DNA of 64,000 bases from Candidatus Tayloriibacteriota bacterium (lineage in GTDB: Bacteria; Patescibacteriota; Minisyncoccia; Phycocordibacterales; PALSA-1337): contig JANNAN010000013.1 of NCBI GenBank assembly GCA_031384385.1, positions 6,015 through 70,014 on the forward strand. Direction: 5' to 3'. Positions 1-64,000 of this stretch are shown piece after piece. Within the stretch, counting starts at the first letter, position 1. The number at the start of each line of letters is the position of its first letter. The notes below the pieces were generated by a model that searched no databases, had not been told where the DNA came from, and worked only from the letters and a program-made list of their open reading frames with translations. The position numbers were made by a program, and so were the translations under genes.

Positions 1-1211
1 TTGGAAAGTATAGTTTCTTTTAAAAAATTTACAAGGTTATAAATTATGTTAAAAGATTTTATTTGAATTGTTGAACGATCTACCAATGCTTGAGTTTTGG
101 CATCTGGTTTACTATTGAAACTTACAATAATAATACTTGGATCTCCTTGAACTACTTTTATATCATTCTCATTTATATCACCAATACTTTCAGAAACTAT
201 TTTGATTTTTACTTTATCATTTTTAATCTTTGCTAATTCATGTTTTATTCCTTCGAGACTTCCTATAACATCTGCTTTTATAATAATCGGAATAATAACT
301 GTTGTATCATTTTCGTCGCGTCTTATGGACTGAGTCTTTTTTGTATTTGATTTTAATTTAAATTCATTTGCAAGATTTTCTGCCTCCTTTTTTCCATCAC
401 AAGTAATGAATATTGCGCCAACTGTTGGGATTTTATTAAATCCAATAACTCTGACTGGACTTGAAAAACTTGCAGACTTAATTGCTTTACCTTGATAATC
501 TTCAAAAATACGAACAGGAGATATTGCATCTTCAGCAACTATATATTGACCAGATTGTAATGTTCCATTTTTAATGAGTAGAGTAGCTGAAATTCCTTTT
601 TTATTATCCAGTTTTGCTTCAATAATAGCTCCTTCAGCAAGAGCATTTAAATCTGCTTTTAAATCTTGTAAATCTGTTACAAGTAAAATCATATCTAATA
701 ATTCATCAATACCAGTACCTTTTATGGCTGAAATTGGAACTACAGGAATATCACCACCGAATCCTTCAACATAAACTTCATTTTCTGCGAGACTGGCTTT
801 TGTAACTTCTACATTTGCACCAGGTTTATCAATTTTATTTATTGCAACAATATATGGAATTTTTTCTGCAAGAATACATTTTAGAGCTTCAAGTGTTTGA
901 GGCTTAACTCCGTCTTCAGCTGATACAACAAGAACAGCAACATCAGCAACTTGTGCACCTCTTTCGCGAATACTACAAAAAGCTTCATGTCCTGGAGTGT
1001 CTAGAAAAGTTATTTTTCCATCTTTGCCGGCACTAGTTGTATGGGCAACTTCATATGCACCAAGGTGTTGAGTAATACCTCCAGCTTCACCAGCAACAAT
1101 ATTCGCTTTTCGAATATAATCTAGGAGGGTAGATTTACCATGATCAATATGACCCATGATAACAACCACAGGAGAACGCTTTATTAAGTTAGGGGTAATT
1201 TTTGCTGGCAT
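1..1211 (-). CDS. infB: translation initiation factor IF-2, short N-terminus; C-terminal part continues past window start
   Basis: Minus-strand ORF starts ATG at 1211-1209, preceded by GGAGG, and stays open to position 1 (missed by ORF track because no stop in window). Translation shows GTPase motifs [29 protein letters not shown] followed by IF-2 domain II/C-like sequence. Confidence 0.8.
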
Positions 1212-1274
1212 GTTAGTAAAATTAACAGATTCCTAATATATCAGGAAAAATGAGTAATGGCAATGGAGAATGGA

Positions 1275-1751
1275 TTATCTAGCAACCTTTTTTGCTTCTA
1301 CAACAGACTCCTTTTCTTCGTCAGAAAGTTCATATTCTGAAACTCCATTTTTAATTGGTTTTGAAAATATACTTGTATGTTCACGAGAATATAGACTTGA
1401 AATGACAACTCCATCATTTTCTTCATTTAAGAATGTTGTAGCGAAGCTTTGATTGCCACCAGAACCTGTGCCTTTGAAAGGATTAAAACGAATTGTGCTA
1501 ACAGCTTGAACACTTTTCTTTATTCTCTTTTCTACTGTTGTTAAATATTTTTCCAAATCAATTCTAAAAGTTTCAAGCTCTTTTATTGAATCATTCATTG
1601 AGGAAATAGAATCATCTAAGTTTTTTGAGGAAGAACCGATAAGAAATTTTTTCAATTTTAAATGTAAATGTATAACAATACTGATAAGCACTAAAATAGC
1701 GATAATTAAGATAATAAATCCAATAGTTGTTGAATCCATTGTAAAGTTCAT
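1275..1751 (-). CDS. hypothetical membrane-anchored protein (N-terminal TM helix, coiled-coil middle)
   Basis: 158-aa ORF with hydrophobic N-terminus IGFIILIIAILVLISIVI then charged/coiled segment. No recognisable catalytic motif. Confidence 0.45.
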   Translation of the reverse strand: MNFTMDSTTIGFIILIIAILVLISIVIHLHLKLKKFLIGSSSKNLDDSISSMNDSIKELETFRIDLEKYLTTVEKRIKKSVQAVSTIRFNPFKGTGSGGNQSFATTFLNEENDGVVISSLYSREHTSIFSKPIKNGVSEYELSDEEKESVVEAKKVAR

Positions 1752-1779
1752 AATAGAAGTATAGAATACTTTTTAAGAT

Positions 1780-2868
1780 ATGAAAAGAATTTATCTTGAT
1801 TATGCCTCACTTACACCATTAGATAAAGGGGTAATGAAGGAAATAAGGAAATACTCAACTGAGGAATATACCAATCCTTCAGCTCTTTATGTTTCAGCAA
1901 TTAATGCAAAAAATGCGATTGAAGATGCAAAAATTAGAATTGCAAAGGTAATTCATGCTCATTCAGATGAAATAGTATTTACTTCTGGTGGAACAGAATC
2001 AAATCATTTAATTTTAAAAGAATTTCAGGACAATCAGATTATTATTAGCAATATTGAACATTCTTCAATAATTAAAAATACAAAAGCAATTCATATTCCA
2101 GTTGATAAAGACGGAATTGTAGATTTGGAAATTCTCAAAAAATATATTACTCCAGAAATTAAATTAGTTTCTATAATGCTAGTAAACAATGAAATTGGAT
2201 CTATTCAGCCGATTCAAGAAATTGCAAAAATTGTTAGAGATTTTAAAAAGAATTCAGGCGGACAGTTCCCACTTTTACATACTGATGCATGCCAAGCTAT
2301 GATTCATTTGCCAATTTATATTGAAAAATTAGGTGTAGATCTACTAACCCTTGATGGTCATAAAATATATGGACCAAGAGGAATTGGAATGCTTTATATA
2401 AAAAGAGGAACTTTGAATATTCATAGAGCTGGTACAGAAAATGTCGCTGGAATTATGGGATTCGTATATGCGATGGAAATTGCAGAAAAAATGAGAGAAA
2501 AGGAAACATTAAGAATTACAGAATTAAAAAATTATTTTATAAATGAATTAATTAAAATAAATTCAGAAATTAATCTACGATATGAGTATTCTCTTAAAAT
2601 TAATGGAAATTTACAAACTTCAAGTCCACATATATTAAATATTTCTATTTCAAATATTGATAATGAATTTTTTCTACTTCAATTAGATGCAAAGGGAATT
2701 GAAATTTCTACAAAAAGTGCATGCCTGACAGATGAAAATGAATCTTATGTTTTAAGGGCCATAGGTGCAAATTCAAAAAATTCATTAAGATTTTCATTTG
2801 GAAAATATACAAAAAAATCAGATTTAAAATTTACAATTAAAATCATTAAAAAACTTTTACAGAAATAG
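1780..2868 (+). CDS. cysteine desulfurase / class V aminotransferase (IscS/NifS-like)
   Basis: 362 aa. DYASLTP start, SGGTESNHL, PLP-lysine context TLDGHKIYGPRGIGMLYI, C-terminal SAC motif typical of the NifS/IscS family. Confidence 0.75.
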   Translation: MKRIYLDYASLTPLDKGVMKEIRKYSTEEYTNPSALYVSAINAKNAIEDAKIRIAKVIHAHSDEIVFTSGGTESNHLILKEFQDNQIIISNIEHSSIIKNTKAIHIPVDKDGIVDLEILKKYITPEIKLVSIMLVNNEIGSIQPIQEIAKIVRDFKKNSGGQFPLLHTDACQAMIHLPIYIEKLGVDLLTLDGHKIYGPRGIGMLYIKRGTLNIHRAGTENVAGIMGFVYAMEIAEKMREKETLRITELKNYFINELIKINSEINLRYEYSLKINGNLQTSSPHILNISISNIDNEFFLLQLDAKGIEISTKSACLTDENESYVLRAIGANSKNSLRFSFGKYTKKSDLKFTIKIIKKLLQK

Positions 2869-2910
2869 TCGAAAATGCTATAATAGTTAAATAATAAGCA
2901 ATATAGCCAT

Positions 2911-5583
2911 ATGCCACCATTAACAAACTTTACAACTAAAGCCAAAGAAGCCATTCGTAGAGCACACGAATTGGCTATTGAGCGTGGAATGAATCATGTA
3001 AATCCAGTACATCTTATGTGCGCATTGATTTTACAAGAAGAAGGTATGGTTACTTCTATTTTAGAAAAACTCGAAGTAGATACTATGTTTCTGACGGATC
3101 TGATCCTTGAACAGATAGAAGCACCAGAAGCAGGAAAAACACTCTCACCTTCATATCAGATTTACATTACTCCAGAATTAGCTGCTGTTTTTGAAAATGC
3201 TGGCAAATTTTCTGCTGGTTTAAAAGACGAATTTATATCCACAGAGCATCTATTTGTAGCACTTTTTGATGTTCTTGGACCAGCAAAAGATATTTTGACC
3301 AGATTCAAAATTCAAAAAGTAAATGTTACGGAAATAATTAAAGAATTAAAGTCCTCAGATTTTGTTGGTGAACAAAAGCCAAAGCAATACAGAACTCTTT
3401 CAAAATATGCTAGAAGTCTTACAAAATTAGCAAAAGAAAATAAATTAGATCCAGTCATCGGAAGAGACAATGAGATTTTAAGAATTATTCAAATTCTTTC
3501 TCGAAGAACAAAAAATAATCCTATTTTAATAGGAGAAGCTGGTGTTGGAAAAACAGCAATTATTGAAGGTCTTGCTATCAGAATGGCACAGGGAGATATT
3601 CCAGAATCATTAAAAGACAAAGAATTGATCTCTCTTGACCTAGGTTCTCTTATCGCTGGTACGAAATATCGCGGAGAATTTGAAGAAAGATTAAAAAATA
3701 TTCTAAAAGAGGTTGAAAGAGCTGAAGGTAAGATTATTCTATTTATTGATGAAATTCATACAATTGTTGGCGCAGGAGCTTCTGAAGGTTCGATGGATGC
3801 ATCAAATATGTTAAAGCCAGCTCTTTCTAGGGGGGAACTTCGTGCTATAGGAGCTACAACACTTCGTGAATATCAAAAACATATTGAAAAAGATCCTGCT
3901 TTAACTCGTCGTTTCCAACCAGTATTTGTTAATGAACCATCTACAGAAGATGCTATTGCTATTCTTCGTGGTCTTAAAGAAAAATATGAACTTTTTCATG
4001 GTGTAAGAATTACTGATGAAGCTGTTGTTGCAGCTGTAAATCTTTCAACTCGATATATTTCTGATAGATTTTTACCCGATAAAGTTGTAGATCTTGTAGA
4101 CGAAGCTGCTTCTGCTTTGAAAATTTCTCTTGAAAATATGCCACCACTTCTTGAAGAAACTCGAAGAAAAATTATGCGTTTGGAAATTGAAAGAGAAGCT
4201 TTGAAAAAAGAATCAAATAAAGATGCAAAAACAAGAATGCATAAAATTGAAAAAGATATTGCAGATTTGAAAGAAAGTACTTCCGAACTTGAATTAAAAT
4301 GGACAAATGAAAAAAATACCATTACAGATATAAAAAAGATTAAAAAAGACCTTGAAACTCTTCGTATTGAGGCTGAAGCAGCAGAAGCTCGTGCCGATTT
4401 GTCAAAAGCTGCAGAAATTCGTTATGGAAAAATTCCAGATTTGGAAAAAGATTTAGAAATAAAAAGTAAGCGTTTGAAAAAATTACAGTCATCTCGTCGA
4501 ATTTTGAAAGAGGAGATTACAGAAGCAGATATTGCTGATGTTGTTGCTAGATGGACTGGAATTCCAGTTGCAAAAATGATGGAAGAAGAAGCTCAAAAAC
4601 TTGCTAAAATGGAAGAAAATTTGAAGAAACGTCTTGTTGGTCAAGACGAAGCTGTAAAAAAGATTTCAGATACAATAAAACGCTCTCGTGCTGGAATTGC
4701 AGATCCCAATCGTCCAATAGGTTCATTTATTTTTCTTGGTCCAACTGGAGTTGGAAAAACAGAGCTCACAAAATCTCTTGCAGAATTTTTATTCAATGAT
4801 GAAAAAGCATTGATTCGTATTGATATGTCTGAATTTATGGAAAAACATTCAGTTTCAAAACTGATCGGTGCTCCTCCTGGGTATATTGGCCATGATGAGG
4901 GTGGAAGTTTTACAGAACTTATTCGTCGTCGTCCATATTCTGTAATTCTTTTTGATGAAATTGAAAAAGCTCATCCAGAAATATTTAATATATTACTTCA
5001 AGTTCTCGATAATGGCCGTCTAACTGATTCAAAGGGTAGAACTGTAAATTTTAAAAATACAGTTATTGTAATGACTTCTAATATTGGTGCTCAATTCATT
5101 GAAAAAATGGAGAAGATTGGATTCGTAAATAATAGCAATAATCCTGAAAAAGATAATTATGATGAAGCAAAGACAAAAGTCATGGCTTCATTGAAAGACT
5201 ATTTCCGTCCAGAATTTTTGAATCGTGTTGATGATATTATTCTATTTGATATTTTAAGTAGAGAATCGATTGAAAAAATTGTAAAAATTCAAATTGACAT
5301 TATAATTGAAAGATTAAAATCGAAAGATATAAATCTAACTATTTCTCCTGAAGTTTTTAGTTATCTTGCAAAAGAAGGTTATAATCCACAATACGGAGCT
5401 AGACCATTGAAGAGATTGATTCAAAATAAAATATTGACTCCAGTTGCTGGGTTTATGATTTCTCAAGGTGTTATTAAGGGTGGAAGTATTCATGTTGGAC
5501 TAAAGAACGATGAATTTACTTTTGAAATTAAAAAGAAAAAGAAGGGAAATGGGCAGATGATGCTGCAGGAGAAGGTGGTTTAG
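2911..5583 (+). CDS. clpB: ClpB disaggregase chaperone (AAA+, two NBDs plus coiled-coil M domain)
   Basis: 890 aa. Clp N domain, Walker [11 protein letters not shown] and second [10 protein letters not shown], long coiled-coil between NBD1 and NBD2, C-terminal GARPLKR motif. Confidence 0.9.
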
Positions 5584-5629
5584 CCTTTTCCTGTTGCCGA
5601 AACCATAAAATCTGGTAAACTCTTGATAT

Positions 5630-5714
5630 GCGTCGGTCGGATAGCGGCTATTCCAGGAGACTGTAAATCTCCGGCCTTCGGGCATCACTGGTTCGAGTCC
5701 AGTCCGACGCACCA
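5630..5714 (+). tRNA. tRNA-Tyr (GTA), type II with long variable arm, CCA encoded
   Basis: Acceptor GCGTCGG/CCGACGC, anticodon stem AGGAGA/TCTCC with loop CTGTAAA, long variable arm GGCCTTCGGGC, T-arm GGTTCGAGTCC, ends ACCA. Confidence 0.8.
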
Positions 5715-5723
5715 GAAAAAGAA

Positions 5724-5755
5724 AAATCACTCTATGTTTAAGAGTGATTTTTCTT
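5724..5755 (+). terminator. rho-independent terminator after tRNA-Tyr
   Basis: Hairpin AATCACTCT..AGAGTGATT followed by TTTTCTTTT. Confidence 0.6.
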
Positions 5756-5759
5756 TTGA

Positions 5760-6887
5760 TTAAATTAAAACTCTTTTTAATTGTCCCGGAATCTTTACCA
5801 CTATTTCATATGAAATAGTTCCACAATCTCTAGCTATATTTTCTATTGAATTTTTATCTTCTTTAATATTACTCATCACAATAACTTCGTCTTCTAATTT
5901 AATTGAATTAATTCCAGTCACATCAACGATTGTAATATTCATACTAATTCTTCCAATGATTGGGCAGAAAATATTTTTTATTTTTACAAAACCATTATTA
6001 GAAAGTCTTCTGTCCAAACCTTCGTAATATCCGACAGGAATAAGTGCCACAGTCATATTTTCTTCTGCCTTAAATGTAAAACCATATCCGAGTCTATCTC
6101 CAGCTTTTATTTTTTTGATTCCAGTAATAATAGTCTTCATTTCAAGAACTGGTTTTAAATTTAATCCTTGAATATTTATCAATCCATAAAGCCCGATTCC
6201 AAGTCGTGTAAGATTTGCTTCAGCTTCTTTATAAATATATCCAGCACTAGCGCTAATATGCCAATATTTTAGAGTAAGAAATTGTTCTTTAAAATATTTT
6301 ACAGAATTATTCCATTCTTTTATTTGATTATTTGTAAATGTAGTATCAGAATTATCTGCATCAGCAAAATGAGAACAAATTCCTTCTATAATTATATTTG
6401 AATTGTTCCTAATTAAATCTATAGCTTCATTTTTTTCTTCATGAAGAATTCCTTGTCTATGCATTCCCGTATCTATTTTTAAATGAATTCTTGTTTTTGA
6501 TTTGATTAATTTCAAAGAATCAATTGAACTAATTACATAAATAATATCTTTTAATTTTGAATTATTTATATTTTCTGATCTAACATAACCAACTATCAGT
6601 AGGGGAGTTTTAATTCCTTCATTTCTTAATGACTGTGCTTCAAAATATGAATCAATTATAAAAAAAGGAGTATTTTCTTTTTCTAATGCTTGTGAAATTA
6701 GATTAATTCCATGTCCGTACGCATTACTTTTTAGAACTGGAGCTACTTGATGGCTGGATGCTAATCTACTAAATTCATTTAAATTATTTAATAAATTTGA
6801 CTGTGATAGAGAAAGAGTGATAAGGGGGTTAATTGAATTGTGGCTTGAATTATATAGCTTTATTAGCTTTTTAAGCAGTTTTTTCAT
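5760..6887 (-). CDS. alr: alanine racemase
   Basis: 375 aa. PLP-binding motif VLKSNAYGHG near N-terminus and overall Alr architecture (TIM barrel N-domain, beta C-domain). Confidence 0.85.
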   Translation of the reverse strand: MKKLLKKLIKLYNSSHNSINPLITLSLSQSNLLNNLNEFSRLASSHQVAPVLKSNAYGHGINLISQALEKENTPFFIIDSYFEAQSLRNEGIKTPLLIVGYVRSENINNSKLKDIIYVISSIDSLKLIKSKTRIHLKIDTGMHRQGILHEEKNEAIDLIRNNSNIIIEGICSHFADADNSDTTFTNNQIKEWNNSVKYFKEQFLTLKYWHISASAGYIYKEAEANLTRLGIGLYGLINIQGLNLKPVLEMKTIITGIKKIKAGDRLGYGFTFKAEENMTVALIPVGYYEGLDRRLSNNGFVKIKNIFCPIIGRISMNITIVDVTGINSIKLEDEVIVMSNIKEDKNSIENIARDCGTISYEIVVKIPGQLKRVLI

Positions 6888-7075
6888 AAATGTATTGTAC
6901 CTTTATTTGAATGGCAAGCCACCTTGACTTTGTTTATTATTTATGCTAATATTATCACTAGTCAAATAACGGGACAAAAGTCCCAATTTTGTTCTTCGAC
7001 AAATCAATACTAAAACTCATGGATGTGAGTTTTTATTTTTGTTTGATACAGAATAACAGTTACGGAGGAAAAATT

Positions 7076-7318
7076 ATGAAAATGAAAAAATGGTTGGTAA
7101 TTCTCATTGCTGTTAATCTTATGCTTTTGGGATACATTTTTGTGCCCAAGAATAAGGATTATGATCAGAAGCTTATGGATTCCGCCGCGATGGTGAATCC
7201 GATTACGTCTAGTTGTGTGCCGACAGTCAAAATAACTGCAGCACAGACGACTGAAAAGTCTTTGAACAAGCTAGGGCTCAGTTTGAGTAATAGCTTCAGT
7301 GTTGGTATCAAGAAATAA
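7076..7318 (+). CDS. small signal-peptide/membrane protein
   Basis: GGAGG RBS 7 nt upstream of ATG 7076. MKMKKWLVILIAVNLMLLGYIF hydrophobic N-terminus. The track ORF 6989-7318 probably starts too early. Confidence 0.35.
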   Translation: MKMKKWLVILIAVNLMLLGYIFVPKNKDYDQKLMDSAAMVNPITSSCVPTVKITAAQTTEKSLNKLGLSLSNSFSVGIKK

Positions 7319-7367
7319 AATCAGAAACGAAAAACAATTCAAACAAACAAAAACTACAGAAAAGAAT

Positions 7368-8459
7368 ATGAAAAAGATTATTGGCTTTGTGCTCGCTTCA
7401 ATCTTTACCTTCTGCACTTGTGTGCAGGTTCAAGGTCAAGAAGTCATCATTAATCCGTTGAATGTCGCTCGGGCTTTCGCCTTGAAGACACCAACACATT
7501 TCCACTGCTCTTTGCAGGGATTGGCATTTGTCAGCAATAGTTGGCAAAACATCAATATGGAATTCGTGATGAGAAAGTCTGACTTCGGCATTACGAATCT
7601 GACAATCAACGGCGTTGCCATTGATTTGCCAGAGCCGATCTACGGACTTCCGATTGGTGCTGGTGGATTCATTAAGGATGTTTGGCTTAATGTAACAGCA
7701 AAAACTAGTCATGGTGAATATGCTGGGAATGGCTACCTTCAAAAACCCATTGTTCTAAAAAGTGATCATTTGGATGTTGAAATTCGTCCTGCTGACATTA
7801 AGCAGGAAATTCCAATTGATGTTGGTATTTATGGAAATGACATTCGCATGGATATTGAGGGAGTTACATTTGGTTACGGTTATGGTGTCAGTGATGGAAA
7901 GTTTTATGTGTATCTTCCACCAGTTGGCGGCAGGTATCACTATATCCTTCGTCGCTGGAGTGATGGTTCAATCATCGGTGATGGTTGGGTTGAACCTTTC
8001 AAAGACACTGTAACTGCAAACAATACATATCTTGGAATTCACTACATTGGTAATGTTCTGGGAATTGAATTCCCGAATCAAATCGGTATGGAAGATTGGA
8101 TTGGCGTGAATAATGTTGATCTAAATTGCGAAATTCCTATGACCACAGGGTCTAATGTTCTCGGCAAAGTCATCTTCACAGATGTTGGTGCTGGGAATTT
8201 GGAAATCATGATTTGGGGCGATTTTCGGATTCATGTCCAAGGTGCAATAGGTCAGAATGGGGAAATGCCAAATATTCCTCTCGTTGATAACAGCATTGCG
8301 TATCCTTGGGGTGTGTATACGAAAGTCCACACAACCTCAGGGAATATTGGTAGGGTGGTAATCAGTATCATTCCTAAGCCAAGCAATAGTATTCAAAATC
8401 CGTGGGTTAACCTTCATCGTTTCTACGGCCCACTAAGCATGGATAACGGCAAGGGTTGA
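7368..8459 (+). CDS. hypothetical secreted protein (signal peptide, Gly/Val-rich beta-type repeats)
   Basis: Signal peptide MKKIIGFVLASIFTFCTCVQVQGQ. Gene is visibly GC-richer (~42%) than flanking DNA. No catalytic motif recognised. Confidence 0.5.
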   Translation: MKKIIGFVLASIFTFCTCVQVQGQEVIINPLNVARAFALKTPTHFHCSLQGLAFVSNSWQNINMEFVMRKSDFGITNLTINGVAIDLPEPIYGLPIGAGGFIKDVWLNVTAKTSHGEYAGNGYLQKPIVLKSDHLDVEIRPADIKQEIPIDVGIYGNDIRMDIEGVTFGYGYGVSDGKFYVYLPPVGGRYHYILRRWSDGSIIGDGWVEPFKDTVTANNTYLGIHYIGNVLGIEFPNQIGMEDWIGVNNVDLNCEIPMTTGSNVLGKVIFTDVGAGNLEIMIWGDFRIHVQGAIGQNGEMPNIPLVDNSIAYPWGVYTKVHTTSGNIGRVVISIIPKPSNSIQNPWVNLHRFYGPLSMDNGKG

Positions 8460-8482
8460 GTGTATTGATTGGAAAAACAGTA

Positions 8483-8516
8483 AACTGCAGAGCTTTCGAG
8501 CCCTGCAGTTTTCCTT
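8483..8516 (+). terminator. rho-independent terminator
   Basis: Hairpin built on palindromic CTGCAG arms (ACTGCAGAGC..GCCCTGCAGT) then TTTTCCTTT. Confidence 0.5.
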
Positions 8517-8607
8517 TGCCTTTTTTAATAAAGTAGTATATAGTATTTTAACTATGTCACAGATTCAACTTATACAATTAAAAAATAAAGAAACAGGGGA
8601 GGTTTAT

Positions 8608-8709
8608 ATGAGTCGTAAAAATAAGAAAAAAGTAGAGCGTAAAATTGAATTAAAGAAATTCAGTAAGAAGCTTAGAAAGCATGTTGTCTTTAAAGAAGCA
8701 AAGAAATAA
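8608..8709 (+). CDS. 33-aa lysine-rich small basic protein (function unknown)
   Basis: GGGGAGG RBS 6 nt upstream. MSRKNKKKVERKIELKKFSKKLRKHVVFKEAKK. Immediately followed by terminator hairpin. Below the 60-aa track threshold. Confidence 0.3.
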   Translation: MSRKNKKKVERKIELKKFSKKLRKHVVFKEAKK

Positions 8710-8715
8710 GAAAAT

Positions 8716-8738
8716 AGTCGCCGACAGGCGATTTTTTC
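8716..8738 (+). terminator. rho-independent terminator
   Basis: TCGCC-GACA-GGCGA hairpin followed by TTTTTT. Confidence 0.5.
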
Positions 8739-8776
8739 TTTATTATGATATAGTATTTTGGTTAGTTTCAATGATT

Positions 8777-8847
8777 GGGCGATTGGTGAAGCGGTATCAC
8801 AAACCTCTCCAAAAGGTTTATCGAGGGTTCGACTCCTTCATCGCCCG
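8777..8847 (+). tRNA. tRNA-Trp (CCA), compact 71 nt, CCA not encoded
   Basis: Acceptor GGGCGAT/ATCGCCC, D-stem GTGA/TCAC, anticodon stem AACCT/AGGTT with loop CTCCAAA, T-arm GAGGG-TTCGACT-CCTTC, discriminator G. Confidence 0.65.
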
Positions 8848-8861
8848 CAGAAAGTTTTGAA

Positions 8862-9701
8862 TTATTTATATCTCCTAAACCACAATATCTGTCTCTTTGC
8901 ATAATGCCAAATTTCTGTTTCTAATTGTTTTATCATCTCCTCTTTTGAAATTAATTCACGCAAGTATCTAGAAATATATCGATATTCAAGTCCAAAAGAT
9001 TCCATTCTTTTCCAAGATAAGCCGTTCTTGTGAAGATTATTTACTTCTTCAATCATTCCGTTCAGAAGTCTATTGAGAAGGCGAGTATGAATTCTTCTTC
9101 TCAACTCATCATTTGGTAAATTTAAATTGATCCACTCTATTTGATATGGAGATTTATTTATTTTAATTTTAGGAATTTTACCTAATGTTTTTGAAATTTC
9201 AATTGACCTTATTAATCTAATCTTATTATTTTTTTCAGAATTATTTAAATTTAGAGCAAATTTTTTGTCTAATTTTTTTAGTCTTTCAAAGAGTTCTTCG
9301 GTAGTATTTTTATTTAATTTTTTACGTAAATTCTTATCTTGTGGAACAGATGGATATTCAATATTATTTACAACTGCATCAATATAAAATCCAGTACCAC
9401 CACAAATGATTGGTAATTTGCCACGATTAGAAATATCAGATATTACTTTTTGAGCCAATTTTTTATATTTGCCAACATTAAATTGTTTTTTTGGATCCAA
9501 AATGTCTAAAAGATAATGCGGTACACCTTGCATTTCTTTTTTTGTAATTTTACCAGTTCCAATATCCATTCCTTTATAAACTTGTCTAGAATCAGCAGAA
9601 ATTATTTCGCCATTATGTTTGATAGCATATTGAACAGCAAAGTCACTTTTGCCGACCGCAGTTGGGCCAACAATACAAATCACTTTAATTTTATTTTTCA
9701 T
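8862..9701 (-). CDS. miaA: tRNA dimethylallyltransferase
   Basis: 279 aa. P-loop IVGPTAVGKS, ADSRQVYKGMDIGTGK and HYLLD motifs typical of MiaA. Confidence 0.85.
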   Translation of the reverse strand: MKNKIKVICIVGPTAVGKSDFAVQYAIKHNGEIISADSRQVYKGMDIGTGKITKKEMQGVPHYLLDILDPKKQFNVGKYKKLAQKVISDISNRGKLPIICGGTGFYIDAVVNNIEYPSVPQDKNLRKKLNKNTTEELFERLKKLDKKFALNLNNSEKNNKIRLIRSIEISKTLGKIPKIKINKSPYQIEWINLNLPNDELRRRIHTRLLNRLLNGMIEEVNNLHKNGLSWKRMESFGLEYRYISRYLRELISKEEMIKQLETEIWHYAKRQILWFRRYK

Positions 9702-9705
9702 ACTG

Positions 9706-9787
9706 TGCCGAAGGAGAGACTTGAACTCTCATGGGTTTCCCCGCACGATTTTGAGTCGTGTGCGTATACCAATTCCGCCACTTCGGC
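9706..9787 (-). tRNA. tRNA-Leu (CAA), type II
   Basis: Reverse complement gives acceptor GCCGAAG/CTTCGGC, anticodon stem CACGA/TCGTG with loop CTCAAAA, long variable arm CGGGGAAACCCATG, T-arm GAGAG-TTCAAGT-CTCTC. No encoded CCA. Confidence 0.75.
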
Positions 9788-9844
9788 AATACTGTTAGTC
9801 TACTAAATCTGGCGATAAAATCAATTATGATATAAAATATACCC

Positions 9845-10843
9845 ATGTCATCACAATTTTTTGGAGATTCAATTTTTTGGATAGAAGTAGAAAAGATTAA
9901 ACCAAATCCATATCAGCCGCGTAGAGATTTTGACGAAGCAAGATTAAAAGATCTTTCAGAATCTATTCGTATGTATGGTGTTTTACAACCACTTGTGGTT
10001 ACCCGCAAAGAATTTTCAAAGGAAGATGGAGGTCTTGCTGTTGAGTATGAATTGATTGCAGGAGAACGCCGTTTAAGAGCTTCCAAGCTTGCTGGTCTTC
10101 TACAAGTTCCTGTTCTTATTCGTAATGGTGAAGAAAATGACAAGATGAAGCTTGAATTGGCAATTATTGAAAACCTTCAAAGAGAAGATATAAATTCTGT
10201 AGATCGTGCAAGAGCATTCAATCGTCTTGCTGAAGAATTTGGAATGAAGCATATTCAAATTGCTGAAAAAGTTGGAAAGAGTAGAGAATATGTATCAAAT
10301 ACAATGCGCATTCTTCTTTTGCCAGAAGAAATTCTGAATGGTCTTTCAGAAGGAAAGCTTTCAGAAGGTCATACTCGTCCACTCTTAATGCTTGCTGATA
10401 GGCCAGAAGAGCAGTCTGTTCTTTTTAAAGAAATTGTAATGAAAAAACTAACTGTCCGCGAAGCAGAATCTTATGCTAGAAAAATTGCACAAGATAAGGT
10501 TAGAAAGAAATCTCTTATTGATCCAGAACTTATTGAAATGGAGAATAAATTAAAAGAAAGTCTTGGAACTCGAGTTTCAATTGAAAAAAGAGAAAATGGT
10601 GGAAGAATTACAATTGATTATTTTACTCCAGAAGATATAAGAAATTTCTTAGAAAAGATTTCATTAAATGCTATTTTACCTGTTGTAGATAAATCTTTAG
10701 ATATAATTTCAGATGCTACTCCATTACAAGTTGATGATTCTCCAGAAATGAAAGATAAGCCAGTAGATGATAGAGCTCCAGCAGAGATTGTTGCTGAAGA
10801 AAATACTGAAGATTTGTATTCAGTGAAGAATTTCGGGGTTTAA
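9845..10843 (+). CDS. ParB/Spo0J-like chromosome partitioning protein
   Basis: 332 aa. ParB N-terminal box KPNPYQPRRDFD..LQPLVV..GERRLRASKLAG and HTH region. Confidence 0.8.
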   Translation: MSSQFFGDSIFWIEVEKIKPNPYQPRRDFDEARLKDLSESIRMYGVLQPLVVTRKEFSKEDGGLAVEYELIAGERRLRASKLAGLLQVPVLIRNGEENDKMKLELAIIENLQREDINSVDRARAFNRLAEEFGMKHIQIAEKVGKSREYVSNTMRILLLPEEILNGLSEGKLSEGHTRPLLMLADRPEEQSVLFKEIVMKKLTVREAESYARKIAQDKVRKKSLIDPELIEMENKLKESLGTRVSIEKRENGGRITIDYFTPEDIRNFLEKISLNAILPVVDKSLDIISDATPLQVDDSPEMKDKPVDDRAPAEIVAEENTEDLYSVKNFGV

Positions 10844-10844
10844 T

Positions 10845-13115
10845 TTATTTAGCTTCTGTAGCCTTCTTTTTAAAGCCACCTCTTCTTCCAATCACTTTTG
10901 GTTTATTTAGAATTTCAATTGCTCTTTCTAGAGTAATTTCATATGGATTGTCACCATCTTTAACTTTCAGTGAACGGAAATCCGCATCATGCACTATATA
11001 TGGACCGAAACGCCCAATATTAGCTGTAATATTTTTTCCTGTAGCAGGGAATGCACCTAGAACCTTTGGTAGACTTAAATATTTCAATGCATTTTCCATA
11101 CTAATATTTGCAAGATCCATTCCTTTTGGAATTGAAGCCATACGAGGCTTGAAGACTACAGGTTTAGAAATAACTGGATCACCCTTTTTTCTACGGGGTT
11201 TTTTCTCGCCTTCAATTTTTTTAACTTTTGGTTCATATGCACCAAGTTGAACATAAGGGCCATATTTGCCAACTAATACAAATATTGGTAATCCAGAAAC
11301 AGGGTCAATACCAATTGGCTCATCTTTTTTTATTTCTGTACCATCCATCATTAGAGCACCATCACAGTCTGGATATGTTGAACATGAAAGAAATTTACCA
11401 TTTCTTCCAAGTTTAATAATCATATCCACCTTACATTTTGGACATTTATGATGAGATTCTGCATCTCCAAGATTTGTGATCTTTGCTTCTTTTTCTAAAA
11501 CTTTGATTTCTTTTGCGAATGGAATATAGAAATCTTTTAAAACTTTTAAATATTGCTTATCACCATTTGCAATATCGTCAAGTGAGTCTTCCATTTCAGC
11601 TGTAAATGAATCATTAATATATTTCATGAAATTGGCTTCAAGAAAAGATGAGACGACATCTCCAGTATCGGTAGGTTTTAGAGCTTTATTTTCTTTTTCA
11701 ACATAACCACGCTCTTCAATTGTACGAATAATAGATGCGTAAGTAGAAGGACGCCCAATTCCTCTTTTTTCTAATTCTTTAATTAAACCAGCTTCACTGT
11801 ATCTTCCCGGTGGTTGCGTGGCTTTTTCTTCACTTCTAATATCTTTTAGATTTAAAGAATCACCCTTTGAAATTTTTGGAAGTTCTACATCCTCACCTCT
11901 AGCATCTGGATCTGCAATTAACCAACCAGGAAATACTAGACGGGAGCCATTGGCTTGAAATTCAGGAATACTTTCTCTAGATTTTATATTGGCTGTTATT
12001 TTTGTTCTTAGAAGTTCAGCATCAGTCATTTGAGATGCTACAGTTCTTTGCCAAATTAATTTATACAAAGTTTTTTGTTCATCATTTAATCCTGCATTTT
12101 CTACATTTATATATGAAGGTCGAATAGCCTCATGAGCTTCTTGAGCATTTTTACTTTTCTTTGCATAAGTTCTGAATTGTAAATATGGCTTACCATATTT
12201 TTTTTCTACTACAGAGGCGATTTGACCAAGAGCAACTTGGCTTAGATTTGTACTATCTGTTCTCATATATGTAATATGTCCAGCCTCATAAAGTCTTTGC
12301 GCAATTTGCATTGTTCTTGATGGCGCATAACCAAGTCTAGAACTAGCTGCTTGTTGTAGTGTAGAAGTTATAAAAGGAGCTTTTGGTGAACGCTTTGCTG
12401 TACTTTCATTTACATCTGTAATTTCCCAAGGATTTTCTCTTCCTAATTTAAGAATATTTTCTACAATTTTAAAATCAATTGGTTCTTCAGAACAAGTTAA
12501 TGCAAAAGGTATTGCTGGTTTTGAGATAGTCTCTGTATCAGCTGTAATTACCCAGAATGCATGAGATTTGAAAGCACGAATTTCTCTTTCTCTTTCCATT
12601 ATTATTCTTAGTGCTGGTGATTGAACACGACCAGCAGAAAGACCATATCGAACTTTTTTCCAAATTAGACCAGAAAGATCATAACCAACTAGACGATCTA
12701 GAACTCTTCGAGCTTCTTGGGCCATACGAAGATTCTCATCAATTTTACGAGGATGATTCATTGCTTCTATAACTGCATCTTTTGTAATTTCATGAAAGAC
12801 TACGCGATTTGGATTTTTTAAATTTGCAGCTTCAGCGATATGCCAAGCAATAGCTTCTCCTTCACGATCGGGGTCAGTTGCCAGTATTACCTCATCAGCT
12901 TCTTTTGCTAATTGTCTTATTTCTGCAACAACTTTTTCTTTTCCCGGAGAGATTTCATAATGAGGAATAAAACCACCTTCAATATCAATAGCCTTCTTAT
13001 TACTCTTTGGTAGATCACGAATATGTCCAATAGAAGCTTTAACAGTATATTTCCCATCTAAATATTTGGAAATTGTTTGTGCTTTTGCTGGTGATTCAAC
13101 AATAAGTAATTTCAT
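10845..13115 (-). CDS. topA: DNA topoisomerase I
   Basis: 756 aa. TOPRIM start MKLLIVESPAKA, active-site Tyr region, C-terminal CxxC zinc ribbons (CPKCKV, CSTYPDC). Confidence 0.9.
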   Translation of the reverse strand: MKLLIVESPAKAQTISKYLDGKYTVKASIGHIRDLPKSNKKAIDIEGGFIPHYEISPGKEKVVAEIRQLAKEADEVILATDPDREGEAIAWHIAEAANLKNPNRVVFHEITKDAVIEAMNHPRKIDENLRMAQEARRVLDRLVGYDLSGLIWKKVRYGLSAGRVQSPALRIIMEREREIRAFKSHAFWVITADTETISKPAIPFALTCSEEPIDFKIVENILKLGRENPWEITDVNESTAKRSPKAPFITSTLQQAASSRLGYAPSRTMQIAQRLYEAGHITYMRTDSTNLSQVALGQIASVVEKKYGKPYLQFRTYAKKSKNAQEAHEAIRPSYINVENAGLNDEQKTLYKLIWQRTVASQMTDAELLRTKITANIKSRESIPEFQANGSRLVFPGWLIADPDARGEDVELPKISKGDSLNLKDIRSEEKATQPPGRYSEAGLIKELEKRGIGRPSTYASIIRTIEERGYVEKENKALKPTDTGDVVSSFLEANFMKYINDSFTAEMEDSLDDIANGDKQYLKVLKDFYIPFAKEIKVLEKEAKITNLGDAESHHKCPKCKVDMIIKLGRNGKFLSCSTYPDCDGALMMDGTEIKKDEPIGIDPVSGLPIFVLVGKYGPYVQLGAYEPKVKKIEGEKKPRRKKGDPVISKPVVFKPRMASIPKGMDLANISMENALKYLSLPKVLGAFPATGKNITANIGRFGPYIVHDADFRSLKVKDGDNPYEITLERAIEILNKPKVIGRRGGFKKKATEAK

Positions 13116-13238
13116 ATTTCACATAGTATTACATGATAATAGGGAAGGTGGCAAATCTGTAAAGATTTTTATATAAGAGAAACCCGCCAAGAAAGCTATC
13201 TTTCAATGACGGGGTCTTTGTTTTTTGAGATTATTTTT

Positions 13239-13571
13239 TTATCCTTTTTTCCACTCTTCACCATCATCTTCATCATCTCTAATTCGTCTCCTGAGATTTA
13301 ACATTTTTTGTTGAAGTTCAAATATTTGAAGAGAAAAGATTTCACTAATCAAATCAAGATATCCATCTTCTTCTGGCAAGCTTGAGTGTATCATATTTGT
13401 ACAAATTTTTTCAAATTGTTTTTCGCTTAATTTTATTCCCAACATTATCTGTGCAATCTCGATACCCTTTGATTGTGTTAGAAATGGTTCAGATTCAGAA
13501 CCATCGTTAAAAATTATGTAACCAACAATACCATTTTCGTCCATTTGGAAATATCCTTTTCTTATTGGCAT
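13239..13571 (-). CDS. hypothetical protein
   Basis: 110-aa ORF, acidic C-terminus, no recognisable domain. Confidence 0.4.
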   Translation of the reverse strand: MPIRKGYFQMDENGIVGYIIFNDGSESEPFLTQSKGIEIAQIMLGIKLSEKQFEKICTNMIHSSLPEEDGYLDLISEIFSLQIFELQQKMLNLRRRIRDDEDDGEEWKKG

Positions 13572-13725
13572 AATTATCCTTTGGTTGTGGGTTTACTGTT
13601 TGTGCTATTTAAATTAACTATACTACTTATATGAAATATAAGAAATCATAGCCATAAAGCCATATCTGTGGTAATGTAAATTCTACGGACAATTCTTATT
13701 AAAATAATAAATAATTCATAAATAT

Positions 13726-14235
13726 ATGGGAAATTTCGAAAGAGGGGGAAGAAATGGTGCTAGTAGAGGAGGTTTTGGTGGTGGAGATAGAGGCGGATTT
13801 AGGGGTGGAAGAGATGATGGTAGAGAATCAAGAGGTCCTGTAACTATGCATAGTGCTATTTGTGCTAGTTGTAAAAAATCTTGTGAAGTCCCATTCAGAC
13901 CGTCAGGGGATAAGCCAGTTTACTGTAGAGATTGCTTTGCTGGAAGAAATGCTATGGGTGGTGATAGATCAGATAGAAAAGATCCAAGATCTTTTTCAAA
14001 AGATACTTCTCAATCAAATTCAAATTCTGTCGGAAATAATGAAATTAAAAAACAGATAGAAGCGATAAATATTAAATTAGATAAAATTCTTTCTTTAGTA
14101 CATGCTAGTACTTTGAAGGGAACTCTAAAGGAAATTACGAATGAGTCAAAAGAGAATCCAAAAGAAAAAGCACCAGTAAGTATTGTAGAAAAAGCAGTTG
14201 CAAAGAAAGTTTCAAAAAAAGCAGGAAAGAAGTAA
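13726..14235 (+). CDS. RGG/Gly-Arg-rich protein with C4 zinc ribbon (possible RNA-binding protein)
   Basis: N-terminal GGRNGASRGGFGGGDRGGFRGGRDDGR then CASC-x15-CRDC, Lys-rich tail. Confidence 0.5.
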   Translation: MGNFERGGRNGASRGGFGGGDRGGFRGGRDDGRESRGPVTMHSAICASCKKSCEVPFRPSGDKPVYCRDCFAGRNAMGGDRSDRKDPRSFSKDTSQSNSNSVGNNEIKKQIEAINIKLDKILSLVHASTLKGTLKEITNESKENPKEKAPVSIVEKAVAKKVSKKAGKK

Positions 14236-14253
14236 AAAATAATTTAATTAAAA

Positions 14254-14290
14254 GAAAAAACCGAAGTCTGCTTGCACTTCGGTTTTTTTT
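14254..14290. terminator. bidirectional rho-independent terminator between convergent genes
   Basis: ACCGAAGT-CTGCTTGC-ACTTCGGT hairpin flanked by A-tract upstream and TTTTTTTT downstream. Confidence 0.6.
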
Positions 14291-14297
14291 GACGGAG

Positions 14298-15365
14298 TCA
14301 GAGATTTAACTCTCTTTTCATTTTTGCAATTGTTGCTGACATTAATGGTTGAGAAGCAAGTCCTTTGATTTGATTCCAAACTTTAATTTGATGCTCAACA
14401 GGAATGCGTGCAATCATGGCGCCGATATCTATTGTCATCCTTTCAGCACCAGTCTCTCTTGCAACACTTCGAGTGATATTGAGTAGTGGTTTAAGTTTAG
14501 GATGAAGATTTTTAATAGTGGCTACATTGTAAAATAAAGCCACACTTCCTTCCTTCATTCTTCTTGTGAATATGTTAGCTTTTATTTTCTCATCTTCAAG
14601 ATATTTACACAAACTTTTACAGACGTTCGTAACACGTATGTCACCATTGCAATATTCCTTTACGAATTTTGCAAATAGTGGATTGTTGTTGAATGTTCGA
14701 ACTAGTGGCTCCATATAGGTTGATCCATATTTTCTTTCCATTCTTTCCTCACTTAACAATTCAATACTTCCCACATTTTCTATGTAAATCCTGCTTGCAT
14801 TTTTAAAGAGATCAATCTTAGTTGAAATCTCTTTCGATACTTGCTTGGTGATAATTTCCCAAAATCCTATTTCTTCACCAATAATTGAGTAGGCCCTTGT
14901 GCCATCAGTTTGTTCCAATTCAATCATGATCCTTCCTTTTTCAATCAAAATTTTGCAATCACGATTGATAAGGTGTAGCTCAATTGGATTATTCATCATT
15001 ACTTTTTTTGAGATATATTCCAAAATCATGAATGTCTCTGAACCTTTGTCAGGGGCAATTCCTGTAATGTAATTTATCTTGTCAGAATTGACCGGATGAA
15101 TGGAAGTAAAAAATGCATCTTTCAATGCAGTAATACCGTTACTGAAAAGAGTTCCACTTGGACCATTTGAAACTTGAACAGAAATGATTTGTTCGATGGT
15201 TATTACCTTTTTTGATAAATCAGGTATCAGACTTTCTTTATTTGTTTTCATAATATCAAAGAGTCGTGAATTGCTACGAGCAATTCTGTTTTCTATATCT
15301 AAACTACAATATATTACTATACTCGTCAAATATTTTATTTTTGAATAAAAAAGAGAAGCAGACAC
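14298..15365 (-). CDS. hypothetical protein (start more likely at internal Met near 15251)
   Basis: 355-aa ORF. First 38 codons are AT-rich and hydrophobic with no RBS. MKTNKESL at codon 39 looks like a better start. No domain recognised. Confidence 0.45.
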   Translation of the reverse strand: MSASLFYSKIKYLTSIVIYCSLDIENRIARSNSRLFDIMKTNKESLIPDLSKKVITIEQIISVQVSNGPSGTLFSNGITALKDAFFTSIHPVNSDKINYITGIAPDKGSETFMILEYISKKVMMNNPIELHLINRDCKILIEKGRIMIELEQTDGTRAYSIIGEEIGFWEIITKQVSKEISTKIDLFKNASRIYIENVGSIELLSEERMERKYGSTYMEPLVRTFNNNPLFAKFVKEYCNGDIRVTNVCKSLCKYLEDEKIKANIFTRRMKEGSVALFYNVATIKNLHPKLKPLLNITRSVARETGAERMTIDIGAMIARIPVEHQIKVWNQIKGLASQPLMSATIAKMKRELNL

Positions 15366-15393
15366 CGAAAAGGTAATCTGCTTCCTGAATTCT

Positions 15394-15888
15394 TCATTTC
15401 CTATAATTTATGCGGTATATCACCGCTATCCTTACTGCAGTAAAAGTTATTTTGCCAGTAGGATCAGAGTTCCTGATTATTTTGTATGCTGGATCCAGCC
15501 ATACATGATTGAGTTCGATTAAGATATCGTCAGTTGTAAGTTTGGAAAATAAACAATTCCATGCCCACTGACGCTTGATTCTACAATCTTGATCTCGTTG
15601 CCGTTCCGCATGAATCCAATTCTGCAAACGAGTCTTTTCCTCTAAAGACTGGGGTTTGTCATCATTGAATAGATCATAATAAAACTGTAATTTTTTGCAT
15701 ACATCAGGTACGGCCAAACTATCGAAAAGCCTATGATATGCTTCATGTTTGTAACGAGGGACAAGTGAAATATTTTCGCTATTACGATTTCCTCCACGAC
15801 TTTTGGGTCTGCGATGGTGTTCGGTAATATCATTTGGTTTGCATTTATGATTTCGCCGATGTTTTTTATGTGGCTTTCTCGTAAATCC
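15394..15888 (-). pseudogene. HNH-endonuclease-like ORF lacking a canonical start (possible remnant)
   Basis: Open frame of ~165 codons with no ATG. Contains EHHRRPKSRGGNRNSENI..HEAYH resembling the HNH His-Asn-His core (E-HH-x-P-x-S-x-GG-x-N). Track shows only a TTG-initiated 107-aa tail. Confidence 0.3.
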
Positions 15889-15953
15889 TCCTGGGTTGAT
15901 TGTTTACTTTTACAAAGTTTTGCTACTATTAATAACTATATCACTTTTATTTT

Positions 15954-16823
15954 TTAAATCAATTTGAATTTTCCAAATTTTTCTTCAATTAATCCTTGAA
16001 TTTCTAAAGACGAAAGTATTTCATTAATTTCTTTTGCTGATAAATCGGTTTTTAAAACCAATTGTTCATTTGTGTAAAATTCTATTTGTAAATATTCTAC
16101 AATCTTTCTTTCATTCTCTGATAAATTTAAAAGCAAACTCGGTTGAATGTTCCGAATTTCTTCTTTTGTCTTTAATCCTAACATTTCTAAAATATCATTT
16201 GAACAAGTTATTGGAGTTGCACCAAGACGAATAAGCATATGTGGTCCTTCAGAAAGTGATGAGAAAATTTGACCGGGAACAGCTCCAACATCTCTATTAT
16301 AATCCGTAGCAAATTTTGAAGTTATTAATGTGCCAGATTTTAGCTCTGCTTCAATTACAATTGTGGCTTTTGAAATACCTGCCATTAAACGATTTCTTTG
16401 TGGAAATGTCCAGGGAGTACCTTTTTGATCCATTTCAAATTCTGAAATAAGTGCACCGCCAGCATATAGAATTTCGTCAGCCAATTTTTTATTTGCTGAT
16501 GGATAAAGTACATTATCATTCAATCCAGAACCTGGAAATGCAATAGTCTGCAAACCAGCATCTAAAGCTGCTCTATGAGCAATTGCATCAATTCCTAATG
16601 CTAAACCAGATACTATACATATATTGTATCCCTTTAAGCCTAAAATAAGCTTTCTGCACACTTCTTCGCCATAATTTGAGTATTTACGAGCTCCAACAAT
16701 GCAGAGGTTCACTGTGTCAGTTTTAGGTAAATTACCTTTTATATGAAGTTTCTTTGGTGGATCTGTAATTTGTTGAAGTAAAAATGGTATTTCATCTTTT
16801 TCTAATGTATAGATATTATTCAT
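15954..16823 (-). CDS. dprA: DNA processing protein DprA/Smf
   Basis: 289 aa. Rossmann-like core LCIVGARKYSNYGEE..VSGLALGIDAIAHRAAL..GSGL typical of the DprA/SMF/DNA_processg_A family. Confidence 0.8.
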   Translation of the reverse strand: MNNIYTLEKDEIPFLLQQITDPPKKLHIKGNLPKTDTVNLCIVGARKYSNYGEEVCRKLILGLKGYNICIVSGLALGIDAIAHRAALDAGLQTIAFPGSGLNDNVLYPSANKKLADEILYAGGALISEFEMDQKGTPWTFPQRNRLMAGISKATIVIEAELKSGTLITSKFATDYNRDVGAVPGQIFSSLSEGPHMLIRLGATPITCSNDILEMLGLKTKEEIRNIQPSLLLNLSENERKIVEYLQIEFYTNEQLVLKTDLSAKEINEILSSLEIQGLIEEKFGKFKLI

Positions 16824-16904
16824 AAAATCTTAAGATTAATTAATAAAGTATCAATTATATCAAATACTAATGAATTTTTTAATAAATATGTTAATATATA
16901 TAAT

Positions 16905-18164
16905 ATGTTAGATATTAAATTTATAAGAGAGAATAAAGATTTAGTACAAGCTGGAGCAAAGAAAAAAAATGTTGAAATAAACATTGAAGAGCTTCTTGTT
17001 ATTGATGATAAAAGAAAAGAACTACTTACATCTATAGAAAAGAAACGATCAGAGCAAAATGCTATTAGCGAAAAAATAACTAAAGCAACTCCAGAGATTC
17101 GTCAACAAATGATTAATGATATGAAAGTTGTTAAAGAGTCTCTTCAAAAAGAAGAAGAATTTTTAAAAGAAACAATGAAATCTTGGCAAGATATGATGCT
17201 CAGAGTTCCAAATATTCCTGATATGTCTGTTCCAGAAGGAAATACAGATAAAGACAATAAAGAGATAAAAACTTGGGGAGAAAAACCGATATTTGATTTT
17301 GAACCAAAAGATCATGTTGAAATAATGACAAAGTTGAATATGGTTGATTTTGAAAGAGGAGCCAAAGTTCATGGTTTTAGAGGTTATTATCTTATGGGAG
17401 ATGGAGCGAGATTGTCTTTTGCTATCTGGCAATATGCTATGGAGTTCTTTAGTAATAAAAATTTTATTCCAGTAATTCCACCAACTATTGTAAGAAAAGC
17501 TTTCCTATATGGTACAGCTCATCTTCCTGGAGATGTGGAAGATTTTTATATGACACAAGATGGTGACGCACTTGCCGGTACTGCAGAAGTTCCATTAATG
17601 GGTATGCATAGCGAAGAAGTTTTAGAATTAAAAGATCTACCAAAACGTTATTTAGGATTCTCACCTTGTTATAGGCGTGAAGCTGGTGCACATAGTAAAG
17701 ATGTAAAGGGTCTTATTCGTGTCCATGAATTTTATAAATTTGAACAGTTAATTCTTTGCGAAGCTAGCCATGAATTTTCAGTAGCTTTTCATGAAGAAAT
17801 AAACAATAATACTGAACAATTTATTGAATCATTAGGTATTCCATATCATACAGTTTTAAATTGTGGCGCAGATCTTGGACTTGGACAAGTTAAAAAATAC
17901 GATATTGAACTTTGGGTTCCAAAAGAAAATACATATAGAGAAATTTCATCAGCATCATATTTTCATGATTTCCAAACTCGACGCTTGAATACTCGCTATA
18001 AAGATTCTGAAGGCAAACTTCGTTATGCTCATTCATTAAATTGTACAGCCATTCCAACTCCTAGAATTCTCGTGTCTTTGGTTGAAAACTATCAACAGGC
18101 TGATGGCTCAATAAAGATTCCAGAAGTTTTGCATAAATATATGGGTAAAAATGTTATCAAATAA
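16905..18164 (+). CDS. serS: seryl-tRNA synthetase
   Basis: 419 aa. N-terminal coiled-coil arm plus class II aaRS motifs (FRRE-like YRREAG, motif 3 region). Confidence 0.9.
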   Translation: MLDIKFIRENKDLVQAGAKKKNVEINIEELLVIDDKRKELLTSIEKKRSEQNAISEKITKATPEIRQQMINDMKVVKESLQKEEEFLKETMKSWQDMMLRVPNIPDMSVPEGNTDKDNKEIKTWGEKPIFDFEPKDHVEIMTKLNMVDFERGAKVHGFRGYYLMGDGARLSFAIWQYAMEFFSNKNFIPVIPPTIVRKAFLYGTAHLPGDVEDFYMTQDGDALAGTAEVPLMGMHSEEVLELKDLPKRYLGFSPCYRREAGAHSKDVKGLIRVHEFYKFEQLILCEASHEFSVAFHEEINNNTEQFIESLGIPYHTVLNCGADLGLGQVKKYDIELWVPKENTYREISSASYFHDFQTRRLNTRYKDSEGKLRYAHSLNCTAIPTPRILVSLVENYQQADGSIKIPEVLHKYMGKNVIK

Positions 18165-18984
18165 ACGCTCACGTCTTTTACATTCACCAAAACAATTACA
18201 GAAAAAACGTAAGAAGAATATTATGCTTGTTAGCTTTATTTTTTTAGGTGTTATCTCTGTACTATTTGCGATTATATTAATTTTACGTTTTAATTTTCTT
18301 CAGATTTCATCAATTAAAGTAATTGGCGCGAATACATTAAATGCTTATGAAATTGAACAAAAAACTCTGTCACTTTTAGATGGTAATTATTTATATTTTA
18401 TTCCAAAATCTAATTTATTTTTTTATCCTAAAAACTTTATTAAAAATATTTTAATTGATTCATATAAAAAAATAGAAAGTTTAGAAATCAATTACGAAAG
18501 TCTGTCAGAAATTGGTATTACTATAAAAGAAAGAAATCCAAACATTTTAGTTTGTGAAGGATTCCATGAAGAAAATGGTCAAAATGAAAATTGTTTTTTT
18601 GCTGATAAAAATGGATATGTATATGAAAAAGCACCACCATTCTCAAGTGGCGTGTATATCAGATATTACATTGATTCAGATATTAACGATAAAATAATTG
18701 GTACAACCTTTATTGATAAAAAACTTTTCAATGATTTGCAAAATTTTATTGATATTACAAAAAGATCCAAGATAAATTTAATAGGTATTTTGATAGGAGC
18801 TGAAGGGAATTATGAAATGTATTCAAAAAATTCAAATAATTCAGAGACTGTTATATATTTTAATGATCGCATTCCTTTTGATAAAACTGCTGGAAATTTA
18901 TTAACTTTTCTTAATAATTCAAAAGGAAATTTTGATTCTATAAATCTTCGATTTGGAAATAATATTTTCTATGTCAACAAATAA
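18151..18984 (+). CDS. FtsQ/DivIB-like cell-division protein (POTRA-type)
   Basis: Basic cytoplasmic N-terminus, single TM (MLVSFIFLGVISVLFAIILIL), then ISSIKVIGANTLNAYEIEQ-type POTRA-like segment. Weak family assignment. Confidence 0.4.
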   Translation: MLSNKRSRLLHSPKQLQKKRKKNIMLVSFIFLGVISVLFAIILILRFNFLQISSIKVIGANTLNAYEIEQKTLSLLDGNYLYFIPKSNLFFYPKNFIKNILIDSYKKIESLEINYESLSEIGITIKERNPNILVCEGFHEENGQNENCFFADKNGYVYEKAPPFSSGVYIRYYIDSDINDKIIGTTFIDKKLFNDLQNFIDITKRSKINLIGILIGAEGNYEMYSKNSNNSETVIYFNDRIPFDKTAGNLLTFLNNSKGNFDSINLRFGNNIFYVNK

Positions 18985-19936
18985 TTTTAAAGCATTATTG
19001 TATTCAATGTTTACTGCCACTATATTTGGTGGAATATTGGCTTTTTCATTTATTTCTTTATATTCATATTTTTCAAATTCTGAGCCCGTTACAGCACAGA
19101 TTTCATTACCACAACTATCTGAAGAAGATTCTACATTTTCTTCGAGATTATCAAATTCAACAGTTTCTTCAATAGAGAAAGACTTAGAAATTATTGAAGG
19201 TATAAAAAAATCATTACCAAGAGTTGGTTCCAAAAAAGTTTCTGCTGCTGGATATATTGTTGTAAATGTAGGAGATAATTTTACTGTACTTGAAGAAAAT
19301 ACTGAAATACTTATGCCAATAGCTTCTATTACAAAACTTATAACAGCAGTTGTCGCAAGAAAATTATTTGATAAAGATAAGTATATTAATATTACCTCAG
19401 AAATTTTGAAAACTTATGGAAATGAAGGAAGATTGAGATTAAATGAAAAATTTAAATTAGATGAATTAATGTTCCCACTTCTTATGGTTTCAAGTAATGA
19501 TTCTGCTGAAGCTATAGCCCAATCTTATCCACAAGGTCGACAAAAGTTTATTAAAGAAATGAATAATTGGGTAAATAGTATTGGTGCGTATAGAACATAT
19601 TTCAAAGACCCATCAGGACTTTCATCATCAAATATTTCGACTGCAAAAGATTTAATTATTATAACTAAATGGATTTTGGAAAATGATCCAGAAATTTTTG
19701 ATATTACATTAAATAAAACAAAAACTATTAGAACACATACATGGACTAATCCAACTCACTTTTTAAATTTATCAACCTATGCTGGTGGGAAAAATGGATA
19801 TACAGTAGAAGCTAACAGAACAAGTATTTCACTGTTTAAATTGGGTCTTCAAAAGAAACTCTTTGCTGTAGTTTTACTTGGAAGTTCTATTCGTGACAAT
19901 GACACATTATATTTGCTAGAAGAGGCTCTGAGGTAG
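18953..19936 (+). CDS. D-alanyl-D-alanine carboxypeptidase (peptidase S11 / PBP5-like)
   Basis: SxxK motif ASITKL, SxN motif SSND, KTG-like GGKNGYT, N-terminal signal/TM. Confidence 0.65.
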   Translation: MEIIFSMSTNNFKALLYSMFTATIFGGILAFSFISLYSYFSNSEPVTAQISLPQLSEEDSTFSSRLSNSTVSSIEKDLEIIEGIKKSLPRVGSKKVSAAGYIVVNVGDNFTVLEENTEILMPIASITKLITAVVARKLFDKDKYINITSEILKTYGNEGRLRLNEKFKLDELMFPLLMVSSNDSAEAIAQSYPQGRQKFIKEMNNWVNSIGAYRTYFKDPSGLSSSNISTAKDLIIITKWILENDPEIFDITLNKTKTIRTHTWTNPTHFLNLSTYAGGKNGYTVEANRTSISLFKLGLQKKLFAVVLLGSSIRDNDTLYLLEEALR

Positions 19937-19948
19937 TAGTATTAAATA

Positions 19949-20947
19949 ATGTTTAAAATAGGAAGTAAAAAAACCAATAAAAACTTTTGGAAAAGCTTGA
20001 AAAGGCCTTTATTTGTCATAGCTCCAATGGCAAATGTTACTGATGTGGCTTTTCGTTCAATGTTCGCAAAGTACGGTAAGCCAGATGTAATGTGGACTGA
20101 ATTCGTATCAGCAGATGGTCTTTGTTCTGCTGGTAAAAAAATGCTTTTGCATGATTTAGAATTTTCAAAAAATGAAGGACCAATAGTTGCTCAACTTTTT
20201 TCTGCTCATCCACAAAAAATGCGAGAAGCCTGTGCTTTGGTCGCTAGACTTGGTTTTGACGGAATTGATTTAAATATGGGATGTCCAGATAAATCTGTAG
20301 AAAAACAAGGTTCAGGTGCTGCTCATATTAAATATCCAGAATTAGCAAAAGAAATTATCGAAGCAGCAAGAGCTGGAGTAAAAGATGCTAGTAAGGATAT
20401 TCCAATTTCTGTAAAAACAAGAATTGGCTATAATAAAATTGATTTATCGTGGATTGAATTTCTTTTAAAATTGAATTTACCAAATTTAACAGTTCACTTG
20501 CGAACAAGAAAAGAAATGTCAGATGTTCCCGCACATTGGGATTTAATGTCGGAAATTATTAAATTGAGAGATAGAATTTCTCCAGAAACTTTAATTATAG
20601 GGAATGGTGATGTTAATAGTTTGGAAGACGCTAAAATGAAAGTAAAAGAAAGTGGATGCGATGGTGCAATGATTGGGCGTGGAATTTTTGGTAATCCTTG
20701 GTTTTTCAGTGGTAAACTTGTCTCAGAAATTCCTGTAGAGGAAAGATTAAAAGTGATGCTGGAACATGCAAAAGCTTTTGATAAATATCTTGGTAAAGTA
20801 AAGAACTTCGCAATTATGAAAAAACATTTTAAAGCTTATGTTTCTGGCTGGGATGGGGCAAAGGAATTGAGAATTAAACTTATGGAAAGTAGTGGATTTG
20901 GGGAGATGGAGAAGATTGTGAAAGATTATCTTAAAATGTTAAAATAA
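19949..20947 (+). CDS. tRNA-dihydrouridine synthase (Dus family)
   Basis: 332 aa. VIAPMANVTD..DLNMGCP..GNGD flavin TIM-barrel motifs of Dus enzymes. Confidence 0.8.
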   Translation: MFKIGSKKTNKNFWKSLKRPLFVIAPMANVTDVAFRSMFAKYGKPDVMWTEFVSADGLCSAGKKMLLHDLEFSKNEGPIVAQLFSAHPQKMREACALVARLGFDGIDLNMGCPDKSVEKQGSGAAHIKYPELAKEIIEAARAGVKDASKDIPISVKTRIGYNKIDLSWIEFLLKLNLPNLTVHLRTRKEMSDVPAHWDLMSEIIKLRDRISPETLIIGNGDVNSLEDAKMKVKESGCDGAMIGRGIFGNPWFFSGKLVSEIPVEERLKVMLEHAKAFDKYLGKVKNFAIMKKHFKAYVSGWDGAKELRIKLMESSGFGEMEKIVKDYLKMLK

Positions 20948-20951
20948 AAGC

Positions 20952-22019
20952 ATGCCCATAAAAACTATTGATAAATCCTCAAAGTCCTCAAAAGATACTT
21001 CATCTGTACTTTATCGTAAATACCGTCCTTTTGATTGGTCTGATGTTATTGGCCAAGAGCATGTTGTAAGTGTTTTAGAAAGTTCAATTAAATCTGATCG
21101 CATCGCTCACGCATATCTTTTTTCTGGAAGTCGTGGAACTGGTAAAACTTCTATAGCTCGTATTTTTTCTAGAGCATTAGGAATTAGCGATAATGATATT
21201 TATGAAATTGATGCCGCTTCGAATCGTGGTATTGATGATATTCGTGAAATTCGTGATGGTGTAAGTGTTCTTCCTTTTGAATCAAAATACAAAGTTTATA
21301 TAATAGATGAAGTCCATATGCTTACAAAAGAAGCTTTTAATGCGCTCCTTAAAACTCTAGAAGAACCACCAGCGCATGCTTTATTTATTTTGGCTACTAC
21401 AGAAACAGAAAAGATTCCCGAAACTGTTATTTCTCGTTGCCAAGTTTTTACTTTCAAAAAACCTACGAGAGAAATTTTGAAAACTTTAATTTCTAAGGTT
21501 GGTAAAAAAGAGGGCTTTGTTCTAGAAACTGGGATTGCAGATTTAATTTCATTATTGGGAGATGGATCATTCCGAGATAGTCTTGGGATTTTGCAAAAAG
21601 TTATAAGTTCTATATCAGGCGAGAAAATTTCCATAAAAGAAGTAGAAAATATTACAGGCGCTCCAAAGGGAAGTCTGGTAAATGATTTTATAATTGCAAT
21701 TGCTAAAAATGATAAAGAAAAAGCTTTGCAAACTATTTCATTAGCAAAGGAAGGGAATATTTCAATGAAAATTTTTATTGCATTAATTCTTGAGAAAGTT
21801 CGTATTATTTTATTATTAAAAAATGCACCAGCTTTACTGAAAACTTTACAAGAACAAGTTTCTGAAGATGATTGGAAAGTGCTTGAGACTTTGGCGAACG
21901 ATAAAGAATCAAAGTTAGGCTCATTGACACTTCTGATGCTTCTTAAAGCTTATGATACTACTGGAAAAGCATATATTGAAAGTTTGCCATTGGAATTGGG
22001 GGTGGTGGAGATGGGGTAA
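20952..22019 (+). CDS. dnaX: DNA polymerase III subunit gamma/tau (short form)
   Basis: 355 aa. KYRPFDWSDVIGQEH, Walker A GSRGTGKTS, DEVHML, sensor ISRCQVFTFK. Confidence 0.8.
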   Translation: MPIKTIDKSSKSSKDTSSVLYRKYRPFDWSDVIGQEHVVSVLESSIKSDRIAHAYLFSGSRGTGKTSIARIFSRALGISDNDIYEIDAASNRGIDDIREIRDGVSVLPFESKYKVYIIDEVHMLTKEAFNALLKTLEEPPAHALFILATTETEKIPETVISRCQVFTFKKPTREILKTLISKVGKKEGFVLETGIADLISLLGDGSFRDSLGILQKVISSISGEKISIKEVENITGAPKGSLVNDFIIAIAKNDKEKALQTISLAKEGNISMKIFIALILEKVRIILLLKNAPALLKTLQEQVSEDDWKVLETLANDKESKLGSLTLLMLLKAYDTTGKAYIESLPLELGVVEMG

Positions 22020-22127
22020 TTTAAAACCCCTATTTTTTGTAAATCTTTATCATTTCTTTATTCCGTCTACAGCGTTTCTTTATTTTGTCTTTAGAATTTC
22101 TTTATTTCGGTCTGTTAGGCTTGATGA

Positions 22128-22607
22128 ATGAAAAATACAAAAATAATTGGTATTTCAGTTTTATTAGAGAGAGTAAATAAAAATAGGTCAGGAATTTTTA
22201 ATAAAGAATCAGAAGTAATAGCGATTCTACCTGAGGAAATTGCTTTAATCATGGGTGATACTAAAATAAATATTTCTGAATTTATAATTGCAAAAATTAA
22301 GGGGTTCATTAAGAAAAATATTGGTCATAATGAAATAACAGATTCATTATTCTGTATGATTCCTAATAATTTATGTAATCCGAAAAAGATACTTCAAGAT
22401 ACGAGATCAAATAAGAAGTATTTATTTATAAGTGTTAATCCATTACATGAAATTGTGGTTGAAATTTCAAGAAACAATTTGGATAAAAGTGAGATTAATA
22501 CTATTCACCTTATTAATTATAATGAACTAAGACGACTGGAAATTTATTTTCCAGTCGTCTTTAGCTCTGGCGGAACCCCCGGTTTTCCGCATACGTGCAT
22601 CCTATAA
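22128..22607 (+). CDS. hypothetical protein (3' end overlaps strongly structured sequence)
   Basis: 159-aa ORF. C-terminal 25 codons coincide with a perfect 12-bp hairpin and alternative pairings (see findings). Confidence 0.35.
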   Translation: MKNTKIIGISVLLERVNKNRSGIFNKESEVIAILPEEIALIMGDTKINISEFIIAKIKGFIKKNIGHNEITDSLFCMIPNNLCNPKKILQDTRSNKKYLFISVNPLHEIVVEISRNNLDKSEINTIHLINYNELRRLEIYFPVVFSSGGTPGFPHTCIL

Positions 22608-22736
22608 GGATCGCTGGTGGGGGACTTTCCAGTCTTCAGATATTATCACTTTACATAACTATGCTATCAAAATAAAATAACTTGTCAATCTTAATCCCTT
22701 GAGTTTTCATTGATTTTAATGTATTTTATATAGCAT

Positions 22737-22810
22737 TGCGGGATCGTATAATGGTAGTACAGCGGCCTTTGAAGCCGTGAATCTTGGTTCGATTCCAAGT
22801 CCCGCAGCCA
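22737..22810 (+). tRNA. tRNA-Gln (TTG), CCA encoded
   Basis: Acceptor TGCGGGA/TCCCGCA (U1-A72), anticodon stem GCGGC/GCCGT with loop CTTTGAA, T-arm CTTGG-TTCGATT-CCAAG, ends GCCA. Confidence 0.8.
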
Positions 22811-22849
22811 ACTAGCATCAATTCTTACTTCTGCTATAATTAACCTACT

Positions 22850-23425
22850 ATGAAAGATCCAACATTATTGTTTATATTAATTTGTTTTATTATTCAGATT
22901 ATCATTTGGATTATTACTGGTTTTTCAACAAAAAGCACAAAGGTCAATAGTGGTGGTTGGTCACTAAGAATAATTGCTATTATTATAGTCGGTGCATTGA
23001 TTTTATTTAGACAACAAGTGATGGCAACTCTACCATTTTTGGGTATTGAAATTTGGCCTCGCTCATTCTCACTTGGAATTATCGCAGATATTATTGTTCT
23101 AATTGGAACAATAATCATGATTTGGGCGCGTGTAAGTATTGGTAAGAATTGGAGTGCAAATATTGTTCTAAAAGAAAATCATGAACTAATTATAAATGGT
23201 CCTTATAAATATATCCGTCACCCTATTTATTCTGGTCTACTTCTAATGATCCTTGGAATTTCTATATATTCTGGATTACTTTCAGAGATTCTACTCTTTG
23301 TTCTTTTCTTTCTTGGCGCAAATTATAAGGCAAATAAAGAAGAGAGACTTTTGATTGAGCATTTTCCTGGTAAATATATTGATTATAAAAATAAAGTTAA
23401 GGCTTTCATTCCTTTTGTTTTCTAA
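22850..23425 (+). CDS. isoprenylcysteine carboxyl methyltransferase (ICMT)/phospholipid methyltransferase family membrane protein
   Basis: Multi-TM protein with RHPIYSGLLL motif characteristic of ICMT/PEMT family. Confidence 0.7.
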   Translation: MKDPTLLFILICFIIQIIIWIITGFSTKSTKVNSGGWSLRIIAIIIVGALILFRQQVMATLPFLGIEIWPRSFSLGIIADIIVLIGTIIMIWARVSIGKNWSANIVLKENHELIINGPYKYIRHPIYSGLLLMILGISIYSGLLSEILLFVLFFLGANYKANKEERLLIEHFPGKYIDYKNKVKAFIPFVF

Positions 23426-23430
23426 AATTA

Positions 23431-23925
23431 ATGATAAATAGAGTAATTTCTTTAATAACTTTTCCTGGAGTAATGGTCCACGAATGGGCGCATAAGAAAT
23501 TTTGTAATTGGAATAATGTAAGAGTTCATAAGGTTAAATATTTTACTTTTGGAAATCCAGCAGGTTATGTTGAGCATGAATCCCCAGTAAATTTTAAGCA
23601 GACTTTCTGGATTTCTATTGGTCCATTGATTATAAATTCATTGGCAGTGGTCGCTCTTAGTTTCTTTGCTTTTAGAATTACTACTGATCCTAGGTGGTAT
23701 TGGATTTTTCTTTGGCTAGCTTTTTCAATTGGAATGCATTCATTTCCAAGTAATCATGATATGAAAAATATTTCGAGTGAAATACTACATGGTGGTCATC
23801 TTTTGTACTATTTAGCTTTTCCACTAGTTTGGCTTATTTGGATTGCTAATTTCTTAAGATTTTTCTGGTTTGATGCAATTTACTCTTTAATCCTTATTGC
23901 TTTGAGTTTTAATTTATTTAAATAA
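23431..23925 (+). CDS. membrane protein with HExxH motif (putative zinc metalloprotease-like)
   Basis: VMVHEWAHKKF (HExxH) followed by four hydrophobic helices. Confidence 0.45.
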   Translation: MINRVISLITFPGVMVHEWAHKKFCNWNNVRVHKVKYFTFGNPAGYVEHESPVNFKQTFWISIGPLIINSLAVVALSFFAFRITTDPRWYWIFLWLAFSIGMHSFPSNHDMKNISSEILHGGHLLYYLAFPLVWLIWIANFLRFFWFDAIYSLILIALSFNLFK

Positions 23926-23970
23926 AAACTAGATTTTTTATGTTAAAATATAATCAATTGAAATAATAAT

Positions 23971-24144
23971 TATGTCATCTAAATTTTTAATTTATATCGG
24001 AATGACAATTGGAGGTTATATTGGTGGTTATTTACCAACACTTTGGGGTGCTGATTATTTTTCATTTTCGTCTATAATATTTGGTATGTTTGGTGGAATA
24101 GCTGGTATTTGGCTTGGTTATAAAATTAGTCGTTTTGTCGTATA
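23971..24144 (+). CDS. 57-aa small membrane protein
   Basis: MSSKFLIYIGMTIGGYIGGYLPTLWGADYFSFSSIIFGMFGGIAGIWLGYKISRFVV with two Gly-rich TM segments. Below the track threshold. Confidence 0.3.
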
Positions 24145-24172
24145 ATATAATTATGTCTAAAAATAATTAAAT

Positions 24173-24544
24173 ATGAAAAATTTAAAAACTTATTCACCAA
24201 ATATTCTTAGAGTTGGCATTGCTGCGGTAATAATGTGGTTCGGTTTTCAACAGTTGATGCATCCAACATCATGGACTGGTTTTCTTCCTGATTTTGCAGA
24301 ATCAATTCCAATGTCAAAAATTTATCTTATTTATTTGAATGGTTTATTTGAAGTACTTGCTAGTCTATTGATGATTCTTGGTTTATTTACAAGAACTGCT
24401 TCATTATTGATGGCAATTCATTTGACCGCAATTATATATACACTTGGTTATGGCCCTATAGCTCTTAGAAATTTAGGCTTAGTTATTGCGCTGTTCGTAG
24501 TATTTCTTAACGGTAAAGATAGTTGGTCTATTTCAAATAAGTAA
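24173..24544 (+). CDS. DoxX-family membrane protein
   Basis: 123 aa, four TM helices, LRVGIAAVIMWFGFQQL DoxX-like N-terminus. Confidence 0.6.
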   Translation: MKNLKTYSPNILRVGIAAVIMWFGFQQLMHPTSWTGFLPDFAESIPMSKIYLIYLNGLFEVLASLLMILGLFTRTASLLMAIHLTAIIYTLGYGPIALRNLGLVIALFVVFLNGKDSWSISNK

Positions 24545-25730
24545 TATCTCGAGGATAGAAAAGATTGATAGTCCACTCAAGAACTATTTCTAATCTTTTT
24601 TTCAATGAATTAAATTTGAATAAGTATATTGTTCTCCAAATCAACCACATAATCGGACCTCTCAATGTAATTTTTCCAAATTGTCCAGCAGCTGACCATT
24701 GTCCAAGTGAAATAGTAAAACCTTTTATTCTTACTATAAACTTCTCTAATTCTTTTTTATTGGATAAAAAATAGATATTATTTGCTACGGTTTTTGCTTG
24801 TTGAACAGCTATTTGAGCAAGCATTGGATAAATTCCTGCAGAATCTCCAAGGCCAAATATTTCAGGATTTTTTATTGATTGTAAATATTCATTTGTTTCC
24901 AATCTTCCTTTTTGACCAATTTCAATCCCTATTATTTCTGAAAGAGAAGGTTTAACCCCAGCAACCCAAATAATAGTATTAGCTTTTATTGATGTATTAT
25001 CATCGAAAATAATTAAATTTGGTTCAACCCTTATTACCATTCTGTTCGTCATTAATTCAATTCCTTTCTTTTTTAATTGAGAAAGTGCAATCGAGCGCAT
25101 TTTAATAGGAAATTGTGGGATTATTTCTGGCGTATTAGTAATAATTGAAATTTTTACATCTTTATTTCTAAAAATTGAATCTTTATAATATAAATTTAAA
25201 ATATGATCAGTGTATTCTGTTAGTTCTGTAACTAGCTCTACACCAGTTGCTCCAGCACCAATTATTGCAAAAGAAAGTAGATCTTTATTTTTCTCAGTAT
25301 GAGCTTTTTTAAAAGTGGAAATAATATGATTTTTTAAAATCATCGCATCATTTATACTTTTTAGGCTAAAACTATTCTCTTGTGCACCATCAATTCCAAA
25401 ATAATTTGTTTCAGCGCCAGATGAAATAACTAGATAATCATAATTGAAAGATCTATTTCCAGTTCTTACTATTTTATTTACTCTATCAATTTCATTTACA
25501 GTATCTTCAATAAAGATAACTGAACTTTCACGAAATATTTCATATATAGACTCCGTAACACTTTGAGGAGTTAGTGAACCTGTTGCAACTTCATGTAAAA
25601 GTGGAGTAAAAATAAAATAATTACTTTTGTTAATTAAAGTTATTTCAGCTTTTTTGCCAAACAATTTACTCAGCTTTTTTGCTGTATAAATTCCTCCAAA
25701 TCCTCCACCAACAATTAAAATTTTATTCAT
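24528..25730 (-). CDS. type II NADH dehydrogenase (NDH-2) / FAD-dependent pyridine nucleotide-disulfide oxidoreductase
   Basis: 400 aa. N-terminal GGGFGG dinucleotide fold, second GAGATG fold, C-terminal amphipathic tail. Confidence 0.8.
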   Translation of the reverse strand: MNKILIVGGGFGGIYTAKKLSKLFGKKAEITLINKSNYFIFTPLLHEVATGSLTPQSVTESIYEIFRESSVIFIEDTVNEIDRVNKIVRTGNRSFNYDYLVISSGAETNYFGIDGAQENSFSLKSINDAMILKNHIISTFKKAHTEKNKDLLSFAIIGAGATGVELVTELTEYTDHILNLYYKDSIFRNKDVKISIITNTPEIIPQFPIKMRSIALSQLKKKGIELMTNRMVIRVEPNLIIFDDNTSIKANTIIWVAGVKPSLSEIIGIEIGQKGRLETNEYLQSIKNPEIFGLGDSAGIYPMLAQIAVQQAKTVANNIYFLSNKKELEKFIVRIKGFTISLGQWSAAGQFGKITLRGPIMWLIWRTIYLFKFNSLKKRLEIVLEWTINLFYPRDITYLK

Positions 25731-25792
25731 ATCATTTGTATATCTGCATTATTTTTAATATAATGATTATATTAATATATAATATAGCACAT

Positions 25793-26173
25793 ATGGAATA
25801 CTTATTTTTACTGGGCAGGATATTATTTGGAGGATATTTTTTAATGAATGGGTATAATCATTTGAAAAATATTTCAGGAATGGCGGGATATGCTCAATCT
25901 AAGGGAGTACCTTATGCGAAAGCATCAATTGTAATTACCGGTATTCTTCTTGTTCTGGGTGGTACAGGTATTGTTCTTGGTCTGTACCCAAGAATTGCTG
26001 TTGTATTACTTTTAATTTTCTTAATTCCAGTTACATTTAAAATGCATCAATATTGGAAAATCCAAGATCCTATGCAAAAAATGGGGGAAGAAATTCATTT
26101 TATGAAGAATATTGCATTGATTGGTGCAACTATTACATTTCTATTCGTAACTGCTTGGCCACTATCTTTATAA
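25793..26173 (+). CDS. DoxX-like membrane protein
   Basis: MEYLFLLGRILFGGYFLMNGYNHL start is in frame with track ORF 25679-26173, whose AT-rich 5' part looks non-coding. Confidence 0.5.
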   Translation: MEYLFLLGRILFGGYFLMNGYNHLKNISGMAGYAQSKGVPYAKASIVITGILLVLGGTGIVLGLYPRIAVVLLLIFLIPVTFKMHQYWKIQDPMQKMGEEIHFMKNIALIGATITFLFVTAWPLSL

Positions 26174-26246
26174 TTAAGCAATAGACTATATCAGTACAAG
26201 CTATGATTGTAGATAATCTAAATTTTACTTATGATATAATAAAACT

Positions 26247-27239
26247 ATGAAAAAAATAAGAGTTGCCATTAATGGCTTTGGCCGAATCGGTCGTGCATTT
26301 TATAAAGTAGCAAAAGAAAATCCAAATATTGAAATTGTTGCTGTTAATGATTTAACTTCTCTTGAAAATGTAGAATATCTTTTAAAATATGATTCTGTTT
26401 ATGGGAAAAGTGACTATACTTTGAAAGGTGTTGAATATTTATCTGAAAAAGATCCAACATTATTACCATGGGGTAAATTTAATATTGATGTAGTTATAGA
26501 ATCTACTGGGTTATTTACATCAAGCGATAAGGCTCAAGCCCATATTCTTGCTGGTGCAAAGAGAGTTGTTGTTTCTGCGCCAATAAAAGATGATGCAATG
26601 TCAGTTGTAAAAGGTGAGACTATTCTAATGGGAATGAATGAAGAAAAGCTTTCTACTTGTCAGATTTCTTCTAATGCTTCTTGTACAACAAATGCCGGAA
26701 GCCCATTGCTTGCAATTCTGGATGAAGTTATCGGTGTTGAAAAAGCAGTTCTAAATACTGTACATGCATATACCGCTAGTCAGGCAATTGTTGATGGACC
26801 AAGTAAAAAAGATATGCGAGAAGGACGAGCAGCAGCAGAAAATATTGTTCCCTCAACTACTGGAGCAGCTATTGCAGTAACAAAGGTTATGACAGGTCTT
26901 ACTGGACTTTTTGATGGCATTTCTATAAGAGTTCCTGTTATCGCTGGTTCTATAGTGGATGTAACATTTATTTCAAAGAAAAATACAACAGTTGAAGAAG
27001 TAAATGAAGCTTTGAAAAAAGCAGCTTCAGAAGATCGTTGGAAGGGAATATTTACAGTTACAGAAGAAGATTTAGTTTCTTCAGATATAAAAGGGAATCC
27101 ACATGCATCAATCGCAGATCTTGCATTTACAAAAGTAGTTGGTGGAAATTTGGTAAAAGTTTTAGCTTGGTATGACAATGAGATGGGGTACACACATACC
27201 CTCGTGAATCATGTCATTGCGGCAGGAAGATTAGTCTAA
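26247..27239 (+). CDS. gap: glyceraldehyde-3-phosphate dehydrogenase (type I). Last ~25 codons are GC-richer and coincide with the integration site of the downstream element
   Basis: INGFGRIGR NAD fold, catalytic SNASCTTN, C-terminal WYDNEMGY. Confidence 0.9.
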   Translation: MKKIRVAINGFGRIGRAFYKVAKENPNIEIVAVNDLTSLENVEYLLKYDSVYGKSDYTLKGVEYLSEKDPTLLPWGKFNIDVVIESTGLFTSSDKAQAHILAGAKRVVVSAPIKDDAMSVVKGETILMGMNEEKLSTCQISSNASCTTNAGSPLLAILDEVIGVEKAVLNTVHAYTASQAIVDGPSKKDMREGRAAAENIVPSTTGAAIAVTKVMTGLTGLFDGISIRVPVIAGSIVDVTFISKKNTTVEEVNEALKKAASEDRWKGIFTVTEEDLVSSDIKGNPHASIADLAFTKVVGGNLVKVLAWYDNEMGYTHTLVNHVIAAGRLV

Positions 27240-27268
27240 AACCCAGACTTCTAAAATTCAATAAATTT

Positions 27269-27296
27269 AAAGACCTAGTAAATCTAGGTCTTTTTT
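27269..27296 (+). terminator. rho-independent terminator after gap
   Basis: AGACCTAG-TAAAT-CTAGGTCT hairpin plus TTTTTT. Confidence 0.6.
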
Positions 27297-27381
27297 GTAC
27301 CTAGGCTCGTCTACCAAAGGTCGAAATTTATTAACTAAAAAGTCATTGTCCTGAAAAGGATCAGCCGATGTACAACGGCAG

Positions 27382-27696
27382 ATGCTACCAATGAAAAATA
27401 AACCTAAAAGCACTAGAGCAGTTACCTATCGGAGATACGGCATCCCCGCCCTCATCCTCGAGGGAAAATGGCTCACAGAAAAATATCGATTGAACATAGG
27501 TGATGTCGTCGATATCGATTATCAACCTAAAAAAATTCGACTGCGAAAGAACCCTACTCTTAGTAAAGAGCGACAAACCATGCTCAAAGAGAAGGCAGAA
27601 ATCCGCAAACGAAGAATCCAAGGATACGCACATGACACCATCACAAACCAAGATGAAAACGCTAGCCAGAGAAGCATTAAAGTTAGTGAAGGATAA
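27382..27696 (+). CDS. SymE-family / AbrB-fold swapped-hairpin protein (toxin-like or regulator)
   Basis: VTYRRYGIPALILEGKWLTEKYRLNIGDVVDIDYQPKKIRL matches the SymE pattern (T-Y-RY-IP-L-G-WL-G-G-V-V-L). Confidence 0.45.
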   Translation: MLPMKNKPKSTRAVTYRRYGIPALILEGKWLTEKYRLNIGDVVDIDYQPKKIRLRKNPTLSKERQTMLKEKAEIRKRRIQGYAHDTITNQDENASQRSIKVSEG

Positions 27697-27928
27697 AGCG
27701 CCGACAATTGTCGACGAACAGATCTTGCCTCACATGCTCGATGAAGTAGCGGAATTCAGCGGCGACATCATGGGAAAGCTCACCAATCTTGATGCGGAAA
27801 ATGACAAAGCCATAACAATGGCACACGGCATTATCCGGGACGGATTGTTTAGCGAAATCATGAGTCAGATCAATGAAACGATGCTGGTAGAAGCCGACAA
27901 GAGAATTACTAAATTATTCAAAAAATAA
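27632..27928 (+). CDS. hypothetical protein (start uncertain; overlaps previous gene in another frame)
   Basis: In-frame Met codons at 27632 and 27653 within track ORF 27500-27928. Helical, no motif. Confidence 0.3.
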   Translation: MTPSQTKMKTLAREALKLVKDKAPTIVDEQILPHMLDEVAEFSGDIMGKLTNLDAENDKAITMAHGIIRDGLFSEIMSQINETMLVEADKRITKLFKK

Positions 27929-28006
27929 AATCTCCACGCAGGGAGAGATCGGATCCGTCAGATAGATTCATTCTCTCAAAAAGCCTCCGGGAAGTCAATA
28001 ACCATA

Positions 28007-29152
28007 ATGAACACACAAAATATAACAACAAATAAGCCAAAGGTGCATGATAACTTCTTCGCGCTAATTGGAAACACCAAACCCTACTTCAAGGCAGCCT
28101 TCGAAGGCTTCGCCGGAACGGGAAAAACCTATACGGCAGCTAAGGTTGCCATAGGTCTACACAAGAGAGTCGGATCAAAGAAACCGGTCATCATCTTTGA
28201 CACCGAGAAGGCGGCTAAGTTTCTTAAGTCCATGTTCGCAGCAGAAGGGATAGAGGTACTGGTCCGTGAATCAAAATCCCTCGCTGACCTCAAGGAGACG
28301 ATGACTCGCATGAGAGAGGGTGCGAGCGATGTTCTCATCATCGACTCAATCAGCCATGTCTGGGAGGACTTCCTCAAATCATACGCAGAGAAGGTACGAC
28401 GCACCAGATTGGAATTTCAAGACTGGGGCGTGATCAAGCCTACATGGAAGACAGAATTCTCCGATGTCTTCGTACGTGATCCATATCACATCATCATGAC
28501 TGGTCGTGCTGGCTATGAGTACGAGAACGAGATCAACAAAGAGACTGGGAAAAGAGAAATTTATAAGTCGGGAATAAAGATGAAGGTTGAGGGAGAGACG
28601 GCATATGAGCCTGACCTGCTTGTCCTCATGGAACGCATGCAGGAAATGGAAGGAGGTTCTATCAAGAAGGTGACACGACAAGGAATTGTTATCAAAGATC
28701 GATCGACCGTAATCGACGGTAAGGTCTTCGAAAATCCTGACTTCAAGGATTTTGCACCTGCAGTTGAAGTGATGCTAGAAGCTCCTGAAAAACTTGAGAC
28801 TACGGCTGAACGTGATGCAGGAACGCTCTTCCGAACCGAGGAAGAAAAGTATGAGTGGAAACAGATGAAGAAGCGATGGCTCGAGGAGATTGAGAATTAT
28901 CTCGTCTCTGTTTGGCCAGGACAATCTGCCGATCAAAAGAAACTCAAGATCGATGCCATCCAGTTTGCCTTCAACACAATGAGTTGGACGGTAGTCGAAT
29001 CATTGCGACCCGAAGCACTGGAAGCGGGATTCGCAAAGGTTCAGGAGTTTGTACGAAAGCACACCGCACTTCAGAGCGCAGAGATGAGTGGTGAACCAAT
29101 AAAGGTCGAAAAGCCAGTCAAGAAGACAGAAGCCAAGGCAAAAACAAAATAA
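28007..29152 (+). CDS. phage-type RecA-like ATPase (AAA_24 / Sak4-like) with C-terminal extension
   Basis: Walker A GFAGTGKT, Walker B LIIDSIS, ~230-aa core typical of phage Sak4-like recombination ATPases, Lys-rich tail. Confidence 0.55.
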   Translation: MNTQNITTNKPKVHDNFFALIGNTKPYFKAAFEGFAGTGKTYTAAKVAIGLHKRVGSKKPVIIFDTEKAAKFLKSMFAAEGIEVLVRESKSLADLKETMTRMREGASDVLIIDSISHVWEDFLKSYAEKVRRTRLEFQDWGVIKPTWKTEFSDVFVRDPYHIIMTGRAGYEYENEINKETGKREIYKSGIKMKVEGETAYEPDLLVLMERMQEMEGGSIKKVTRQGIVIKDRSTVIDGKVFENPDFKDFAPAVEVMLEAPEKLETTAERDAGTLFRTEEEKYEWKQMKKRWLEEIENYLVSVWPGQSADQKKLKIDAIQFAFNTMSWTVVESLRPEALEAGFAKVQEFVRKHTALQSAEMSGEPIKVEKPVKKTEAKAKTK

Positions 29153-29265
29153 AGAAAGCACTCGGAGCTTGGCCACTGACTCAATCCTCATCGCAGTGGC
29201 GTGAGGATTGAGATCAGGAGCTAAGCATCAAGGATCGCCTACGGGCGCTTTCTTTCTTCATCAAA

Positions 29266-29832
29266 ATGGAAGAACACAAAAAATACAATTTAATACCGAA
29301 TAGTACGCAGTTACCAAATATTCTTCTAGACAAGATCATTCCTCTTATCCCTGAAGCTGAAGCACGATGCTTGATTTACATATGTCGTCGCACCTTCGGT
29401 TTCCAAAAAGAATCGGATCGGATTAGTTTTTCGCAATTCATGGAAGGGATCAAAGATAGGAGAGGAATAGTTCTTGATTATGGAACCGGACTATCCCGCC
29501 AGTCAGTTTCTCAAGGACTCAAGAATCTGGTCCGTGCAGGGGTAGTCATTTCAAGCAAAAATAGCAAGGGAAATTTCTACAAAATTAACCTTGAAATGGC
29601 TGTGGATAAAGTAGTCTACCTAGTAGACCAGTCTAGAAAATTGACCAAAAGTGGTCTAAAGAATAGACCGAAATCGGTCTACCTAGTAGACACACAAAAC
29701 CAAGGAAACAAAGAGAAACCAAGTATTAGGGGTTCTACTGATCCTCCTGTGGATAACCGCCCTGAGTTTTTGAGGCTCATGGCAGATCTCACACAGAAGT
29801 TCTCTTTAAAAACTACTAACCAAAAATCATGA
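29266..29832 (+). CDS. replication initiator / replisome-organizer-like winged-helix protein with internal iterons
   Basis: N-terminal wHTH-like segment (CLIYICRRTF..SRQSVSQGLKNLVRAGVV). Coding sequence contains a cluster of palindromic repeats (see repeat feature). Confidence 0.45.
   Translation: MEEHKKYNLIPNSTQLPNILLDKIIPLIPEAEARCLIYICRRTFGFQKESDRISFSQFMEGIKDRRGIVLDYGTGLSRQSVSQGLKNLVRAGVVISSKNSKGNFYKINLEMAVDKVVYLVDQSRKLTKSGLKNRPKSVYLVDTQNQGNKEKPSIRGSTDPPVDNRPEFLRLMADLTQKFSLKTTNQKS
29614..29691. repeat. iteron-like cluster: GTCTACCTAGTAGAC x2 plus related GTCTAG and GGTCTAAAGAATAGACC; candidate origin of replication
   Basis: Exact 15-mer palindrome at 29614-29628 and 29677-29691. Related palindromes at 29631-29636 and 29653-29669, all inside the rep-like gene, encoding repeated VYLVD peptide. 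Confidence 0.5.
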
Positions 29833-30242
29833 AGCAATTCTCATTTACCATAGAAGGCAACCAAGATGATCGACTTGGAAATGCTATACCAAAGATCAGA
29901 AAGACATACCGACAGCAATGGACACCTGAAGCCCAAAGATATACGGCATGGAAAGGATTCATACAAGAAGCATTTCTCAGGTCTCTTGTAGATATTGATT
30001 TCAAAGTTCACATAAGATTTCAGAGATTGGTGAAGAAACCAATAAAACTTGCTGAGGGTGAGAAAGCTATTATGGACATCCGTATTTTCTGGAAAGACGA
30101 AACACATGGTGACCCAGAGAATATATTCGGCTCGATTGCAGATGCACTCTTCTACAACGATAAGTACCTTGACGGCTCATTCAAAAGTGAACTCGCCAAG
30201 GATGGAAAAGGTCGAGTGGAAATAATTATCAATATAAATTAA
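29829..30242 (+). CDS. rusA: RusA-family Holliday-junction resolvase
   Basis: 137 aa. GDPENIFGSIADALFYNDKYLDGSF matches the RusA D-x-DN-x-K-x3-DAL catalytic region. Confidence 0.55.
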   Translation: MKQFSFTIEGNQDDRLGNAIPKIRKTYRQQWTPEAQRYTAWKGFIQEAFLRSLVDIDFKVHIRFQRLVKKPIKLAEGEKAIMDIRIFWKDETHGDPENIFGSIADALFYNDKYLDGSFKSELAKDGKGRVEIIININ

Positions 30243-30248
30243 AAAACA

Positions 30249-30626
30249 ATGACAGCAGAACAAACAGGAGTAATCAAAGATAAATTTATTCTAGAACTTA
30301 ATGAGCAGATTTGGCGTAAGGAAATGAATATCGCCTTTGACCTCAGTAAAATTCCAGATATTGAAAAACTCCGCGATGTTAGGTTCAAGGAACTTGATGG
30401 TCTTAATGCCGATCTAAAGCTCATAGATTCAACTGACACAACAAAACAGAGTCGAATAAAGAGAAAGGATCTAGAAAAGAAAATAGCCCTAGCTGAGGAT
30501 TTCACCTTGAAGTGTGATGAGACGATCGTTGTAATTAGAGACAATACCAATAAGGAAAAAGAAAAGGTTGACCAATTACAAGCCAGAATTAAATTCGCAG
30601 AAACCTATGGAATCGACAAAAATTAA
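30249..30626 (+). CDS. hypothetical coiled-coil protein
   Basis: 125 aa, charged/helical, no motif. Confidence 0.4.
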   Translation: MTAEQTGVIKDKFILELNEQIWRKEMNIAFDLSKIPDIEKLRDVRFKELDGLNADLKLIDSTDTTKQSRIKRKDLEKKIALAEDFTLKCDETIVVIRDNTNKEKEKVDQLQARIKFAETYGIDKN

Positions 30627-31300
30627 AATTAATGAGTTAAGACGAGCTGAGTATAACCCACGCATTATGCCAGAAAATGAAATGTCTGCGCTTAAGACAA
30701 GTATCAAGACCTTCGGCTTTGTCGAATCAGTAGTGGTAAATACCCACACCTGTGACCAATGTGGTGACAGAAAATGGGTACTGGTAGGGGGTCATCAGCG
30801 AACTACCGCCGTAGAGGGGCTTGTAGCACAAGGTGAAGCCATAAAAGGCATTGAAACCAAGGATGGAGTCACCCTCATTCCAGCCAACCTAGTTGATTTA
30901 CACCTTCCTGAAGAAAAGCTTTTGAATCTCGCCCTCAATAAAATCAAAGGAAAATGGGATGAGAAAAAACTCTTCGAAATTATTGTCGAGCTTAAGGAAT
31001 CACCATCCATTCCCGCTTCGGGATTTCGAGACGATGAGATCAGCCGAATACTCGATCAGACTCTTGAGGACGAGGAAGAGGATGAAGGTGAGGGCGACGG
31101 TGCCGACAAAGAACCTCGCTCAAAGCTTGGCGAAATCTATGAGCTCGGGTCCCACAGGCTCATATGTGGTGATTCAACAGATCCCGATACGTACAAAAAA
31201 CTTCTTGGAGAGGAAAGGGCTGATATGGTTTTCACTGACCCTCCATACAATGTGAACTATAAAAGTCGAGGAAATAAACTCAAAGAGGAAGGTAATGAGT
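30568..31300 (+). pseudogene. ParB-like nuclease domain fused to N4/N6 DNA methyltransferase, truncated after motif IV by IS insertion
   Basis: ParB-nuclease-like N-terminus (INELRRAEYNPRIM..GGHQR) and methyltransferase motif IV MVFTDPPYNV. Reading frame runs straight into the IS left inverted repeat at 31301. Catalytic motif I and TRD missing. Confidence 0.6.
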
Positions 31301-31369
31301 TGGCCCTCCCCCCAAATTTAATACACCAATCTTGTATAATTAATAGAAATAATTAAATATATAAGGAAT

Positions 31370-31627
31370 ATGAAAACACATAAAATATCACCAGAGTTAA
31401 AGGAACAAATAATTAACAGGGTAAAGAATGAAGGTATATCAGTAGCACAAGCAGTAAAAGATCATGGTGTATCTGATAACACAATATATGGTTGGATATC
31501 AAAGAAAGTAGAAGGACAACCTACATTAGCTGAAGTATTGAAATTAAGAAAAGAAAATGATGAATTGAAAAGACTTGTCGGTGATATCACATTGAAACTT
31601 TCTCTACCCCAAAAAAAGAAGTGGTAA
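31370..31627 (+). CDS. IS3-family transposase OrfA (HTH)
   Basis: 85 aa, helix-turn-helix GISVAQAVKDHGVSDNTIYGW, ends at the frameshift window. Confidence 0.7.
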   Translation: MKTHKISPELKEQIINRVKNEGISVAQAVKDHGVSDNTIYGWISKKVEGQPTLAEVLKLRKENDELKRLVGDITLKLSLPQKKKW

Positions 31628-32412
31628 CTGAATCTAAAACTCTCAGGGCCAGAGAGTTAGGTATATCTAGAAGTAGTCTGTATTACAAACAAAAGAAACC
31701 AGAGGAAGACTGGAAATTAAAATGTAAAATTGAAGAAATACTCCGAGAACATCCAAGTTATGGTTCTCCACGTATTGCCATAGCTTTAAAACGTAATCAT
31801 AAACCAATTGAAAGAGTGATGAAGCTCTTTGGTATTAAGGCATATCGTAGAAGAGGTAAGAAGTGGAAAAAAACTAAGAACATCAAGGTAGTATACCCAA
31901 ATCTTCTTTTAACAAATCATCCAATGTATGAGAATCATATCTGGGTATCTGACTTTACTTACATCCCATTTCAAGGAAAATTTGTATATGTTGCTACTGT
32001 TGAAGATTTGTTTACAAGAAAAATAGTTGGAGTGGCGGTATATACCACGCATGCTACACAATTGGTATTGTCAGCATTCATGTCTGCAATACATAACAAT
32101 CCTAGACCTCTAATATTCCATTCAGACAATGGAAGTGAGTATGATTCAGATATATTCATACATGCATTAAATACCGTTGGAGTTTCAATATCTAGATCAG
32201 CTCCAGGTTGTCCGTGGGAAAATGGATATCAAGAATCATTCTATGATAAATTTAAAATTGATTTAGGTGATCCTAGTAGATTCAAGACTCTTGGAGAATT
32301 AGTATATGAAATCTATCATCGTATTTATGTTTACAACAATACTAGAATACATACAGCACTTAAAATGTCTCCAGTTCAATTTGCATTAAAAATTCGTCAG
32401 GGATACAATTAA
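31621..32412 (+). CDS. IS3-family transposase OrfB (DDE integrase core), expressed as OrfAB by -1 frameshift
   Basis: In -1 frame relative to orfA. rve-type DDE motifs. Confidence 0.7.
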   Translation: MVTESKTLRARELGISRSSLYYKQKKPEEDWKLKCKIEEILREHPSYGSPRIAIALKRNHKPIERVMKLFGIKAYRRRGKKWKKTKNIKVVYPNLLLTNHPMYENHIWVSDFTYIPFQGKFVYVATVEDLFTRKIVGVAVYTTHATQLVLSAFMSAIHNNPRPLIFHSDNGSEYDSDIFIHALNTVGVSISRSAPGCPWENGYQESFYDKFKIDLGDPSRFKTLGELVYEIYHRIYVYNNTRIHTALKMSPVQFALKIRQGYN

Positions 32413-32509
32413 CTCAATACAAGATTAGTGTCTAAAGAAATGGGGGAGGTACATTCTCTCAAAAGAACTCGCCACACATCTCACGGGTAGACATATTCCC
32501 ATAGAAATA

Positions 32510-33343
32510 TTGCCATTCGATTTCAAAGAGATTTTGAAAGCTAAGCAGTATGAATATTCAGCAGACAAAATGTTGTTACCCGAGGAAAAAGCTAAACTTC
32601 AGGGATACATAACTCAATACATGACAAATGGCGGCTTTCCAGAAGTTGTCACAAAAGATGTTGAACCTCGTGGCTATCTTGATGTACTCTTTGATGCAGT
32701 GCTTTTCAAAGATGTCATAAAGCGTCACAAGGTCCGCTTCTCAAAACAGATAGACAATCTTGGATCGTATTTGATAAATAATGTTTCAAGTCAGTACACT
32801 GCTAGAAAACTTGCTAGCGTTCTCACATTCAAGAGTGACGTTACTGTGGCAAAATACCTTGATTATTTGATTGAGGCATACCTAGTTTTCTCCTTGGATC
32901 GTCATTCGACCAAAGCTACTATGAGATTACAGCTGCCAAAGAAAACCTATGTGGTAGATAACGGCCTCGTTACTGCCAAGGCGGTTCAGCATTCTCCTAA
33001 TAGTGGTAAGCTAATGGAGAATCTCGTATTTATGGAACTTGTAAAAAGAGGACATCAGCCAAACCGTGAATTGTTCTACTACAGGACTCGTAACGATCGA
33101 GAGATAGATTTTGTACTTAAAAAAGGGCATGAGGTGGTCGAACTGCTACAGGTTTCCTATGATTCTACTAGCCAGGATGTTGAGGAGAGAGAAGTAAAGG
33201 CACTAGTTGAGGCAGCTGAGGAATTGAAAGTCACGAAGCTCACTGTACTCACTTGGAATGAAAAGAGGGAAATGAAGAAGGACGGAATGACGATACAGTT
33301 TATTCCACTTTGGGAATGGCTAACAAATAATTCTAACGAGTAA
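32510..33343 (+). pseudogene. C-terminal fragment of an AAA-ATPase with DUF4143-like domain (5' part removed at IS boundary)
   Basis: Frame is open back to the IS right end (..SKELATHLTGRHIPIEILPFDF..) with no ATG. Downstream sequence (ELFYYRTRNDREIDFVL, GHEVVELLQVSY) resembles the DUF4143 C-terminal module of AAA ATPases. The AAA domain itself is absent. Confidence 0.45.
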
Positions 33344-33347
33344 AATT

Positions 33348-33878
33348 ATGGTAGGGATTATTTTTGAAGCACATGGCACGACATTTGATAACGAAGCACA
33401 CCTTGCCTCTGGTCACTTTGATGTCGAACTTTCTCCTCTCGGTATTAAACAGTCTCAAGAAATGGGAGAAAGGTACAAAGATGAGCACTTTGAGATAATT
33501 TTCTGCTCGGATTTGCAAAGATCATATAAAAGTGCGGAGATTGCATTCGGCAATAGGTTTCCGATTGTGAAAGATGCACGATTGCGAGAATGCGACTATG
33601 GTGATTATACTCAACAACCTAGCGAAATAGTTGATCGACAAAAACCACAGAGAATTCATGAACCCTTTCCTAAAGGAGAAAGCTATGAGCAAACTACAGA
33701 AAGGATGAAGGCATTTCTCGAGGATCTTAGGAAGAAATGTGAAAACAGGAGAGTTATGATTATAGGTCATAGAGCCACTCAGTACGCACTCGAAAATCTT
33801 ATAAAGGGTGTTCCACTCGAAGAAATTATTCCTGCACCATGGAAATGGCAGCCGGGATGGAAGTATGAGTTGGAGTAA
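33348..33878 (+). CDS. histidine-phosphatase superfamily (phosphoglycerate-mutase-like) protein, noncanonical AHG instead of RHG
   Basis: IIFEAHGTTFDN..ELSPLG..IIFCSDLQRS..IIGHRATQYAL matches branch-1 histidine phosphatase layout. The Arg of the RHG motif is Ala. Confidence 0.55.
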   Translation: MVGIIFEAHGTTFDNEAHLASGHFDVELSPLGIKQSQEMGERYKDEHFEIIFCSDLQRSYKSAEIAFGNRFPIVKDARLRECDYGDYTQQPSEIVDRQKPQRIHEPFPKGESYEQTTERMKAFLEDLRKKCENRRVMIIGHRATQYALENLIKGVPLEEIIPAPWKWQPGWKYELE

Positions 33879-33888
33879 GTATTAAAAT

Positions 33889-34278
33889 ATGGAAAAGAAA
33901 TTCAAACATTTAGAATTTATCCAGTCAGTCATTAATAGAATGACAAACAATTCTTTTTTACTGAAAGGTTGGTGTTTGAGTATAATTGGAGCAATTTTTG
34001 CACTTAGAGGTGGAAATTCCTCAACCAGCATACTTCCACTCTTTGTAATTATGTTTTGGCTTCTAGATAGTTATTATCTTTCTCAGGAGAGACTATTTAT
34101 TGCTTTATATAACGACGTCGTTCCTAGATCAGAGGATAAAATCGATTTCTTAATGCATACAAAAAAGTTTTGTAGAGGAAGAAACACATGGTGGAGATCA
34201 TTTTTTTCTCATACCCCTGTGATTTTCTACGGATTTATTTTGATCGTAATCATATTTATTAATTCTAATTCTATATAG
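33889..34278 (+). CDS. small 3-TM membrane protein (candidate membrane effector partner of the downstream TIR protein)
   Basis: 129 aa. Amphipathic N-terminal helix then three hydrophobic helices. 10 bp after the phosphatase gene and 4 bp before the TIR-like gene. Confidence 0.5.
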   Translation: MEKKFKHLEFIQSVINRMTNNSFLLKGWCLSIIGAIFALRGGNSSTSILPLFVIMFWLLDSYYLSQERLFIALYNDVVPRSEDKIDFLMHTKKFCRGRNTWWRSFFSHTPVIFYGFILIVIIFINSNSI

Positions 34279-34282
34279 ATTT

Positions 34283-34768
34283 ATGGCAAGAAAAGTATTT
34301 TTTAGTTTTCATCATCAGGGCGACATATTGAGGGTAGGGCAGATTCGTAATAGCTGGCTTCTTAGAGATGAGCGCGAGGATCTGGGCTTCGTAGATGCGG
34401 CAGCATGGGAATCAATTAAAAGAAATGGTGATGAGGCTATAAAGCGATGGATCGATACTCAATTAAGTGGAACATCTGTTACGGTTGTGTTGATTGGACA
34501 AGAAACTGCTAGTAGACCGTGGGTCATTCATGAGATCATTGAGAGTCATAATAAAGGAAATGGGCTTTTGGGTATAAGAATACATAATGTTAAAGATTTG
34601 CACGGTCGCTACTCACTCCAAGGATCTAACCCGTTCGATCAAGTAAGTATCACTTCTACAGGTAAATCCTTGTCTCAAATTTACCCTGTCTATGACTGGG
34701 TAACAAACAATGGACGTGAAAATATGCCTATTTGGATAGAAGAAGCTGCACGAAAAGCGAGCAGATAA
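34283..34768 (+). CDS. TIR-like domain protein of the DUF1863 / Thoeris ThsB-like family
   Basis: MARKVFFSFHHQGDILRVGQIRNSWL..FVDAAAWESIKRNGDEAIKRWIDTQLSGTSVTVVLIGQETASRPWVIHEIIESHNKGNGLLGIRIHN..SNPFD follows the conserved ThsB/DUF1863 signature (KxVFFSFH, W..D..L..VL.G.T..WV..EI..G...GI.I). Confidence 0.65.
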   Translation: MARKVFFSFHHQGDILRVGQIRNSWLLRDEREDLGFVDAAAWESIKRNGDEAIKRWIDTQLSGTSVTVVLIGQETASRPWVIHEIIESHNKGNGLLGIRIHNVKDLHGRYSLQGSNPFDQVSITSTGKSLSQIYPVYDWVTNNGRENMPIWIEEAARKASR

Positions 34769-35317
34769 TTATTGTTGATTTAATGATTCAGCTATAGGTA
34801 CAAACCTCCACTTCTGGTTTTGATAGGATTTTATCCCATCCTTATTTACAAAATCGAGCATTGTTTCGAGCTCGTGAACACTAAAGGGATATTTAAAACC
34901 TTGCTTATCGAAGCAAGTATATTTGTCATTCCAACCCTTCTCAATAATAAATGAATGTGCCATCTCACCAGTTTCCGCATCAAGAATTTGACCGACATAG
35001 AATTTCCCAGGCTCACAGTTCATGGCTGCAAGCGAGTATAAGGATTTGATATCCCCAACAAGAGTAAATGGTGCACCTGAAGTGTCCCGTACCTTTTCGC
35101 CAAAAGTAAAATCAAGTCCAGCATCCTTTTGTGCTTGTGAATCCGAAATCATTTCTTCCCATGAGATGCGTCTGATCACATATAGAACAAATTTATGACA
35201 ATTAACATTTTTTATCTTATCATTCGAAACAGGAGGGATAGTATTCCAGTTGCCCGCATCATCTTTTGTTAGAAATTTATCTTTCATATTGATTATAATA
35301 TTACCACATTGACACAC
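34769..35317 (-). CDS. hypothetical protein, possibly papain-like Cys/His peptidase (start likely at internal MKDKF)
   Basis: Convergent with TIR gene (stop codons abut). Candidate Cys (AMNCEPG) and His (AHSFII) in papain-like order. Weak. Confidence 0.3.
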   Translation of the reverse strand: MCQCGNIIINMKDKFLTKDDAGNWNTIPPVSNDKIKNVNCHKFVLYVIRRISWEEMISDSQAQKDAGLDFTFGEKVRDTSGAPFTLVGDIKSLYSLAAMNCEPGKFYVGQILDAETGEMAHSFIIEKGWNDKYTCFDKQGFKYPFSVHELETMLDFVNKDGIKSYQNQKWRFVPIAESLNQQ

Positions 35318-35386
35318 TTGAGTAGAAATTAATCAAACAAAAAAGCGTTGGTCAGACGCTTTGAAATTTTATGACCTGAGGAACTG

Positions 35387-35986
35387 CTATTTAGATTCCT
35401 CGTGAAGCTCGTCCATCTTTTTGTGGATTTCCTGAGCTTCCTTCAGGGTGATGACAAACGGATCGTCACTTTTCTCCGGCAATTCCAACTCGGAGATACC
35501 CGCACCGAGAAAACAATACTCATTTTCTTTCTGATCATAAGTCTCCCCAGGATCTAGTATCGTTCTCCCATGCCTCTTGATCGGTGTGCGCGTAGTCTGT
35601 CCACGCAGACTCCCCATCTTTTCCACCACCTCAAGTCGCAACTTCTCGATCTTACCTCGCACTTGTGCGACCCTCATCTTTTCGACCGTTTCCGCTGTGG
35701 GTATGTCGGTTTCCTTTTCGGGAAACAAACGGGGATCTACCGACCGAAGGATGGAGAGCAGATCGGTGAGGGATCGGTAGGTGACATACTCGTCAGTACC
35801 GAACTCTCCCGACTTCTTATTGGCTGTGGGATCGACTTTCACAGTGACTGCGTAGTCATCGTGAGAAGGGTCAAACCTTGACTCCTGAACCGTGACCCAG
35901 CGAGGATTTGTGATTTTCCTTACTGCATCATGGAAGTTGCCGATTGCACCGCTTGGGACACCTGCGATTTTCAATGTGATAACCAT
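35387..35986 (-). CDS. hypothetical protein
   Basis: 199 aa, GC-rich island composition, no motif. Confidence 0.4.
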   Translation of the reverse strand: MVITLKIAGVPSGAIGNFHDAVRKITNPRWVTVQESRFDPSHDDYAVTVKVDPTANKKSGEFGTDEYVTYRSLTDLLSILRSVDPRLFPEKETDIPTAETVEKMRVAQVRGKIEKLRLEVVEKMGSLRGQTTRTPIKRHGRTILDPGETYDQKENEYCFLGAGISELELPEKSDDPFVITLKEAQEIHKKMDELHEESK

Positions 35987-36045
35987 ACAAACCTACCTTT
36001 CTTTTTTGCATACGCACCGCGTATCGCAAATACTTACACCGTAAG

Positions 36046-36118
36046 TTCCGATTTCGTCCTCGTTCTCTACCACAAGGCAGAGGGACTCATCAGCGAGAAT
36101 AACATTCTCGGATCGAAA
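36046..36118 (-). ncRNA. hammerhead ribozyme (type III topology) HHR-1
   Basis: Minus-strand RNA: UUUCG-AUC|CGAGAAU..AUUCUCG-CUGAUGA-GUCCC..(extended stem II)..GAGGAC-GAAA-UCGGAA. CUGAUGA and GAAA cores, AUC cleavage triplet, three closing stems. Confidence 0.75.
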
Positions 36119-36124
36119 AGGTTT

Positions 36125-36574
36125 TTAGAGAACCTTTGAAACTCTTGATACCGCTACTATGCCAACGAATACGCACCAAATGGCAAGAAAGACGAAACAG
36201 AGTAGCACGACCGTTTTGCTTCTTCCATCGCCATATGCACAGTACAAGTCTGATCTTAGACCAGCTTCTTCATACATATAGAAGAATGAGCAGAAGATTA
36301 TCCACAGAAATGCAAATGATGCTGTCGTTGATACCATACCGTTGGTGATAAGCACGATCGTTCCAATGGGTATGAACCAAGAGGACCAGCTAATGACACC
36401 ATCGTACGGCAGAAGGTGATAGAGCATCCAAGCAGTTGCGCCTCGCCTTGGGTCCCACAGTACATTGCTGTACTTGCGGGAGTACTGATACAAACACCAC
36501 CATGTAACTGACAGTGTCCAAAGCAGAATAATAATCGTAATTTTCACAAAGAACTCCTTTCTCAAAGAATCCAC
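36125..36574 (-). CDS. hypothetical 4-TM membrane protein
   Basis: 149 aa with four hydrophobic helices. Confidence 0.45.
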   Translation of the reverse strand: MDSLRKEFFVKITIIILLWTLSVTWWCLYQYSRKYSNVLWDPRRGATAWMLYHLLPYDGVISWSSWFIPIGTIVLITNGMVSTTASFAFLWIIFCSFFYMYEEAGLRSDLYCAYGDGRSKTVVLLCFVFLAIWCVFVGIVAVSRVSKVL

Positions 36575-36637
36575 GACTTCATGTCATGAACTCTATAAAG
36601 TGGACATTTGAGGAAAATGTCCGAACCCCCGATTTGC

Positions 36638-37495
36638 CTAACTGTTGACAGCCTCGAGGAGCTTGTTCCAGTCTTTCGCGCCGGAAGGCGTGGAGCAATG
36701 ATTGGTGCATACCACCTTGACGTCACCCTTGGCAAAGCCGCGGAGACCATCGAAGGCGAATACGAACGGATCATCGTGATGGTTGCCGGCAGTGATAATG
36801 CCGATCTTCTTCACACCTTTTTGAATGGCGTGGAGCGCGATGATGGGTCCGTAAGGCATGACACCCTGACAGTTAACCATTGCCTGACCTCTCGGTCCCA
36901 TGCAAGCATAACCACCCTTGGGAATCATGCAGTCGGTGAGGACTACTTCCGGCTGTCGTTCAAGTGCGTCGAGCGCCTGATCGAATCCAGAAACGATTGT
37001 GAGATCGTATACTCCAAGAAGCTCCTTCGCCGAGGCGATATTTGCCGGATCATCTTCCACTACGAGAATGCGAGTCTTACCCGCAGTTCCGATGGCTTGA
37101 ACGATCACGTCATCCCTCCAATCATTGAAGGGTATCACGCCGGTCTTGTGAACGGCAACTTCACGGACACCTTCCATGAGTTGAGCGAAGATTTTCGCCT
37201 TGCTCGACTTTTGCAGTCTTCGAGCAATTGAAGCCGAGGCTTCATGAGGATCGATGGTCTTGTACCAGTCGTTTCCCTCTGGATGCGTCCAAGCGTCGAG
37301 GAGAATGACGTCGGCGTCAACAGCTTCCTTGATGAAAGCCTCAGCGTGATCTCCATGGAGATATCCGCCGAAGCCGACATAGGTGAGCTTCTGACCAGTC
37401 TTCTCTTCGAGATCCCGATGAACGACACCGCCTGGTCCATACAAAGGATCATTGGTGCCGTGATTTGCCATGCAATGAAGCAGAATCTTTTTCAT
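36638..37495 (-). CDS. hypothetical protein with central CheY-like receiver (REC) domain
   Basis: ILVVEDDPANIASAKELLGVYDLTIVSGFDQALDALERQPEVVLTDCMIP fits the REC consensus including acidic pocket and D-phosphorylation position. Flanking N- and C-regions unrecognised. Confidence 0.5.
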   Translation of the reverse strand: MKKILLHCMANHGTNDPLYGPGGVVHRDLEEKTGQKLTYVGFGGYLHGDHAEAFIKEAVDADVILLDAWTHPEGNDWYKTIDPHEASASIARRLQKSSKAKIFAQLMEGVREVAVHKTGVIPFNDWRDDVIVQAIGTAGKTRILVVEDDPANIASAKELLGVYDLTIVSGFDQALDALERQPEVVLTDCMIPKGGYACMGPRGQAMVNCQGVMPYGPIIALHAIQKGVKKIGIITAGNHHDDPFVFAFDGLRGFAKGDVKVVCTNHCSTPSGAKDWNKLLEAVNS

Positions 37496-37524
37496 TCGTT
37501 TCTCTTTCGTTGTTGATTGTTATG

Positions 37525-37603
37525 TAAAGAACTGAACTCTCAGGGTTCGCGACATCAGTCGTAAACCCAGTTGAGTCCCTGTAACCATTGCTAGTCACAG
37601 GGG
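37525..37603 (-). ncRNA. family-1 structured element E1 (two-hairpin motif, unknown class)
   Basis: Minus-strand: hairpin2-ACUCAACUG-GGUUUACGAC-UGAU-GUCGCGAACCC-UGAGAGUUCAGUUCUUUAC. Shares linear motifs and covarying 11-bp hairpin with six other copies. Confidence 0.55.
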
Positions 37604-37623
37604 TTGAGTGAGATTTCAGGTAC

Positions 37624-37983
37624 TCACTTCATAAACTCGAAATGGATCTCAGTGATCCAGTCGAAATCGAATTTAACCTCGCGTACAGTCAAACCCATTT
37701 TTGCCGCCTCCTGTTGGAGGATTTCTTCGGCATGTTTAAGTTTCTCAGCCTTGCCATTTCCTCGCAAGTACGCCGGAAAGACGATCTTTCCAGAGGTATT
37801 GAGGAAGCGTTCACACTCAGGTTTCTCGGCGAAAATGAGAAACTGATGATTCCAACCGAAGTACGCATACAGGTTGGTTGTGAGTGACGGCTGTGCTGGT
37901 CTCGGACGTTTGTCGAGCATCCTGTGGCACCTTTCGGTAACTTGCAACAGGTCATGATCTTGAAGTGCGCTTGCGTCTACCAT
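37624..37983 (-). CDS. hypothetical protein (start at MVDASALQD)
   Basis: ATG 37983 with AGGAG 6 nt upstream. The track ORF start at 38049 lies inside element E2. Confidence 0.4.
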   Translation of the reverse strand: MVDASALQDHDLLQVTERCHRMLDKRPRPAQPSLTTNLYAYFGWNHQFLIFAEKPECERFLNTSGKIVFPAYLRGNGKAEKLKHAEEILQQEAAKMGLTVREVKFDFDWITEIHFEFMK

Positions 37984-38013
37984 AGTTTTTATCTCCTGGT
38001 TTGATTGTTGATG

Positions 38014-38092
38014 TAAAGAACTACTGAACTCTATAGATTCACAACACATTCGTTATGAATCTAATAAAGTCGGGGAGGTTTTTGAAGTCTCC
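38014..38092 (-). ncRNA. family-1 structured element E2
   Basis: Minus-strand 11-bp perfect hairpin AGAUUCAUAAC-GAAUGU-GUUGUGAAUCU flanked by ACUUUAUUA and AGAGUUCAGUAGUUCUUUAC. Second hairpin GGAG..CUCC. Confidence 0.55.
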
Positions 38093-38148
38093 TCGATTTT
38101 GAAAGTTTTAGACTTGCGTCACCGTTACTTCACGGAGTGGGTTGACCA

Positions 38149-38361
38149 CTATTTTGTTTCGGTCTTCTCCACAATCACCATTGCGACATGATAGGTATGC
38201 ATTGCGCATGGCATCTGGAGTGGCTCCCGCATCTCACCCCAAGGGGCGATTGCGTAGGACGACGAAACAACCTTCCAGCCCGGCCCAAGTTTCTCAAGTT
38301 CTTCATTGAGTTCGGGCTCAGGTGTTGCATTCATCGTTTTAACGATAATGGTTTTCAACAT
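38149..38361 (-). CDS. hypothetical 70-aa protein
   Basis: Start MLKTIIVK chosen downstream of element E3. The track ORF begins inside E3. Confidence 0.3.
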   Translation of the reverse strand: MLKTIIVKTMNATPEPELNEELEKLGPGWKVVSSSYAIAPWGEMREPLQMPCAMHTYHVAMVIVEKTETK

Positions 38362-38424
38362 AAGAATAGTCTTTCTGTACTGGTGTATTGTTTCGGCACA
38401 CCTACTTGAAGCCGTTTTATATTC

Positions 38425-38504
38425 CAAAGAACTGAACTCTGAGAGCTCACAACGGATTTGTTGCGAACTCAGTAAAGTGCTCATTTTAGGTGAATGAGCA
38501 AAAC
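38425..38504 (-). ncRNA. family-1 structured element E3
   Basis: GGUUUUGCUCAUUCACCUAAAAUGAGC-ACUUUACUG-AGUUCGCAAC-AAAUCC-GUUGUGAGCUC-UCAGAGUUCAGUUCUUUG. Compensatory changes relative to E7 (G-C to A-U). Confidence 0.55.
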
Positions 38505-38517
38505 CGAATCGAGCAAA

Positions 38518-38925
38518 CTACTGAACCTTTCTCCAGCACAGAGCCGGATGTTCGCTCGGGCCACCACCGTGGTCGAGGTGATAGAAACATAGACCATCAT
38601 TCTGGTTGGCCAAGCCGAGGCTCTTCATTCGCCTGGCGTGCCTGCCGAGGTAGTATCCGATCCTATCGTTCATGTTTTCACGACAGTCATACAAAGTGAT
38701 CCATCCTTTGTACTTTCGGAACTCCTTGTGTTTGAAGATGCTCACATCCCGGATCTGCGCGGGGATGTGACCGGCAGCGTCGGATGCTTCCTTGGCATCA
38801 CGATGCGTTGACCGATCTAGGCCAGCCTTCGCTTTGAACTCTACGAGATAGTATTCCATACCATCGTGAGTGAAAAGCGTAGGTTGCGGAATTGCGGTGA
38901 ACTTCAGACTTTGCGTCGCATTCAT
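38518..38925 (-). CDS. hypothetical protein
   Basis: 135-aa ORF, no motif. Confidence 0.4.
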   Translation of the reverse strand: MNATQSLKFTAIPQPTLFTHDGMEYYLVEFKAKAGLDRSTHRDAKEASDAAGHIPAQIRDVSIFKHKEFRKYKGWITLYDCRENMNDRIGYYLGRHARRMKSLGLANQNDGLCFYHLDHGGGPSEHPALCWRKVQ

Positions 38926-38980
38926 TATTTCGTTTCTTTCTTGGTTGAGTTTGTTTGTGATTACTAAATTTGAAAGAGCT

Positions 38981-39029
38981 TTCTGTTTCGTCCTTCTGGA
39001 CTCATCAGTCGGAATACATTCCGAGACAG
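38981..39029 (-). ncRNA. hammerhead ribozyme HHR-2
   Basis: Minus-strand: CUG-UC|UCGGAA-UGUA-UUCCGA-CUGAUGA-GUCC-AGAA-GGAC-GAAAC-AGA. Minimal ~49-nt hammerhead with GUC triplet. Confidence 0.8.
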
Positions 39030-39099
39030 TCGGTCAGTAAAAATTTACCGACCATTCACACAATTTTTAGGTAGTGTGCGTACCTCTATGTGGTAGAAC

Positions 39100-39390
39100 T
39101 TATTTTCCTTTTGATTCGACCAGGGAAACGTAATTTTGAATCCCTTGTTTAACCAATTCTTCAATAAGTACCACCAACGGGCATGGATGATACTTTTCAG
39201 TATCCAATGCCATTGTTGCTTCCACAAACGCAACTGCGTCTGTGAATTTGTAACCTTCATCAGTTGGGACAATGAAGATCGTTTCTCTAACTTCCTCTCC
39301 AGCGATACTGGAGCCGTCATCAAACTCTCCTCGAGTTGGGCGGAAGCACAAGCTCACCCGACCTTCCTCGTTCACACGCAATCCCATCAT
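39100..39390 (-). CDS. hypothetical 96-aa protein flanked by two hammerhead ribozymes
   Basis: Start MMGLRV at 39390 just downstream of HHR-3. The track start 39456 lies inside the ribozyme. Confidence 0.4.
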   Translation of the reverse strand: MMGLRVNEEGRVSLCFRPTRGEFDDGSSIAGEEVRETIFIVPTDEGYKFTDAVAFVEATMALDTEKYHPCPLVVLIEELVKQGIQNYVSLVESKGK

Positions 39391-39416
39391 ATATATAAAG
39401 AGCAGTCGTTGTTGTG

Positions 39417-39497
39417 TTCTGTTTCGTCCTTCACCTTGGCTTCGTCTGAAGCACAAGGGGACTCATCAGTACAGATTATATCTGTAGACAGAAGGGG
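39417..39497 (-). ncRNA. hammerhead ribozyme HHR-3 (extended stem II)
   Basis: Minus-strand: CCCCUUCUG-UC|UACAGAU-AUA-AUCUGUA-CUGAUGA-GUCC-(long imperfect stem II CCUUGUGCUUC..GAAGCCAAGG)-GGAC-GAAAC-AGAA. Confidence 0.75.
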
Positions 39498-39576
39498 CTA
39501 GATTTAAATCTTGCCCCATTTTATGACAATTCTTGAGCAGGTAGTCATCATACCTTCTAGCACTGCATGCCAGCCT

Positions 39577-39641
39577 CACCATTTCAAACGGTGACATTCA
39601 CACTCTTCTGTAACAAAGGTTAGAGTGATCCTTTGGTAGTC
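39577..39641 (-). ncRNA. family-3 conserved element (copy a), downstream of stop codon
   Basis: ~65-bp block CACCAUUUCAAACGGUGACAUUCACACUCUU..AAGGUUAGAGUGAUCCUU..GUAGUC, ~85% identical to 41206-41275. Contains CACACUCU/AGAGUGAU inverted repeat. Confidence 0.45.
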
Positions 39642-39651
39642 TTTCCTACAG

Positions 39652-40017
39652 TCAGATGCCGCAGAGCGAACGTATCTTGCAAATTTCCCTCAATGTCTGT
39701 TGACGTCCCGGAAGTCCATTCTCAACCCATCCTCCAAATTGCTTCAGAGTGGTGAGAATTTCTTCCCGAGTGCCAGGTTCCCCGATACAAATGGGGATGA
39801 ACTGACGTTTGTCTTCAGACTTAGCGAGGAACTTGCAAGCGATCGGTATTGAGGATTTCACCTGAACCACGGGGATGGTGTTGTCATTGGTAGTGACATC
39901 CAATCCGTGATCATTGAAACCTCCGATTACCTGTACGCCAAATACTTTGGCGTACGCTTTCTCTAGCTCGGCACCGACGAATTCCTTCGTCACTCCCATG
40001 GTTTTCATAGAGTTCAT
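39652..40017 (-). CDS. hypothetical protein
   Basis: 121-aa ORF, no motif. Confidence 0.4.
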   Translation of the reverse strand: MNSMKTMGVTKEFVGAELEKAYAKVFGVQVIGGFNDHGLDVTTNDNTIPVVQVKSSIPIACKFLAKSEDKRQFIPICIGEPGTREEILTTLKQFGGWVENGLPGRQQTLREICKIRSLCGI

Positions 40018-40064
40018 AATATTATGAGATGTGGTACCGAGTTAGGCACCGTTGTTGTTTACTG

Positions 40065-40328
40065 TTATCCGTAGGTGACCGATGACTGTCGCAGAGATCG
40101 AATGAGAACAGGGAAGATGAGTAACGGATGCTTAAGCATGAATTTTGCTTTTTCTTTGCCTTGAAGGTGTCGAGCTGCGATGAGAAGAACAACTTCTCGG
40201 CTCATCGCTTCTTGACCCTCCACCTTGCATTCCGTAAATATCTTCTGAGCCTTTTCGTCTCCTTGGTGTCGCCTGACGCGATCCAGAATATCAGTAAGTA
40301 ACATTTGGTATTTCGTGTTGTTTTTCAC
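40065..40328 (-). CDS. hypothetical protein
   Basis: 87-aa ORF, helical, no motif. Confidence 0.35.
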   Translation of the reverse strand: MKNNTKYQMLLTDILDRVRRHQGDEKAQKIFTECKVEGQEAMSREVVLLIAARHLQGKEKAKFMLKHPLLIFPVLIRSLRQSSVTYG

Positions 40329-40494
40329 AAAGAGCTTTCCTCAATGAATCCACCAGGTCCAGCACACGCTGGCTGACGGACTCAATAAAGGACTTTTTTC
40401 AATACTTCTACGATGTTACTATTATAGCATAGTATATACTACTTGTCCAGTGTATTGTTAAATATAATGAACAGGGAAGTATGGCTTATTTTAA

Positions 40495-40546
40495 GGCTGC
40501 TTTCGTCGTTTTCGACTCATCAGTCTGGACAATATCCAGAGAGCAG
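40495..40546 (-). ncRNA. hammerhead ribozyme HHR-4
   Basis: Minus-strand: CUGC-UC|UCUGGA-UAUUG-UCCAGA-CUGAUGA-GUCG-AAAA-CGAC-GAAA-GCAG. Stem II GUCG/CGAC is a compensatory variant of GUCC/GGAC. Triplet CUC. Confidence 0.75.
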
Positions 40547-40596
40547 AGGTTGATTCCGTACAATCAACCTGATTAATGTGAATGCGGTTCGGCGCA

Positions 40597-40914
40597 TTAT
40601 TGACCCTTCAGAAAGGCCATCGCTTCGATCAATCCCATCCCGTGTGCCATTTTGCCATCGGGAAATGAATTGAAGATCTTGAAGCGATCAGATTCAGGAA
40701 TGGTGGCGGCTTTCTGTTTCCACCACAGAACCTGTGCAACGCGCTTGGATGTATTGTCCAAATACACCTGCACTTTTTCTGGTTCATCGGTCATGATGCC
40801 GTCGGCTTCCTGAACCGTCTTCACAAACTCCAAACCCCCGATAGTTGTGAAGATCTGAACGATTGCCTTATGGACAGGACTGTCCGGCGTCGCAAGATCC
40901 AGAAATATTTTCAT
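40597..40914 (-). CDS. hypothetical protein
   Basis: 105-aa ORF, overlaps upstream small gene by ATGA. Confidence 0.4.
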   Translation of the reverse strand: MKIFLDLATPDSPVHKAIVQIFTTIGGLEFVKTVQEADGIMTDEPEKVQVYLDNTSKRVAQVLWWKQKAATIPESDRFKIFNSFPDGKMAHGMGLIEAMAFLKGQ

Positions 40915-41051
40915 ACCTCTTTCCTCCAGTTTTGTTTTTGTTTGTTGCGGTTGTATCCACGGACACCTTTCGGAGTTCCGTAGGGTTTACCGATGAAAAG
41001 AGTTTGCTTGCGCACACTCTTCATCGCCTTCAACTGAATTGTATTGTTCAT
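40911..41051 (-). CDS. 46-aa basic protein (upstream partner in a two-gene cassette)
   Basis: MNNTIQLKAMKSVRKQTLFIGKPYGTPKGVRGYNRNKQKQNWRKEV. Track ORF extends further 5' into ribozyme-flanking sequence. Confidence 0.3.
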   Translation of the reverse strand: MNNTIQLKAMKSVRKQTLFIGKPYGTPKGVRGYNRNKQKQNWRKEV

Positions 41052-41118
41052 AGTAATCTGCCACTGATGATCGCGTGAGTGGCAAGTTGCTATGAACAAT
41101 ATTTTATTTAAAGAACTT

Positions 41119-41172
41119 TTCTGTTTCGTCCTTTCGGACTCATCAGTCGAGACTCGCATCTCGAGACAGAAC
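41119..41172 (-). ncRNA. hammerhead ribozyme HHR-5 (near-consensus)
   Basis: Minus-strand: UUCUG-UC|UCGAGAU-GCGA-GUCUCGA-CUGAUGA-GUCC-GAAA-GGAC-GAAAC-AGAA. GNRA loops on stems I and II, GUC triplet. Confidence 0.85.
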
Positions 41173-41205
41173 GAATCCTTTGATCCGTAGCGCTGCACGC
41201 CAACT

Positions 41206-41275
41206 CACCATATAGATACGGTGACATTCACACTCTTTTGAATAGAAGGTTAGAGTGATCCTTCTTTTTGTAGTC
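41206..41275 (-). ncRNA. family-3 conserved element (copy b)
   Basis: See 39577-39641. Lies between stop of 41289-41705 and HHR-5. Confidence 0.45.
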
Positions 41276-41288
41276 AGACAAGCTGACA

Positions 41289-41705
41289 TCATAACCAAGA
41301 CAGTTGTTCCCTTATATCCGGATTTCGCTGATCGAATACCGGATTTAAAGAGATTTCCTGTTTGGCTAGACTAGTGAAACCATCTACGCCGTCAACAACC
41401 TTTCCTTTGGAATCATGTCTGATACTCAGCTCAGTTCCTCCGGTAAAATTATTGGCTGCGAATTGTTTCAAGAAGGCTTGCACCTCCTCTCGCAATTTGG
41501 TCTCAGCAAAAGGTTCCTTATCTACACTCACAATCTCGTACGTATCTTCGGCGTATGAATTTTTTTCATCGCCACTCTGATCGTACCAGCTGTATGAGTG
41601 CTTCAGGTAAACCCTTCGGCCAGCAAGTTCAATGACAAATAGAGATTCACCTCCACCGCCATTACTTGCCCCCTCGTCATGACTACGAATAACGAACGCT
41701 TTCAT
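41289..41705 (-). CDS. hypothetical protein
   Basis: 138-aa ORF, Gly-rich N-terminal segment, no motif. Confidence 0.4.
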   Translation of the reverse strand: MKAFVIRSHDEGASNGGGGESLFVIELAGRRVYLKHSYSWYDQSGDEKNSYAEDTYEIVSVDKEPFAETKLREEVQAFLKQFAANNFTGGTELSIRHDSKGKVVDGVDGFTSLAKQEISLNPVFDQRNPDIREQLSWL

Positions 41706-41792
41706 ATCTCACCTCCTTTCGTTTTGTTGAGTGTTTATTCAATGAGGTGGAGGATTAGGGATAGAACCCAATCCTCCCAACGACACCCGAAC

Positions 41793-42065
41793 CTAATCAG
41801 GGTCGATCAATATGTGGGCGATCGCGAATGGCCCACCCCAGTCTTCACCGGGATTCACCATTCCATGATCGTGCGTGCACATCAAGGTGGTGGATTTCGG
41901 TGTCGGATAAAACTTTGCAGGATTATCCGTGAGAATCCAGTCTGCTCCTTCTGGAGACGAGACGAACTCCCAACCGTCGGAACGCAGCATTGTCTTGCTG
42001 CCTGTGATCTTTTCGATCAACTCCTCTTTTCCGACCGCGACTTCGATATACATTTTTCGGGGCAT
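41793..42065 (-). CDS. hypothetical protein
   Basis: 90-aa ORF immediately downstream of element E4. Confidence 0.4.
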   Translation of the reverse strand: MPRKMYIEVAVGKEELIEKITGSKTMLRSDGWEFVSSPEGADWILTDNPAKFYPTPKSTTLMCTHDHGMVNPGEDWGGPFAIAHILIDPD

Positions 42066-42088
42066 AAATTCTACTTGTTGATTGTTTG

Positions 42089-42169
42089 AAAAGAACTGAA
42101 ATTCTATGAATCTGCGACTTCAGTCGTAGACTCAATAAAGTGCAGATTTTGATGGAATCTGCTAAAACC
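42089..42169 (-). ncRNA. family-1 structured element E4
   Basis: GGUUUUA-GCAGAUUCCAUCAAAAUCUGC-ACUUUAUUG-AGUCUACGAC-UGAA-GUCGCAGAUU-CAUAGAAUUUCAGUUCUUUU. Confidence 0.55.
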
Positions 42170-42852
42170 TGACCTCTAGCAATAGTGATCCACACGGATC
42201 GTATTGAAAGAGTAATCCCACCGACTCCCCGAGTACCTCTGATATCTCCACTTTCGTGAAAGTGTCAGTAGGCGACTGCGCTCTCGCTTGGAGAGCCGAC
42301 GACCTGTGTCGTCTGCGAACTTCAGTGTTCGCGATCTCCTTCTGTGGGAGATATCGAGTACACCATCGGTGGTGCTCGATTTTACAGGCTTAAAGCCAGG
42401 AAACTGCACCGTTGCACTACCGTATGATGTACTCATATTTTTATTTCGGTTGGTTGTTTTTGAAATATTCGCAGTTCGGAATCACCATGAATGTTCCTTG
42501 ACCAGGTACACACTCACAACTATCCGATGATGTATAAGAGATGGGGTTGTTATCCCGCATGAGGTTATGCCTCTAATCTCCCGTACACCTTGTTCTTTCC
42601 AGGGATGCATGCCCACGTAACGAACGTGGATTGGTCGAGCATTCCCTTTCGACAACAACCTTTCGGTTGAGGTGAAAGAACTAGAGCCCTACAAAATTCT
42701 GCCAATCTACTGAAAACCCTTGCAAGTTTTCTAAGTAATCGGAGCTAGAACAGTGTAGACCCCACACAATGGCTTCTGCGTAGCCTGTGCATATAACTGT
42801 CCTTAATAATTAATTCAGACCAATTATATGCACAAGCATTTCAAAATTTATT

Positions 42853-42931
42853 TAAAGAACTAAACTCTTTGGGCCAGCAACATTGTTGTAAGCCCAATAA
42901 AGTGCAGATTTTGATGGAATCTGCGAAAACC
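42853..42931 (-). ncRNA. family-1 structured element E5
   Basis: Same hairpin-2 sequence as E4 (GCAGAUUCCAUCAAAAUCUGC). Hairpin 1 GGGCUUACAAC-AAUG-UUGCUGGCCC. Not followed by an ORF for >400 nt. Confidence 0.5.
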
Positions 42932-43005
42932 ATTTGCTTTTCGGGGTTGATTATTGTCCGATAGCAGTGCGACTCTTTTTTGTTAGGAAAAGAGCTAGAG
43001 AAACC

Positions 43006-43395
43006 TTAGTAATCAAGAGGGTGGCATCTGTGCCCGACGCTCTCGCCCCATTTGTTTCTTTCAATCGGAGATTCGAGACCTCCAGACCGATAGAGACATT
43101 TGGTACGCGAGACCGCCAAGGCTTTGATGACATCGTCTCCGATCGTCCCTCGACGCACGAACTGCTTGCGCAAGCGGCGATATTCACGCGGGTTCTTGAT
43201 CAAGCCTAAGCTCTCACAAGTATCCCCGTAGTGACTACCCCGATTGTCGACAGCAATTGTGTGCCTGAAGAACAACCGTCGACCCTCGACCTTGAACGAG
43301 ATGACCCTGTAAGGGATCAGGCTCGCCCAATGGTGGTCCCTCGTGAACCTCTCCGTATGGATTTTGATTTCCATGGTTTGATTCGTTTTCATAGT
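43006..43395 (-). CDS. hypothetical protein
   Basis: Start taken at MKTNQTMEIK inside track ORF 43006-43416. Basic, no motif. Confidence 0.35.
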   Translation of the reverse strand, partial: TMKTNQTMEIKIHTERFTRDHHWASLIPYRVISFKVEGRRLFFRHTIAVDNRGSHYGDTCESLGLIKNPREYRRLRKQFVRRGTIGDDVIKALAVSRTKCLYRSGGLESPIERNKWGESVGHRCHPLDY

Positions 43396-43631
43396 TTCTC
43401 TATTTTTAATGTGCAAATTGGGCTGGCACCAGGGCTAGACTTCTTCAAGTGGCTAACTTGATAAAGCTTTCGCCGTGATGCCAGGAGAGTTTTTTGCGGG
43501 CTCTCAAACCGCCACATAGTACGACCGGCCAAGGTCTTCCTTGCTATATCTCCGTCTTTCAGGAGCTTCCAAGTGACCCTTAGAGCCCTTGGCTGATTTT
43601 CAGCAAATCTCATGCTCGCTACTTCTCGCAC
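43389..43631 (-). CDS. hypothetical protein
   Basis: 80-aa ORF, weak. Confidence 0.25.
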   Translation of the reverse strand: MREVASMRFAENQPRALRVTWKLLKDGDIARKTLAGRTMWRFESPQKTLLASRRKLYQVSHLKKSSPGASPICTLKIEKL

Positions 43632-43804
43632 TTTCGTGCAGTAGCTTCACACAAGTTCTCTGGTCGCGTGCCAGAGGGGATAGTACCGCCAACCCGGATG
43701 GGTCCGTATAGCATCTCCCTTCGGCCAAACACCATGTGAGTGTTCTGCCCTATGGGTATTCGAATTTCGAGTACCCATTTCGACAGAACACAATTTCAAG
43801 AAAC

Positions 43805-43859
43805 TTCTGTTTTCGTCTTTCAAGACTCATCAGTCGGAATACATATTCCGAGAACAGAG
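43805..43859 (-). ncRNA. hammerhead ribozyme HHR-6 (1-nt insertion at cleavage triplet)
   Basis: Minus-strand: CUCUG-UUC|UCGGAAU-AUGU-AUUCCGA-CUGAUGA-GUCU-UGAA-AGAC-GAAAAC-AGAAG. Stem II GUCU/AGAC compensatory variant. Extra U and extra A suggest a slightly degenerate copy. Confidence 0.65.
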
Positions 43860-43931
43860 AGACGATTTGCATCATCCCAGTAGTTTCCGCTCACCAAGCG
43901 CCCTGGAGCTACCCCAGAGAATTACGGGAGT

Positions 43932-44294
43932 TTAATGACTTCCATGGTCAGTCGAAGCGAGAACACTACGGTGTACCCACTGCACGGCTCCAAAGCCGGT
44001 GTCGTAGGATCTCTCGTAGTACACTGTTGCGTTTACATGCACAGGCTGGCCGTTGGTGAAGCCAGTCTCACCGGGAAAAAATCCCTTTTTGCCTTTGATT
44101 TTTCCTTCGAGAAAACGGACTTCGATTCCGTTCGCGCTCACCTTGGAAACAATTCCGGTGGCACTCGCTTCCTCACTCCATTTTTGTGGAGTAGCCAACT
44201 TTTTTGGTAAAGTGGCATAGAAACCGAAACCGATCAGGGCAAAGCCCAGAACAACCAAGAGAACCGCTAATGTCTTCTTCATAGAACTCTCCAT
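43932..44294 (-). CDS. hypothetical secreted/membrane-anchored protein
   Basis: Signal peptide/TM MKKTLAVLLVVLGFALIGFGFYA. Confidence 0.45.
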   Translation of the reverse strand: MESSMKKTLAVLLVVLGFALIGFGFYATLPKKLATPQKWSEEASATGIVSKVSANGIEVRFLEGKIKGKKGFFPGETGFTNGQPVHVNATVYYERSYDTGFGAVQWVHRSVLASTDHGSH

Positions 44295-44301
44295 TTTAAT
44301 T

Positions 44302-44380
44302 TAAAGAACTGAAATCTATGAATCTACGACTTCAGTCGCAGACTCAATAAATTGATCATTTGAGGATTAATGATCAAACC
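44302..44380 (-). ncRNA. family-1 structured element E6
   Basis: Fills the whole intergenic space. Hairpin 2 UUGAUCAUU..AAUGAUCAA (different sequence, same fold). Hairpin 1 AGUCUGCGAC-UGAA-GUCGUAGAUU. Confidence 0.55.
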
Positions 44381-44381
44381 G

Positions 44382-44636
44382 TTACCCCATTTTGCACCGC
44401 AGGATTTTGCGGCAACCTCTTGCGAGAAGGTCACTCAGCCATGCTGCCCAGAGCGAACGTCGCCAGAAGCGCCGAAGCAGAAGGTATATAACCAGCGCCT
44501 CGATCACCAACGCTACCACAAGACACACGAGTGTCAGACAGTAGACGAAGGTTTCCGGAAATATTTGCCCCAGAGTAGCCTGCGTAAGTTTGTAGAGCAT
44601 TTCCATGCTCTGTCGCATTATTTCATTGAGTTGCAT
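44382..44636 (-). CDS. hypothetical small membrane protein
   Basis: 84 aa with one long hydrophobic helix. Confidence 0.4.
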   Translation of the reverse strand: MQLNEIMRQSMEMLYKLTQATLGQIFPETFVYCLTLVCLVVALVIEALVIYLLLRRFWRRSLWAAWLSDLLARGCRKILRCKMG

Positions 44637-44700
44637 AGTGAGCGAAGCTCAATTCTTGAGCGTCATTCACTACACAACTCTAATGTAAAGAACCGCAGAA

Positions 44701-44775
44701 GTATCTGCACTATGCCGCGCCTCCGTTTTTTTAATATAATTATATAGTTTATGAGGCGCGAGATAGTGCAGACAC
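44701..44775. repeat. large imperfect palindrome (23-bp arms, AT-rich 29-bp centre)
   Basis: GTATCTGCACTATGCCGCGCCTC ... GAGGCGCGAGATAGTGCAGACAC. Confidence 0.5.
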
Positions 44776-44783
44776 ATTTTTAT

Positions 44784-44862
44784 TAAAGAACTGAACTCAA
44801 TGGATTCACAACATCAGTTGCGAACCCAATAAAGTGCTGATTTTGAGAAAATCAGCGAAAAC
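44784..44862 (-). ncRNA. family-1 structured element E7 (most upstream copy)
   Basis: GGUUUUCGCUGAUUUUCUCAAAAUCAGC-ACUUUAUUG-GGUUCGCAAC-UGAU-GUUGUGAAUCC-AUUGAGUUCAGUUCUUUAAU. Confidence 0.55.
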
Positions 44863-45540
44863 TGCGCGCGATGCCTCATCCTAAGATCACCGTTAGGTGA
44901 TAGCCAGTTATTCAGCAAAGCTGTTACTGGTGATGAAAGCTGGTGGAGGCTCAATGGCCACAACCATCACATTTTTATTTAAGGCTGTGTACACCCACTC
45001 CAATTTGTCCTTGGAGTATTCATGATTATTTTTTCGTACCCTCATGACTGGACGGAGTGGACTAGCAGGTAGCTGTTGCTACGACTTGATGTGTCAAATT
45101 CCCGAAGGAACCAAGACTTCCATCATCTGCTATCCACCCATATTTTTTAGGTACTATGGGGTCGCGACACTCCCTGTACCATATTTAAATCCAAATTATT
45201 TTGATTCAAATACGGTACAAGGAGAAAAACTTATTTCAAGTGAACTGTTTACATGTCAATCGTTCTGGGGTGTAGTATAGCAGATACAATAATTTTGTCA
45301 AGTATAATTAACACTTTATACCTAAATACAGCAAATATAGCCCTATAAATATGGATATTTAAGCTATATAAGAGTTATCAAGAAGTGACATATTATAAAT
45401 AATTTTGACAAAGTCAAAATGTAATTTGAAATAAAATATTTCTGTTAAACAATAAAAACATGATAAAAAGGCATAAAATGAATGTTTTCTTGTATCTATG
45501 GCTTAAAATATGGGGTTTATTATGAAAATGACAATAAAAC

Positions 45541-45568
45541 TTGACAAATACAATACATTTGCTATTAT
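45541..45568 (+). promoter_or_regulatory. near-consensus sigma70-type promoter (TTGACA-16 nt-TATTAT) reading rightwards
   Basis: TTGACA at 45541-45546, TATTAT at 45563-45568. Confidence 0.45.
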
Positions 45569-45669
45569 AGTCATGGAAGTGAGTGGTGAGCAGTACATGC
45601 TCTTAAAAGAGTGCCATTCACAATCCCATTAACAAGGAGGACACAATGAGCGACTAGAATGTCGGTAAG

Positions 45670-45710
45670 TACCGTCTTCTAGTGGACCTCATTGGCACTA
45701 GAAGACGGTA
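45670..45710 (+). other. perfect 15-bp inverted repeat hairpin (no U-tract) downstream of promoter and mini-ORF
   Basis: TACCGTCTTCTAGTG-11 nt-CACTAGAAGACGGTA, preceded by AAGGAGG-ATGAGCGACTAG (M-S-D-stop). Confidence 0.45.
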
Positions 45711-45937
45711 TTGAAACCGTTCAAGTCGGATCCTCCGAGTAGTATGGGAAATTGAAAAGAAAGGAAGGTAGGTATGTGTGATTAGCTCAAAAACCGCAGT
45801 GTGTGTTGTCGTGACCGAAAATTCGGAAAAGATCAACATGAAGAAAACTCCATCGGCGAATATTGATCACATTAGCGCTCTGTCAAACAGCGCCTGAAGG
45901 TCTCGATCAAAAGCTAGTTCCCAGGCTCCAATCGTCT

Positions 45938-46696
45938 TTACGGTTGGAGCCTCTTCTTTTTCTCATCAAAGCCAACATTGAAGATACTTCTGAATGTTTC
46001 TGCGAATTCCTTACTTCTTATAAAAATACCAGAAAGTTTTTTGCCAAGAATTGCAATTTTAACACGGTCTTCACAGATTGATATATCACATAATATTGGA
46101 TACTTATCTGCATCTACCTTCACCCTCTCACCGTCTTCACTTGTAGGGACTTCTCCATTTTTGTAAGTATACATTACTTTAGATTTGATGTTTTTACCTA
46201 GGCGCATACCTCGATATCTATCTCGCTCTTGTTTCGAAAATATTTCATCAACTAGATCCTTTGAGTATATTAAATAGCTGATGGCGTTTTCATTTTGTCC
46301 AAGAAAAAACTCTTCATGTAGACTTACCAATCCATCTCGACCTTCAAAATATTTTACGATAGGTTTTTCACCACCCTCTCTCTGAACACTCTTTATTTGA
46401 GGAATGACATCCTTTAATTTCTTTGACTGTTCATCAAGCATTATTTTTCGCTGCTCAACATATGTCTCTAATCTTTCTGGCGGCTCAGCTTGGTAATGAG
46501 TTTTCTTGCCAACTGTGGTTTCGGTCACCAGACCTTTTTTTGCAAGAGATTCCAACACGACATAGGTAGTCGATCGATTTAATTTGGTCTTTTTTGAGAG
46601 ATCAAGCACAGAGCTGTTCTCCATAGAAAGCAATGATATATAAACAATTGCCTCCTTCTCGCTCAGCCCGATGTCTTGTAGGTATTTTTCCAACAT
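45938..46696 (-). CDS. TrmB-family transcriptional regulator
   Basis: N-terminal HTH LGLSEKEAIVYISLL..SVLDLSKKTKLNRSTTYVVLESLAKKGLV typical of TrmB. AT-rich host-like composition. Confidence 0.6.
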   Translation of the reverse strand: MLEKYLQDIGLSEKEAIVYISLLSMENSSVLDLSKKTKLNRSTTYVVLESLAKKGLVTETTVGKKTHYQAEPPERLETYVEQRKIMLDEQSKKLKDVIPQIKSVQREGGEKPIVKYFEGRDGLVSLHEEFFLGQNENAISYLIYSKDLVDEIFSKQERDRYRGMRLGKNIKSKVMYTYKNGEVPTSEDGERVKVDADKYPILCDISICEDRVKIAILGKKLSGIFIRSKEFAETFRSIFNVGFDEKKKRLQP

Positions 46697-46720
46697 GCGA
46701 TTATATTAACATTGAAATCC

Positions 46721-47023
46721 TTAAAACGGAAGGGTCCCTGATAACTGGGGTGGTTCAACGAGATATTTCTCAATCAAATAAATCTCCTGCAAAAGACTGA
46801 CATAGTGCTTCTCATCCAGCTCATCATTTTTGAATTCTACCTTCTGATTTCTTTCGTTCACTTCAAGATAGATTCGACGTTTCTTATCACCAAAATCATA
46901 TAGTGTGAGTATGGTAAAAGATCCATCAAGTTTTTCGTTATACCAGATGATGGCATACTCGCCACGCCAGATGTGAGCATTTTTTCTTGCATCTTTAAAC
47001 GGATCAATGTTATACAAAGGCAT
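46721..47023 (-). CDS. hypothetical protein
   Basis: 100-aa ORF co-directional with the TrmB-like gene. Confidence 0.4.
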   Translation of the reverse strand: MPLYNIDPFKDARKNAHIWRGEYAIIWYNEKLDGSFTILTLYDFGDKKRRIYLEVNERNQKVEFKNDELDEKHYVSLLQEIYLIEKYLVEPPQLSGTLPF

Positions 47024-47119
47024 GTGGTATAATTACCATACTAATTCAAAAGTAAGTAATGTCCTTCAGCCAACTGGCAGATACTTTATGGGAGTAGAAG
47101 TAAATGATAATATATATCT

Positions 47120-47437
47120 ATGACTGACGAAGAAAAAAATGGAATATGGGCAGAACTAGAAAAAAAATCTCCTGATTTGATCAAGGCTTTTCTATCGCTT
47201 AAGAACGAAGATGAGCTAAAGGCATTTTTTAGAGATCTTATGAGTGAAAGAGATTTACGAGAGTTTGCGATGAGGTGGGAGGTGGCGAAGAAACTAGACG
47301 CCGGTACTCCATTTTCGCAGATTCAGGAAGAATCTGGTGAATCACCAGTAACAATCACAAAGATCAACCGATGGTTGAAGGAAGGTTGTGGTGGATATAA
47401 AATGATGATTGATCGACTCAATGGTGATCAAAAATAA
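47120..47437 (+). CDS. YerC/YecD-family TrpR-like protein
   Basis: FAMRWEVAKKLDAGTPFSQIQEESGESPVTITKINRWLKEGCGGYKMMIDRL matches the YerC/YecD helix-turn-helix family signature (RW.VA..L..G..Y..I...G.S..TI.R....L..G.GGY). Confidence 0.6.
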   Translation: MTDEEKNGIWAELEKKSPDLIKAFLSLKNEDELKAFFRDLMSERDLREFAMRWEVAKKLDAGTPFSQIQEESGESPVTITKINRWLKEGCGGYKMMIDRLNGDQK

Positions 47438-47519
47438 TTCGCACTTCCGCAAATTAAAGTATAGACTAAGGATTGATTCAGTCAGTTCTTTTTAACAACT
47501 CAACCAAAGGGAGGCTCCC

Positions 47520-48518
47520 ATGCAAACAGTCGATCAGACTCATGGGACCTACGTGGTTACCTATGATGTCGCTAGTCGCATTCAATCATTCCGCTCGAAA
47601 GGTTTTCATGTCCCGAATCAAAATGATTCAATGTTCGATAGATTCCACCTGCGTCTTCTTGAAACGATGCAAGATGCTCTACCAGGTGTGATGATTGACT
47701 CTATTGATATGAGCAAGCTTCGGCTTGAAATCTGGGAACAGGTGGAGGGTCGAATGGTAGATCTCAATCGTCAGGCTGTTCTCAGTACATGCCCAGAAAT
47801 CGCTGATTCGAATCCTAAAAGCGAGGGTTTGTTACTTAACGTCAACCGACTGTTCGACAAGAACGGACAGTTGATTGGGTACGGTCCTCGTCCTGGATTT
47901 GAATTGTTGACAAATCAACTTGATAAATTGGCAAGAAAAATTGCCGGCCGATCCGTCATTCTCATCGAGGACGGCGCATTTACTGGTGGCACTCTCAGCT
48001 TTGTTTTGAAGGAGCTCGAGAGTCGAGGTATTAAGGTCACTGCCATAATTATTGGTTTCTGCTGTAATGGCTCGCGAACTGTTCTCCGGAAGGCGTTCAG
48101 TGAAGAGCTTGTTATGGTACATCCGGTCACTGATTTGGTGGACTGGATTCCTGACCATGATCTCATTCCGTTCATTCCGAATTGTGGACGTGTCCTCGGT
48201 GAACATTCGATGCAAGGCTATATGCCGATCCGAACGGTCAGTGGTTTCAGTTGTGCTTATCCCTACATTCTTCCTTTCGGCAGGATCGAGGAGTGGGCGA
48301 GTCTACCGGACGAAGGCGCTCGAGCTGTATCGAGACTTTGTCTTGATACTAGTATCGAAATCTTCAGCCATGTAGGGTGTAAAATCACGATAGGAAAGCT
48401 TCTGGAACTGAATCCGAGGGTCTCATTGCCTATCAGGATCGGTTCTCATGAGGTGTTGCCTGCCTTGGATATGGAGATTGTTAGCTTTTTGAAGCAGATG
48501 CGAGAAAAGCTAGAATAG
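47520..48518 (+). CDS. phosphoribosyltransferase-domain protein (type I PRTase fold with N- and C-terminal extensions)
   Basis: AAGGGAGG RBS. PRPP-binding loop VILIEDGAFTGGTL. Function of extensions unknown. Confidence 0.5.
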   Translation: MQTVDQTHGTYVVTYDVASRIQSFRSKGFHVPNQNDSMFDRFHLRLLETMQDALPGVMIDSIDMSKLRLEIWEQVEGRMVDLNRQAVLSTCPEIADSNPKSEGLLLNVNRLFDKNGQLIGYGPRPGFELLTNQLDKLARKIAGRSVILIEDGAFTGGTLSFVLKELESRGIKVTAIIIGFCCNGSRTVLRKAFSEELVMVHPVTDLVDWIPDHDLIPFIPNCGRVLGEHSMQGYMPIRTVSGFSCAYPYILPFGRIEEWASLPDEGARAVSRLCLDTSIEIFSHVGCKITIGKLLELNPRVSLPIRIGSHEVLPALDMEIVSFLKQMREKLE

Positions 48519-48540
48519 ACCTCCTATTTTCCATGAAAAA

Positions 48541-48577
48541 TCAGTCGCATTGCTCAAAAGGTAGTGCGATTTTTTTC
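48541..48577 (+). terminator. rho-independent terminator
   Basis: TCGCA..TGCGA hairpin followed by TTTTTTT. Confidence 0.5.
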
Positions 48578-48890
48578 TAAATTGTCATTAAACCCTTATT
48601 CTTGTTGACATAATAGATATTTTACTCTGCATATTACTATCCAATGAAATATCCTTCTTGACAATGGTTAAGCACTACACTAGGATGTAGTGACAACCGA
48701 ATATGAATCCATTGCCCCGAAAGGGATCAGGCCATAGTGGCCGGATGCTACCGATGGACTTTTGATTAACATTGCCTTGCTATTTCCAAAAAGATAGGGG
48801 AAAATGTAAATGATGTGGTCGCAAGACTACGTCTCCCTAGCTAGGGAATGACAAGACGCTCATTGAGCTGACAGCCACCAAAAGTCCACT

Positions 48891-49898
48891 TTGAGTAGCA
48901 TCGAGTGGGCTTTTTGGTTGGCTATTATGTTATTCAAAGATGCAATAAACGAATTCAGTGGCTGGAGACAGATCAAGGTTTCCGGTCACACAGTTATAAG
49001 ATACGATAAAGTATTGAAGATTTTTTGTCTGTACCTACGCAACCCACACATTGAAGCCATAACGCTCAATGATGTGATGAATTATTTGAATATGATGAAG
49101 GAGCTCGGATGGAAACGAAACGGCATAATAATTGTAACTTTGGCGCTAAAGAAATTCTTTGAGTTTTATAACTTGCAGAAGTTCAACGTAATCAATGAAT
49201 CTCTCATACCCACCCCTCGCAAAGAATACAACATACCACGCATCGCAACAGAGCAAGGATATAAAAAACTTATTAACTCGATACCGAAGGACAATAAACC
49301 ACATCACATTAGGAACCGCGCATTGATGGCTTTACTCTGGGATACTGGTGCTCGAAATGGGGAGATCATATCACTCAATGTAAGTGACCTTGATTTAAAC
49401 AAAAGGACTGCGTTGATCAGAACTGAAAAGTCCCGCGGACGTAGACCGATCCGTGAAATATTCTGGACACCGAGTACGAATGCGCTCTTGAAAAGATGGG
49501 TGAAGAAAAGAAAGTATTTGTTACAACTCTTCACCTTTGAAGATCTCGATTCATTATTTGTATCAATTTCTAAATGCGGTCAAAATGCTGTCAGGGGACG
49601 TAGAATGTCCGTTGTTGGTGTTGCTGAAATGTTGCGCACTAATTCTAACCGTGCAGGTATACCAACCTTGAATGCACACTCGATGAGACATTTCATGGGG
49701 CGAGATATTGTGAATAGGGGTGGATCAAATTCTGATGTCTCAAACATTCTTGGCCACTCTAGTCTAGAAAGTTCGATGATTTACACTATGATGACAGGTC
49801 CCGATCTTCACAGGAGATACGATATGTTTCGGGATGTGCCGAGGAACCAGAGAGCAAAGAAATATAAAATTCCCAGAACAAGAGCTATTCATTGCTAA
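48891..49898 (+). CDS. tyrosine site-specific recombinase / integrase
   Basis: 335 aa. Catalytic R..HxxR..Y region (HSMRHFMGR, ILGHSS, IYT). At the island end adjacent to displaced gap-terminus copies. Confidence 0.75.
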   Translation: MSSIEWAFWLAIMLFKDAINEFSGWRQIKVSGHTVIRYDKVLKIFCLYLRNPHIEAITLNDVMNYLNMMKELGWKRNGIIIVTLALKKFFEFYNLQKFNVINESLIPTPRKEYNIPRIATEQGYKKLINSIPKDNKPHHIRNRALMALLWDTGARNGEIISLNVSDLDLNKRTALIRTEKSRGRRPIREIFWTPSTNALLKRWVKKRKYLLQLFTFEDLDSLFVSISKCGQNAVRGRRMSVVGVAEMLRTNSNRAGIPTLNAHSMRHFMGRDIVNRGGSNSDVSNILGHSSLESSMIYTMMTGPDLHRRYDMFRDVPRNQRAKKYKIPRTRAIHC

Positions 49899-49921
49899 CA
49901 TACGTCTGTTATAATAACCCT

Positions 49922-50065
49922 GTGAAAAATAAAGCAGCACAGCAACTTGGTCGTAAGGGCGGATCAACAACGATTCGCAAGTATGGCAAAAGACACTTCA
50001 GCCGAATGGGGAAGCTGAGTGGTAAGAAAAGGCGAAGTAAGGCCATAAAAGAGGCCGTATTTTGA
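49922..50065 (+). CDS. 47-aa basic KGG-repeat-like small protein
   Basis: GTG start. GRKGGSTTIRKYGKRHFSRMGKLSGKKRRSK. Followed by AACGCTTG..CAAGCGTT hairpin. Confidence 0.3.
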   Translation: MKNKAAQQLGRKGGSTTIRKYGKRHFSRMGKLSGKKRRSKAIKEAVF

Positions 50066-50262
50066 CGCTTGCTATTAAACAAGCGTTTGTTTATGATGAT
50101 GTTAACGAACTTTGACAGCTGAATTTCAAATCCTCGCTCGCCTTTCAAGATCACAATTTCATTGCTATTTTGGAAGACGAGCGTACTAGGAATTTAAATC
50201 AAATTGAATCCCGTGTTAAAATAAAGTTATGAAAAAGTCGAAAAACACGGAAAATCTGCCAG

Positions 50263-50336
50263 CATGGTACCGATGTGAAATGGGGTATACGTATACTCTG
50301 GTACGGCACGTAATTGAAGCTGGAAAATTGATTTAA
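50263..50336 (+). repeat. diverged copy B of the gap 3' terminus (encodes AWYRCEMGYTYTLVRHVIEAGKLI-stop), displaced att-associated remnant
   Basis: ~60% nt identity but conserved translation relative to gap 27165-27239. Confidence 0.6.
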
Positions 50337-50342
50337 CCTAAA

Positions 50343-50534
50343 ATGAAGATACTAAAAATAATTTTAAGTGTAATAATCTTGTATCTAGTACTTTCATTTT
50401 TCCTGCCAATTTTTCCTCACTGGACTAAACACAGCTATACTGGCGGTGGGGTTGCTGGCGGTGTCTTTACCAACATCTGGTATACGGTGAGCTGGGATAC
50501 CTTGACGGTATCAATAGTAACCGAACAAAAATGA
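50343..50534 (+). CDS. 63-aa small membrane protein between the two displaced gap-terminus copies
   Basis: AT-rich, hydrophobic N-terminus. May be relic cargo of an older insertion. Confidence 0.3.
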   Translation: MKILKIILSVIILYLVLSFFLPIFPHWTKHSYTGGGVAGGVFTNIWYTVSWDTLTVSIVTEQK

Positions 50535-50608
50535 CTTGGTACGACAATGAAGTAAGGTATACATATACACTGGTGGATCATGTGGTAAAGATGGGGAGAC
50601 TTGTTTAA
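50534..50608 (+). repeat. copy C of the gap 3' terminus (TWYDNEVRYTYTLVDHVVKMGRLV-stop), host-like AT-rich codons. Probable original gene end displaced by integration
   Basis: 15/16 identity to gap over CTTGGTAYGACAATGA (candidate core), then diverges. Codon usage matches backbone. Confidence 0.6.
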
Positions 50609-50768
50609 TTAAATTAAATTTAACTCATAATCTAAGCCATAAAATTTCTACTCGATAGACACATTCTATTTTCTATTGTTGAACCACCAAAATCCTCAAA
50701 ATCTTTATCATTTCTTTATCTCACTTATGTACAATTTATGATATTATTAATTTTAAACATAAATAAAA

Positions 50769-51050
50769 ATGTTGCATACACAATTAGATACAGGTTTTGT
50801 TACTAGATTAGAGTTCAATGAATTTAAAAATATGAACGAGTTAAATTTTACTAAAATTGATGAGAATTTCTTTAAAATAGATAAGAAATTTGATTATCTA
50901 ACAGAAACCATGATCAATGGTTTTGATAGAATTTACGATAGAATTGATGTAAAATTTTGGGAAGTTGATAAAAGATTTGATAAATTAGAAAGAGATATGA
51001 ATCTTATTAAAAAGCATTTCGGAATAAAAGATGCTACAATAAATGCATAA
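50769..51050 (+). CDS. hypothetical protein
   Basis: 93 aa, Asp/Lys/Phe-rich. Confidence 0.4.
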   Translation: MLHTQLDTGFVTRLEFNEFKNMNELNFTKIDENFFKIDKKFDYLTETMINGFDRIYDRIDVKFWEVDKRFDKLERDMNLIKKHFGIKDATINA

Positions 51051-51504
51051 AATTATGAAAATATTACTTGCAGCAGATCATGCTGGATTTGAGTTAAAAA
51101 ATAAGATTTTTGCTTTTTTAAAGCAAGAAGGTTTTGATGTCGAAGATTTGGGTGCGGCTACTTTTATGCCTGATGATAATTATCCTGAAATTATGATTCC
51201 TGTAGCAATGAGAGTTTTACATGATCCAGAAAATACAAAAGCAATTATTTTTGGTAAATCTGGACAGGGTGAGGCAATGGTTGTTAATCGTTTTCCTGGA
51301 ATTCGTGCTGCTGTTTATTATGGTAAAAATCCTCAAATGATTAAACTTTCAAAAGAGCACAATGATGCTAATATTCTTTCAATCGGAGCTCAATTTGTAG
51401 ACGAAGAAGAAGCAAAAGAGATCGTAAAGCTTTGGATAGCTACACCATTCAGTGGTGATGAAAGACATTTAAAAAGAATTGAGCAAATGGATAATATTCA
51501 ATAA
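51043..51504 (+). CDS. rpiB: ribose-5-phosphate isomerase B (RpiB/LacAB family)
   Basis: MKILLAADHAGFELK..IFGKSGQGEAMV motifs. Confidence 0.8.
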   Translation: MHKIMKILLAADHAGFELKNKIFAFLKQEGFDVEDLGAATFMPDDNYPEIMIPVAMRVLHDPENTKAIIFGKSGQGEAMVVNRFPGIRAAVYYGKNPQMIKLSKEHNDANILSIGAQFVDEEEAKEIVKLWIATPFSGDERHLKRIEQMDNIQ

Positions 51505-51522
51505 TTTAATTATATTAATAAT

Positions 51523-52200
51523 ATGGAAATAATTCCTGCAATACTACCAAAGAATTTTAAAGAAATTGAAGAAAAAATTGAGCTTTTAATTAATAATTCT
51601 GAAATGGTTCAAATTGATATTTGTGATGGTAAATTTGTACCAACTACAACTTGGCCGTATTGGAAAGCTGATGAAAATTTTGAATCAATTTTACGCGAAG
51701 AAAGGGGAATGCCAGCTTGGGAAAATATAAATTACGAATTTGATTTAATGATTAATAATCCTACTGTTGATGATGCCAGAAAATGGCTATCAGCTGGAGC
51801 GGAGAGAATTGTTTTACACTTGGCTAGTTCAAAGGATTTAAATCCAATAATAGAGATTTTAAAAGGTCTTGTAGAAATTGGTATTGCTATAAATAATAAT
51901 GCTAATATTGAAGATTTGAAAAAATATTCTGATAAAATTCAATTTATTCAAATAATGGGAATTAGAAAGGCTGGTTTTCAGAGACAAAAATTTGAAGCAA
52001 ATACAGTAGATAAGATAAAAGAAGTAAAAATAATGTTTCCAAATTTAAAAATACAAGTTGACGGTGGTGTTTCCTTAGAAAATGCACCATTATTAAAGCA
52101 TGCTGGAGTGGATACTTTGATAATAGGTTCTGCTATATTTGGTCGTGATAATTCTATTGAGGAAGTTGTGGATAATATTGAACAATTTAAAAAGATTTAA
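51523..52200 (+). CDS. rpe: ribulose-phosphate 3-epimerase
   Basis: ILPKNF..DICDGKFVP..DGGV TIM-barrel epimerase motifs. Confidence 0.8.
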   Translation: MEIIPAILPKNFKEIEEKIELLINNSEMVQIDICDGKFVPTTTWPYWKADENFESILREERGMPAWENINYEFDLMINNPTVDDARKWLSAGAERIVLHLASSKDLNPIIEILKGLVEIGIAINNNANIEDLKKYSDKIQFIQIMGIRKAGFQRQKFEANTVDKIKEVKIMFPNLKIQVDGGVSLENAPLLKHAGVDTLIIGSAIFGRDNSIEEVVDNIEQFKKI

Positions 52201-52227
52201 TATATAGCATTATGCTATAATATTTGT

Positions 52228-53088
52228 ATGCTCCTTAAACCTCTAACAGACGAAAAAGCGCAATTGCTTTTTGAAAAAGCGCATGCCATTCGACAGTCTA
52301 TTGTTGAAATGCTAATAGAAGCAAAATCCGGTCATACAGCAGGTCCTCTAGATATGGCTGATATATTTTCATATTTATATTTTCATGCTTTAAAATATGA
52401 TCCGAAGAAACCAAATTGGGAATATAGAGATCGTTTGGTACTTTCTAATGGCCATATTTGTCCTGTGCTTTATGCAACAATGGCACATGCTGGATATTTT
52501 CCACTTTCAACTTTAAAAACTTTAAGAAAATTTAATTCAAAACTCCAAGGTCATCCACATAGAGAATTTTTACCAGCTTTGGAAAATTCCTCTGGCCCAC
52601 TTGGTGCTGGTCTTTCACAAATAGTTGGAATGGCAATTGCTGAAAGAATTGATTTTGGAAAAACTTCAGGAAAGCAATTTATTTGCTTAATGGGAGATGG
52701 GGAATTAAATGAAGGACAAAATTGGGAGGCGATAATGTTGGCTGGAAAAGAAAAATTACAAAATGTTATTGTTTTTGTTGATAGAAATAATATTCAAATA
52801 GATGGATTTACAGAAGATGTGATGCCGTTAAATCCTCTGACTGATAAATGGAGAGCATTTAATTGGCATGTTCAAGAAATCGATGGACATAATTTTAGAG
52901 CAATTGATCAGGCTTATACTCAGGCATTGTCAGTATTTGATAAACCATCAGTAATTATTGCAAATACTATTTCATCAAAGGGAATTCCAGCTTTTGAAAG
53001 AAAATATGAATGGCATGGTAAGCCACCGACAACAGAAGAGGAAATTAGGACAGCAAGAAAAGCGTTGGGGATTATTAGTCATAATTAA
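52228..53088 (+). CDS. transketolase, N-terminal (TPP-binding) subunit
   Basis: GHTAGPLDMADI, GDGELNEGQNWEA. Split-type transketolase. Confidence 0.8.
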   Translation: MLLKPLTDEKAQLLFEKAHAIRQSIVEMLIEAKSGHTAGPLDMADIFSYLYFHALKYDPKKPNWEYRDRLVLSNGHICPVLYATMAHAGYFPLSTLKTLRKFNSKLQGHPHREFLPALENSSGPLGAGLSQIVGMAIAERIDFGKTSGKQFICLMGDGELNEGQNWEAIMLAGKEKLQNVIVFVDRNNIQIDGFTEDVMPLNPLTDKWRAFNWHVQEIDGHNFRAIDQAYTQALSVFDKPSVIIANTISSKGIPAFERKYEWHGKPPTTEEEIRTARKALGIISHN

Positions 53089-53093
53089 ATTAT

Positions 53094-53372
53094 ATGAATA
53101 AAAAGATTAAAAGTATTATTTATTTGATAATTGCATGTGTTCCAGCTCTTTTGTTTGGTCTAACTGGAACTATTTTTAAATATATTGGCTCAGCATTTTT
53201 AGCAAAATATTGGACTATTCTTTTCTTTTTAATTCCACTCTTTGCATTGATTTCTTTTATTTATTCATTACTATCAATAAAAGAGGACAAGAAAATGATT
53301 ATTGTATCCATAATAGATATTATTCTGATTGGAATATTTATTTTTGGTTTATATTTAGGATTACGTATTTAG
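53094..53372 (+). CDS. small membrane protein (paralog 1 of 3)
   Basis: 92 aa, three hydrophobic helices. Confidence 0.4.
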   Translation: MNKKIKSIIYLIIACVPALLFGLTGTIFKYIGSAFLAKYWTILFFLIPLFALISFIYSLLSIKEDKKMIIVSIIDIILIGIFIFGLYLGLRI

Positions 53373-53378
53373 TATTAT

Positions 53379-53615
53379 ATGAAAAACAAAAAGAATTATA
53401 TATTATTTGGTGGATTGATAAGTGCAGTGTTAGTTTTTCTTTATCAATATGTAATTGTCACATTTCGTATAGAACTTCCTGTGGATGGTATATTAATTCA
53501 ATTGGCTTCATTTGTATCCAATCCTTGGTTCTTTCCTGTTAATATATTAGTAATATTTGCAGTAGGTGGACTTATAGGTTATATATTTGGAATGATTAAG
53601 AATAGAAATAAATAA
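53379..53615 (+). CDS. small membrane protein (paralog 2 of 3)
   Basis: 78 aa. Shares N-terminal K-Y-L-GGL and C-terminal IKNRNK with 53621-53908. Confidence 0.4.
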   Translation: MKNKKNYILFGGLISAVLVFLYQYVIVTFRIELPVDGILIQLASFVSNPWFFPVNILVIFAVGGLIGYIFGMIKNRNK

Positions 53616-53620
53616 ATTAT

Positions 53621-53908
53621 ATGCAAAATAATAAAAAATATTGGTTGAGGGGAGGAACAGTTGGATTAATTATATCAATTATAATTTTAATTTTGATTCT
53701 TCTAAGCCCAGTATACTGTGTTGGTCTCAGTGTTGATGGAACAGGATGTACTTCACCTCAAGGTATTGAAGCTATAATCTATAATATAAATTTAATGGCG
53801 AATTATTTAGGACAGTTGCTGTTCTATTTTGTAATTCTACCAATCTTAATCTGCATATTTTTCGGCTGGCTTTACGGCAAAATTAAGAATAGAAATAAGT
53901 CTATTTAA
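53621..53908 (+). CDS. small membrane protein (paralog 3 of 3)
   Basis: 95 aa. C-terminal GKIKNRNKSI. Confidence 0.4.
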   Translation: MQNNKKYWLRGGTVGLIISIIILILILLSPVYCVGLSVDGTGCTSPQGIEAIIYNINLMANYLGQLLFYFVILPILICIFFGWLYGKIKNRNKSI

Positions 53909-54013
53909 ATTTTAGAAAACCTTAAAGTATATCACAACATCGTTCAAGAAACGCTGGAATTTTTGTGATTTTTTACCTATACATATTTAATTCAACTGAT
54001 AGAGTATCTGTGT

Positions 54014-54331
54014 ATGGAAATAATTTATTATAATGAAAAAGTTATTAAGTTTATAAAAGATTTGGATCTTGAAACTATGGCACGCATTGATAAGACAAGG
54101 GAAGTTTTAGAAAAACTTGGCCATCTTATTGATATGCCAGATTCGAAAAGTCTAGGTATGGGTTTATTTGAGTTGCGTATATTGGGGAAAAAACAAGTCA
54201 GAATATTATATGTATTCAAGAATAATAAAGCATATATTTTACATGGTTTTGTAAAGAAAACTTGGAAAATACCATATCGTGAAATTAAATATGCAAGAAA
54301 AATTCAAAAAGAGATTAATAAACTTGTATAA
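54014..54331 (+). CDS. HigB/RelE-superfamily (Gp49-like) toxin
   Basis: LGMGLFELRILGKKQVRILYVFKNNKAYILHGFVKK matches the Gp49/HigB-like family. Confidence 0.55.
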   Translation: MEIIYYNEKVIKFIKDLDLETMARIDKTREVLEKLGHLIDMPDSKSLGMGLFELRILGKKQVRILYVFKNNKAYILHGFVKKTWKIPYREIKYARKIQKEINKLV

Positions 54332-54360
54332 TATAACATATATGTGATATTATTAATATC

Positions 54361-54627
54361 ATGAAAACAGGAAAACAATTACATGAAGAGTTAATAAAGA
54401 ATTCAAAATATAAGAAAGCTTATGATGATTTGGAAATAGAATTCAGAATATATGAAGCATTAATCAGGACTCGCATCGAAAAGAAACTTACTCAAAAACA
54501 ATTAGCAGAAAAATTAGGCATCGCCCAATCAGCTCTTGCGCGTTTTGAATCAGGAAGAACAAATCCCACCCTTTCATTTCTTCAAAAAGTAACTAGAGGT
54601 CTTGGTTTAAAGTTAACAATTATATAG
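54361..54627 (+). CDS. XRE-family HTH antitoxin (HigA-like)
   Basis: LTQKQLAEKLGIAQSALARFESGRTNPTLSFLQKV helix-turn-helix. Confidence 0.55.
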   Translation: MKTGKQLHEELIKNSKYKKAYDDLEIEFRIYEALIRTRIEKKLTQKQLAEKLGIAQSALARFESGRTNPTLSFLQKVTRGLGLKLTII

Positions 54628-54661
54628 TTTTAATTATTTTAATATAGGTTATAATTAATCC

Positions 54662-55663
54662 ATGTTAAATCCCCATCAAAAATTAAATCCAGAAATATTT
54701 GAAAAAAATAATAAGCAAATTCCTATTCGTAGGGGATTTGGCGAGGGTTTAGTTCTTGCTGCGGATATGAATAAAAATATTGTTGGACTTTGTTCTGATC
54801 TTACAGAATCTACAACAATGAATTTATTCAAAGAAAAATATCCAGATAGATTTATTGAAATAGGAATTGCTGAACAAAATATGGCATCAGTAGCTTCTGG
54901 AATGGCAGCAATGGGAAAGATTCCATTTATAACTTCGTATGCAATGTTTAGTCCTGGAAGAAATTGGGAACAGATCCGAACTACTATTTGTTATAACGAT
55001 AGATCAGTAAAAATTGCAGGTTCTCATGCTGGAGTTTCTGTTGGGCCAGATGGGGGAACTCATCAAGCAATTGAGGATATTGCTATTACTCGTGTAATTC
55101 CAAATATGGTTGTGATTTCTCCTTGCGACGCTATTGAGGCTAGAAAAGCAACAATGGCTTGTTCACAAACAAAAGAGCCAACTTATATTCGTTTAGCAAG
55201 AAATGCCACACCTCTGATTACAACAGATGAAAGTCCTTTTGAAATTGGTAAAGCACAATTACTTTTTGAACCAGAAAAAAACAAAAAAGCTGAAGTAGGA
55301 ATAATCGCAACCGGTGCATTAGTACATAAGGCATTAAAAGTTGCACAAGCTTTGGAAAAAGAAGGGAAATTTGTAAAAGTTTTAAATTTATCAACAATTA
55401 AGCCATTGGATGAAAATACTATTTGGACTTTAGCCCATGAAGCTGGTGCGATAGTTACTGTAGAAGAACATCAAATTGCTGGTGGTATGGGTTCTGCTAT
55501 TGCTGAATGTATTGCAAAACATTATCCAGTGCCGATAGAATTTATTGGTATAAAAGATAAATTTGGGCAATCAGGAACTCCAGAAGAATTAATTGAATAT
55601 TATGGAATGGGCGAAAAGGATATTAAAGAAGCAGTAATAAAGGTTATGTTAAGAAAAAAATAA
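54662..55663 (+). CDS. transketolase, C-terminal (pyrimidine-binding) subunit
   Basis: Pyr and C-terminal domains. 1.5 kb downstream of the N-subunit gene. Confidence 0.8.
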   Translation: MLNPHQKLNPEIFEKNNKQIPIRRGFGEGLVLAADMNKNIVGLCSDLTESTTMNLFKEKYPDRFIEIGIAEQNMASVASGMAAMGKIPFITSYAMFSPGRNWEQIRTTICYNDRSVKIAGSHAGVSVGPDGGTHQAIEDIAITRVIPNMVVISPCDAIEARKATMACSQTKEPTYIRLARNATPLITTDESPFEIGKAQLLFEPEKNKKAEVGIIATGALVHKALKVAQALEKEGKFVKVLNLSTIKPLDENTIWTLAHEAGAIVTVEEHQIAGGMGSAIAECIAKHYPVPIEFIGIKDKFGQSGTPEELIEYYGMGEKDIKEAVIKVMLRKK

Positions 55664-55686
55664 TATTACTATATTACTATACTACT

Positions 55687-55965
55687 ATGTCATATTATGA
55701 TTTCTTAGATAAAAAATCCTTTCTGAAAACACAAAAAAAGCCATTGATTTTACTATCCTCAATTTTATTATTTGTAATTATTGTTTCTTGTATAATTAAA
55801 TTTGGTATTAATAATGTTGAAGAAAAACAAACAAAGCCGATACAAAATTATAAAGTTCTTACTAAAGAGGATGAGTTACAGCTTTTAAATAGAATAGCAA
55901 CGGGAACACCTGTGAATAAATTAACAAAAGAACAAGAAGAGCAACTTTCATCAAGAATTAAATAA
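55687..55965 (+). CDS. hypothetical membrane-anchored protein
   Basis: 92 aa, single TM then charged tail. Confidence 0.35.
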   Translation: MSYYDFLDKKSFLKTQKKPLILLSSILLFVIIVSCIIKFGINNVEEKQTKPIQNYKVLTKEDELQLLNRIATGTPVNKLTKEQEEQLSSRIK

Positions 55966-55971
55966 AAATTT

Positions 55972-56358
55972 ATGAAAAATCAAATCACACAAAATATAAA
56001 AGCAATAATACTAGGACTAGTCATAGCTGTCGGTGCTGGATATGTATCAGCTTGGACACCCCCTACATTACCACCTACAGGGGGAAACGTGGCTGCACCT
56101 ATTAATGTTTCAAATACATTACAACATAAATATGGAAGTCTAATTTTGAATGAAAGTACGGCTGGTATTTCACCATTTGCAACTGGGTTGGTTGTTTTAA
56201 ATGGCAATATGGGAATTGGGACATCTTCACCTTCAAAAAAGCTAGAGGTTGTGGGAGGATCTATAAAAGCAACTGGTGGATTGATACTAGAAACTAGAGC
56301 TACTGATCCAGCAGCTGCAAGTGTAGAGACAGGAAGAATGTGGTTAATCACAAACTAG
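55972..56358 (+). CDS. hypothetical secreted protein with GIGTSSPSKKLEV motif
   Basis: Signal anchor. NMGIGTSSPSKKLEVVGG resembles a motif seen in some tail-fibre and surface proteins. Recalled similarity only. Confidence 0.35.
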   Translation: MKNQITQNIKAIILGLVIAVGAGYVSAWTPPTLPPTGGNVAAPINVSNTLQHKYGSLILNESTAGISPFATGLVVLNGNMGIGTSSPSKKLEVVGGSIKATGGLILETRATDPAAASVETGRMWLITN

Positions 56359-56362
56359 ATAA

Positions 56363-57073
56363 ATGAAAAAATTAATTTTTACAATTAATTTTGTTCTCGT
56401 ATTAATATTTGTATTTCCTTATATTACTTTTGCCACTGTAAGTGCTCCTGCTGCGGGATATAGTGGCTCGCAAATGTTTACTACATATGGTGCTGTAAAA
56501 GAACCGGGAGAACCAAATTTCTGCGGTAATCCCGGAGGAGCATCATATTGGTATAGTTATCAACCTCCAGTAAATGGATATTTGCAAGCAAGTACTACTG
56601 GTAGTACTTATGACACTATCCTTGCTGCATATTATGATACTGGTAACGGAACAAGTTTTGATACATTAGTTCAAGTAGCGGCAGATAATAATAGTGGACC
56701 ATCAAATACATCAATGATAACTTTTCCTGTAGTTGCAAATCGTATATATTATATTGTTGGGGATGGTATTAATGGTGCAACTGGAAATTTGCGAGTAAGT
56801 TATTTGTTAAAGGGAACTATTGGAGAATTTACTCCACCACTTGGTAATGATTGTGTAGCTTCAAATATTGATTTGGGTCTCCATGTAAAACAAGCAGATG
56901 GCTCTATCGTTTCTATTGCTGGGTCTGAAGATCTAACCGCCTCAAAATTACACATTAAAACAGCAACTGGAATTAAAAGTGTTTTGACTGTACCAATCAC
57001 TGATATTAACGCATCTAAAGCCCACATTAAACTTGCCGATAATACTATCGTTGCTTTGAAAATATTTAGGTAA
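56363..57073 (+). CDS. hypothetical secreted protein
   Basis: Signal peptide, Gly/Thr/Asn-rich beta-type sequence. Confidence 0.4.
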   Translation: MKKLIFTINFVLVLIFVFPYITFATVSAPAAGYSGSQMFTTYGAVKEPGEPNFCGNPGGASYWYSYQPPVNGYLQASTTGSTYDTILAAYYDTGNGTSFDTLVQVAADNNSGPSNTSMITFPVVANRIYYIVGDGINGATGNLRVSYLLKGTIGEFTPPLGNDCVASNIDLGLHVKQADGSIVSIAGSEDLTASKLHIKTATGIKSVLTVPITDINASKAHIKLADNTIVALKIFR

Positions 57074-57126
57074 ATTGTTGCAGTATTACAGAAGGCTATC
57101 TTCAGGAAGATTAAATAAAATATTAA

Positions 57127-58008
57127 TTATTTTCTCTTTAATATCAGTGTCAAAATTATAATAACTAGTACCCCGATAAATATTTGGTAACTTAATGAAG
57201 ATATTGGCTTTTCAGATTTATTTGTAGATTTATCAATTATTTCTGAATTATTGTCATATCTAATGTTATTTTGTGCATTATCTACTACTTCATTATTTTT
57301 ACTATCATTTATTACCTTTTGATTTTGGGCAATAAAAGATAAATTACTTTTATTATTTGTTGGTTCAGCATTTATAGACTCAATTGGAATAGCTGCTTCG
57401 TCGTAGAAATTAATATTAGATAAAGAATATATACTCTGTGATGTATAGCCACCTTCAAAACAATCGCCTATTGTAGATACTTTTAAAATTATGTAGTTGC
57501 TTTCAGGATTCGCATACCCCTCAATTGTATGATTTTGTTCTGGTCTGCATCCTGAATACTCTAATGTTGTTTTCTTCACATTATTTTGGAAAATGTCAAC
57601 GCTAAAATCCGTTTTACCCCAAAGACCTTTTGATTCATCATATTTTTCTTCTCTAATAACTTTTGCAACTGCACTAATTTTATTTTTATTTAAATCAATC
57701 TTATTTAATATAATGGGATACTTTGAAAGTGTAATTTCAAGTTCAGTCATGGCGTCTACACTATTTAATTTTTCTAGATCATTACAAGAGAGTATTAAAT
57801 TACTTTTTCCGTTTATTACATTATAAGAATAAACTTCTGGTGGACATCCTCTACCACCCATATTTGATACTTGATACGCTATATCTTGACCATTATTTGT
57901 TTGAATATTACTTATATAAGTTGGTCCTCCTACTGTGGCATTTGTTATCGAAACATTTATAAAATAAGTCAAAATTAATAATAAACCAAAATAAGTAATT
58001 TTTTTCAT
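57127..58008 (-). CDS. hypothetical surface protein (signal peptide, C-terminal TM anchor)
   Basis: MKKITYFGLLLILTYFINVSITNA and C-terminal IFIGVLVIIILTLILKRK. Confidence 0.4.
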   Translation of the reverse strand: MKKITYFGLLLILTYFINVSITNATVGGPTYISNIQTNNGQDIAYQVSNMGGRGCPPEVYSYNVINGKSNLILSCNDLEKLNSVDAMTELEITLSKYPIILNKIDLNKNKISAVAKVIREEKYDESKGLWGKTDFSVDIFQNNVKKTTLEYSGCRPEQNHTIEGYANPESNYIILKVSTIGDCFEGGYTSQSIYSLSNINFYDEAAIPIESINAEPTNNKSNLSFIAQNQKVINDSKNNEVVDNAQNNIRYDNNSEIIDKSTNKSEKPISSLSYQIFIGVLVIIILTLILKRK

Positions 58009-58065
58009 AAATAAATTATATCATATATTTTTCAGGTTTTTATGATATATTAACAAATACTAATT

Positions 58066-60081
58066 ATGTCACTATTTCAGCTTTCACAAACCATGTCACC
58101 AGCAGGTGATCAGCCAAAGGCTATTGAATTACTCAATAAAGGGCTTAAAAAGGGTATGAAAAAACAGACCTTGTTCGGCGTTACTGGTTCCGGAAAGACT
58201 TTTACTATGGCAAATGTCATTGCAAATAATGGAAAACCAACTCTTGTAATAGCACATAATAAAACTCTAGCTGCTCAACTTGCTCAGGAATATCGTGAAT
58301 TTTTTCCAAATAATGCTGTTCATTACTTTGTTTCCTATTACGATTACTATCAGCCAGAAGCATATATGCCCATAACTGATACTTATATTGAAAAAGAAGC
58401 AATGATAAATGAAGAGATTGATAGACTTCGTCATGCATCAACTCAGGCTTTGCTTACCAGAAAAGATGTAATCATTGTTGCATCAGTTTCTTGTATTTAT
58501 GGTCTAGGAAGTCCAGAAGAATATGAAAAAGTAAATTTAAAAATGGCAAAAAGCATGGAACTCTCTCGTGCTGATTTAATTCGTAAGTTAATTGATATTC
58601 ATTTTGAAAGAACAAATGCAGACCTTAACGCTGGACAATTCCGTGCTATTGGAAATATGATTGAAATAATGCCAGTAAGCGATAGAACTATTTATAGAAT
58701 TGAATATGATGGAAGTATTATTTCAAATATTATTGAATTAGATCCAGTAACAATGGTAATTAAAAAAGAACATGATACCACTTTTCTTTTTCCAGCAAAA
58801 CATTTTATAAGTACAGATGAACAATCAAAAAAGGCTTTTGAATCAATCAAAAAAGAATTAGAAATTCGCTTAAAAGAGCTAGAGAAATCTGGAAAAATAC
58901 TTGAAGCAGAAAGATTGAAGCGTCGTGTAAAATATGATTTAGCACTTATTTGTGAGGTCGGATATTGTAATGGAATTGAAAATTACTCTAGACATTTTTC
59001 TGGTAAAAAAGCTGGAGAAGCACCAGATTCACTTCTTGCATATTTTCCTCATAAAGCTAATGGAAGTCCTGATTTTTTAACGGTAATTGATGAAAGTCAT
59101 GTTACAGTGCCTCAGCTCGGTGGAATGTATGCTGGCGATGCTTCGAGAAAAGAAACCCTTGTAGATTTTGGTTTTAGATTGCCATCAGCAAAGGACAATA
59201 GGCCAATGAAATTTGGGGAATTTGAAAAGGCTGTAGGGCAAGTTATTTATACAACTGCAACTCCCGGTAAATTTGAAAAAGAACATAGTGAACAGATAGT
59301 TGAGCAAATTATTCGTCCAACAGGATTGATTGATCCAGTGATTGAAGTAAAACCAGTAGCTCAAAAAGGTAAATATGTCGGTCAAATCTTCGATTTTATT
59401 TCAGAAGCAGAAAAAGTAATTAAAAAAGGAGATCGTGTGATTGCTACAACCCTTACAAAAAAGATGGCAGAGGATCTTAGCGAATTTTTAAAAGAAAAGG
59501 GAATTAAAGCTGAATATTTGCATAGTGATATAAAAACCATTGATCGTATTACAATTCTAACTGAGTTCAGAAGAGGTAAATTTGATGTGCTTGTTGGAGT
59601 TAATCTTCTTCGAGAGGGTCTAGATCTTCCAGAAGTATCATTGATCGGAATTTTAGATGCAGATAAGGCTGGTTTTCTTAGATCAGAAACTTCCTTAATT
59701 CAAATAATTGGTCGTGCAGCTAGAAATGTTAATGGACGAGTAATTCTTTATGCTGATGTAATGAATAATGCTTTGAATTATGCAATAAATGAAACAAATC
59801 GTCGTAGAAAAATTCAAACAGATTACAATATAAAAAATGGAATTACCCCAAAAACTATTATCAAAAAAATTCAAGATATTACAGATCAATTAAAAACTGA
59901 ACATGATAAAGCTGTTGGTGAATTGATGCGTCTTGATGAAGAAATATTTTTAAAAGATCCTAAAAAATTAATGAAAATGAAGGAGCAAGAAATGAATGAA
60001 GCGGTAAAGAAACTAGATTTTGAAACTGCAGCATTAATAAGAGATGAAATTGCCAAACTCAAAGAAAAGATGGTAAAATAA
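58066..60081 (+). CDS. uvrB: excinuclease ABC subunit B
   Basis: GVTGSGKT, helicase motifs, C-terminal UVR domain. Confidence 0.9.
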   Translation: MSLFQLSQTMSPAGDQPKAIELLNKGLKKGMKKQTLFGVTGSGKTFTMANVIANNGKPTLVIAHNKTLAAQLAQEYREFFPNNAVHYFVSYYDYYQPEAYMPITDTYIEKEAMINEEIDRLRHASTQALLTRKDVIIVASVSCIYGLGSPEEYEKVNLKMAKSMELSRADLIRKLIDIHFERTNADLNAGQFRAIGNMIEIMPVSDRTIYRIEYDGSIISNIIELDPVTMVIKKEHDTTFLFPAKHFISTDEQSKKAFESIKKELEIRLKELEKSGKILEAERLKRRVKYDLALICEVGYCNGIENYSRHFSGKKAGEAPDSLLAYFPHKANGSPDFLTVIDESHVTVPQLGGMYAGDASRKETLVDFGFRLPSAKDNRPMKFGEFEKAVGQVIYTTATPGKFEKEHSEQIVEQIIRPTGLIDPVIEVKPVAQKGKYVGQIFDFISEAEKVIKKGDRVIATTLTKKMAEDLSEFLKEKGIKAEYLHSDIKTIDRITILTEFRRGKFDVLVGVNLLREGLDLPEVSLIGILDADKAGFLRSETSLIQIIGRAARNVNGRVILYADVMNNALNYAINETNRRRKIQTDYNIKNGITPKTIIKKIQDITDQLKTEHDKAVGELMRLDEEIFLKDPKKLMKMKEQEMNEAVKKLDFETAALIRDEIAKLKEKMVK

Positions 60082-60088
60082 GTCTAAT

Positions 60089-60874
60089 ATGAAAGAAAAA
60101 ATTCTCATTGCTCTTAATGATCAAATATTAGTTAATTTATTAATTCAAACACTTAAAAAATTTGGATATGAAATTGAAATAGTAAAAAACGGTGGTGATG
60201 TAATTGAAAGTCTAAAAACAAATAAACCAGATTTAATTTTATTAGATACAATTCTTCCCGGTAGAGATGGCTATGATATTTTAAAAGAAAAAAATTCAGA
60301 TAATAATATATCAAAAATTCCCATTATCATAATCTCAAATTCTGGAGTACCAATAAGAATGTCACAAATTCCATCTACTCCATCAATTAAAGATTATATT
60401 ATTAGATTTCATATAGAGCCTTCAGAGATAATTGAAAAAATTGAAAAAGCTTTTGGAAGAGGTTTTATTTCTGATTCACCAGTATCGAGATTTACCGGTA
60501 ATGGTAAAAAGATATTATGGGTTGAAGATGATAAATTACTAAGTACCATTCTTTCAAAAAAAATACAGCAGTCAAATTTTATTTTACTGAAAGCTATTAG
60601 TGGTGAGGAAGTATTCAAATTTTTAGAAACAGAGATTCCGGATGTTATTATTCTAGATATTCTTTTACCAGAAATGAATGGTTTTGATATTTTGCAAAAA
60701 ATAAAAATGATTGGAAAATTTAAAAATATTCCAGTTATTATGCTTTCAAATTTGAGTAAACAAAGTGATATTGATAAAGCGAAACTACTTGGTGCGAACA
60801 AGTTCATTGTAAAAGCTGCGGTTTCATTAGATGAAATAATGAAAGAAATTGACATTTTGATTAATGCTAAATAA
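60089..60874 (+). CDS. response-regulator-like protein with two tandem receiver (REC) domains and no output domain
   Basis: DLILLDTILPGRDGYDIL and DVIILDILLPEMNGFDIL REC signatures. Confidence 0.55.
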   Translation: MKEKILIALNDQILVNLLIQTLKKFGYEIEIVKNGGDVIESLKTNKPDLILLDTILPGRDGYDILKEKNSDNNISKIPIIIISNSGVPIRMSQIPSTPSIKDYIIRFHIEPSEIIEKIEKAFGRGFISDSPVSRFTGNGKKILWVEDDKLLSTILSKKIQQSNFILLKAISGEEVFKFLETEIPDVIILDILLPEMNGFDILQKIKMIGKFKNIPVIMLSNLSKQSDIDKAKLLGANKFIVKAAVSLDEIMKEIDILINAK

Positions 60875-60929
60875 CTAAATAAGCCGTATCTATTTACCAA
60901 ATGTGTATATACTGATATAGTTATTTGTC

Positions 60930-63545
60930 ATGATAAAGAAGAAGCAAATAACAGAATACGAAGATGAAAAAATCATTGTAAAGGGGGCTAGGACTCACAA
61001 TTTAAAGAATATTACTGTTGAAATGCCTCGTAATAAGATGATAGCAATAACAGGACTTTCTGGTTCTGGTAAGTCTTCACTTGCTTTTGATACTATTTTT
61101 GCTGAAGGGCAAAGACGCTATGTTGAATCACTTTCTTCATATGCGCGTCAATTTTTAAAACAAATGCAAAAACCAGATGTTGATGAAATTATCGGACTTT
61201 CACCAGCTATTTCTATTGATCAAAAATCTCGATCAAATAATCCAAGATCTACTGTTGCAACAATTACAGAAATTTATGATTATCTCCGCATTTTATATGC
61301 TCGTGTGGGAAAGCCACATTGTTTGATTTGTAATAGAGAAATTCATAGAATTACAAAAGAAGAAATTCTAGAAACAATAATTAAACAAGTTACGAATCAC
61401 AATAAACAGATTGGATATAAAAATAAAAAAATAATGGGCGTTGAAATTGGTGAGGGTAAGGTAAAAATCTTCGCCCCCATTGTTGTTGGTAGAAAAGGTG
61501 AATATTATCAATTGCTGTATGATCTATTGGGTAAGGGATATGATAAGGTAAAAGTTGATGGGAAATTGATGCGACTCCGTGAACAGATTATTCTTGATAA
61601 AAATAAGAAACACAATATAGATGTACTTGTTGATGAAATTTTCTTAAGTGAATTTAAAAAATCGCCTACGGGTGATAATGCTCGGGAACGTCTTTCTGAG
61701 GCTTTAGAAAAAGCAATTGAAGAAGCTCAAGGATTAATTAAAATAGAATTTATAAATGGCGATATCACTGAAGAAAAATTGATGTCAGTAAAATTTATGT
61801 GTCCATATGATGGATTTTCATATCCAGAGATTGAACCTCGTCTTTTTTCATTTAATTCACCTTATGGAGCTTGTGCTTTATGTAATGGTCTTGGTACAAA
61901 AGAATTTTTTAGTAATGAAAATTGTCCAGATTGTAATGGTGCTAGATTAAGAAAAGAGGCCCTATTCGTTAAAATAAACAATAAAAATATAGTTGAAACA
62001 ACATCTATGTCGATAGAGCAAGTTAAAGCTTTTTTTGAAAAAATAGAATTAACAGAAACGGAAAAAGAAATTGCAAAAATAATTTTGAAAGAAATTGAAT
62101 CACGCCTTCAGTTTATGGTGAATGTTGGTATTGAATATCTTACATTAGATCGTAGAGCTCATACACTTTCTGGTGGAGAAGCACAGCGTATTCGACTAGC
62201 CTCTCAGCTTGGTTCTGGGCTTGTGGGAGCACTTTATGTTCTTGATGAACCTACAATTGGTCTTCATCAGCGTGATAATGATCGTTTGATAAAAACACTT
62301 ACAAGTCTTAGAGATTTGGGTAATACAATTATTGTTGTTGAACATGATGAAGATACAATGTTTTCATCTGATTATATTATTGATATTGGTCCAGGAGCTG
62401 GGGTTCATGGTGGAAATGTTGTAGTATCTGGTTATCTCGACGAACTTCTTACTGCAAAGAAAAATGATTCAAATTCTCTAACCCTTGCATATCTTCGTGG
62501 TGAAAAAAGAATAGAGATTCCAGAAAAAAGGCGTGAGCCAAAAGGTAAGATCTCTGTTAAAGGAGGAAATATTTTTAATATTAAAGATATGAATGCCGAT
62601 ATTTCTTTAGGATGTTTGAATGCCATTACTGGAGTTTCTGGTTCAGGAAAATCATCTTTCATGTATGAAATTTTGCATAAAAATTTACAAGCAAGATTGG
62701 AATTTAGACACAGAACTGCAAATATCTATAATTGTACTAGTTTCACCGGAAGTGAATATCTTGGAAGAACTATTCTGATCGATCAATCAGCTATTGGACG
62801 TACACCAAGATCAAATCCTGTAACATATACTGGATCATGGACTCATATTCGTGATTTATTCGCAGCTTCTTCTGAAGCTCGCGCTCATGGTTGGGGAGCT
62901 GGAAGATTCTCATTTAATGTAAAAGGTGGACGCTGTGAAGCTTGTCAAGGAAATGGTGAAATTGCTGTTGAAATGCATTTTCTTCCAACTGTTTATGTTC
63001 CTTGTGAAGTATGCAATGGAAAAAGATTTATGAAAGAAACTCTAGATATAAAATATAGAGGTAAAAATGTTTATGATATTTTACAAATGACAGTTGAAGA
63101 GGGATTAAAATTTTTTGAAGATATACCAGCTGTTTGTGATAGATTGTCTACTTTACAAGAGGTTGGACTTGGATATTTACAATTAGGTCAATCAGCCACA
63201 ACACTTTCTGGTGGAGAAGCACAGCGTGTAAAAATTTCGTCTGAACTTTATAGAGCTCATTTACAAAAGACTATTTATTTACTTGATGAACCAACTGTGG
63301 GACTTCACTACGAAGATGTTAAAAAACTTATTGAAATTTTACAAAGATTAGTTGATAAGGGAAATACTGTAGTTGTGATTGAACATAATTTAGATCTAAT
63401 TAAATCTGCTGATTATATTATTGATATTGGTCCAGATGGAGGAAGTCGTGGTGGGAAAATAATTGCAAGGGGAACTCCAGAAGATATTGCAAGAAATGAA
63501 AAATCATACACAGGGCAGTATTTAAAGAAAGTCTTAAAAAGATAG
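60930..63545 (+). CDS. uvrA: excinuclease ABC subunit A
   Basis: Two ABC ATPase modules ([21 protein letters not shown]), zinc fingers ([19 protein letters not shown]). Confidence 0.9.
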
Positions 63546-63584
63546 AAATAATTAAATTTAATTAAATGGTATAATATTCTTATT

Positions 63585-63923
63585 ATGATTATAGAAATGC
63601 CTCAAGAAAATTTTTCTCCAGAATATAAATCTGAGAGAGAAAAATTAGAAGAATTAAAAGATATTTTATATAAAAAAGCTGAAAATATTGGCTTCATTAT
63701 TGCTCATGAAAAGATTGTTCAATTTATTAAAAAAATAGAAAATGAATATAAAGAAAATGAAAATGTTGAAGAAAAAAATATAAAACACGAGCTAGGTCGT
63801 CCAAAGTTGAATCATATGAAGTTATATCATTTGATTATTGGCTCAACTATTAATGATAAAATAGAAAGGGAATTTGATACTCCAACTGGTGAAATAGAGA
63901 AATTTATTAGAGAAGAATTATAA
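63585..63923 (+). CDS. hypothetical protein
   Basis: 112 aa, Glu/Lys-rich. Confidence 0.4.
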   Translation: MIIEMPQENFSPEYKSEREKLEELKDILYKKAENIGFIIAHEKIVQFIKKIENEYKENENVEEKNIKHELGRPKLNHMKLYHLIIGSTINDKIEREFDTPTGEIEKFIREEL

Positions 63924-63934
63924 TAAAAAAATCA

Positions 63935-63958
63935 CCCGCGCTCTGCAAGAAGCGCGGG
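63935..63958. terminator. GC hairpin terminator (U-tract on minus strand, A-tract upstream on plus)
   Basis: CCCGCGC-TCTGCAAGAA-GCGCGGG preceded by AAAAAAA. Confidence 0.45.
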
Positions 63959-64000
63959 GATGTAATTGGAGAGATTATCTATCCTCTCTTATAAACTTAA

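Follow-up and report, generated by a model that had tools for sequence, protein, structure and literature searches.

The 64-kb window, that is, the whole stretch of DNA that was analysed, comes from a bacterium of the candidate phyla radiation and carries on its minus strand the gene of a TrmB-family HTH regulator of 252 aa (45938–46696; Pfam TrmB HTH, E 1.9e-15). The gene lies upstream of an array of seventeen small ORFs of 46–285 aa (35387–44636, minus strand), with structured RNA modules in between, and is its conserved anchor. From the TrmB side, and all on the minus strand, the ORFs lie at 44382–44636, 43932–44294, 43006–43392, 42176–42436, 41793–42065, 41289–41705, 40911–41051, 40597–40914, 40065–40328, 39652–40017, 39100–39390, 38518–38925, 38149–38361, 37624–37983, 36638–37495, 36125–36574 and 35387–35986. 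Searches of the 17 proteins against Pfam and PHROG gave no significant family, with a weak receiver-domain match in the 285-aa protein, and five of the proteins have homologues in other arrays (55–72% identity).

A predicted main promoter (TTGACA-16-TATACT, extended TG; 45274–45301, minus strand; 11/12 match) is the best such site on its strand, and a TTGACW..TAYAMT site is present 0.5–0.75 kb past the TrmB stop codon in about 30 of 41 related loci. A predicted internal promoter (TGGACA-17-TATAAT, extended TG; 40421–40449, minus strand; 11/12 match) is placed between two of the RNA modules described below, HHR-4 and motif A copy 5, and the array ends in a hairpin and T-run resembling an intrinsic terminator (35342–35362, minus strand). 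The promoters and the terminator are consensus matches whose functions we infer, and the total of promoter-like sites across the region equals the shuffle expectation. As the best promoter-like sites and the terminator-like site bracket the array, it may well form one transcription unit.

Six of the intergenic modules, all on the minus strand, are confirmed from their sequence as genuine type III hammerheads with a complete catalytic core, and are predicted to be active. Their outer coordinates are identical to those in a preliminary description of this DNA, which had recognised all six. Read directly, every copy has C3 U4 G5 A6 N7 G8 A9 and G12 A13 A14, together with the A15.1-U16.1 pair, C at H17 and paired core-adjacent positions; the same features were the acceptance criteria for hammerheads in an earlier survey (Perreault et al., 2011; PMC3088659). 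The cleavage triplet is UUC in HHR-6 (43805–43859; triplet at 43859), GUC in HHR-5 (41118–41172; at 41172), CUC in HHR-4 (40495–40548; at 40548), GUC in HHR-3 (39416–39494; at 39494) and HHR-2 (38980–39032; at 39032), and AUC in HHR-1 (36046–36118; at 36118). Five of these were listed correctly in the preliminary description, which omitted the UUC of HHR-6. The stem II variants that it gave (GUCC/GGAC, GUCG/CGAC and GUCU/AGAC) are present, and stem I does differ in sequence between copies. Its placing of every copy just after a stop codon was loose, since the actual gaps measure 6–157 nt and in many cases contain further structured elements.

A covariance-model search, proposed at that stage as a check, gave a divided result with the Rfam family Hammerhead_3 (RF00008; gathering score 48.5 bits). 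HHR-5 exceeded the gathering score (49.6 bits), and the other five fell below it: HHR-3 at 40.1, HHR-2 at 39.9, HHR-6 at 37.3 (E 6e-5) and HHR-4 at 35.7 bits (E 1.7e-4), these four with E values of 1e-5 to 2e-4, and HHR-1 with a partial match of 24.3 bits (E 0.31). A stem-aware descriptor gave six matches on the minus strand of the 64-kb window and none on the plus strand, against a chance expectation of 0.14 per window (maximum 1) in dinucleotide shuffles. The canonical three-way junction is the minimum-free-energy fold in four copies, HHR-6, HHR-5, HHR-4 (z -2.5) and HHR-3 (z -4.4; extended stem II). In HHR-2, with a short 4-bp stem III, and HHR-1, with an extended stem II, the minimum-free-energy fold is a competing one in which the 3' strand of stem III pairs with the core.

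With a lineage-specific model, 66 hammerheads were found in 41 related sequences (633 kb), all on the strand of the TrmB gene and array. The model recovered two window copies that were absent from its seed, HHR-3 (52.0 bits, E 1.5e-13) and HHR-1 (44.4 bits, E 4.6e-11); HHR-6, itself part of the seed, scored 69.6 bits. Across 64 distinct sequences 97.4% of the alignment cells are paired, both sides have changed in 13 of 15 pairs, and the covariation score is 0.85, whereas shuffles reach 0.23 and slid controls about 0.1, these counts being somewhat inflated because they rest on model-fitted alignments of related sequences. It is exceedingly unlikely that the elements are inactive relics. The five sub-threshold Rfam scores and the two competing folds would fit decay; against it, the core is unmutated at every position in all six copies, covariation extends to all three stems, and so many copies are far from the chance expectation.

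These hammerheads share with RF00008 type III the core, three helices open at stem III, an NUH triplet and covarying stems, with no essential difference. Beyond the Rfam family, the lineage has a near-constant stem III (CUGU/ACAG in 37–63 of the 64 sequences per position), a stem I loop of conserved sequence (AUGUGUAU), a hairpin against stem III and, immediately 3', an RNUCUUU box. A perfect hairpin ending at stem III is seen in all six window copies (at HHR-6 it occupies 43859–43878) and in 72% of 65 copies overall, compared with 20% of controls. The box, searched as a regular expression, starts 0–3 nt past 42 of 65 hammerheads compared with a 3% background, and its share is about 80% when hammerheads whose model end clipped its first base are counted.

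The hammerheads share the array with at least two kinds of structured RNA element that match no Rfam family, motif A and motif B. Motif A is a real RNA structure and consists of a variable hairpin P1, a covarying, bulged 18-bp hairpin P2 and the RNUCUUU box. Nine copies lie on the minus strand of the window (scores from model R2): copy 1 at 44781–44856 (76.1 bits; P1 of 9 bp), copy 2 at 44299–44375 (71.2 bits; 7 bp), copy 3 at 42850–42924 (62.4 bits; 7 bp), copy 4 at 42086–42162 (63.0 bits; P1 hairpin present), copy 5 at 40325–40391 (51.7 bits), which has no P1 and directly follows the internal promoter, copy 6 at 38422–38499 (60.8 bits; 7 bp), copy 7 at 38011–38094 (63.0 bits; P1 imperfect by RNAfold), copy 8 at 37522–37602 (64.2 bits; 11 bp) and copy 9 at 36544–36622 (50.1 bits; 8 bp). 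Among the related sequences pairing extends to 89% of cells, compensatory changes occur at 15 of 18 pairs, and covariation scores 0.60 compared with 0.29; P1 is found in 92% of copies and in 11% of controls. The lower helix of P2 is conserved in sequence, the separate P1 hairpin abuts P2, and three P1 hairpins score as terminator-like. Motif B is a pseudoknotted RNA of about 85 nt, its structure supported by covariation, with one copy just 5' of HHR-5 (41186–41273, minus strand; nhmmer E 2.5e-17) and another 5' of HHR-3 (39556–39643, minus strand; E 1.5e-18).

Hammerheads and motif A thus have the same frame, with a hairpin before and an identical RNUCUUU box after, and the lower helix of motif A occupies the position equivalent to hammerhead stem III. 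The two (H and A) are intermixed among consecutive module pairs (HH 27, AH 22, HA 20, AA 16), neighbours have a median spacing of 478 nt, and 92% of consecutive pairs enclose an ORF of 40 aa or more. The earlier picture of one ribozyme per cassette missed most of this anatomy and does not hold, as a hammerhead is present at only 6 of the 17 gene junctions and motif A at nine.

Such a layout might suggest an integron-like cassette array in which both modules are DNA recombination sites and the RNA folds are incidental. Gene content varies strongly between arrays, with only the five proteins above shared, some module copies are identical (at positions 736 and 1270 of the related locus L128), and a tyrosine recombinase gene (48891–49898) lies 2 kb from TrmB. 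However, hammerhead and twister are established catalytic RNAs. Motif A is strictly strand-specific (55 of its 57 model matches are on the array strand) and contains many G-U pairs, each of which would become an A-C mismatch if the opposite strand were the one that folds. Direct reading found no R''/R' GTTRRRY core sites. We consider this explanation very improbable.

The preliminary description also placed the array inside an integrated element. Adjacent plus-strand genes at 27.5–34.7 kb (AAA_24 ATPase, phage Rep-O, ParB-N, IS3 transposase, DUF4143/Mrr and ThsB-TIR), the tyrosine recombinase and the GC content of the array (0.46, compared with 0.33 in the flanks) would fit a prophage or an integrated plasmid that has the array as its early or accessory operon and whose transcript the ribozymes would process, and bacterial hammerheads have been linked with prophages (PMC3088659). 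However, there are 36 related TrmB loci in Patescibacteria genomes (45–87% identity), and the TrmB gene and conserved promoter precede the array in about 30 of 41 loci, with housekeeping neighbours including GAPDH, tRNAs, the CCA-adding enzyme and RNase Y. These loci come from many different Paceibacteria, across which the modular arrangement is conserved. GAPDH directly adjoins TrmB in two relatives (L135 and an ERZ contig), so the plasmid/phage-like replication and IS segment looks like an insertion separate from the array. No array protein matches a PHROG of known function, and searches of the viral contigs in IMG/VR gave no close TrmB relative and no hammerhead-plus-box signature. The array is tied to TrmB and the conserved promoter, and a mobile-element operon is unlikely.

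What clustered bacterial ribozymes do in the cell is treated in the literature as an unsettled question (PMC6765202). The most reasonable role here is the cutting of a polycistron into gene-length units, which the preliminary description suggested and which had already been proposed, as the processing of long transcripts, for other clustered hammerheads (Perreault et al., 2011; PMC3088659). We think it probable, with appreciable room for doubt, that six functional hammerheads lie in one transcript of about 10 kb and cut it into single-gene mRNAs. Transcription would run from the conserved promoter by the TrmB gene (~45.27 kb) to the terminator near 35.34 kb, with an extra internal start at ~40.43 kb. 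The ribozymes would fold co-transcriptionally and cleave themselves after the NUH triplet, leaving on the upstream mRNA a 3' end made of the hairpin and 5–8 nt with a 2',3'-cyclic phosphate, while the downstream mRNA would begin with a 5'-OH, followed by the folded body of the ribozyme and the conserved RNUCUUU box as leader. Each gene would in this way get an mRNA of its own, with ends, stability and translation that do not depend on neighbouring genes. At other junctions motif A would fill the same slot. Most likely it does the same job as the hammerhead by being cut by a host nuclease specific for double-stranded RNA, for example RNase III, the nuclease being pure inference.

Because three P1 hairpins are terminator-like, partial termination is an alternative role for motif A. 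More broadly, the modules could serve mainly as valves for decay or attenuation and not for maturation, with hammerhead cleavage, or partial termination at P1 then ACUUUAUU in motif A, lowering or grading expression under TrmB control. The internal promoter would offset lost downstream transcription, and the glmS ribozyme is a precedent for cleavage-triggered decay. However, the U-run after P1 is poor and is paired into the covarying P2 lower helix, and the hairpins located exactly at the 3' ends that cleavage would create, like the conserved leader box at the corresponding 5' ends, look stabilising; we regard valves as improbable.

Another explanation is that two type III hammerheads in like orientation cut out a gene-length RNA, and that its ends re-pair through the shared stem III (CUGUC/ACAG) and are ligated into circular or shuffled RNAs, much as in viroids and retrozymes, which likewise have the type III topology. 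Because stem III is so uniform among copies, the ribozyme body at the start of an excised RNA could base-pair with the 3' end of that RNA. The prospects of this explanation are slim: motif A and not a hammerhead is at most junctions, and most genes therefore lack a ribozyme on at least one side, the array has no ligase or reverse transcriptase gene, and spliced or circular products of clustered bacterial hammerheads were sought and none found (Perreault et al., 2011; PMC3088659).

The array has parallels in several known systems. Other self-cleaving RNAs show structurally unrelated ribozymes in equivalent genomic slots; in the related locus L122, twister-P1 matches occur where the window has hammerheads, both below the Rfam gathering score. 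Motif A and the families G, K and M of related loci match none of these classes, nor any other Rfam family. In phage T7 early mRNA, RNase III processing hairpins lie between genes. P2 of motif A is likewise an irregular, bulged intercistronic hairpin of about 18 bp, and cleavage there would likewise leave an upstream 3' hairpin; P2 is a putative nuclease target and differs in its sequence-conserved lower helix and abutting P1. RiboJ is an engineered ribozyme insulator, in which a hammerhead-type ribozyme before a gene cuts off the RNA ahead of it so that a standard leader remains, whereas here a natural arrangement recurs along an operon.

The layout belongs to a known kind, although the preliminary description had singled it out as meriting description. 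Clustered hammerheads flanking single genes have already been shown to cleave in vitro and in E. coli (PMC3088659), and arrays of related Patescibacteria have about ten each, with up to about 10 in 5 kb (locus L134). The clusters of Perreault et al. (2011; PMC3088659) likewise have same-strand hammerheads around single genes or short blocks. They are mostly type II, whereas those described here are type III, in Patescibacteria, anchored by a TrmB-family regulator and conserved promoter and not by phage genes, and alternate with a non-ribozyme structured module. What sets the present layout apart from that of 2011 is its place in a conserved, regulator-linked array that includes structured RNAs absent from Rfam.

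Six type III hammerhead ribozymes lie on the minus strand of the window, at 43805-43859, 41118-41172, 40495-40548, 39416-39494, 38980-39032 and 36046-36118, each matched by the Rfam type III model and all clustered within 7.8 kb on the same strand (n = 6). The core is complete in every copy when read from the sequence and the Rfam alignments, with C3 U4 G5 A6 N7 G8 A9 (CUGAUGA) and G12 A13 A14 (GAAA); all six also carry the A15.1-U16.1 pair and C at H17, and the positions next to the core are paired. Completeness of the core and pairing beside it are the criteria by which hammerheads have been accepted previously (Perreault et al., 2011; PMC3088659). The cleavage triplet is GUC in three copies and CUC, AUC and UUC in one each, and the stems measure 7-9 bp (stem I), at least 4 bp (stem II) and 4-7 bp (stem III, the open end). 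A descriptor of the core and three stems matched six times in the 64-kb window, always on the minus strand, compared with 0.14 matches per window in dinucleotide shuffles. The six minus-strand type III hammerheads claimed in the preliminary description are thus confirmed by core reading, Rfam matches and descriptor. The covariance-model check gave a divided outcome, as one copy (49.6 bits) exceeds the RF00008 gathering threshold of 48.5 bits and five fall below it, four at 40.1, 39.9, 37.3 and 35.7 bits (E 1e-5 to 2e-4) and the sixth as a partial match (24.3 bits, E 0.31). The minimum-energy fold is the three-way junction in four of the six; for 38980-39032 and 36046-36118 a rival fold pairs the 3' strand of stem III to the core. 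Judged by their sequence, the window hammerheads are ordinary members of RF00008, a well-known family.

Related loci were retrieved using the TrmB-family regulator encoded next to the array (45938-46696) as an anchor, giving 36 Patescibacteria loci with TrmB identities of 45-87%, mainly from Paceibacteria/Parcubacteria lineages; extra loci were gathered via homologues of a 285-aa array protein. A lineage covariance model seeded with 37 compact hammerheads, four of the six window copies among them, found 66 hammerheads in 633 kb, every one on the TrmB strand. Window copies score 44-73 bits with this model, and the two outside the seed 52.0 and 44.4 bits. In an alignment of 64 distinct sequences, paired cells make up 97.4% and compensatory (two-sided) changes occur at 13 of 15 pairs; the covariation score reaches 0.85, compared with 0.23 in shuffles and ~0.1 with slid partners. 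These figures lean high owing to a model-fitted alignment of related sequences, the margin nonetheless being large. One relative (L134) carries ~10 hammerheads within 5 kb, and six copies are therefore not exceptional for the lineage. In L141 (2342-2510) two hammerheads are separated by just 41 nt. In some contigs, namely L157 (2840-4599), L130 (855-910) and L131 (12470-12560), all minus strand, copies of the hammerhead and of the RNA motifs A and B described below lie upstream of TrmB or on the other strand, so that arrays are not strictly confined to the region downstream of TrmB.

The best promoter-like site of the array strand is predicted at 45301-45274 (minus), a second at 40449-40421 (minus), and a terminator-like site at 35362-35342 (minus); 17 ORFs lie between the main promoter-like site and the terminator-like site. 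With H for a hammerhead and A for motif A (hairpin P1, hairpin P2 and an RNUCUUU box), the junctions read A A H A A (hairpin only) H H (promoter) A (none) H H A A A A H. Over all arrays, consecutive modules are spaced by a median of 478 nt, 92% of the intervals contain an ORF of at least 40 aa, and the two module types are freely intermixed (neighbour pairs HH 27, AH 22, HA 20, AA 16). A perfect hairpin abuts the start of stem III in each of the six hammerheads of the window and in 72% of the full set of 65 copies, compared with 20% of controls. On the other side, the RNUCUUU leader box starts 0-3 nt past the hammerhead end in 42 of 65 copies by regular expression (background 3%), rising to ~80% if clipping of the first base is allowed for. 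The AG.TCTTT box by itself is too weak for mapping arrays in AT-rich genomes. Pairing with the Shine-Dalgarno sequence was weighed as the function of the box, and on inspection the complementarity is inconsistent. Two junctions of L122 hold twister-P1 matches (4701-4811 and 5303-5381; 37 and 59 bits, both below the gathering score of 67.2), which are also trailed by the box.

Motif A is present in nine copies in the window and more than 50 in relatives. Its P1 is a hairpin of variable sequence, found in 92% of copies compared with 11% of random positions, and P2 abuts it without a linker as an 18-bp hairpin with one bulged U, a lower helix of ACUUUAU/AUAGAGU and the conserved box immediately 3'. 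A covariance model of P2 plus box recovered 57 copies, ~30 of them not in the seed and 55 on the array strand. In P2 89% of cells are paired, 15 of 18 pairs show compensatory changes and G-U pairs are frequent; the covariation score is 0.60, compared with 0.29 in shuffles and no more than 0.17 with slid partners. By position, the lower helix corresponds to stem III of the hammerhead and the bulged U to its cleavage nucleotide, and a plain hairpin stands in for stem I, the core and stem II. As for termination, P1 plus ACUUUAUU passes a simple terminator scan in three of the nine window copies; the ACUUUAUU tract after P1 is U at 5 of 8 positions and is paired into the covarying P2 lower helix. 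Several other identities were considered and rejected. A sigma-70 promoter would require closer elements than the ~23 nt that separate the -35-like and -10-like sequences, and an integron attC site does not agree with a strand-specific, G-U-rich consensus devoid of RYYYAAC / GTTRRRY core sites; the nearby recombinase is an ordinary tyrosine recombinase with SAM-like and catalytic domains, not of the IntI type. Motif A was rejected as a pistol, hatchet or twister variant, with no covariance-model match at E<=10, and 106-nt and 181-nt stretches covering motifs A and B gave none at E<=10 to twister, twister-sister, pistol, hatchet or HDV-like models under the most permissive filters. Matching an exact motif A pattern against viral contigs gave 120+ single matches (L001-L080), about the chance level for 18 specified bases, and these were disregarded.

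Motif B is found just 5' of two hammerheads, at 41186-41273 and 39556-39643 (both minus). It is a ~85-nt RNA comprising a hairpin with a pseudoknotted loop, a UCACC/GGUGA hairpin and a further, small hairpin whose UGCAG loop is invariant. Among the 13 copies from the various loci, pairing holds in 94% of cells, compensatory changes occur at 13 of 22 pairs (three of four in the pseudoknot) and 28 columns are invariant, statistics that come from few sequences and from a structure derived from those same sequences. When short stretches of motifs A, B and C were compared with Rfam in the most permissive search, just generic hairpin/miRNA matches far below threshold were returned.

Motif C (44701-44775, minus) is a long hairpin (UCUGCAC...GUGCAGAUAC) past motif A copy 1, followed by a second box-like GGUUCUUUACAU, with similar elements in L128 (~1815-1900) and L122 (~4260-4330). 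Motif D (GGURCAGGGAG..ACCCCA.AG.ACGUGAG; 45135-45185, minus) recurs in L122, L124 and L128; it lies downstream of the main promoter in a 400-nt leader without a convincing ORF. Motif E (43860-43949, minus) is a conserved 3'-UTR element of ~90 nt, consisting of a covarying hairpin, then GCGCYUG..AGCGGAAA, then another hairpin; it is fused to the UUC-type hammerhead, and the combined 160-nt unit shows 75-83% identity in L124, L130, L131 and L143. A conserved 5'-UTR element (GGCUUCAAGUAGGUGUGCC..ACACCAGUACAGAAAG) occupies 38371-38413 (minus), after motif A copy 6 and ahead of the following start codon, and is also seen in L128 (~6520-6570) and L124 (~7790). Inside the array, ~415 nt at 42437-42853 (minus) lack a convincing ORF and contain a long hairpin and, near 42700, a second leader box; similarly long non-coding stretches occur in L128 (1810-2230) and L122 (~600 nt), and such stretches may represent larger structured RNAs. 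The interval from TrmB to the array promoter contains a plus-strand unit of ~370 nt (45541-45952), conserved at the DNA level in many loci and bounded by a divergent promoter-like TTGACA-16-TATTAT and a strong terminator (45923-45952). It begins with a strong Shine-Dalgarno sequence, a 3-codon ORF (MSD-stop) and then a 14-bp hairpin.

In loci with neither hammerhead nor motif A, the box is preceded by other hairpin families of the same architecture and unrelated sequence, each with a variable hairpin upstream: family G (UCCCAUCAAAG..UUUGAUGGGAG-AAAUCCCAAA), family K (AUCUUUUCAG..UGAAAAGA + CCGCAUGAUU..AAUCGUGCGG) and family M (CAUUUUUGAGCCAG..UGGCUGAAAAUAGG). These families stand before the GUUCUUU box on the plus strand downstream of TrmB in L132, L136, L138, L142, L148, L151, L155, L158 and L159. 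Rfam searches of three of them (L132, L136 and L151) found nothing, and those of five TrmB loci without hammerheads found tRNAs only.

The window has a GC content of ~0.31, with a higher-GC stretch from ~27 to 50 kb; the array (35000-46000) stands at 0.46 compared with ~0.31-0.33 in the flanking genome. Arrays of relatives range from 0.42 to 0.54 regardless of flank GC, an independence that suggests horizontal cassette exchange or RNA-structure constraint. The plus-strand segment at 27500-34768, encoding an AAA_24 ATPase, Rep-O, ParB-N, an IS3 transposase (31370-32412, plus), a DUF4143/Mrr-like protein, a histidine phosphatase and ThsB-TIR, a Thoeris-type defence domain (34283-34768, plus), looks mobile (27.5-34.7 kb), and the minus-strand array is a separate entity. 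In ~30 of 41 loci the TrmB stop is followed, at a distance of 0.5-0.75 kb, by a TTGACW...TAYAMT promoter and then by modules, and DNA-level conservation extends over ~500 nt of the TrmB-to-promoter spacer. Array neighbours are housekeeping genes: GAPDH directly adjoins TrmB in L135 and one ERZ contig, and in the window the mobile segment separates GAPDH from the array end. Only 5 of the 17 array proteins recur in other arrays. Searches of these proteins against Pfam, PHROGs and PDB sequences returned nothing significant and no PHROG match of known function, the only hints being a weakly matching receiver domain in the 285-aa protein and a YezG-like match below threshold; in IMG/VR neither a close TrmB relative nor the hammerhead-plus-box signature was found. 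The array had been placed inside an integrated element, a setting not supported in view of the TrmB anchor, the housekeeping neighbours, the lack of a PHROG match of known function and the IMG/VR result. The best description of the locus is a chromosomal position that is itself conserved and carries hypervariable content.

The array presents, for each gene on a single strand behind one conserved promoter, a hairpin, a predicted cleavage element and a common leader, a layout that fits the division of a polycistron into single-gene mRNAs by cleavage during transcription. The upstream product would carry a protective hairpin and a 2',3'-cyclic phosphate at its 3' end, and the downstream product would begin with a 5'-OH, followed by the folded ribozyme and the standard leader. 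Motif A would do the same job, most plausibly through a double-strand-specific nuclease; its geometry, a P2 of 18 bp with one bulge abutted by P1 without a linker, is compatible with an RNase III substrate (about two turns of dsRNA). That families G, K and M share one architecture with unrelated sequence speaks for a single generic enzyme that recognises duplexes, and makes several new catalytic folds, and with them self-cleavage, less likely. A broader and tentative reading, which we consider possible but on the unlikely side, is of a previously undescribed, Paceibacteria-wide system, a TrmB-linked, promoter-driven hypervariable small-gene array with an interchangeable RNA processing module per junction, including, besides hammerhead and twister, at least one new class (motif A) and a new pseudoknotted RNA (motif B). 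By the logic of genomic context through which twister, pistol and hatchet were found, one or both could be a new self-cleaving ribozyme class. Motifs A and B stand out as candidate ribozymes or processing signals.

The locus does not answer why self-cleaving ribozymes lie between genes. It offers an unusually clean comparative system: a single conserved regulator and a single conserved promoter, one processing module for each junction, predicted 3' ends that each carry a hairpin, predicted 5' ends that share a box, and dozens of natural variants in which the hammerhead is swapped for a different RNA. The processing hypothesis is therefore directly testable. The value of the locus lies less in the hammerheads themselves than in the system as a testbed and in motifs A and B.

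The purpose of intergenic self-cleaving ribozymes in bacteria has been an open question since 2011 (PMC6765202). A 2019 review notes that bacterial self-cleaving ribozymes cluster together and with certain genes. Processing of long transcripts into gene-length mRNAs has been proposed, and cleavage demonstrated in vitro and in E. coli (Perreault et al., 2011; PMC3088659). The core idea of the preliminary description was therefore correct, but its arrangement is not of a new kind, since the clustered layout was already present in that work. A literature search for hammerheads or ribozymes in Patescibacteria, CPR or Parcubacteria found nothing relevant. As in the window array, the clusters of Perreault et al. 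(2011) consist of several same-strand hammerheads flanking single genes or short blocks; they sit in prophage regions, whereas no protein of the window array matches a PHROG of known function and the array is anchored by TrmB. What is distinctive here is a TrmB-anchored, lineage-wide CPR array whose junction modules, the hammerhead among them, are interchangeable and which also contains at least two uncharacterised RNAs.

Follow-up and report, generated by a model that had tools for sequence, protein, structure and literature searches.

A structured RNA element with a boxA-like tail in the intercistronic gaps of a bacterial small-gene array

The intercistronic sequences of a bacterial small-gene array contain a real, previously uncatalogued structured RNA, here called E. 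The array lies in the window, which is the whole 64,000-nucleotide stretch of Candidatus Tayloriibacteriota DNA that was analysed. Because E sits in slots that can also be filled by ribozymes and carries a tail matching boxA, its probable role combines RNA processing with anti-termination; it is possibly a new ribozyme. An earlier note had described seven copies, E1-E7, as a structured RNA of unknown class. Its observation was confirmed, while its interpretation is partly supported.

The seven minus-strand elements were found at their positions with the stems as quoted, and E0 and the variant Ex bring the number of copies in the window to nine, all on the minus strand (Table 1). A covariance model, R1, was trained on eight of these copies, with Ex left out. 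The training copies scored 60-99 bits with R1, and the untrained Ex was recovered at 33 bits (E=1e-4); a second model, R2, gave it 41 bits. Scores on the reverse strand were 20 bits or less. The metagenome search with a covariance model that had been suggested earlier recovered 71 distinct copies from the window, approximately 36 metagenome contigs and one Candidatus Saccharibacteria MAG.

Table 1. Element E copies and associated features of the array
Feature	Position	Strand	HP2	Lower stem	Upper hairpin	boxA-like sequence	Remarks
E7	44776..44866	-	44856-44836	ACUU 44835-44832 / GAGU 44798-44795	44827-44802	GUUCUUUA 44791-44784	R1 99 bits, R2 90 bits
E6	44294..44385	-	44375-44354	AAUU/GAUU	44345-44320	44309-44302	covariance model; C-G to A-U compensatory change in lower stem
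E5	42845..42934	-	42924-42904		42895-42871	42860-42853	covariance model
E4	42081..42172	-	42162-42142		42133-42108	GUUCUUUU 42096-42089	covariance model
Ex	40320..40409	-	absent	CCUU/GAGG	40383-40346 (extended, 16 bp)	GCUCUUUG 40335-40328	boxA-like sequence overlaps GUG start codon
E3	38417..38509	-	38499-38479		38470-38443	GUUCUUUG 38432-38425	covariance model
E2	38006..38104	-	38094-38072 (weak)		38062-38035	38021-38014	3-nt linker insertion
E1	37517..37612	-	37602-37577	ACUC/GAGU	37568-37543	37532-37525	
E0	36539..36632	-	36622-36602		36593-36567	GUUCUUUG 36554-36547	outside the coordinates of the earlier note
Type III hammerheads (six)	43859-43805, 41172-41118, 40548-40495, 39494-39416, 39032-38980, 36112-36052	-				GYUCUUU after three (41116, 39403, 38979); degenerate GUUUCUU after a fourth	among the E copies
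Long hairpin	44687..44775	-				GUUCUUUA 7 nt later, 5' G at 44693	after E7; near-perfect, ~23 bp
Transcription unit	35342..45301	-					carries the E copies; ~18 small same-strand ORFs
Promoter-like site	45301-45274	-					TTGACA-16-TATACT
Promoter-like site	40449-40421	-					TGGACA-17-TATAAT
Terminator-like hairpin	35362-35342						
TrmB-family regulator gene	45938..46696	-					directly upstream of array

The pairing statistics bore out the claim of a conserved RNA family with covariation. Standard pairs make up 90.2% of the paired cells across the 71 copies, compared to 71.4% in shuffled alignments and about 40% when the partners are slid, and double-sided changes were seen in all seven HP2 pairs and 12 of the 18 HP1 pairs. 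For the 25 proposed pairs in the window copies alone, the corresponding values were 87%, 78.5% and 28-42%, with 10 pairs altered on both sides. The top pairs by mutual information over the 71 sequences were all proposed pairs, and this analysis gave no pseudoknot or other long-range signal. G-U pairs account for about 9% of paired cells and would read as A-C mismatches on the other strand; the structure therefore belongs to the sense-strand RNA. No Rfam family, known ribozymes included, matched E at E<=10, in agreement with the earlier failure to place it in a known self-cleaving class.

Two hairpins and a tail make up the element. HP2, 7-13 bp long and unconstrained in sequence, begins approximately 10-25 nt past the upstream stop codon and joins HP1 without a spacer. 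HP1 begins with a 4-bp lower stem, ACUY/GAGU, whose sequence is almost fixed, followed by a small internal loop in which an A, a U and an A hardly vary. Its upper stem is typically 11-12 bp, covaries freely and is mostly capped by a tetraloop. Of 59 copies, 52-59 keep each of the nucleotides A, C, U, A, U, G and A, G, A, G, U of the lower stem and internal loop; the loops of both hairpins are unconserved. Several readings of the earlier note changed here. The GGUUUU start is not conserved in the wider family, and ACUUUAUUG (replaced by ACUCAACUG in E1), thought to be single-stranded, contributes ACUY to the lower stem, with compensatory changes in E6 (AAUU/GAUU) and Ex (CCUU/GAGG). Of the two conserved segments offered as an unpaired ribozyme core, one is thus a helix strand and the other matches boxA, which also follows hammerheads and twisters.

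The tail carries GYUCYUU in 61 of 68 copies, and its nearly invariant alignment columns read AGUUCUUU. The gap from HP1 to GYUCUUU(A/G) is 3-4 nt. The published boxA consensus is GYTCTTTAANA (PMC5725501), a functional example is GTTCTTTAAAA (PMC7862264), and one boxA from an rRNA spacer is TGTTCTTTAACA, with a boxB stem-loop upstream whose helix lacks sequence conservation among rRNA operons (PMC2666751). NusB-NusE reads 8 nt, depends critically on G2, C5 and U6 and accepts either G or A at position 9; its dsRNA-binding surface adjoins the boxA site (PMC3177189). The E tail agrees with this 8-nt core at every position, including Y at 3 and R at 9, the reference being published boxA, which may differ from the host's own. 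In thermodynamic ensembles the boxA core is only moderately accessible (mean unpaired probability of 0.51).

The earlier note had regarded GUUCUUUA as a conserved tail of E. Its conservation held up, but it is not specific to E: in related arrays, 14 of 19 hammerheads and both twister ribozymes have the same boxA-like sequence after them. The tail is thus an independent module. In one sister array (L166) the motif was found after both twisters and one hammerhead, and in another (L164) after three hammerheads; outside the intercistronic sites it occurs once in L164 and not at all in L166. The long hairpin after E7 is a third kind of helix-plus-boxA unit, and the same hairpin again follows an E copy in array L152. 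All units have the boxA-like sequence 3-9 nt past the end of a helix, which is the lower stem in E, stem III in hammerheads, P1 in twisters, or the 23-bp hairpin itself. A CA-rich spacer, a Shine-Dalgarno sequence and a start codon come after the motif. In 61 of 68 copies the motif is followed by the start of a same-strand ORF, at a median distance of 32 nt, and in 63 of 68 an ORF ends upstream of HP2, at a median distance of 26 nt.

Arrays of this type occur in Saccharibacteria-like (CPR) bacteria and are led by a TrmB-family regulator gene. This gene is on the strand of the array in the window, L152, L164 and L166 and is divergent in L169, and the order of TrmB and then array recurs in L152, L164, L166 and two further contigs. 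The island in the window has a GC content of 41-48%, compared to approximately 30-34% in the housekeeping parts, and its untranslated, structured intercistronic stretches reach about 400 nt. Ex lies approximately 25 nt downstream of the internal promoter. The array proteins had no Pfam match and no informative PHROG match.

Sister arrays were also fetched through a protein homologue, independently of E. These arrays again contain E, hammerheads and twisters in equivalent and even orthologous intercistronic slots, a stronger context than the alternation with hammerheads pointed out earlier, which was itself confirmed. Ahead of one orthologous gene (56-68% identity), L164 has E, L166 has a twister, and the window has a hammerhead plus a small ORF. 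The gene after E1, which encodes a 285-aa CheY-like protein, is preceded by a hammerhead in both L164 and L166. Since HP1 fills the slot of a hammerhead or twister, we infer that it marks a site of RNA cleavage.

Our best reading, though tentative and a little less likely than not, is that E is a modular intercistronic cassette on a polycistronic transcript, consisting of an upstream 3' hairpin, HP1 as the probable cleavage site and a boxA that reloads antitermination. HP2 would be the protective 3'-terminal hairpin of the upstream cistron; it is absent exactly where a promoter replaces that cistron, in Ex. HP1 would most likely be cut by a host endoribonuclease, either an RNase III-like enzyme acting on the internal loop or RNase Y acting at the junction of HP2 with HP1, and could stay on the downstream mRNA as a 5' stabilising hairpin. 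A gene for RNase Y is present in one host contig. On the nascent RNA, GYUCUUU(A/G) may recruit NusB-NusE (S10), by which a termination-resistant RNA polymerase would be re-formed for the next cistron, in parallel to the second boxA of the rRNA 16S-23S spacer. Counting against processing, HP1 has approximately 16 bp in two segments, which is short for a classical RNase III substrate. Also, the conservation of the lower stem and internal loop exceeds the need of a plain helix, and a specific protein site and a catalytic core fit it equally.

The catalytic option would make the HP1 core (ACUYNAYUG, upper stem, NNAGAGUUY), possibly with HP2, a new class of small self-cleaving ribozyme that cuts the polycistronic RNA as the replaced hammerheads and twisters do, with boxA as a separate part. 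Pistol, hatchet and twister-sister were discovered in neighbourhoods of this kind. The shared slots, even orthologous ones, the lack of a match to known ribozyme families and a near-invariant lower stem and internal loop beside freely covarying helices, a pattern typical of catalytic cores, all favour it. We nevertheless consider it unlikely: the architecture is very simple, amounting to two independent hairpins with a single small internal loop, neither hairpin loop is conserved, the 71 sequences gave no long-range or pseudoknot signal, the longest conserved "unpaired" stretch is explained as boxA, HP2 is wholly missing in Ex, and the upper stem ranges from 8 to 19 bp. Another explanation is that E is never cut. 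HP1 would be a boxB-like helix that together with boxA forms a repeated antitermination site resembling nut or the rRNA leader, HP2 mere punctuation, and the ribozymes of sister arrays a source of an equivalent basal helix, with cleavage as an extra. Ex fits this well, because it has HP1 and boxA right after a promoter with no upstream cistron to separate, and HP1 may thus act there uncut. The helix ahead of every boxA-like sequence, the boxB stem-loop preceding boxA in rRNA spacers (PMC2666751) and the contiguous dsRNA and boxA sites of NusB-NusE (PMC3177189) point the same way. However, two different classes of self-cleaving ribozyme take the place of E at orthologous positions, suggesting cleavage as the selected function, rRNA boxB lacks sequence conservation (PMC2666751) whereas the base of HP1 is near-invariant, and an intact RNA should need one loading site per transcript. 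We regard this explanation, too, as improbable.

It is more doubtful still that GUUCUUU(A/G)A is a leader element of the array mRNAs unrelated to Nus factors, such as a translation enhancer or a binding site for an array protein. Its location upstream of start codons, before the CA-rich spacer and Shine-Dalgarno sequence, would suit such a role, and in the chromosomal flanks that were covered no tRNA or RNase P RNA gene had the motif upstream. Opposing this are the full match to the 8-nt NusB-NusE core of published boxA (which may not be the host's), with its tolerated Y and R, the constant position after a helix, as in rRNA boxB-boxA units, and the long structured intercistronic stretches, which are the type of RNA that needs protection from Rho. 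A role at the DNA level, whether as a terminator-promoter cassette (HP2 and a U-rich tail terminating, the conserved flanks forming a promoter) or as a mobile element of MITE or integron attC type, is very improbable and already largely refuted. HP2 of E7, E5 and E4 did pass a lenient terminator scan, and E recurs between small, cassette-like genes in an island acquired horizontally. On the other hand, about one third of the copies have ACUCAAYUG rather than a U-tract right after HP2, and the stretch following HP2 always begins with AC. The promoter alternative of the earlier note fared poorly as well: a sigma-70 scan of the island found just two strong minus-strand promoters, neither within a full E, and the only match in any E was a marginal 9-of-12 in E6. 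Loops of 3-12 nt leave the conserved blocks without fixed spacing, which further weakens a promoter reading. The G-U content and low reverse-strand scores also speak against a DNA element, as do the compensatory differences among copies of one array, which are not recent identical insertions, and the confinement of copies between same-strand ORFs without dispersal through the genome.

E in part resembles several known systems. Pistol, hatchet and twister-sister share its genomic neighbourhood and strand, its size (approximately 50-60 nt when HP2 and boxA are not counted) and an internal loop flanked by conserved nucleotides, but E has no covariance-model match to them at E<=10 and no pseudoknot or multi-helix-junction signal. 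The nut sites of phage lambda, which combine boxA and boxB, and the put RNAs of phage HK022, with two hairpins each, act in cis on the nascent transcript to make RNA polymerase termination-resistant for downstream genes. They resemble E as hairpin elements of a mobile element, with boxA optional, and antitermination by E is our proposal. In lambda nut, boxA comes first and boxB second, with a boxB loop conserved for the N protein; in E, by contrast, the hairpin precedes boxA, the loops are unconserved and no N-like protein was identified among the array proteins. Intercistronic RNase III processing hairpins are known from the early and late mRNAs of phage T7 and from Bacillus phage SP82, and are left at the mRNA ends once cleaved. 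Like E, they are repeated, conserved in shape, placed between cistrons of one long transcript and built of upper and lower stems parted by an internal loop. HP1, for which cleavage is a conjecture, is shorter (approximately 4 plus 11-12 bp), has a near-invariant lower stem, comes coupled to boxA and can be exchanged for self-cleaving ribozymes.

For the tail, the closest parallels are the rRNA antiterminator, with its boxB-boxA units in the leader and the 16S-23S spacer, and the boxA-dependent Nus factor sites upstream of suhB and CRISPR arrays, since the GYUCUUU(A/G)A core of E is identical to published boxA variants. Unlike the rRNA antiterminator, E units have no recognised boxC, their helix is conserved at its base and internal loop, where boxB is free in sequence, and the partner helix in E arrays may be a hammerhead or twister. 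Nearly all protein-coding cistrons of an E array also have such a unit ahead of them, with as many as 13 in 10 kb, and we know of no described precedent for this repetition of boxA. Both systems have a stem-loop directly upstream of boxA within a long transcript that is highly structured, in part untranslated and processed into pieces, presumably so in the case of E, and rRNA operons have a second boxA after the first processing region.

Reading of window positions 37000-45500 confirmed the seven minus-strand elements of about 80 nt (E1-E7; the element is called E here) with the architecture that the earlier note had described. A repeat finder grouped an extra copy, at about 36583-36626, with these seven; this copy, E0 (36539-36632), falls outside the span in which the seven had been recognized. 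A covariance model built from the eight window copies (R1) was run on the entire 64-kb window with filters off. The eight training copies scored 60-99 bits, and an untrained ninth copy, the variant Ex (40320-40409), scored 33 bits at E=1e-4, where E-values are rough because they come from a short calibration. No further site in the window exceeded 20 bits, and the opposite strand at the E sites reached only 16-20 bits with R1. The scores on both strands, together with E0 and Ex, show that E is real, strand-specific and more widely spread than first recognized.

The window is low-GC bacterial chromosome, with about 30-34% GC in housekeeping regions, and its housekeeping genes include those for ClpB, topoisomerase I, UvrA, UvrB and SerRS. 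The E island, at about 35.3-45.3 kb, has 41-48% GC and about 18 small ORFs, every one on the minus strand. Six type III hammerheads interleave with the nine E copies, as expected from the alternation with hammerheads noticed earlier. A TrmB-family regulator gene adjoins the array upstream on the same strand. The array proteins gave no Pfam match and no informative PHROG match, with the sole exception of a weak receiver-domain match in a 285-aa protein (CheY-like, encoded downstream of E1), and the island had no megablast match among GenBank phages. The array is surrounded by a larger, mobile-looking region (window about 26000-35300 and 45900-50000) containing Phage_rep_O, AAA_24, a ParB-like gene, an IS with an rve transposase, a ThsB-type TIR protein, and TrmB and Trp-repressor-like regulators. 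On other contigs, an integrase, a CCA-adding enzyme and tRNA genes were seen near the array.

The structure of E was assessed using an alignment of the eight window copies with three helices: the 5' hairpin HP2 (7 bp), a lower stem ACUUUAU/AUAGAGU added here, and an 11-bp upper stem. Standard pairs filled 87% of cells, compared to 78.5% with shuffled 3' partners and 28-42% with slid partners, and both sides had changed at ten pairs. With 71 distinct copies from the wider set, 90.2% of 1767 cells were paired, compared to 71.4% (shuffled) and 34-43% (slid). Both-side changes were found at 7 of 7 HP2 pairs and 12 of 18 pairs of HP1 (lower stem, internal loop and upper stem), with as many as five or six kinds of pair at one position, although counts of compensatory cells overstate the independent events because many metagenomic copies come from homologous islands. 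These figures bear out the claim of a conserved structured RNA with covarying hairpins. The proposed pairs ranked top in a mutual-information scan with APC correction, and the same scan of the 71-copy set gave no extra long-range or pseudoknot signal. G-U pairs make up about 9% of paired cells, and the opposite strand would read A-C at these positions; this share and the low reverse-strand scores place the structure on the sense RNA. For the same two reasons, the alternative of a simple DNA-level repeat, which the earlier note had allowed for, does not hold.

HP2 has 7-13 bp, its sequence falls into many unrelated types, and its end always abuts a conserved ACU. The 5'-side columns are a near-invariant A-C-U followed by Y-N-A-Y-U-G, and the 3'-side columns are N-N-A-G-A-G-U-U-(C)-A, next G-U-U-C-U-U-U, next A or G. 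The true lower stem is 4 bp, ACUY/GAGU, with compensatory variants AAUU/GAUU (E6), CCUU/GAGG (Ex) and CUUC/GAAG (one metagenomic copy). Above it lies a small internal loop, roughly 3x2 to 4x3, with invariant A, U and A. The upper stem ranges from 8 to 19 bp, with 58 of 71 copies at 10-12 bp, and usually ends in a tetraloop whose sequence is not fixed; neither sequence nor length is conserved in the loops of HP1 and HP2. All copies are on the same strand as the flanking ORFs. An upstream same-strand ORF ends a median of 26 nt ahead of HP2 (63 of 68 copies), and a downstream one starts a median of 32 nt past the tail (61 of 68).

Outside the window, a strict degenerate pattern matched one genome, a Candidatus Saccharibacteria MAG with three copies in a row, and a pattern of the two conserved flanks matched 40 metagenome contigs from peat, lake and groundwater. 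R1 found 72 copies (59 distinct) in 38 of 41 loci. The covariance-model search of metagenomes that the earlier note had proposed was extended with a second model from the wider copy set (R2), which found 84 copies (71 distinct), the window included. In IMG/VR, the loose pattern ACTTTATTG-N25-50-AGTTCTTT gave at least 120 matches, all due to chance (for example, an LRR-repeat gene in contig L011), and none of the 80 loci listed was scored by the covariance model at E<=1. Stricter patterns gave none and then one chance match within a 2000-aa ORF. By these pattern results, the family is not seen on recognized viral contigs. An Rfam cmscan of 35500-46500 at E<=10 placed no ribozyme family on any E copy, whether hammerhead, twister, twister-sister, pistol, hatchet, HDV-like, hairpin or other, in agreement with the earlier failure to recognize a known ribozyme class; the only ribozyme matches were hammerheads at other positions. 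No Rfam 15 family of any kind matched E at E<=10. A full-text literature search found no paper with the E tail sequence, and the literature found on hammerheads or twisters with the CPR, or on hammerheads with boxA, does not describe such arrays. The single parts (boxA, hairpins and ribozymes) are already familiar, whereas the E hairpin family and the arrangement of a structured cutter and then boxA before every cistron both appear to be undescribed.

The tail of E reads GYUCYUU in 61 of 68 distinct copies. The columns A-G-U-U-C-U-U-U are present in 52-57 of 59 copies, with A or G next (26 each), and this GYUCUUU(A/G)A tail leads into A- and CA-rich sequence. The boxA consensus is GYTCTTTAANA (PMC5725501), the rRNA-spacer boxA is TGTTCTTTAACA and is there preceded by a boxB stem-loop (PMC2666751), and an experimentally active boxA is GTTCTTTAAAA (PMC7862264). 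In the NusB-NusE-boxA structure, 8 nt are read, with G2, C5 and U6 critical, U8 stacks on a conserved Phe, position 9 tolerates G or A, and a dsRNA-binding surface of NusB-NusE adjoins the boxA site (PMC3177189). The positions read by NusB-NusE are all conserved in E. By its sequence, the E tail is thus a match to the boxA core, as represented by these published forms. It lies on the sense transcript, upstream of the RNA that it would protect and beside a stem-loop. The distance from helix end to motif is 3-4 nt in E and 5-9 nt in most ribozymes. It is longer for one hammerhead of the window, at 18 nt, and for a hammerhead in the related contig L166, where it is about 30 nt and includes an extra hairpin. 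The mean unpaired probability of the boxA core is 0.51, compared to 0.26 in HP1 and 0.46 downstream. The motif is strongly enriched on the strand of the array: GYTCTTT occurs 15 times on the minus strand of the ~10-kb island versus 33 times in the rest of the window with both strands counted; outside array intercistronic sites, it occurs once in L164, another related contig, and never in L166.

The window also has a boxA-like UCAGUUCUUUUUAACAAC with no E hairpin (47440-47520, plus strand), about 30 nt upstream of a plus-strand gene (47520-48518) with a weak phosphoribosyltransferase match. It comes after an ORF at about 47121-47438, the counterpart of a Trp_repressor-family gene in contig L121, and may serve as a Nus site of its own, separate from the array.

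Of the 19 distinct hammerheads in the window and related loci, 14 have the same tail motif downstream, mostly within 5-9 nt of stem III. Downstream of E7, a boxA-like GUUCUUUA (5' G at 44693) also follows a near-perfect 23-bp hairpin, which is an ideal RNase III substrate and which follows an E copy in contig L152 as well (downstream of 5585). The conserved 3' "single-stranded" segment is therefore not specific to a catalytic core of E. The suggestion that the conserved single-stranded segments form a ribozyme core is not supported, since the 3' segment is a module common to hammerheads and the hairpin and ACUY is paired with GAGU.

Sister arrays were retrieved by homology to the 285-aa CheY-like protein and not by E in order to avoid circularity. 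On the contigs with homologues, a leader of about 1.2 kb again lay between a TrmB gene and a small-gene array, and E copies were present in three of these contigs (see table). L164 also has hammerheads. L166 has two type-P1 twister matches that are under the gathering score of 67.2, yet have E=6e-11 (59.3 bits) and 1e-4 (37.2 bits) and occupy intercistronic slots of the TrmB-led array; they are probably genuine divergent twisters. In the L164 and L166 sequences read, GTTCTTT(A/G) stands after each hammerhead and each twister. The window gene 40597-40914, which is itself preceded by a hammerhead with boxA and a 46-aa ORF, has orthologues in L164 (68% identity) and L166 (56%), and directly upstream of these are E with boxA and a twister with boxA, respectively. 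Upstream of the CheY-like gene, the window has E1, and L164 and L166 both have a hammerhead with boxA. These comparisons of orthologous genes indicate that E fills the slot of two different classes of self-cleaving ribozymes.

Locations of E copies, twister matches and other sites in the window and sister arrays
Feature	Location	Strand	Remark
Island-head promoter-like site	window 45301-45274	-	TTGACA-16-TATACT with TG, sigma-70 scan
Internal promoter-like site	window 40449-40421	-	sigma-70 scan
Terminator-like hairpin, island end	window 35362-35342
Near-perfect 23-bp inverted repeat	window 44700-44775	-	GUGUCUGCACUAUCUCGCGCCUC ... GAGGCGCGGCAUAGUGCAGAUAC, directly after E7
E copy	L164 8960-9052
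E copy	L164 9383-9474
E copy	L164 10638-10735
E copy	L166 4169-4263
E copy	L169 9968-10071
Type-P1 twister matches	L166 4701-4811, 5303-5381	+	37.2 and 59.3 bits

Several other explanations of E were examined. The earlier note had also considered a promoter, and this did not stand: strong minus-strand sigma-70 sites were found only at the two promoter-like positions in the table, and the spacing within E is variable. The scan for -35 and -10 hexamers at 16-18 bp spacing gave a total of 20 sites, not above the 16.4 +/- 4.3 of shuffled sequence. HP2 as an intrinsic terminator, a G+C-rich stem with a U-tract directly after it, was rejected as a general explanation since the sequence after HP2 always begins with AC and not with a U-tract; 20 of 59 copies carry C at the fourth position and 27 of 59 carry A or C at the fifth (the ACUCAAYUG type), and only three of nine window copies passed a lenient terminator scan. 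A combined terminator-promoter was rejected on the sigma-70 scan, the columns after HP2 and the variable spacing. Integron attC sites and MITEs were rejected as well. Such elements carry inverted core sites at their ends (RYYYAAC...GTTRRRY), or terminal inverted repeats and target duplications, and their structure is symmetric between the two DNA strands. In E, AAC/GTT adjoins the loop and not the ends and is unconserved (GAC/GUC in E6, E4 and E1), G-U pairs are common and the reverse strand scores low. A k-turn in the internal loop was rejected by hand because the unbulged strand has no GA directly 5' of the upper stem. Covariation supported neither a pistol-like pseudoknot joining the HP2 loop to the internal loop nor pairing between the boxA tail and the 5' flank, which is unconserved.

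We propose that E is a modular cassette in which HP2 would close the upstream cistron, HP1 would sit in the cutter slot, and boxA would re-arm RNA polymerase via NusB-NusE, much like the second boxA of the rRNA spacer. The assignment of HP2 to the upstream cistron is supported by Ex, in which a promoter replaces the upstream gene and HP2 is absent while HP1 and boxA are kept. For the putative cutter of HP1, our first choice is a host nuclease, given the simple architecture, the absence of tertiary covariation, the likeness of HP1 to phage intercistronic processing hairpins and the RNase Y encoded in one carrier contig. In bacterial RNase III sites, dsRNA runs mostly without interruption for about 20 bp or more, and the scissile site often lies in an internal loop; HP1 is borderline in length by that measure (a 4-bp lower stem plus a 10-12-bp upper stem in 58 of 71 copies). 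Self-cleavage by HP1 is a serious possibility, as suggested by its slot equivalence with hammerheads and twisters and by the invariant nucleotides around the internal loop; the same simple architecture and lack of tertiary covariation argue for the nuclease instead. It is rather unlikely that the HP1 core would prove to be a new class of small self-cleaving ribozyme, a third interchangeable cutter in CPR arrays where every cutter is followed by boxA. On that reading, boxA would re-arm the polymerase against termination after each co-transcriptional cut. A purely boxB-like role, with HP1 left uncut, is possible. In lambda-type nut sites, boxA comes before boxB, and boxB has a conserved GNRA-like pentaloop recognized by the N protein, whereas the loops of E are unconserved and its order is hairpin and then boxA.

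If the proposed cassette is correct, these arrays would represent a natural operon design: a cutter, which may be a ribozyme or the E hairpin, would free each cistron from the polycistronic RNA, and the cistron's own boxA would re-license transcription. This would link self-cleaving ribozymes to Nus-factor antitermination and assign a concrete and testable role to the hammerheads and twisters of bacteria, a long-standing question. It would also bring protein-coding mobile islands of the Candidate Phyla Radiation, a little-studied group, under boxA control. Earlier new ribozyme classes came from this kind of genomic neighbourhood, and the E hairpin is a well-defined candidate, with 71 distinct natural variants of about 55 nt. 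Even as a mere nuclease or protein-binding site, E is an uncatalogued RNA family fit for Rfam.

Other conserved elements were observed in the arrays. The ~400-nt untranslated leader from promoter P1 to E7 (window 44880-45215, minus strand) contains a conserved block, GGUrCAGGGAGUnUCGCGACCCCAUAGyAC, that recurs within the L166 array (4866-4900) and, more diverged, in L164 (about 8628-8665). The block had no Rfam match and is probably another structured RNA. A repeat, D10 (GAAGGAUCrCUC..CCUUC hairpin ... GUCACC ... GCGUGAG/GGUGAG ... GCAGYG), is found in the window (41180-41263 and 39560-39633, minus strand), L164 (7540-7650 and 8400-8480) and L166 (4110-4170). It lies between a stop codon and the next hammerhead (window and L164) or E (L166) and may belong to the same cassette system as a 3'-UTR module. 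Some cistrons that come after E or a hammerhead carry a recurrent motif, GGCUUYAARYAGGUGYGCC...CACCAG, between boxA and their Shine-Dalgarno sequence; it occurs in the window (38365-38410, minus strand), in L164 (7796-7835) and downstream of E in contigs L148, L160, L125 and L130. The array also includes two untranslated minus-strand stretches, each about 400 nt long, at 43390-43805 (after a hammerhead) and 42436-42850 (after E5). They have strong hairpins and an extra GUUCUUU at 42681, and may hold further ncRNAs or unannotated small ORFs. Matches to two known RNA families were seen on related contigs. A LOOT RNA (RF03000; 86.9 bits) is at 4187-4307 on the minus strand of L127, a peat metagenome contig, on the opposite strand from an E copy about 4 kb away. 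A sub-threshold AdoCbl riboswitch match in L152 (8280-8433, plus strand; 45.7 bits versus a gathering score of 50) adjoins the TrmB gene of a related island.

Follow-up and report, generated by a model that had tools for sequence, protein, structure and literature searches.

The ribozyme-punctuated operon

The DNA analyzed here (the window) is a stretch of 64,000 nucleotides from a Candidatus Tayloriibacteriota bacterium. On its minus strand, from about 45300 to 35340, lies a ribozyme-punctuated cassette operon, which rides on an integrated element of a low-GC CPR/Patescibacteria-type bacterium; cassette-like operons of this kind occur across many ultra-small (CPR) bacteria. The operon is one long transcript unit of ~17 small genes and some non-coding payloads, and the payloads are separated by type III hammerheads and family-1 elements and, in relatives, also by twisters (Table 1). 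The genes are small, same-strand ORFans and their GC content differs from that of the backbone. The promoter-like site at the head of the operon has equivalents heading the operons of the relatives L002 and L007. Tyrosine recombinase genes are found near the array; the recombinase gene at 48891-49898 is 3.6 kb away from it, with TrmB and two other genes between. A megablast search of the operon against phage and plasmid collections returned no match.

Table 1. Features of the operon (positions in the window; CM, covariance model).
Feature	Position	Strand	Evidence and remarks
Promoter-like operon site	45274..45301	-	Consensus scan; TTGACA-16-TATACT, TG-extended, 11/12 matches
Family-1, ends GUUCUUU (44791-44785)	44779..44864	-	CM R2, 89.4 bits
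GUUCUUU after palindrome 44775-44701	44687..44693	-	Remnant of hammerhead junction
Family-1, ends GUUCUUU (44309-44303)	44297..44382	-	CM R2, 81.2 bits
Type III hammerhead	43805..43859	-	RF00008, 37.3 bits; then degenerate tail GUUUCUUG (43804-43797)
Family-1, ends GUUCUUU (42860-42854)	42848..42932	-	CM R2, 81.5 bits
Family-1, ends GUUCUUU (42096-42090)	42084..42170	-	CM R2, 82.9 bits
Third motif copy B core	41187..41265	-	CM R1, 72.6 bits, E 5.6e-16
Copy B P1	41265-41260 / 41249-41244	-	
Copy B pseudoknot	41257-41252 / 41236-41231	-	
Copy B P3; P4	41223-41206; 41201-41189	-	
Hairpin ACGGAU-CAAAGG-AUUCGU	41171..41188	-	Between copy B and hammerhead; also at L017:3326
Type III hammerhead, 3' of copy B	41118..41172	-	RF00008, 49.6 bits (gathering 48.5)
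GUUCUUU, 2 nt past hammerhead stem III	41110..41116	-	..GAAACAGAAAAGUUCUUUAAAU
Type III hammerhead, different stem III (GCAGCC)	40495..40548	-	RF00008, 35.7 bits; without tail motif
Divergent family-1, ends GCUCUUU (40335-40329)	40323..40419	-	CM R2, 35.3 bits; abuts GUG start codon
P0 hairpin GUAG-GAAAGA-CUAC	39636..39649	-	Just after UGA 39654-39652 of 121-aa ORF
Third motif copy A core (P1, pseudoknot, P3, P4)	39557..39635	-	CM R1, 76.3 bits, E 6.5e-17
Copy A P1	39635-39630 / 39619-39614	-	
Copy A pseudoknot strands	39627-39622, 39606-39601	-	First strand in P1 loop
Copy A A-rich linker; P3; P4	39613-39607; 39593-39577; 39571-39559	-	
Second pseudoknot module	39555-39523	-	AGGUA-UGAUGAC-UACCU ... 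GUCAU
Hairpin GGGGC..GCCCC	39517-39494	-	Abuts hammerhead stem III
Type III hammerhead, 3' of copy A, long stem II	39416..39494	-	RF00008, 40.1 bits, E 1.3e-5
GCUCUUU variant	39397..39403	-	18 nt past hammerhead 39494-39416, 8 nt before AUG
Type III hammerhead	38980..39032	-	RF00008, 39.9 bits; then GCUCUUU (38979-38973)
Family-1, ends GUUCUUU (38432-38426)	38420..38507	-	CM R2, 76.1 bits
Family-1, ends GUUCUUU (38021-38015)	38012..38102	-	CM R2, 49.1 bits
Family-1, ends GUUCUUU (37532-37526)	37520..37605	-	CM R2, 58.5 bits
Family-1, ends GUUCUUU (36554-36548)	36542..36630	-	CM R2, 59.0 bits
Weak type III hammerhead match	36052..36112	-	RF00008, 24.3 bits, E 0.4; without tail motif
Terminator-like hairpin + U-tract, operon end	35342..35362	-	Consensus scan

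One hammerhead (41172-41118) exceeds the gathering score, and four others, at 36-40 bits, have an intact core. The family-1 copies were located with a covariance model (R2), and family-1 is a candidate new processing element. Hatchet was rejected as its identity, as the helix layout and the distribution of conserved segments differ (architecture from PMC6561176). So was a k-turn in its internal loop, where no tandem G-A pairs were seen by eye. A pattern scan of IMG/VR for family-1 gave a single match, which lies within a coding region and was put down to chance.

The junction motif and cassette turnover

The sequence AGUUCUUU is a conserved signal placed behind the self-cleaving ribozymes of the cassette operon. 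On the operon sense strand (10 kb) GTTCTTT occurs 11 times against 0.8 expected from first-order Markov sequences (14-fold; the maximum in 300 such sequences was 4), and over the whole window, both strands, it occurs 30 times against 17.9 expected. Among the G[AUC]UCUUU words of the backbone 38 of 39 are inside coding regions and one is intergenic. The comparison of operon and backbone for enrichment, for which the earlier note had called, thus found the motif concentrated in the operon and nearly absent from backbone intergenic DNA, and the motif is not a general 5'-UTR feature of the genome.

The sites where the motif had been reported, after a hammerhead, after the palindrome and at the 3' ends of family-1 elements, all exist. 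It follows 21 of 38 hammerheads, with UCUUU starting 7-11 nt past GAAA (P 1.3e-14), all three twisters and 50 of 65 family-1 elements; about one third of the hammerheads and 15/65 family-1 matches are without a good motif. Whichever of the three element types precedes it, it starts 0-4 nt past the closing helix, and it was seen behind these structurally unrelated elements in at least 15 genomes from several CPR phyla. In the position matrix, A (82%), G (92%), U (63%) and U (95%) stand ahead of CUUU, which is followed by an A-rich tract; the final three U's are the most conserved part of the natural variants. The leader of the payload that follows is A-rich and G-poor, and the motif is its first part.

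The position of the motif depends on the structured element upstream and not on start codons. A position shortly upstream of a start codon, as had been claimed, holds for 11 of 15 G[AUC]UCUUU sites (0-65 nt), but not for those at 44791, 42995, 42860 and 42681; overall the start codon is between 0 and over 400 nt away, and non-coding payloads, too, have the motif ahead of them. The proposal that junctions share the motif is borne out by its presence behind three element types, by the fixed 0-4 nt offset and by its survival when elements are swapped. The orthologous 105-aa gene has a hammerhead upstream in the window and in L007 and a twister in L002, and a 46-aa ORF has a hammerhead upstream in the window and a family-1 element in L058; the motif was kept in both cases.

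The motif could be read as single-stranded RNA, either as a cleavage or entry site of an RNase Y or RNase E/G-type enzyme (AG|UUCUUU) or as the target of an RNA-binding protein, for instance a chaperone with a cold-shock domain. The enzyme would cut behind the G, where a U/A-rich stretch adjoins a structure. Either factor would trim or mark the payload 5' ends and so govern payload stability or translation. The A, G, (U/A) and U at -4 to -1 resemble the preferences of RNase E, with the consensus RN|WUU, and of RNase Y, which prefers G; an RNase Y gene is present on the relative L004. The core UCUUU(A/G) is identical to that of the best CspB ligand, d(GTCTTTG/C) by DNA microarray and GUCUUUA in the crystal, which is likewise pyrimidine-rich and presumably single-stranded, but GUUCUUU has one extra U, CSPs have limited sequence selectivity (PMC7825780), and a search of the window and related loci for a csp gene found none. 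In RNAfold predictions the junction is least structured in the stretch that follows the motif directly, and most motif sites lie within the short distance to a start codon given above; the motif itself is neither specially unpaired nor joined to a constant partner, and its accessibility is no better than average. Its attachment to the upstream helix, its absence from backbone 5' UTRs and its occurrence ahead of non-coding payloads also speak against this reading, which we consider rather unlikely, at about one chance in four. No AAAGAAC, the complement of GUUCUUU, was found on reading the leader non-coding RNA.

Alternatively, GUUCUUU may act as a decoy of the pyrimidine (substrate-side) strand of the closing helix (UUCUGUC for stem III of the hammerhead, UCUUU^AAU for P1 of the twister and ACUUU for P2a of family-1). 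It would pair with the purine strand (CAGAA or AGAG) after cleavage, displace the 5' product and make the reaction irreversible; before cleavage it could tune activity. All three element types offer AGAG/AGAA as a pairing partner for CUUU, and the sequence of hammerhead stem III (UUCUG/CAGAA) varies unusually little between copies and genomes. Where stem III is a different one (GCAGCC, UCGGAA, CGGAAU) the hammerhead is without the motif, and one case looks compensatory (L058 11902, CGGAA followed by GUUCCUU). However, most hammerheads would leave a loop of just 2-3 nt and a helix of just 3-4 bp, no local pairing dominated in partition-function folding, and a shared ancestry of units made of hammerhead and tail can account for the association with stem III type. 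Such a decoy appears improbable.

A terminator consensus scan flagged two motif sites (38449-38433 and 44709-44694) and three family-1 P1 hairpins before ACUUUAUUG. The helix bases at these sites are purine/pyrimidine-rich and not GC-rich, and the operon runs on beyond them.

Close relatives differ by whole cassettes, and the units end inside repeated RNA elements, in agreement with the cassette idea put forward earlier. The window and L054 differ by a one-unit indel that runs from hammerhead cleavage site to hammerhead cleavage site. At the site of the palindrome L058 has ~520 nt extra, consisting of non-coding RNA, a third motif and a hammerhead, which are absent from the window. Breakpoints were located in a 40-nt identical stretch and in CUGU at the cleavage site, and none at GUUCUUU. 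L007 and L008, which gene calls had suggested as cassette variants, were dropped, as their DNA is identical.

This turnover recalls integrons, and the junction motif and the family-1 palindromes might be attC-like DNA recombination sites of an integron-like array, or else functionless hitch-hiking repeats. As in integron attC arrays, the cassettes are small, promoterless, same-strand ORFans whose GC is unlike that of the backbone, the repeats are imperfect palindromes, tyrosine recombinase genes are nearby, and cassettes are gained and lost between close relatives with breakpoints in repeats. In contrast to integrons, there is no adjacent intI/attI, and the core-site consensus RYYYAAC...GTTRRRY is violated, since GTTCTTT departs from GTTRRRY and AAAGAAC from RYYYAAC. 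The recombinase is distant and separated from the array by other genes, and the breakpoints fall inside the repeated elements and not at the motif. The repeats are RNA structures with bona fide ribozymes among them: family-1 helices rely on numerous G-U pairs, and in the opposite strand these would turn into C-A mismatches, and the motif also stands behind hammerheads and twisters, which act as RNA. Identity with attC was therefore rejected, and mere hitch-hiking is at odds with 8 nt being conserved across phyla beside unconserved leaders; both versions are very improbable.

A more far-reaching idea is that the operon is an array of RNA-defined cassettes in which the units of evolution are the units of ribozyme processing. 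AGUUCUUU and the third motif described below would then be 5' and 3' end modules of excised, possibly circularized or exchangeable RNA units, and family-1, which takes the place of a hammerhead or twister before orthologous genes, a new self-cleaving or processing class. We give this scenario a small chance; it draws on the unit indel in L054, on the identical stem III and on the re-pairing that such a stem allows. Because stem III (UUCUGUC/CAGAA) is identical across copies, an excised unit has at its 5' end a hammerhead body with which its own 3' end can pair again. Viroid-like RNAs and retrozymes circularize with such a geometry of hammerhead re-pairing.

The third motif

Two blocks of the operon (39577-39641 and 41206-41275), each ~65 bp and ~85% identical according to the earlier note, represent the third motif. 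Their alignment has 58 of 71 columns identical (82%), a repeat search found 46 nt at 89% shared by the two, and the copies with flanks are 81% identical across 106 columns. Both lie between a stop codon and a hammerhead, as described, with stops at 39652-39654 and 41289-41291; the latter ends a 138-aa ORF. The internal inverted repeat noted before (CACACUCU/AGAGUGAU) is real and reads CACUCU and AGAGUG on the transcribed minus strand. It does not form a plain hairpin, as CACUCU lies inside the loop of the stem CAAAGG/CCUUUG and therefore forms an H-type pseudoknot with AGAGUG. The conserved element extends beyond the blocks because it includes hairpin P4. A covariance model (R1) built from relatives detected no copy in the whole window besides A and B.

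The third motif is a compact RNA of ~80 nt, with an H-type pseudoknot and an A-rich linker followed by the hairpins P3 and P4. The structure is paired in 96.7% of cells, against 30-51% in slid controls. P1 is 93.6% paired and four of its six pairs covary, having changed on both sides. The pseudoknot, in which the loop pairs with a downstream strand, is 98.8% paired and supported by covariation at 3/4 pairs (pair 12-40, for example, is AU in 10, GC in 10 and CG in 1), and 17 distinct complementary loop/strand duplexes were counted among the copies. In P4 two of four pairs covary. Minimum-free-energy folds of single copies had z-scores of -0.8 to -1.4, which are not significant, and RNAfold cannot represent the pseudoknot. 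Strong sequence conservation was found in GAAGG/CCUUC, CAGAAG, UGUCACC and the UGCAG loop, a hint that the element has a specific partner or chemistry and is not a generic protective fold.

The covariance model search resulted in 28 copies from 23 sources, all of them CPR/Patescibacteria contigs, including copies outside the original search pattern. About half of 44 pattern matches on genome contigs were discarded as chance; they came from genomes of 61-79% GC and lacked P1 and the pseudoknot. Exact-pattern scans of IMG/VR, with a narrow and a general pattern, gave no match. The P0 hairpin precedes 11 of the 28 copies; its GAAAGA loop is invariant and its stems vary. This loop is complementary to UCUUU, and its invariance leaves no covariation with which the pairing could be probed. 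In about half of the relatives there is a module with covarying stems, GGGAA-..CGAC-UUCCC-GAGAAAAAAUA-GUCGC, that is homologous to the second pseudoknot module of copy A.

The third motif always lies 3' of a payload, either an ORF of one of various families or a non-coding RNA (as in L058 2367-2800), and is followed, at a distance of 24-105 nt, by a hammerhead cleavage site, a terminator or a family-1 element; it is thus a 3'-end module. Three copies are directly followed by terminators. Its use as a signal shared by all junctions, as suggested earlier, was not upheld: it occurs at only 2 of ~17 junctions of the window operon and is a separate, optional module. The upstream stop codon ranges from ~30 nt before P1 to inside the P1 loop (L035, L040, L052). 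A recoding pseudoknot (read-through or frameshift) was rejected, since the spacing to the stop is not fixed and the next in-frame codons of copy A are CUG UAG. A riboswitch or 5' leader was rejected as well, given the many unrelated ORF families and non-coding payloads upstream and the three terminators.

Judged against Rfam 15, the third motif is a previously uncatalogued structured RNA. None of the 4227 models, among them those of pistol, hatchet, twister-sister, the RAGATH motifs and riboswitches, matched it or family-1 at E<=1 over 26 kb, only noise appeared at E<=10 on 201 nt around copy A and 196 nt around a family-1 copy, and there were no matches on either element in related loci. It constitutes a well-supported new structured RNA family in the sparse RNA catalogue of CPR/Patescibacteria.

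The third motif may itself be catalytic or ligand-sensing, that is, it may form a new self-cleaving class or be a sensor gating the hammerhead next to it. Many of its unpaired nucleotides are invariant, and it occurs where self-cleaving ribozymes cluster; by following this genomic logic, twister and, afterwards, other self-cleaving classes were discovered (PMC6765202). Its architecture is loosely pistol-like: in pistol, too, the loop of a 5' hairpin pairs with a downstream strand (a 5-6 bp pseudoknot), a hairpin follows, and ribozymes are near. Unlike pistol, it lacks a P2 helix around the pseudoknot strand, differs in linker and conserved nucleotides and has P4 in addition; with no match to the Rfam pistol model either, identity with pistol was rejected. 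No Rfam ribozyme or riboswitch matched even at E<=10 on 200 nt, and three copies stand directly before terminators. Since the motif lies 3' of unrelated genes there is no common regulated gene, and since it is always beside another processing element its own self-cleavage would be redundant. A catalytic or sensing role is thus doubtful, and we rate its probability as low.

Proposed roles and comparison with known systems

We tentatively favor a reading that we hold to be nearly as probable as not, in which the third motif is a protective or insulating 3' fold and AGUUCUUU is a NusG-type pause signal that aids ribozyme folding. After self-cleavage, the third motif and the hairpin abutting stem III would be the 3'-terminal fold of the released upstream RNA. 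They may shield this RNA from 3' exonucleases, and they may insulate the folding of the ribozyme from the upstream coding sequence. UUCUUU, which is TTCTTT on the non-template strand directly behind the helix, would be a hairpin-assisted pause site of the NusG type (TTNTTT). The pause would hold RNA polymerase as the 3' strand of the closing helix emerges, so that the processing element could fold and cut before downstream RNA competes. If this is the case, transcription kinetics would be tuned to ribozyme folding.

The published NusG pause motif, read on the non-template strand, is -11 TTNTTT -6 (bioRxiv 10.1101/2022.10.28.514324), and UUCUUU, the majority form of the junction motif, agrees with it. 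The fmnP and lysP riboswitches of B. subtilis pause at exactly TTCTTT; the lysP site is just past the aptamer and its pause is abolished by TTCTTT->TTCAAA, and the fmnP pause hairpin is 11-12 nt upstream (PMC11602163). Pausing at the riboswitch TTCTTT gives the RNA time to fold (PMC11602163; 10.1101/2022.10.28.514324). Here as there, TTCTTT lies downstream of a folded RNA with an upstream helix. In contrast to the fmnP and lysP aptamers, the upstream domain is a self-cleaving ribozyme or a family-1 element. Compared with the published motif there is an extra conserved A-G, and the distance from helix to predicted pause, ~14-16 nt in an approximate geometry, places the helix 1-5 nt further upstream than the known pause hairpin.

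Protective folds at RNA 3' ends include bacterial 3' stem-loops and triplex or pseudoknot stabilizers such as ENE or xrRNA-type elements. The third motif would resemble these as a compact 3'-terminal pseudoknot of a mature RNA in which an A-rich strand crosses a conserved helix; it is not known to be homologous to any of them in sequence or architecture.

The surroundings most closely recall the RAGATH motifs of bacterial hammerhead and twister neighborhoods, the context in which twister-sister, pistol and hatchet were discovered. There, too, several ribozymes of different self-cleaving classes are neighbors within a mobile or phage-like element that carries small genes, and the spacers hold further conserved structured RNAs alongside the ribozymes. 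In contrast to these, the third motif and family-1 match none of the motifs deposited in Rfam 15; identity with an undeposited motif of the 2015 study is possible. In a literature search, neither the CPR/Patescibacteria lineage nor a constant AGUUCUUU tail was found described for ribozyme-associated motifs. The clustering of bacterial hammerheads and twisters with each other and with particular small genes is a decade-old open question, and according to the published view it does not matter exactly which ribozyme class is present, and why the genes are associated is unknown (PMC6765202). The present locus family provides a concrete anatomy on which this question can be tested: a strong putative promoter, payloads that each start with a ribozyme or family-1 element followed by AGUUCUUU and of which some end with a pseudoknotted 3' module, interchangeable ribozyme classes before orthologous genes, and turnover of cassettes between close relatives.

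Fold and relatives of the third motif

The third motif, an RNA element of ∼80 nt, is a newly recognised pseudoknotted 3'-end module; it is separate from the GUUCUUU junction motif. The two copies described in the earlier note are real and are the only ones in the window, with an identity of 82% (58/71 columns) instead of ∼85%. In both copies a 6-bp stem, P1 (CAAAGG/CCUUUG in copy A and AGAAGG/CCUUCU in copy B, with two compensatory changes between them), closes a 10-nt loop AUCACUCUAA and is followed by a 7-nt A-rich linker and AGAGUG. The internal inverted repeat previously noticed was borne out as a pseudoknot, as AGAGUG is complementary to CACUCU of the P1 loop. Further 3' lie UGAAU, the hairpin P3 (CACCG...GGUG) and the small hairpin P4, which reads GGCAUGCAGUGCU in copy A and GGCGUGCAGCGCU in copy B, again a compensatory difference. 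Single-sequence folding of the copies was not significant and the method cannot represent a pseudoknot; relatives were therefore needed to test the structure.

Homologues of the operon's 285-aa CheY-like protein were found on contigs that repeat the operon layout: a TrmB-family regulator, a ∼1.2-kb leader and then small ORFs with hammerheads and twisters between them. A pattern derived from P3 and P4 was scanned against one genome per species and gave 44 loci, about half of them chance matches in high-GC genomes. The remaining 18 loci all belong to CPR/Patescibacteria MAGs (Taylorbacteria, Parcubacteria, Saccharibacteria, Nomurabacteria and unclassified bacteria), and all 18 carry P1 and the complementary loop/strand pair 5' of the search pattern. 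In the alignment of 21 sequences 96.7% of the cells were paired, compared with 30–51% in slid controls, and covariation was present in 4/6 pairs of P1, 3/4 of the pseudoknot and 2/4 of P4. The loop/strand duplexes were complementary in 17 different versions. The evidence for P1 and the pseudoknot is unbiased because both lie outside the search pattern, while P3 and P4, from which the pattern was taken, are partly ascertained. The resulting covariance model (CM) recovered 28 copies, including four outside the search pattern (with P4 CACA/UGUG, loop UGUAG, GUGAA instead of GUGAG, or an additional hairpin). No family in Rfam 15 matched a 201-nt query, even at E≤10, and the searchable literature contained no relevant work on CPR hammerheads.

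Two further structures accompany copy A and are both absent from copy B. One of them, the hairpin P0, whose GAAAGA loop is invariant, lies upstream of 11/28 third-motif copies (∼40%). Its loop is complementary to UCUUU of the junction motif; since the loop never varies, a pairing between the two would leave no covariation. The second pseudoknot module has covarying stems, is homologous to GGGAA-..CGAC-UUCCC-GAGAAAAAAUA-GUCGC and occurs in about half of the relatives. Elsewhere in the operon, the hairpin loop GGUGU of a further conserved 5'-UTR element can pair with a downstream ACACC, which would make it a third pseudoknot type within these operons.

Three-prime ends and turnover of units

All 28 copies of the third motif are followed within about 25–105 nt by another element: a hammerhead (12), family-1, a structured RNA element of the operon spacers (∼10), or a rho-independent terminator (3). 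A hairpin usually abuts the stem III of the downstream hammerhead directly. The ORFs 5' of the motif belong to many families, with stop codons from 30 nt upstream to within the P1 loop, and in three related loci (L058, L007, L002) the motif closes non-coding payloads. The third motif is therefore a generic 3'-end module of a unit; by the same features it is not a riboswitch, a recoding signal or a gene-specific element. Hammerhead cleavage would leave an upstream RNA ending in third motif, hairpin and UUCUGUC>p, and we infer that the fold of the motif protects or insulates this 3' end. P1, linker and loops are strongly conserved in sequence, so that a specific partner or even a catalytic role is conceivable.

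Whole units differ between the window and its close relatives L054/L056 (77–86% identity) and L058 (up to 97%). The unit 39487–39030, comprising a hammerhead body, a leader and a 118-aa ORF, is missing from L054 (∼9379–9382), and its junction, directly after CUGU, coincides with the point at which two successive hammerheads cleave. In this single case the unit of gain or loss is therefore the RNA-processing unit, for which recombination between repeats is the simple explanation. The segment 42894–42171 is missing from L058 through recombination within two family-1 copies that share 40 identical nt. A long palindrome opens a ∼450-nt non-coding payload in the relatives, ended by a third-motif copy and a hammerhead. 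In L058 the ∼520 nt from the palindrome to (G)UUCUU comprise the non-coding RNA, the third-motif copy and the hammerhead; because this segment is retained there and lost from the window, GGUUCUUUACA behind the palindrome in the window represents the tail left by a hammerhead junction that has disappeared.

The island and its operon

The operon lies in an island of 38–48% GC (∼28–50 kb of the window) within a backbone of ∼30% GC. Island genes include an integrase, a RepO-like protein, an AAA_24 ATPase, a ParB-like protein and an IS-type rve integrase; together with TrmB and a PRTase-like gene they occupy 28000–34768 and 45938–49898. GAPDH lies at one island edge, and two related contigs have it beside TrmB and the operon, a recurrence that points to a preferred site of integration. 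As lysis and tail-like genes (Amidase_2, LysM, Collar/Gp10_C) adjoin the operon in L054 and L058, the element is probably a prophage or phage-derived island.

Between the promoter-like site and the terminator-like hairpin lie ∼17 small ORFs, almost none with a Pfam match, and the spacers hold six type III hammerheads (Rfam; one of the six above gathering score). All these features are on the minus strand, which is therefore taken as the transcribed strand, and RNA sequences are given in that sense. A second transcription start may lie at the predicted internal promoter, located between the hammerhead 40548–40495 and a divergent family-1 copy. The leader RNA has a conserved 5' hairpin, GGUACAGGGAGU...ACCCCAUAGUAC, and no Rfam match; in L002 a twister ribozyme lies at either end of it, as though the leader were cut out as a free RNA. 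The 46-aa ORF, not obvious in the ORF list, ends within the 105-aa gene, whose start it overlaps by the four nucleotides ATGA. The stretch 42850–42440 is probably a further non-coding payload; an isolated GUUCUUU occurs within it (42681–42675).

Features of the operon and its relatives (window coordinates unless a related locus is named)
Feature	Position	Strand	Remarks
Third motif, copy A	39557-39635	minus	
Third motif, copy B	41187-41265	minus	
Family-1 copies	44864-44779, 44382-44297, 42932-42848, 42170-42084, 40419-40323, 38507-38420, 38102-38012, 37605-37520, 36630-36542	minus	CM
Palindrome	44775-44701	minus	long, near-perfect, GUGUCUGCACUAU...AUAGUGCAGAUAC; conserved in L002, L004, L007, L017, L054, L058
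Promoter-like site	45301-45274	minus	TTGACA-16-TATACT; operon head
Second promoter-like site	40449-40421	minus	TGGACA-17-TATAAT with TG; 11/12 matches; strong, internal
Terminator-like hairpin	35362-35342	minus	operon end
Non-coding leader RNA	45260-44870	minus	∼380 nt; directly behind operon promoter
Leader RNA in relatives	L002 4830-5290; L007 ∼400-700; L058 ∼1790-2200		
46-aa ORF	41052-40911	minus	very basic, MNNTIQLKAMKSVRKQ...NRNKQKQNWRKEV; conserved in L058
Stretch without convincing ORF	42850-42440	minus	∼400 nt; between family-1 copy and 86-aa gene
5'-UTR element	∼38412-38365	minus	GGCUUCAAGUAGGUGUGCC..(A-rich)..ACACCAGUACAGAAAGA; also L004 ∼7790, L007 ∼6525, L023, L025, L026
P0 hairpin	39649-39636	minus	copy A; GAAAGA loop; CUGAC(U/A)G with stop codon just 5'
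Second pseudoknot module	39555-39523	minus	downstream of copy A; AGGUA-UGAUGAC-UACCU...GUCAU

The GUUCUUU junction motif

GUUCUUU (written AGUUCUUU after the hammerhead) occurs 11 times on the operon sense strand against 0.8 expected, and 38/39 such words in the backbone fall within coding regions. Its recurrence after family-1, hammerheads and the palindrome was confirmed and extends to many further genomes. Eight of the window copies each form the 3' tail of a family-1 element. The association with hammerheads is independent of family-1: in 21 of 38 non-redundant hammerheads from CPR loci UCUUU begins 7–11 nt past the core GAAA and so 2–4 nt beyond stem III (binomial P 1.3e-14), and most of the others have degenerate versions; GUUCUUU follows immediately 3' of all three twister-P1 matches. 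With CUUU alone as anchor, the upstream flank was A (82%), G (92%), U/A/C and U (95%), and an A-rich, G-poor tract followed downstream. Stem III of the hammerheads is itself conserved in sequence (UUCUGUC/CAGAA), not merely covarying, in most copies across genomes (the window and L002–L058). The tail is absent from hammerheads with another stem III.

Family-1 folds into a hairpin P1 and an extended hairpin P2a/P2b, with 87.8% pairing compared with 28–44% in slid controls and covarying helices. Its CM gave 65 hits across 25 sources, 50 of them ending in G[AUC]UCUUU, and found nine copies in the window. The many G-U pairs indicate function on the sense strand. These RNA-type pairs, and a departure from the attC consensus, make it unlikely that GUUCUUU is a DNA recombination core. 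Family-1 matches no Rfam family and takes the place of a hammerhead or twister before orthologous genes; it may represent a new class of processing element or of self-cleaving RNA. Upstream of the orthologous 105-aa gene lie hammerhead and motif in the window and L007 but twister and motif in L002; upstream of the 46-aa ORF lie hammerhead and motif in the window and family-1 and motif in L058.

The proposal of a signal common to cassette junctions was right in substance for GUUCUUU, but the signal is linked to the upstream processing element and not to start codons. The spacing to the upstream helix is fixed, whereas that to the start codon varies (0–65 nt in 11/15 sites, >400 nt in one), and non-coding payloads are also preceded by the motif.

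Folding gave GUUCUUU neither a constant partner nor special accessibility. It could alternatively be an RNA-level protein or RNase site, in a sequence context that we take to be RNase E/Y-like; its core equals the CspB ligand GUCUUUA (PMC7825780). Another alternative is a substrate-strand decoy that would favour product release. By analogy, we prefer to infer a NusG-type pause signal, at which a pause at UUCUUU would hold the polymerase while the 3' strand of the ribozyme closing helix exits the channel. The published NusG pause motif is TTNTTT on the non-template strand (10.1101/2022.10.28.514324), which UUCUUU fits when read as that strand. Precisely this hexamer, TTCTTT, is the pause site in two B. 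subtilis riboswitches: in lysP it lies just 3' of the aptamer and the pause is abolished by TTCAAA, and in fmnP a helix lies 11–12 nt upstream (PMC11602163; 10.1101/2022.10.28.514324). Compared with these sites, the helix spacing at GUUCUUU is a few nt longer and the conserved A-G is additional.
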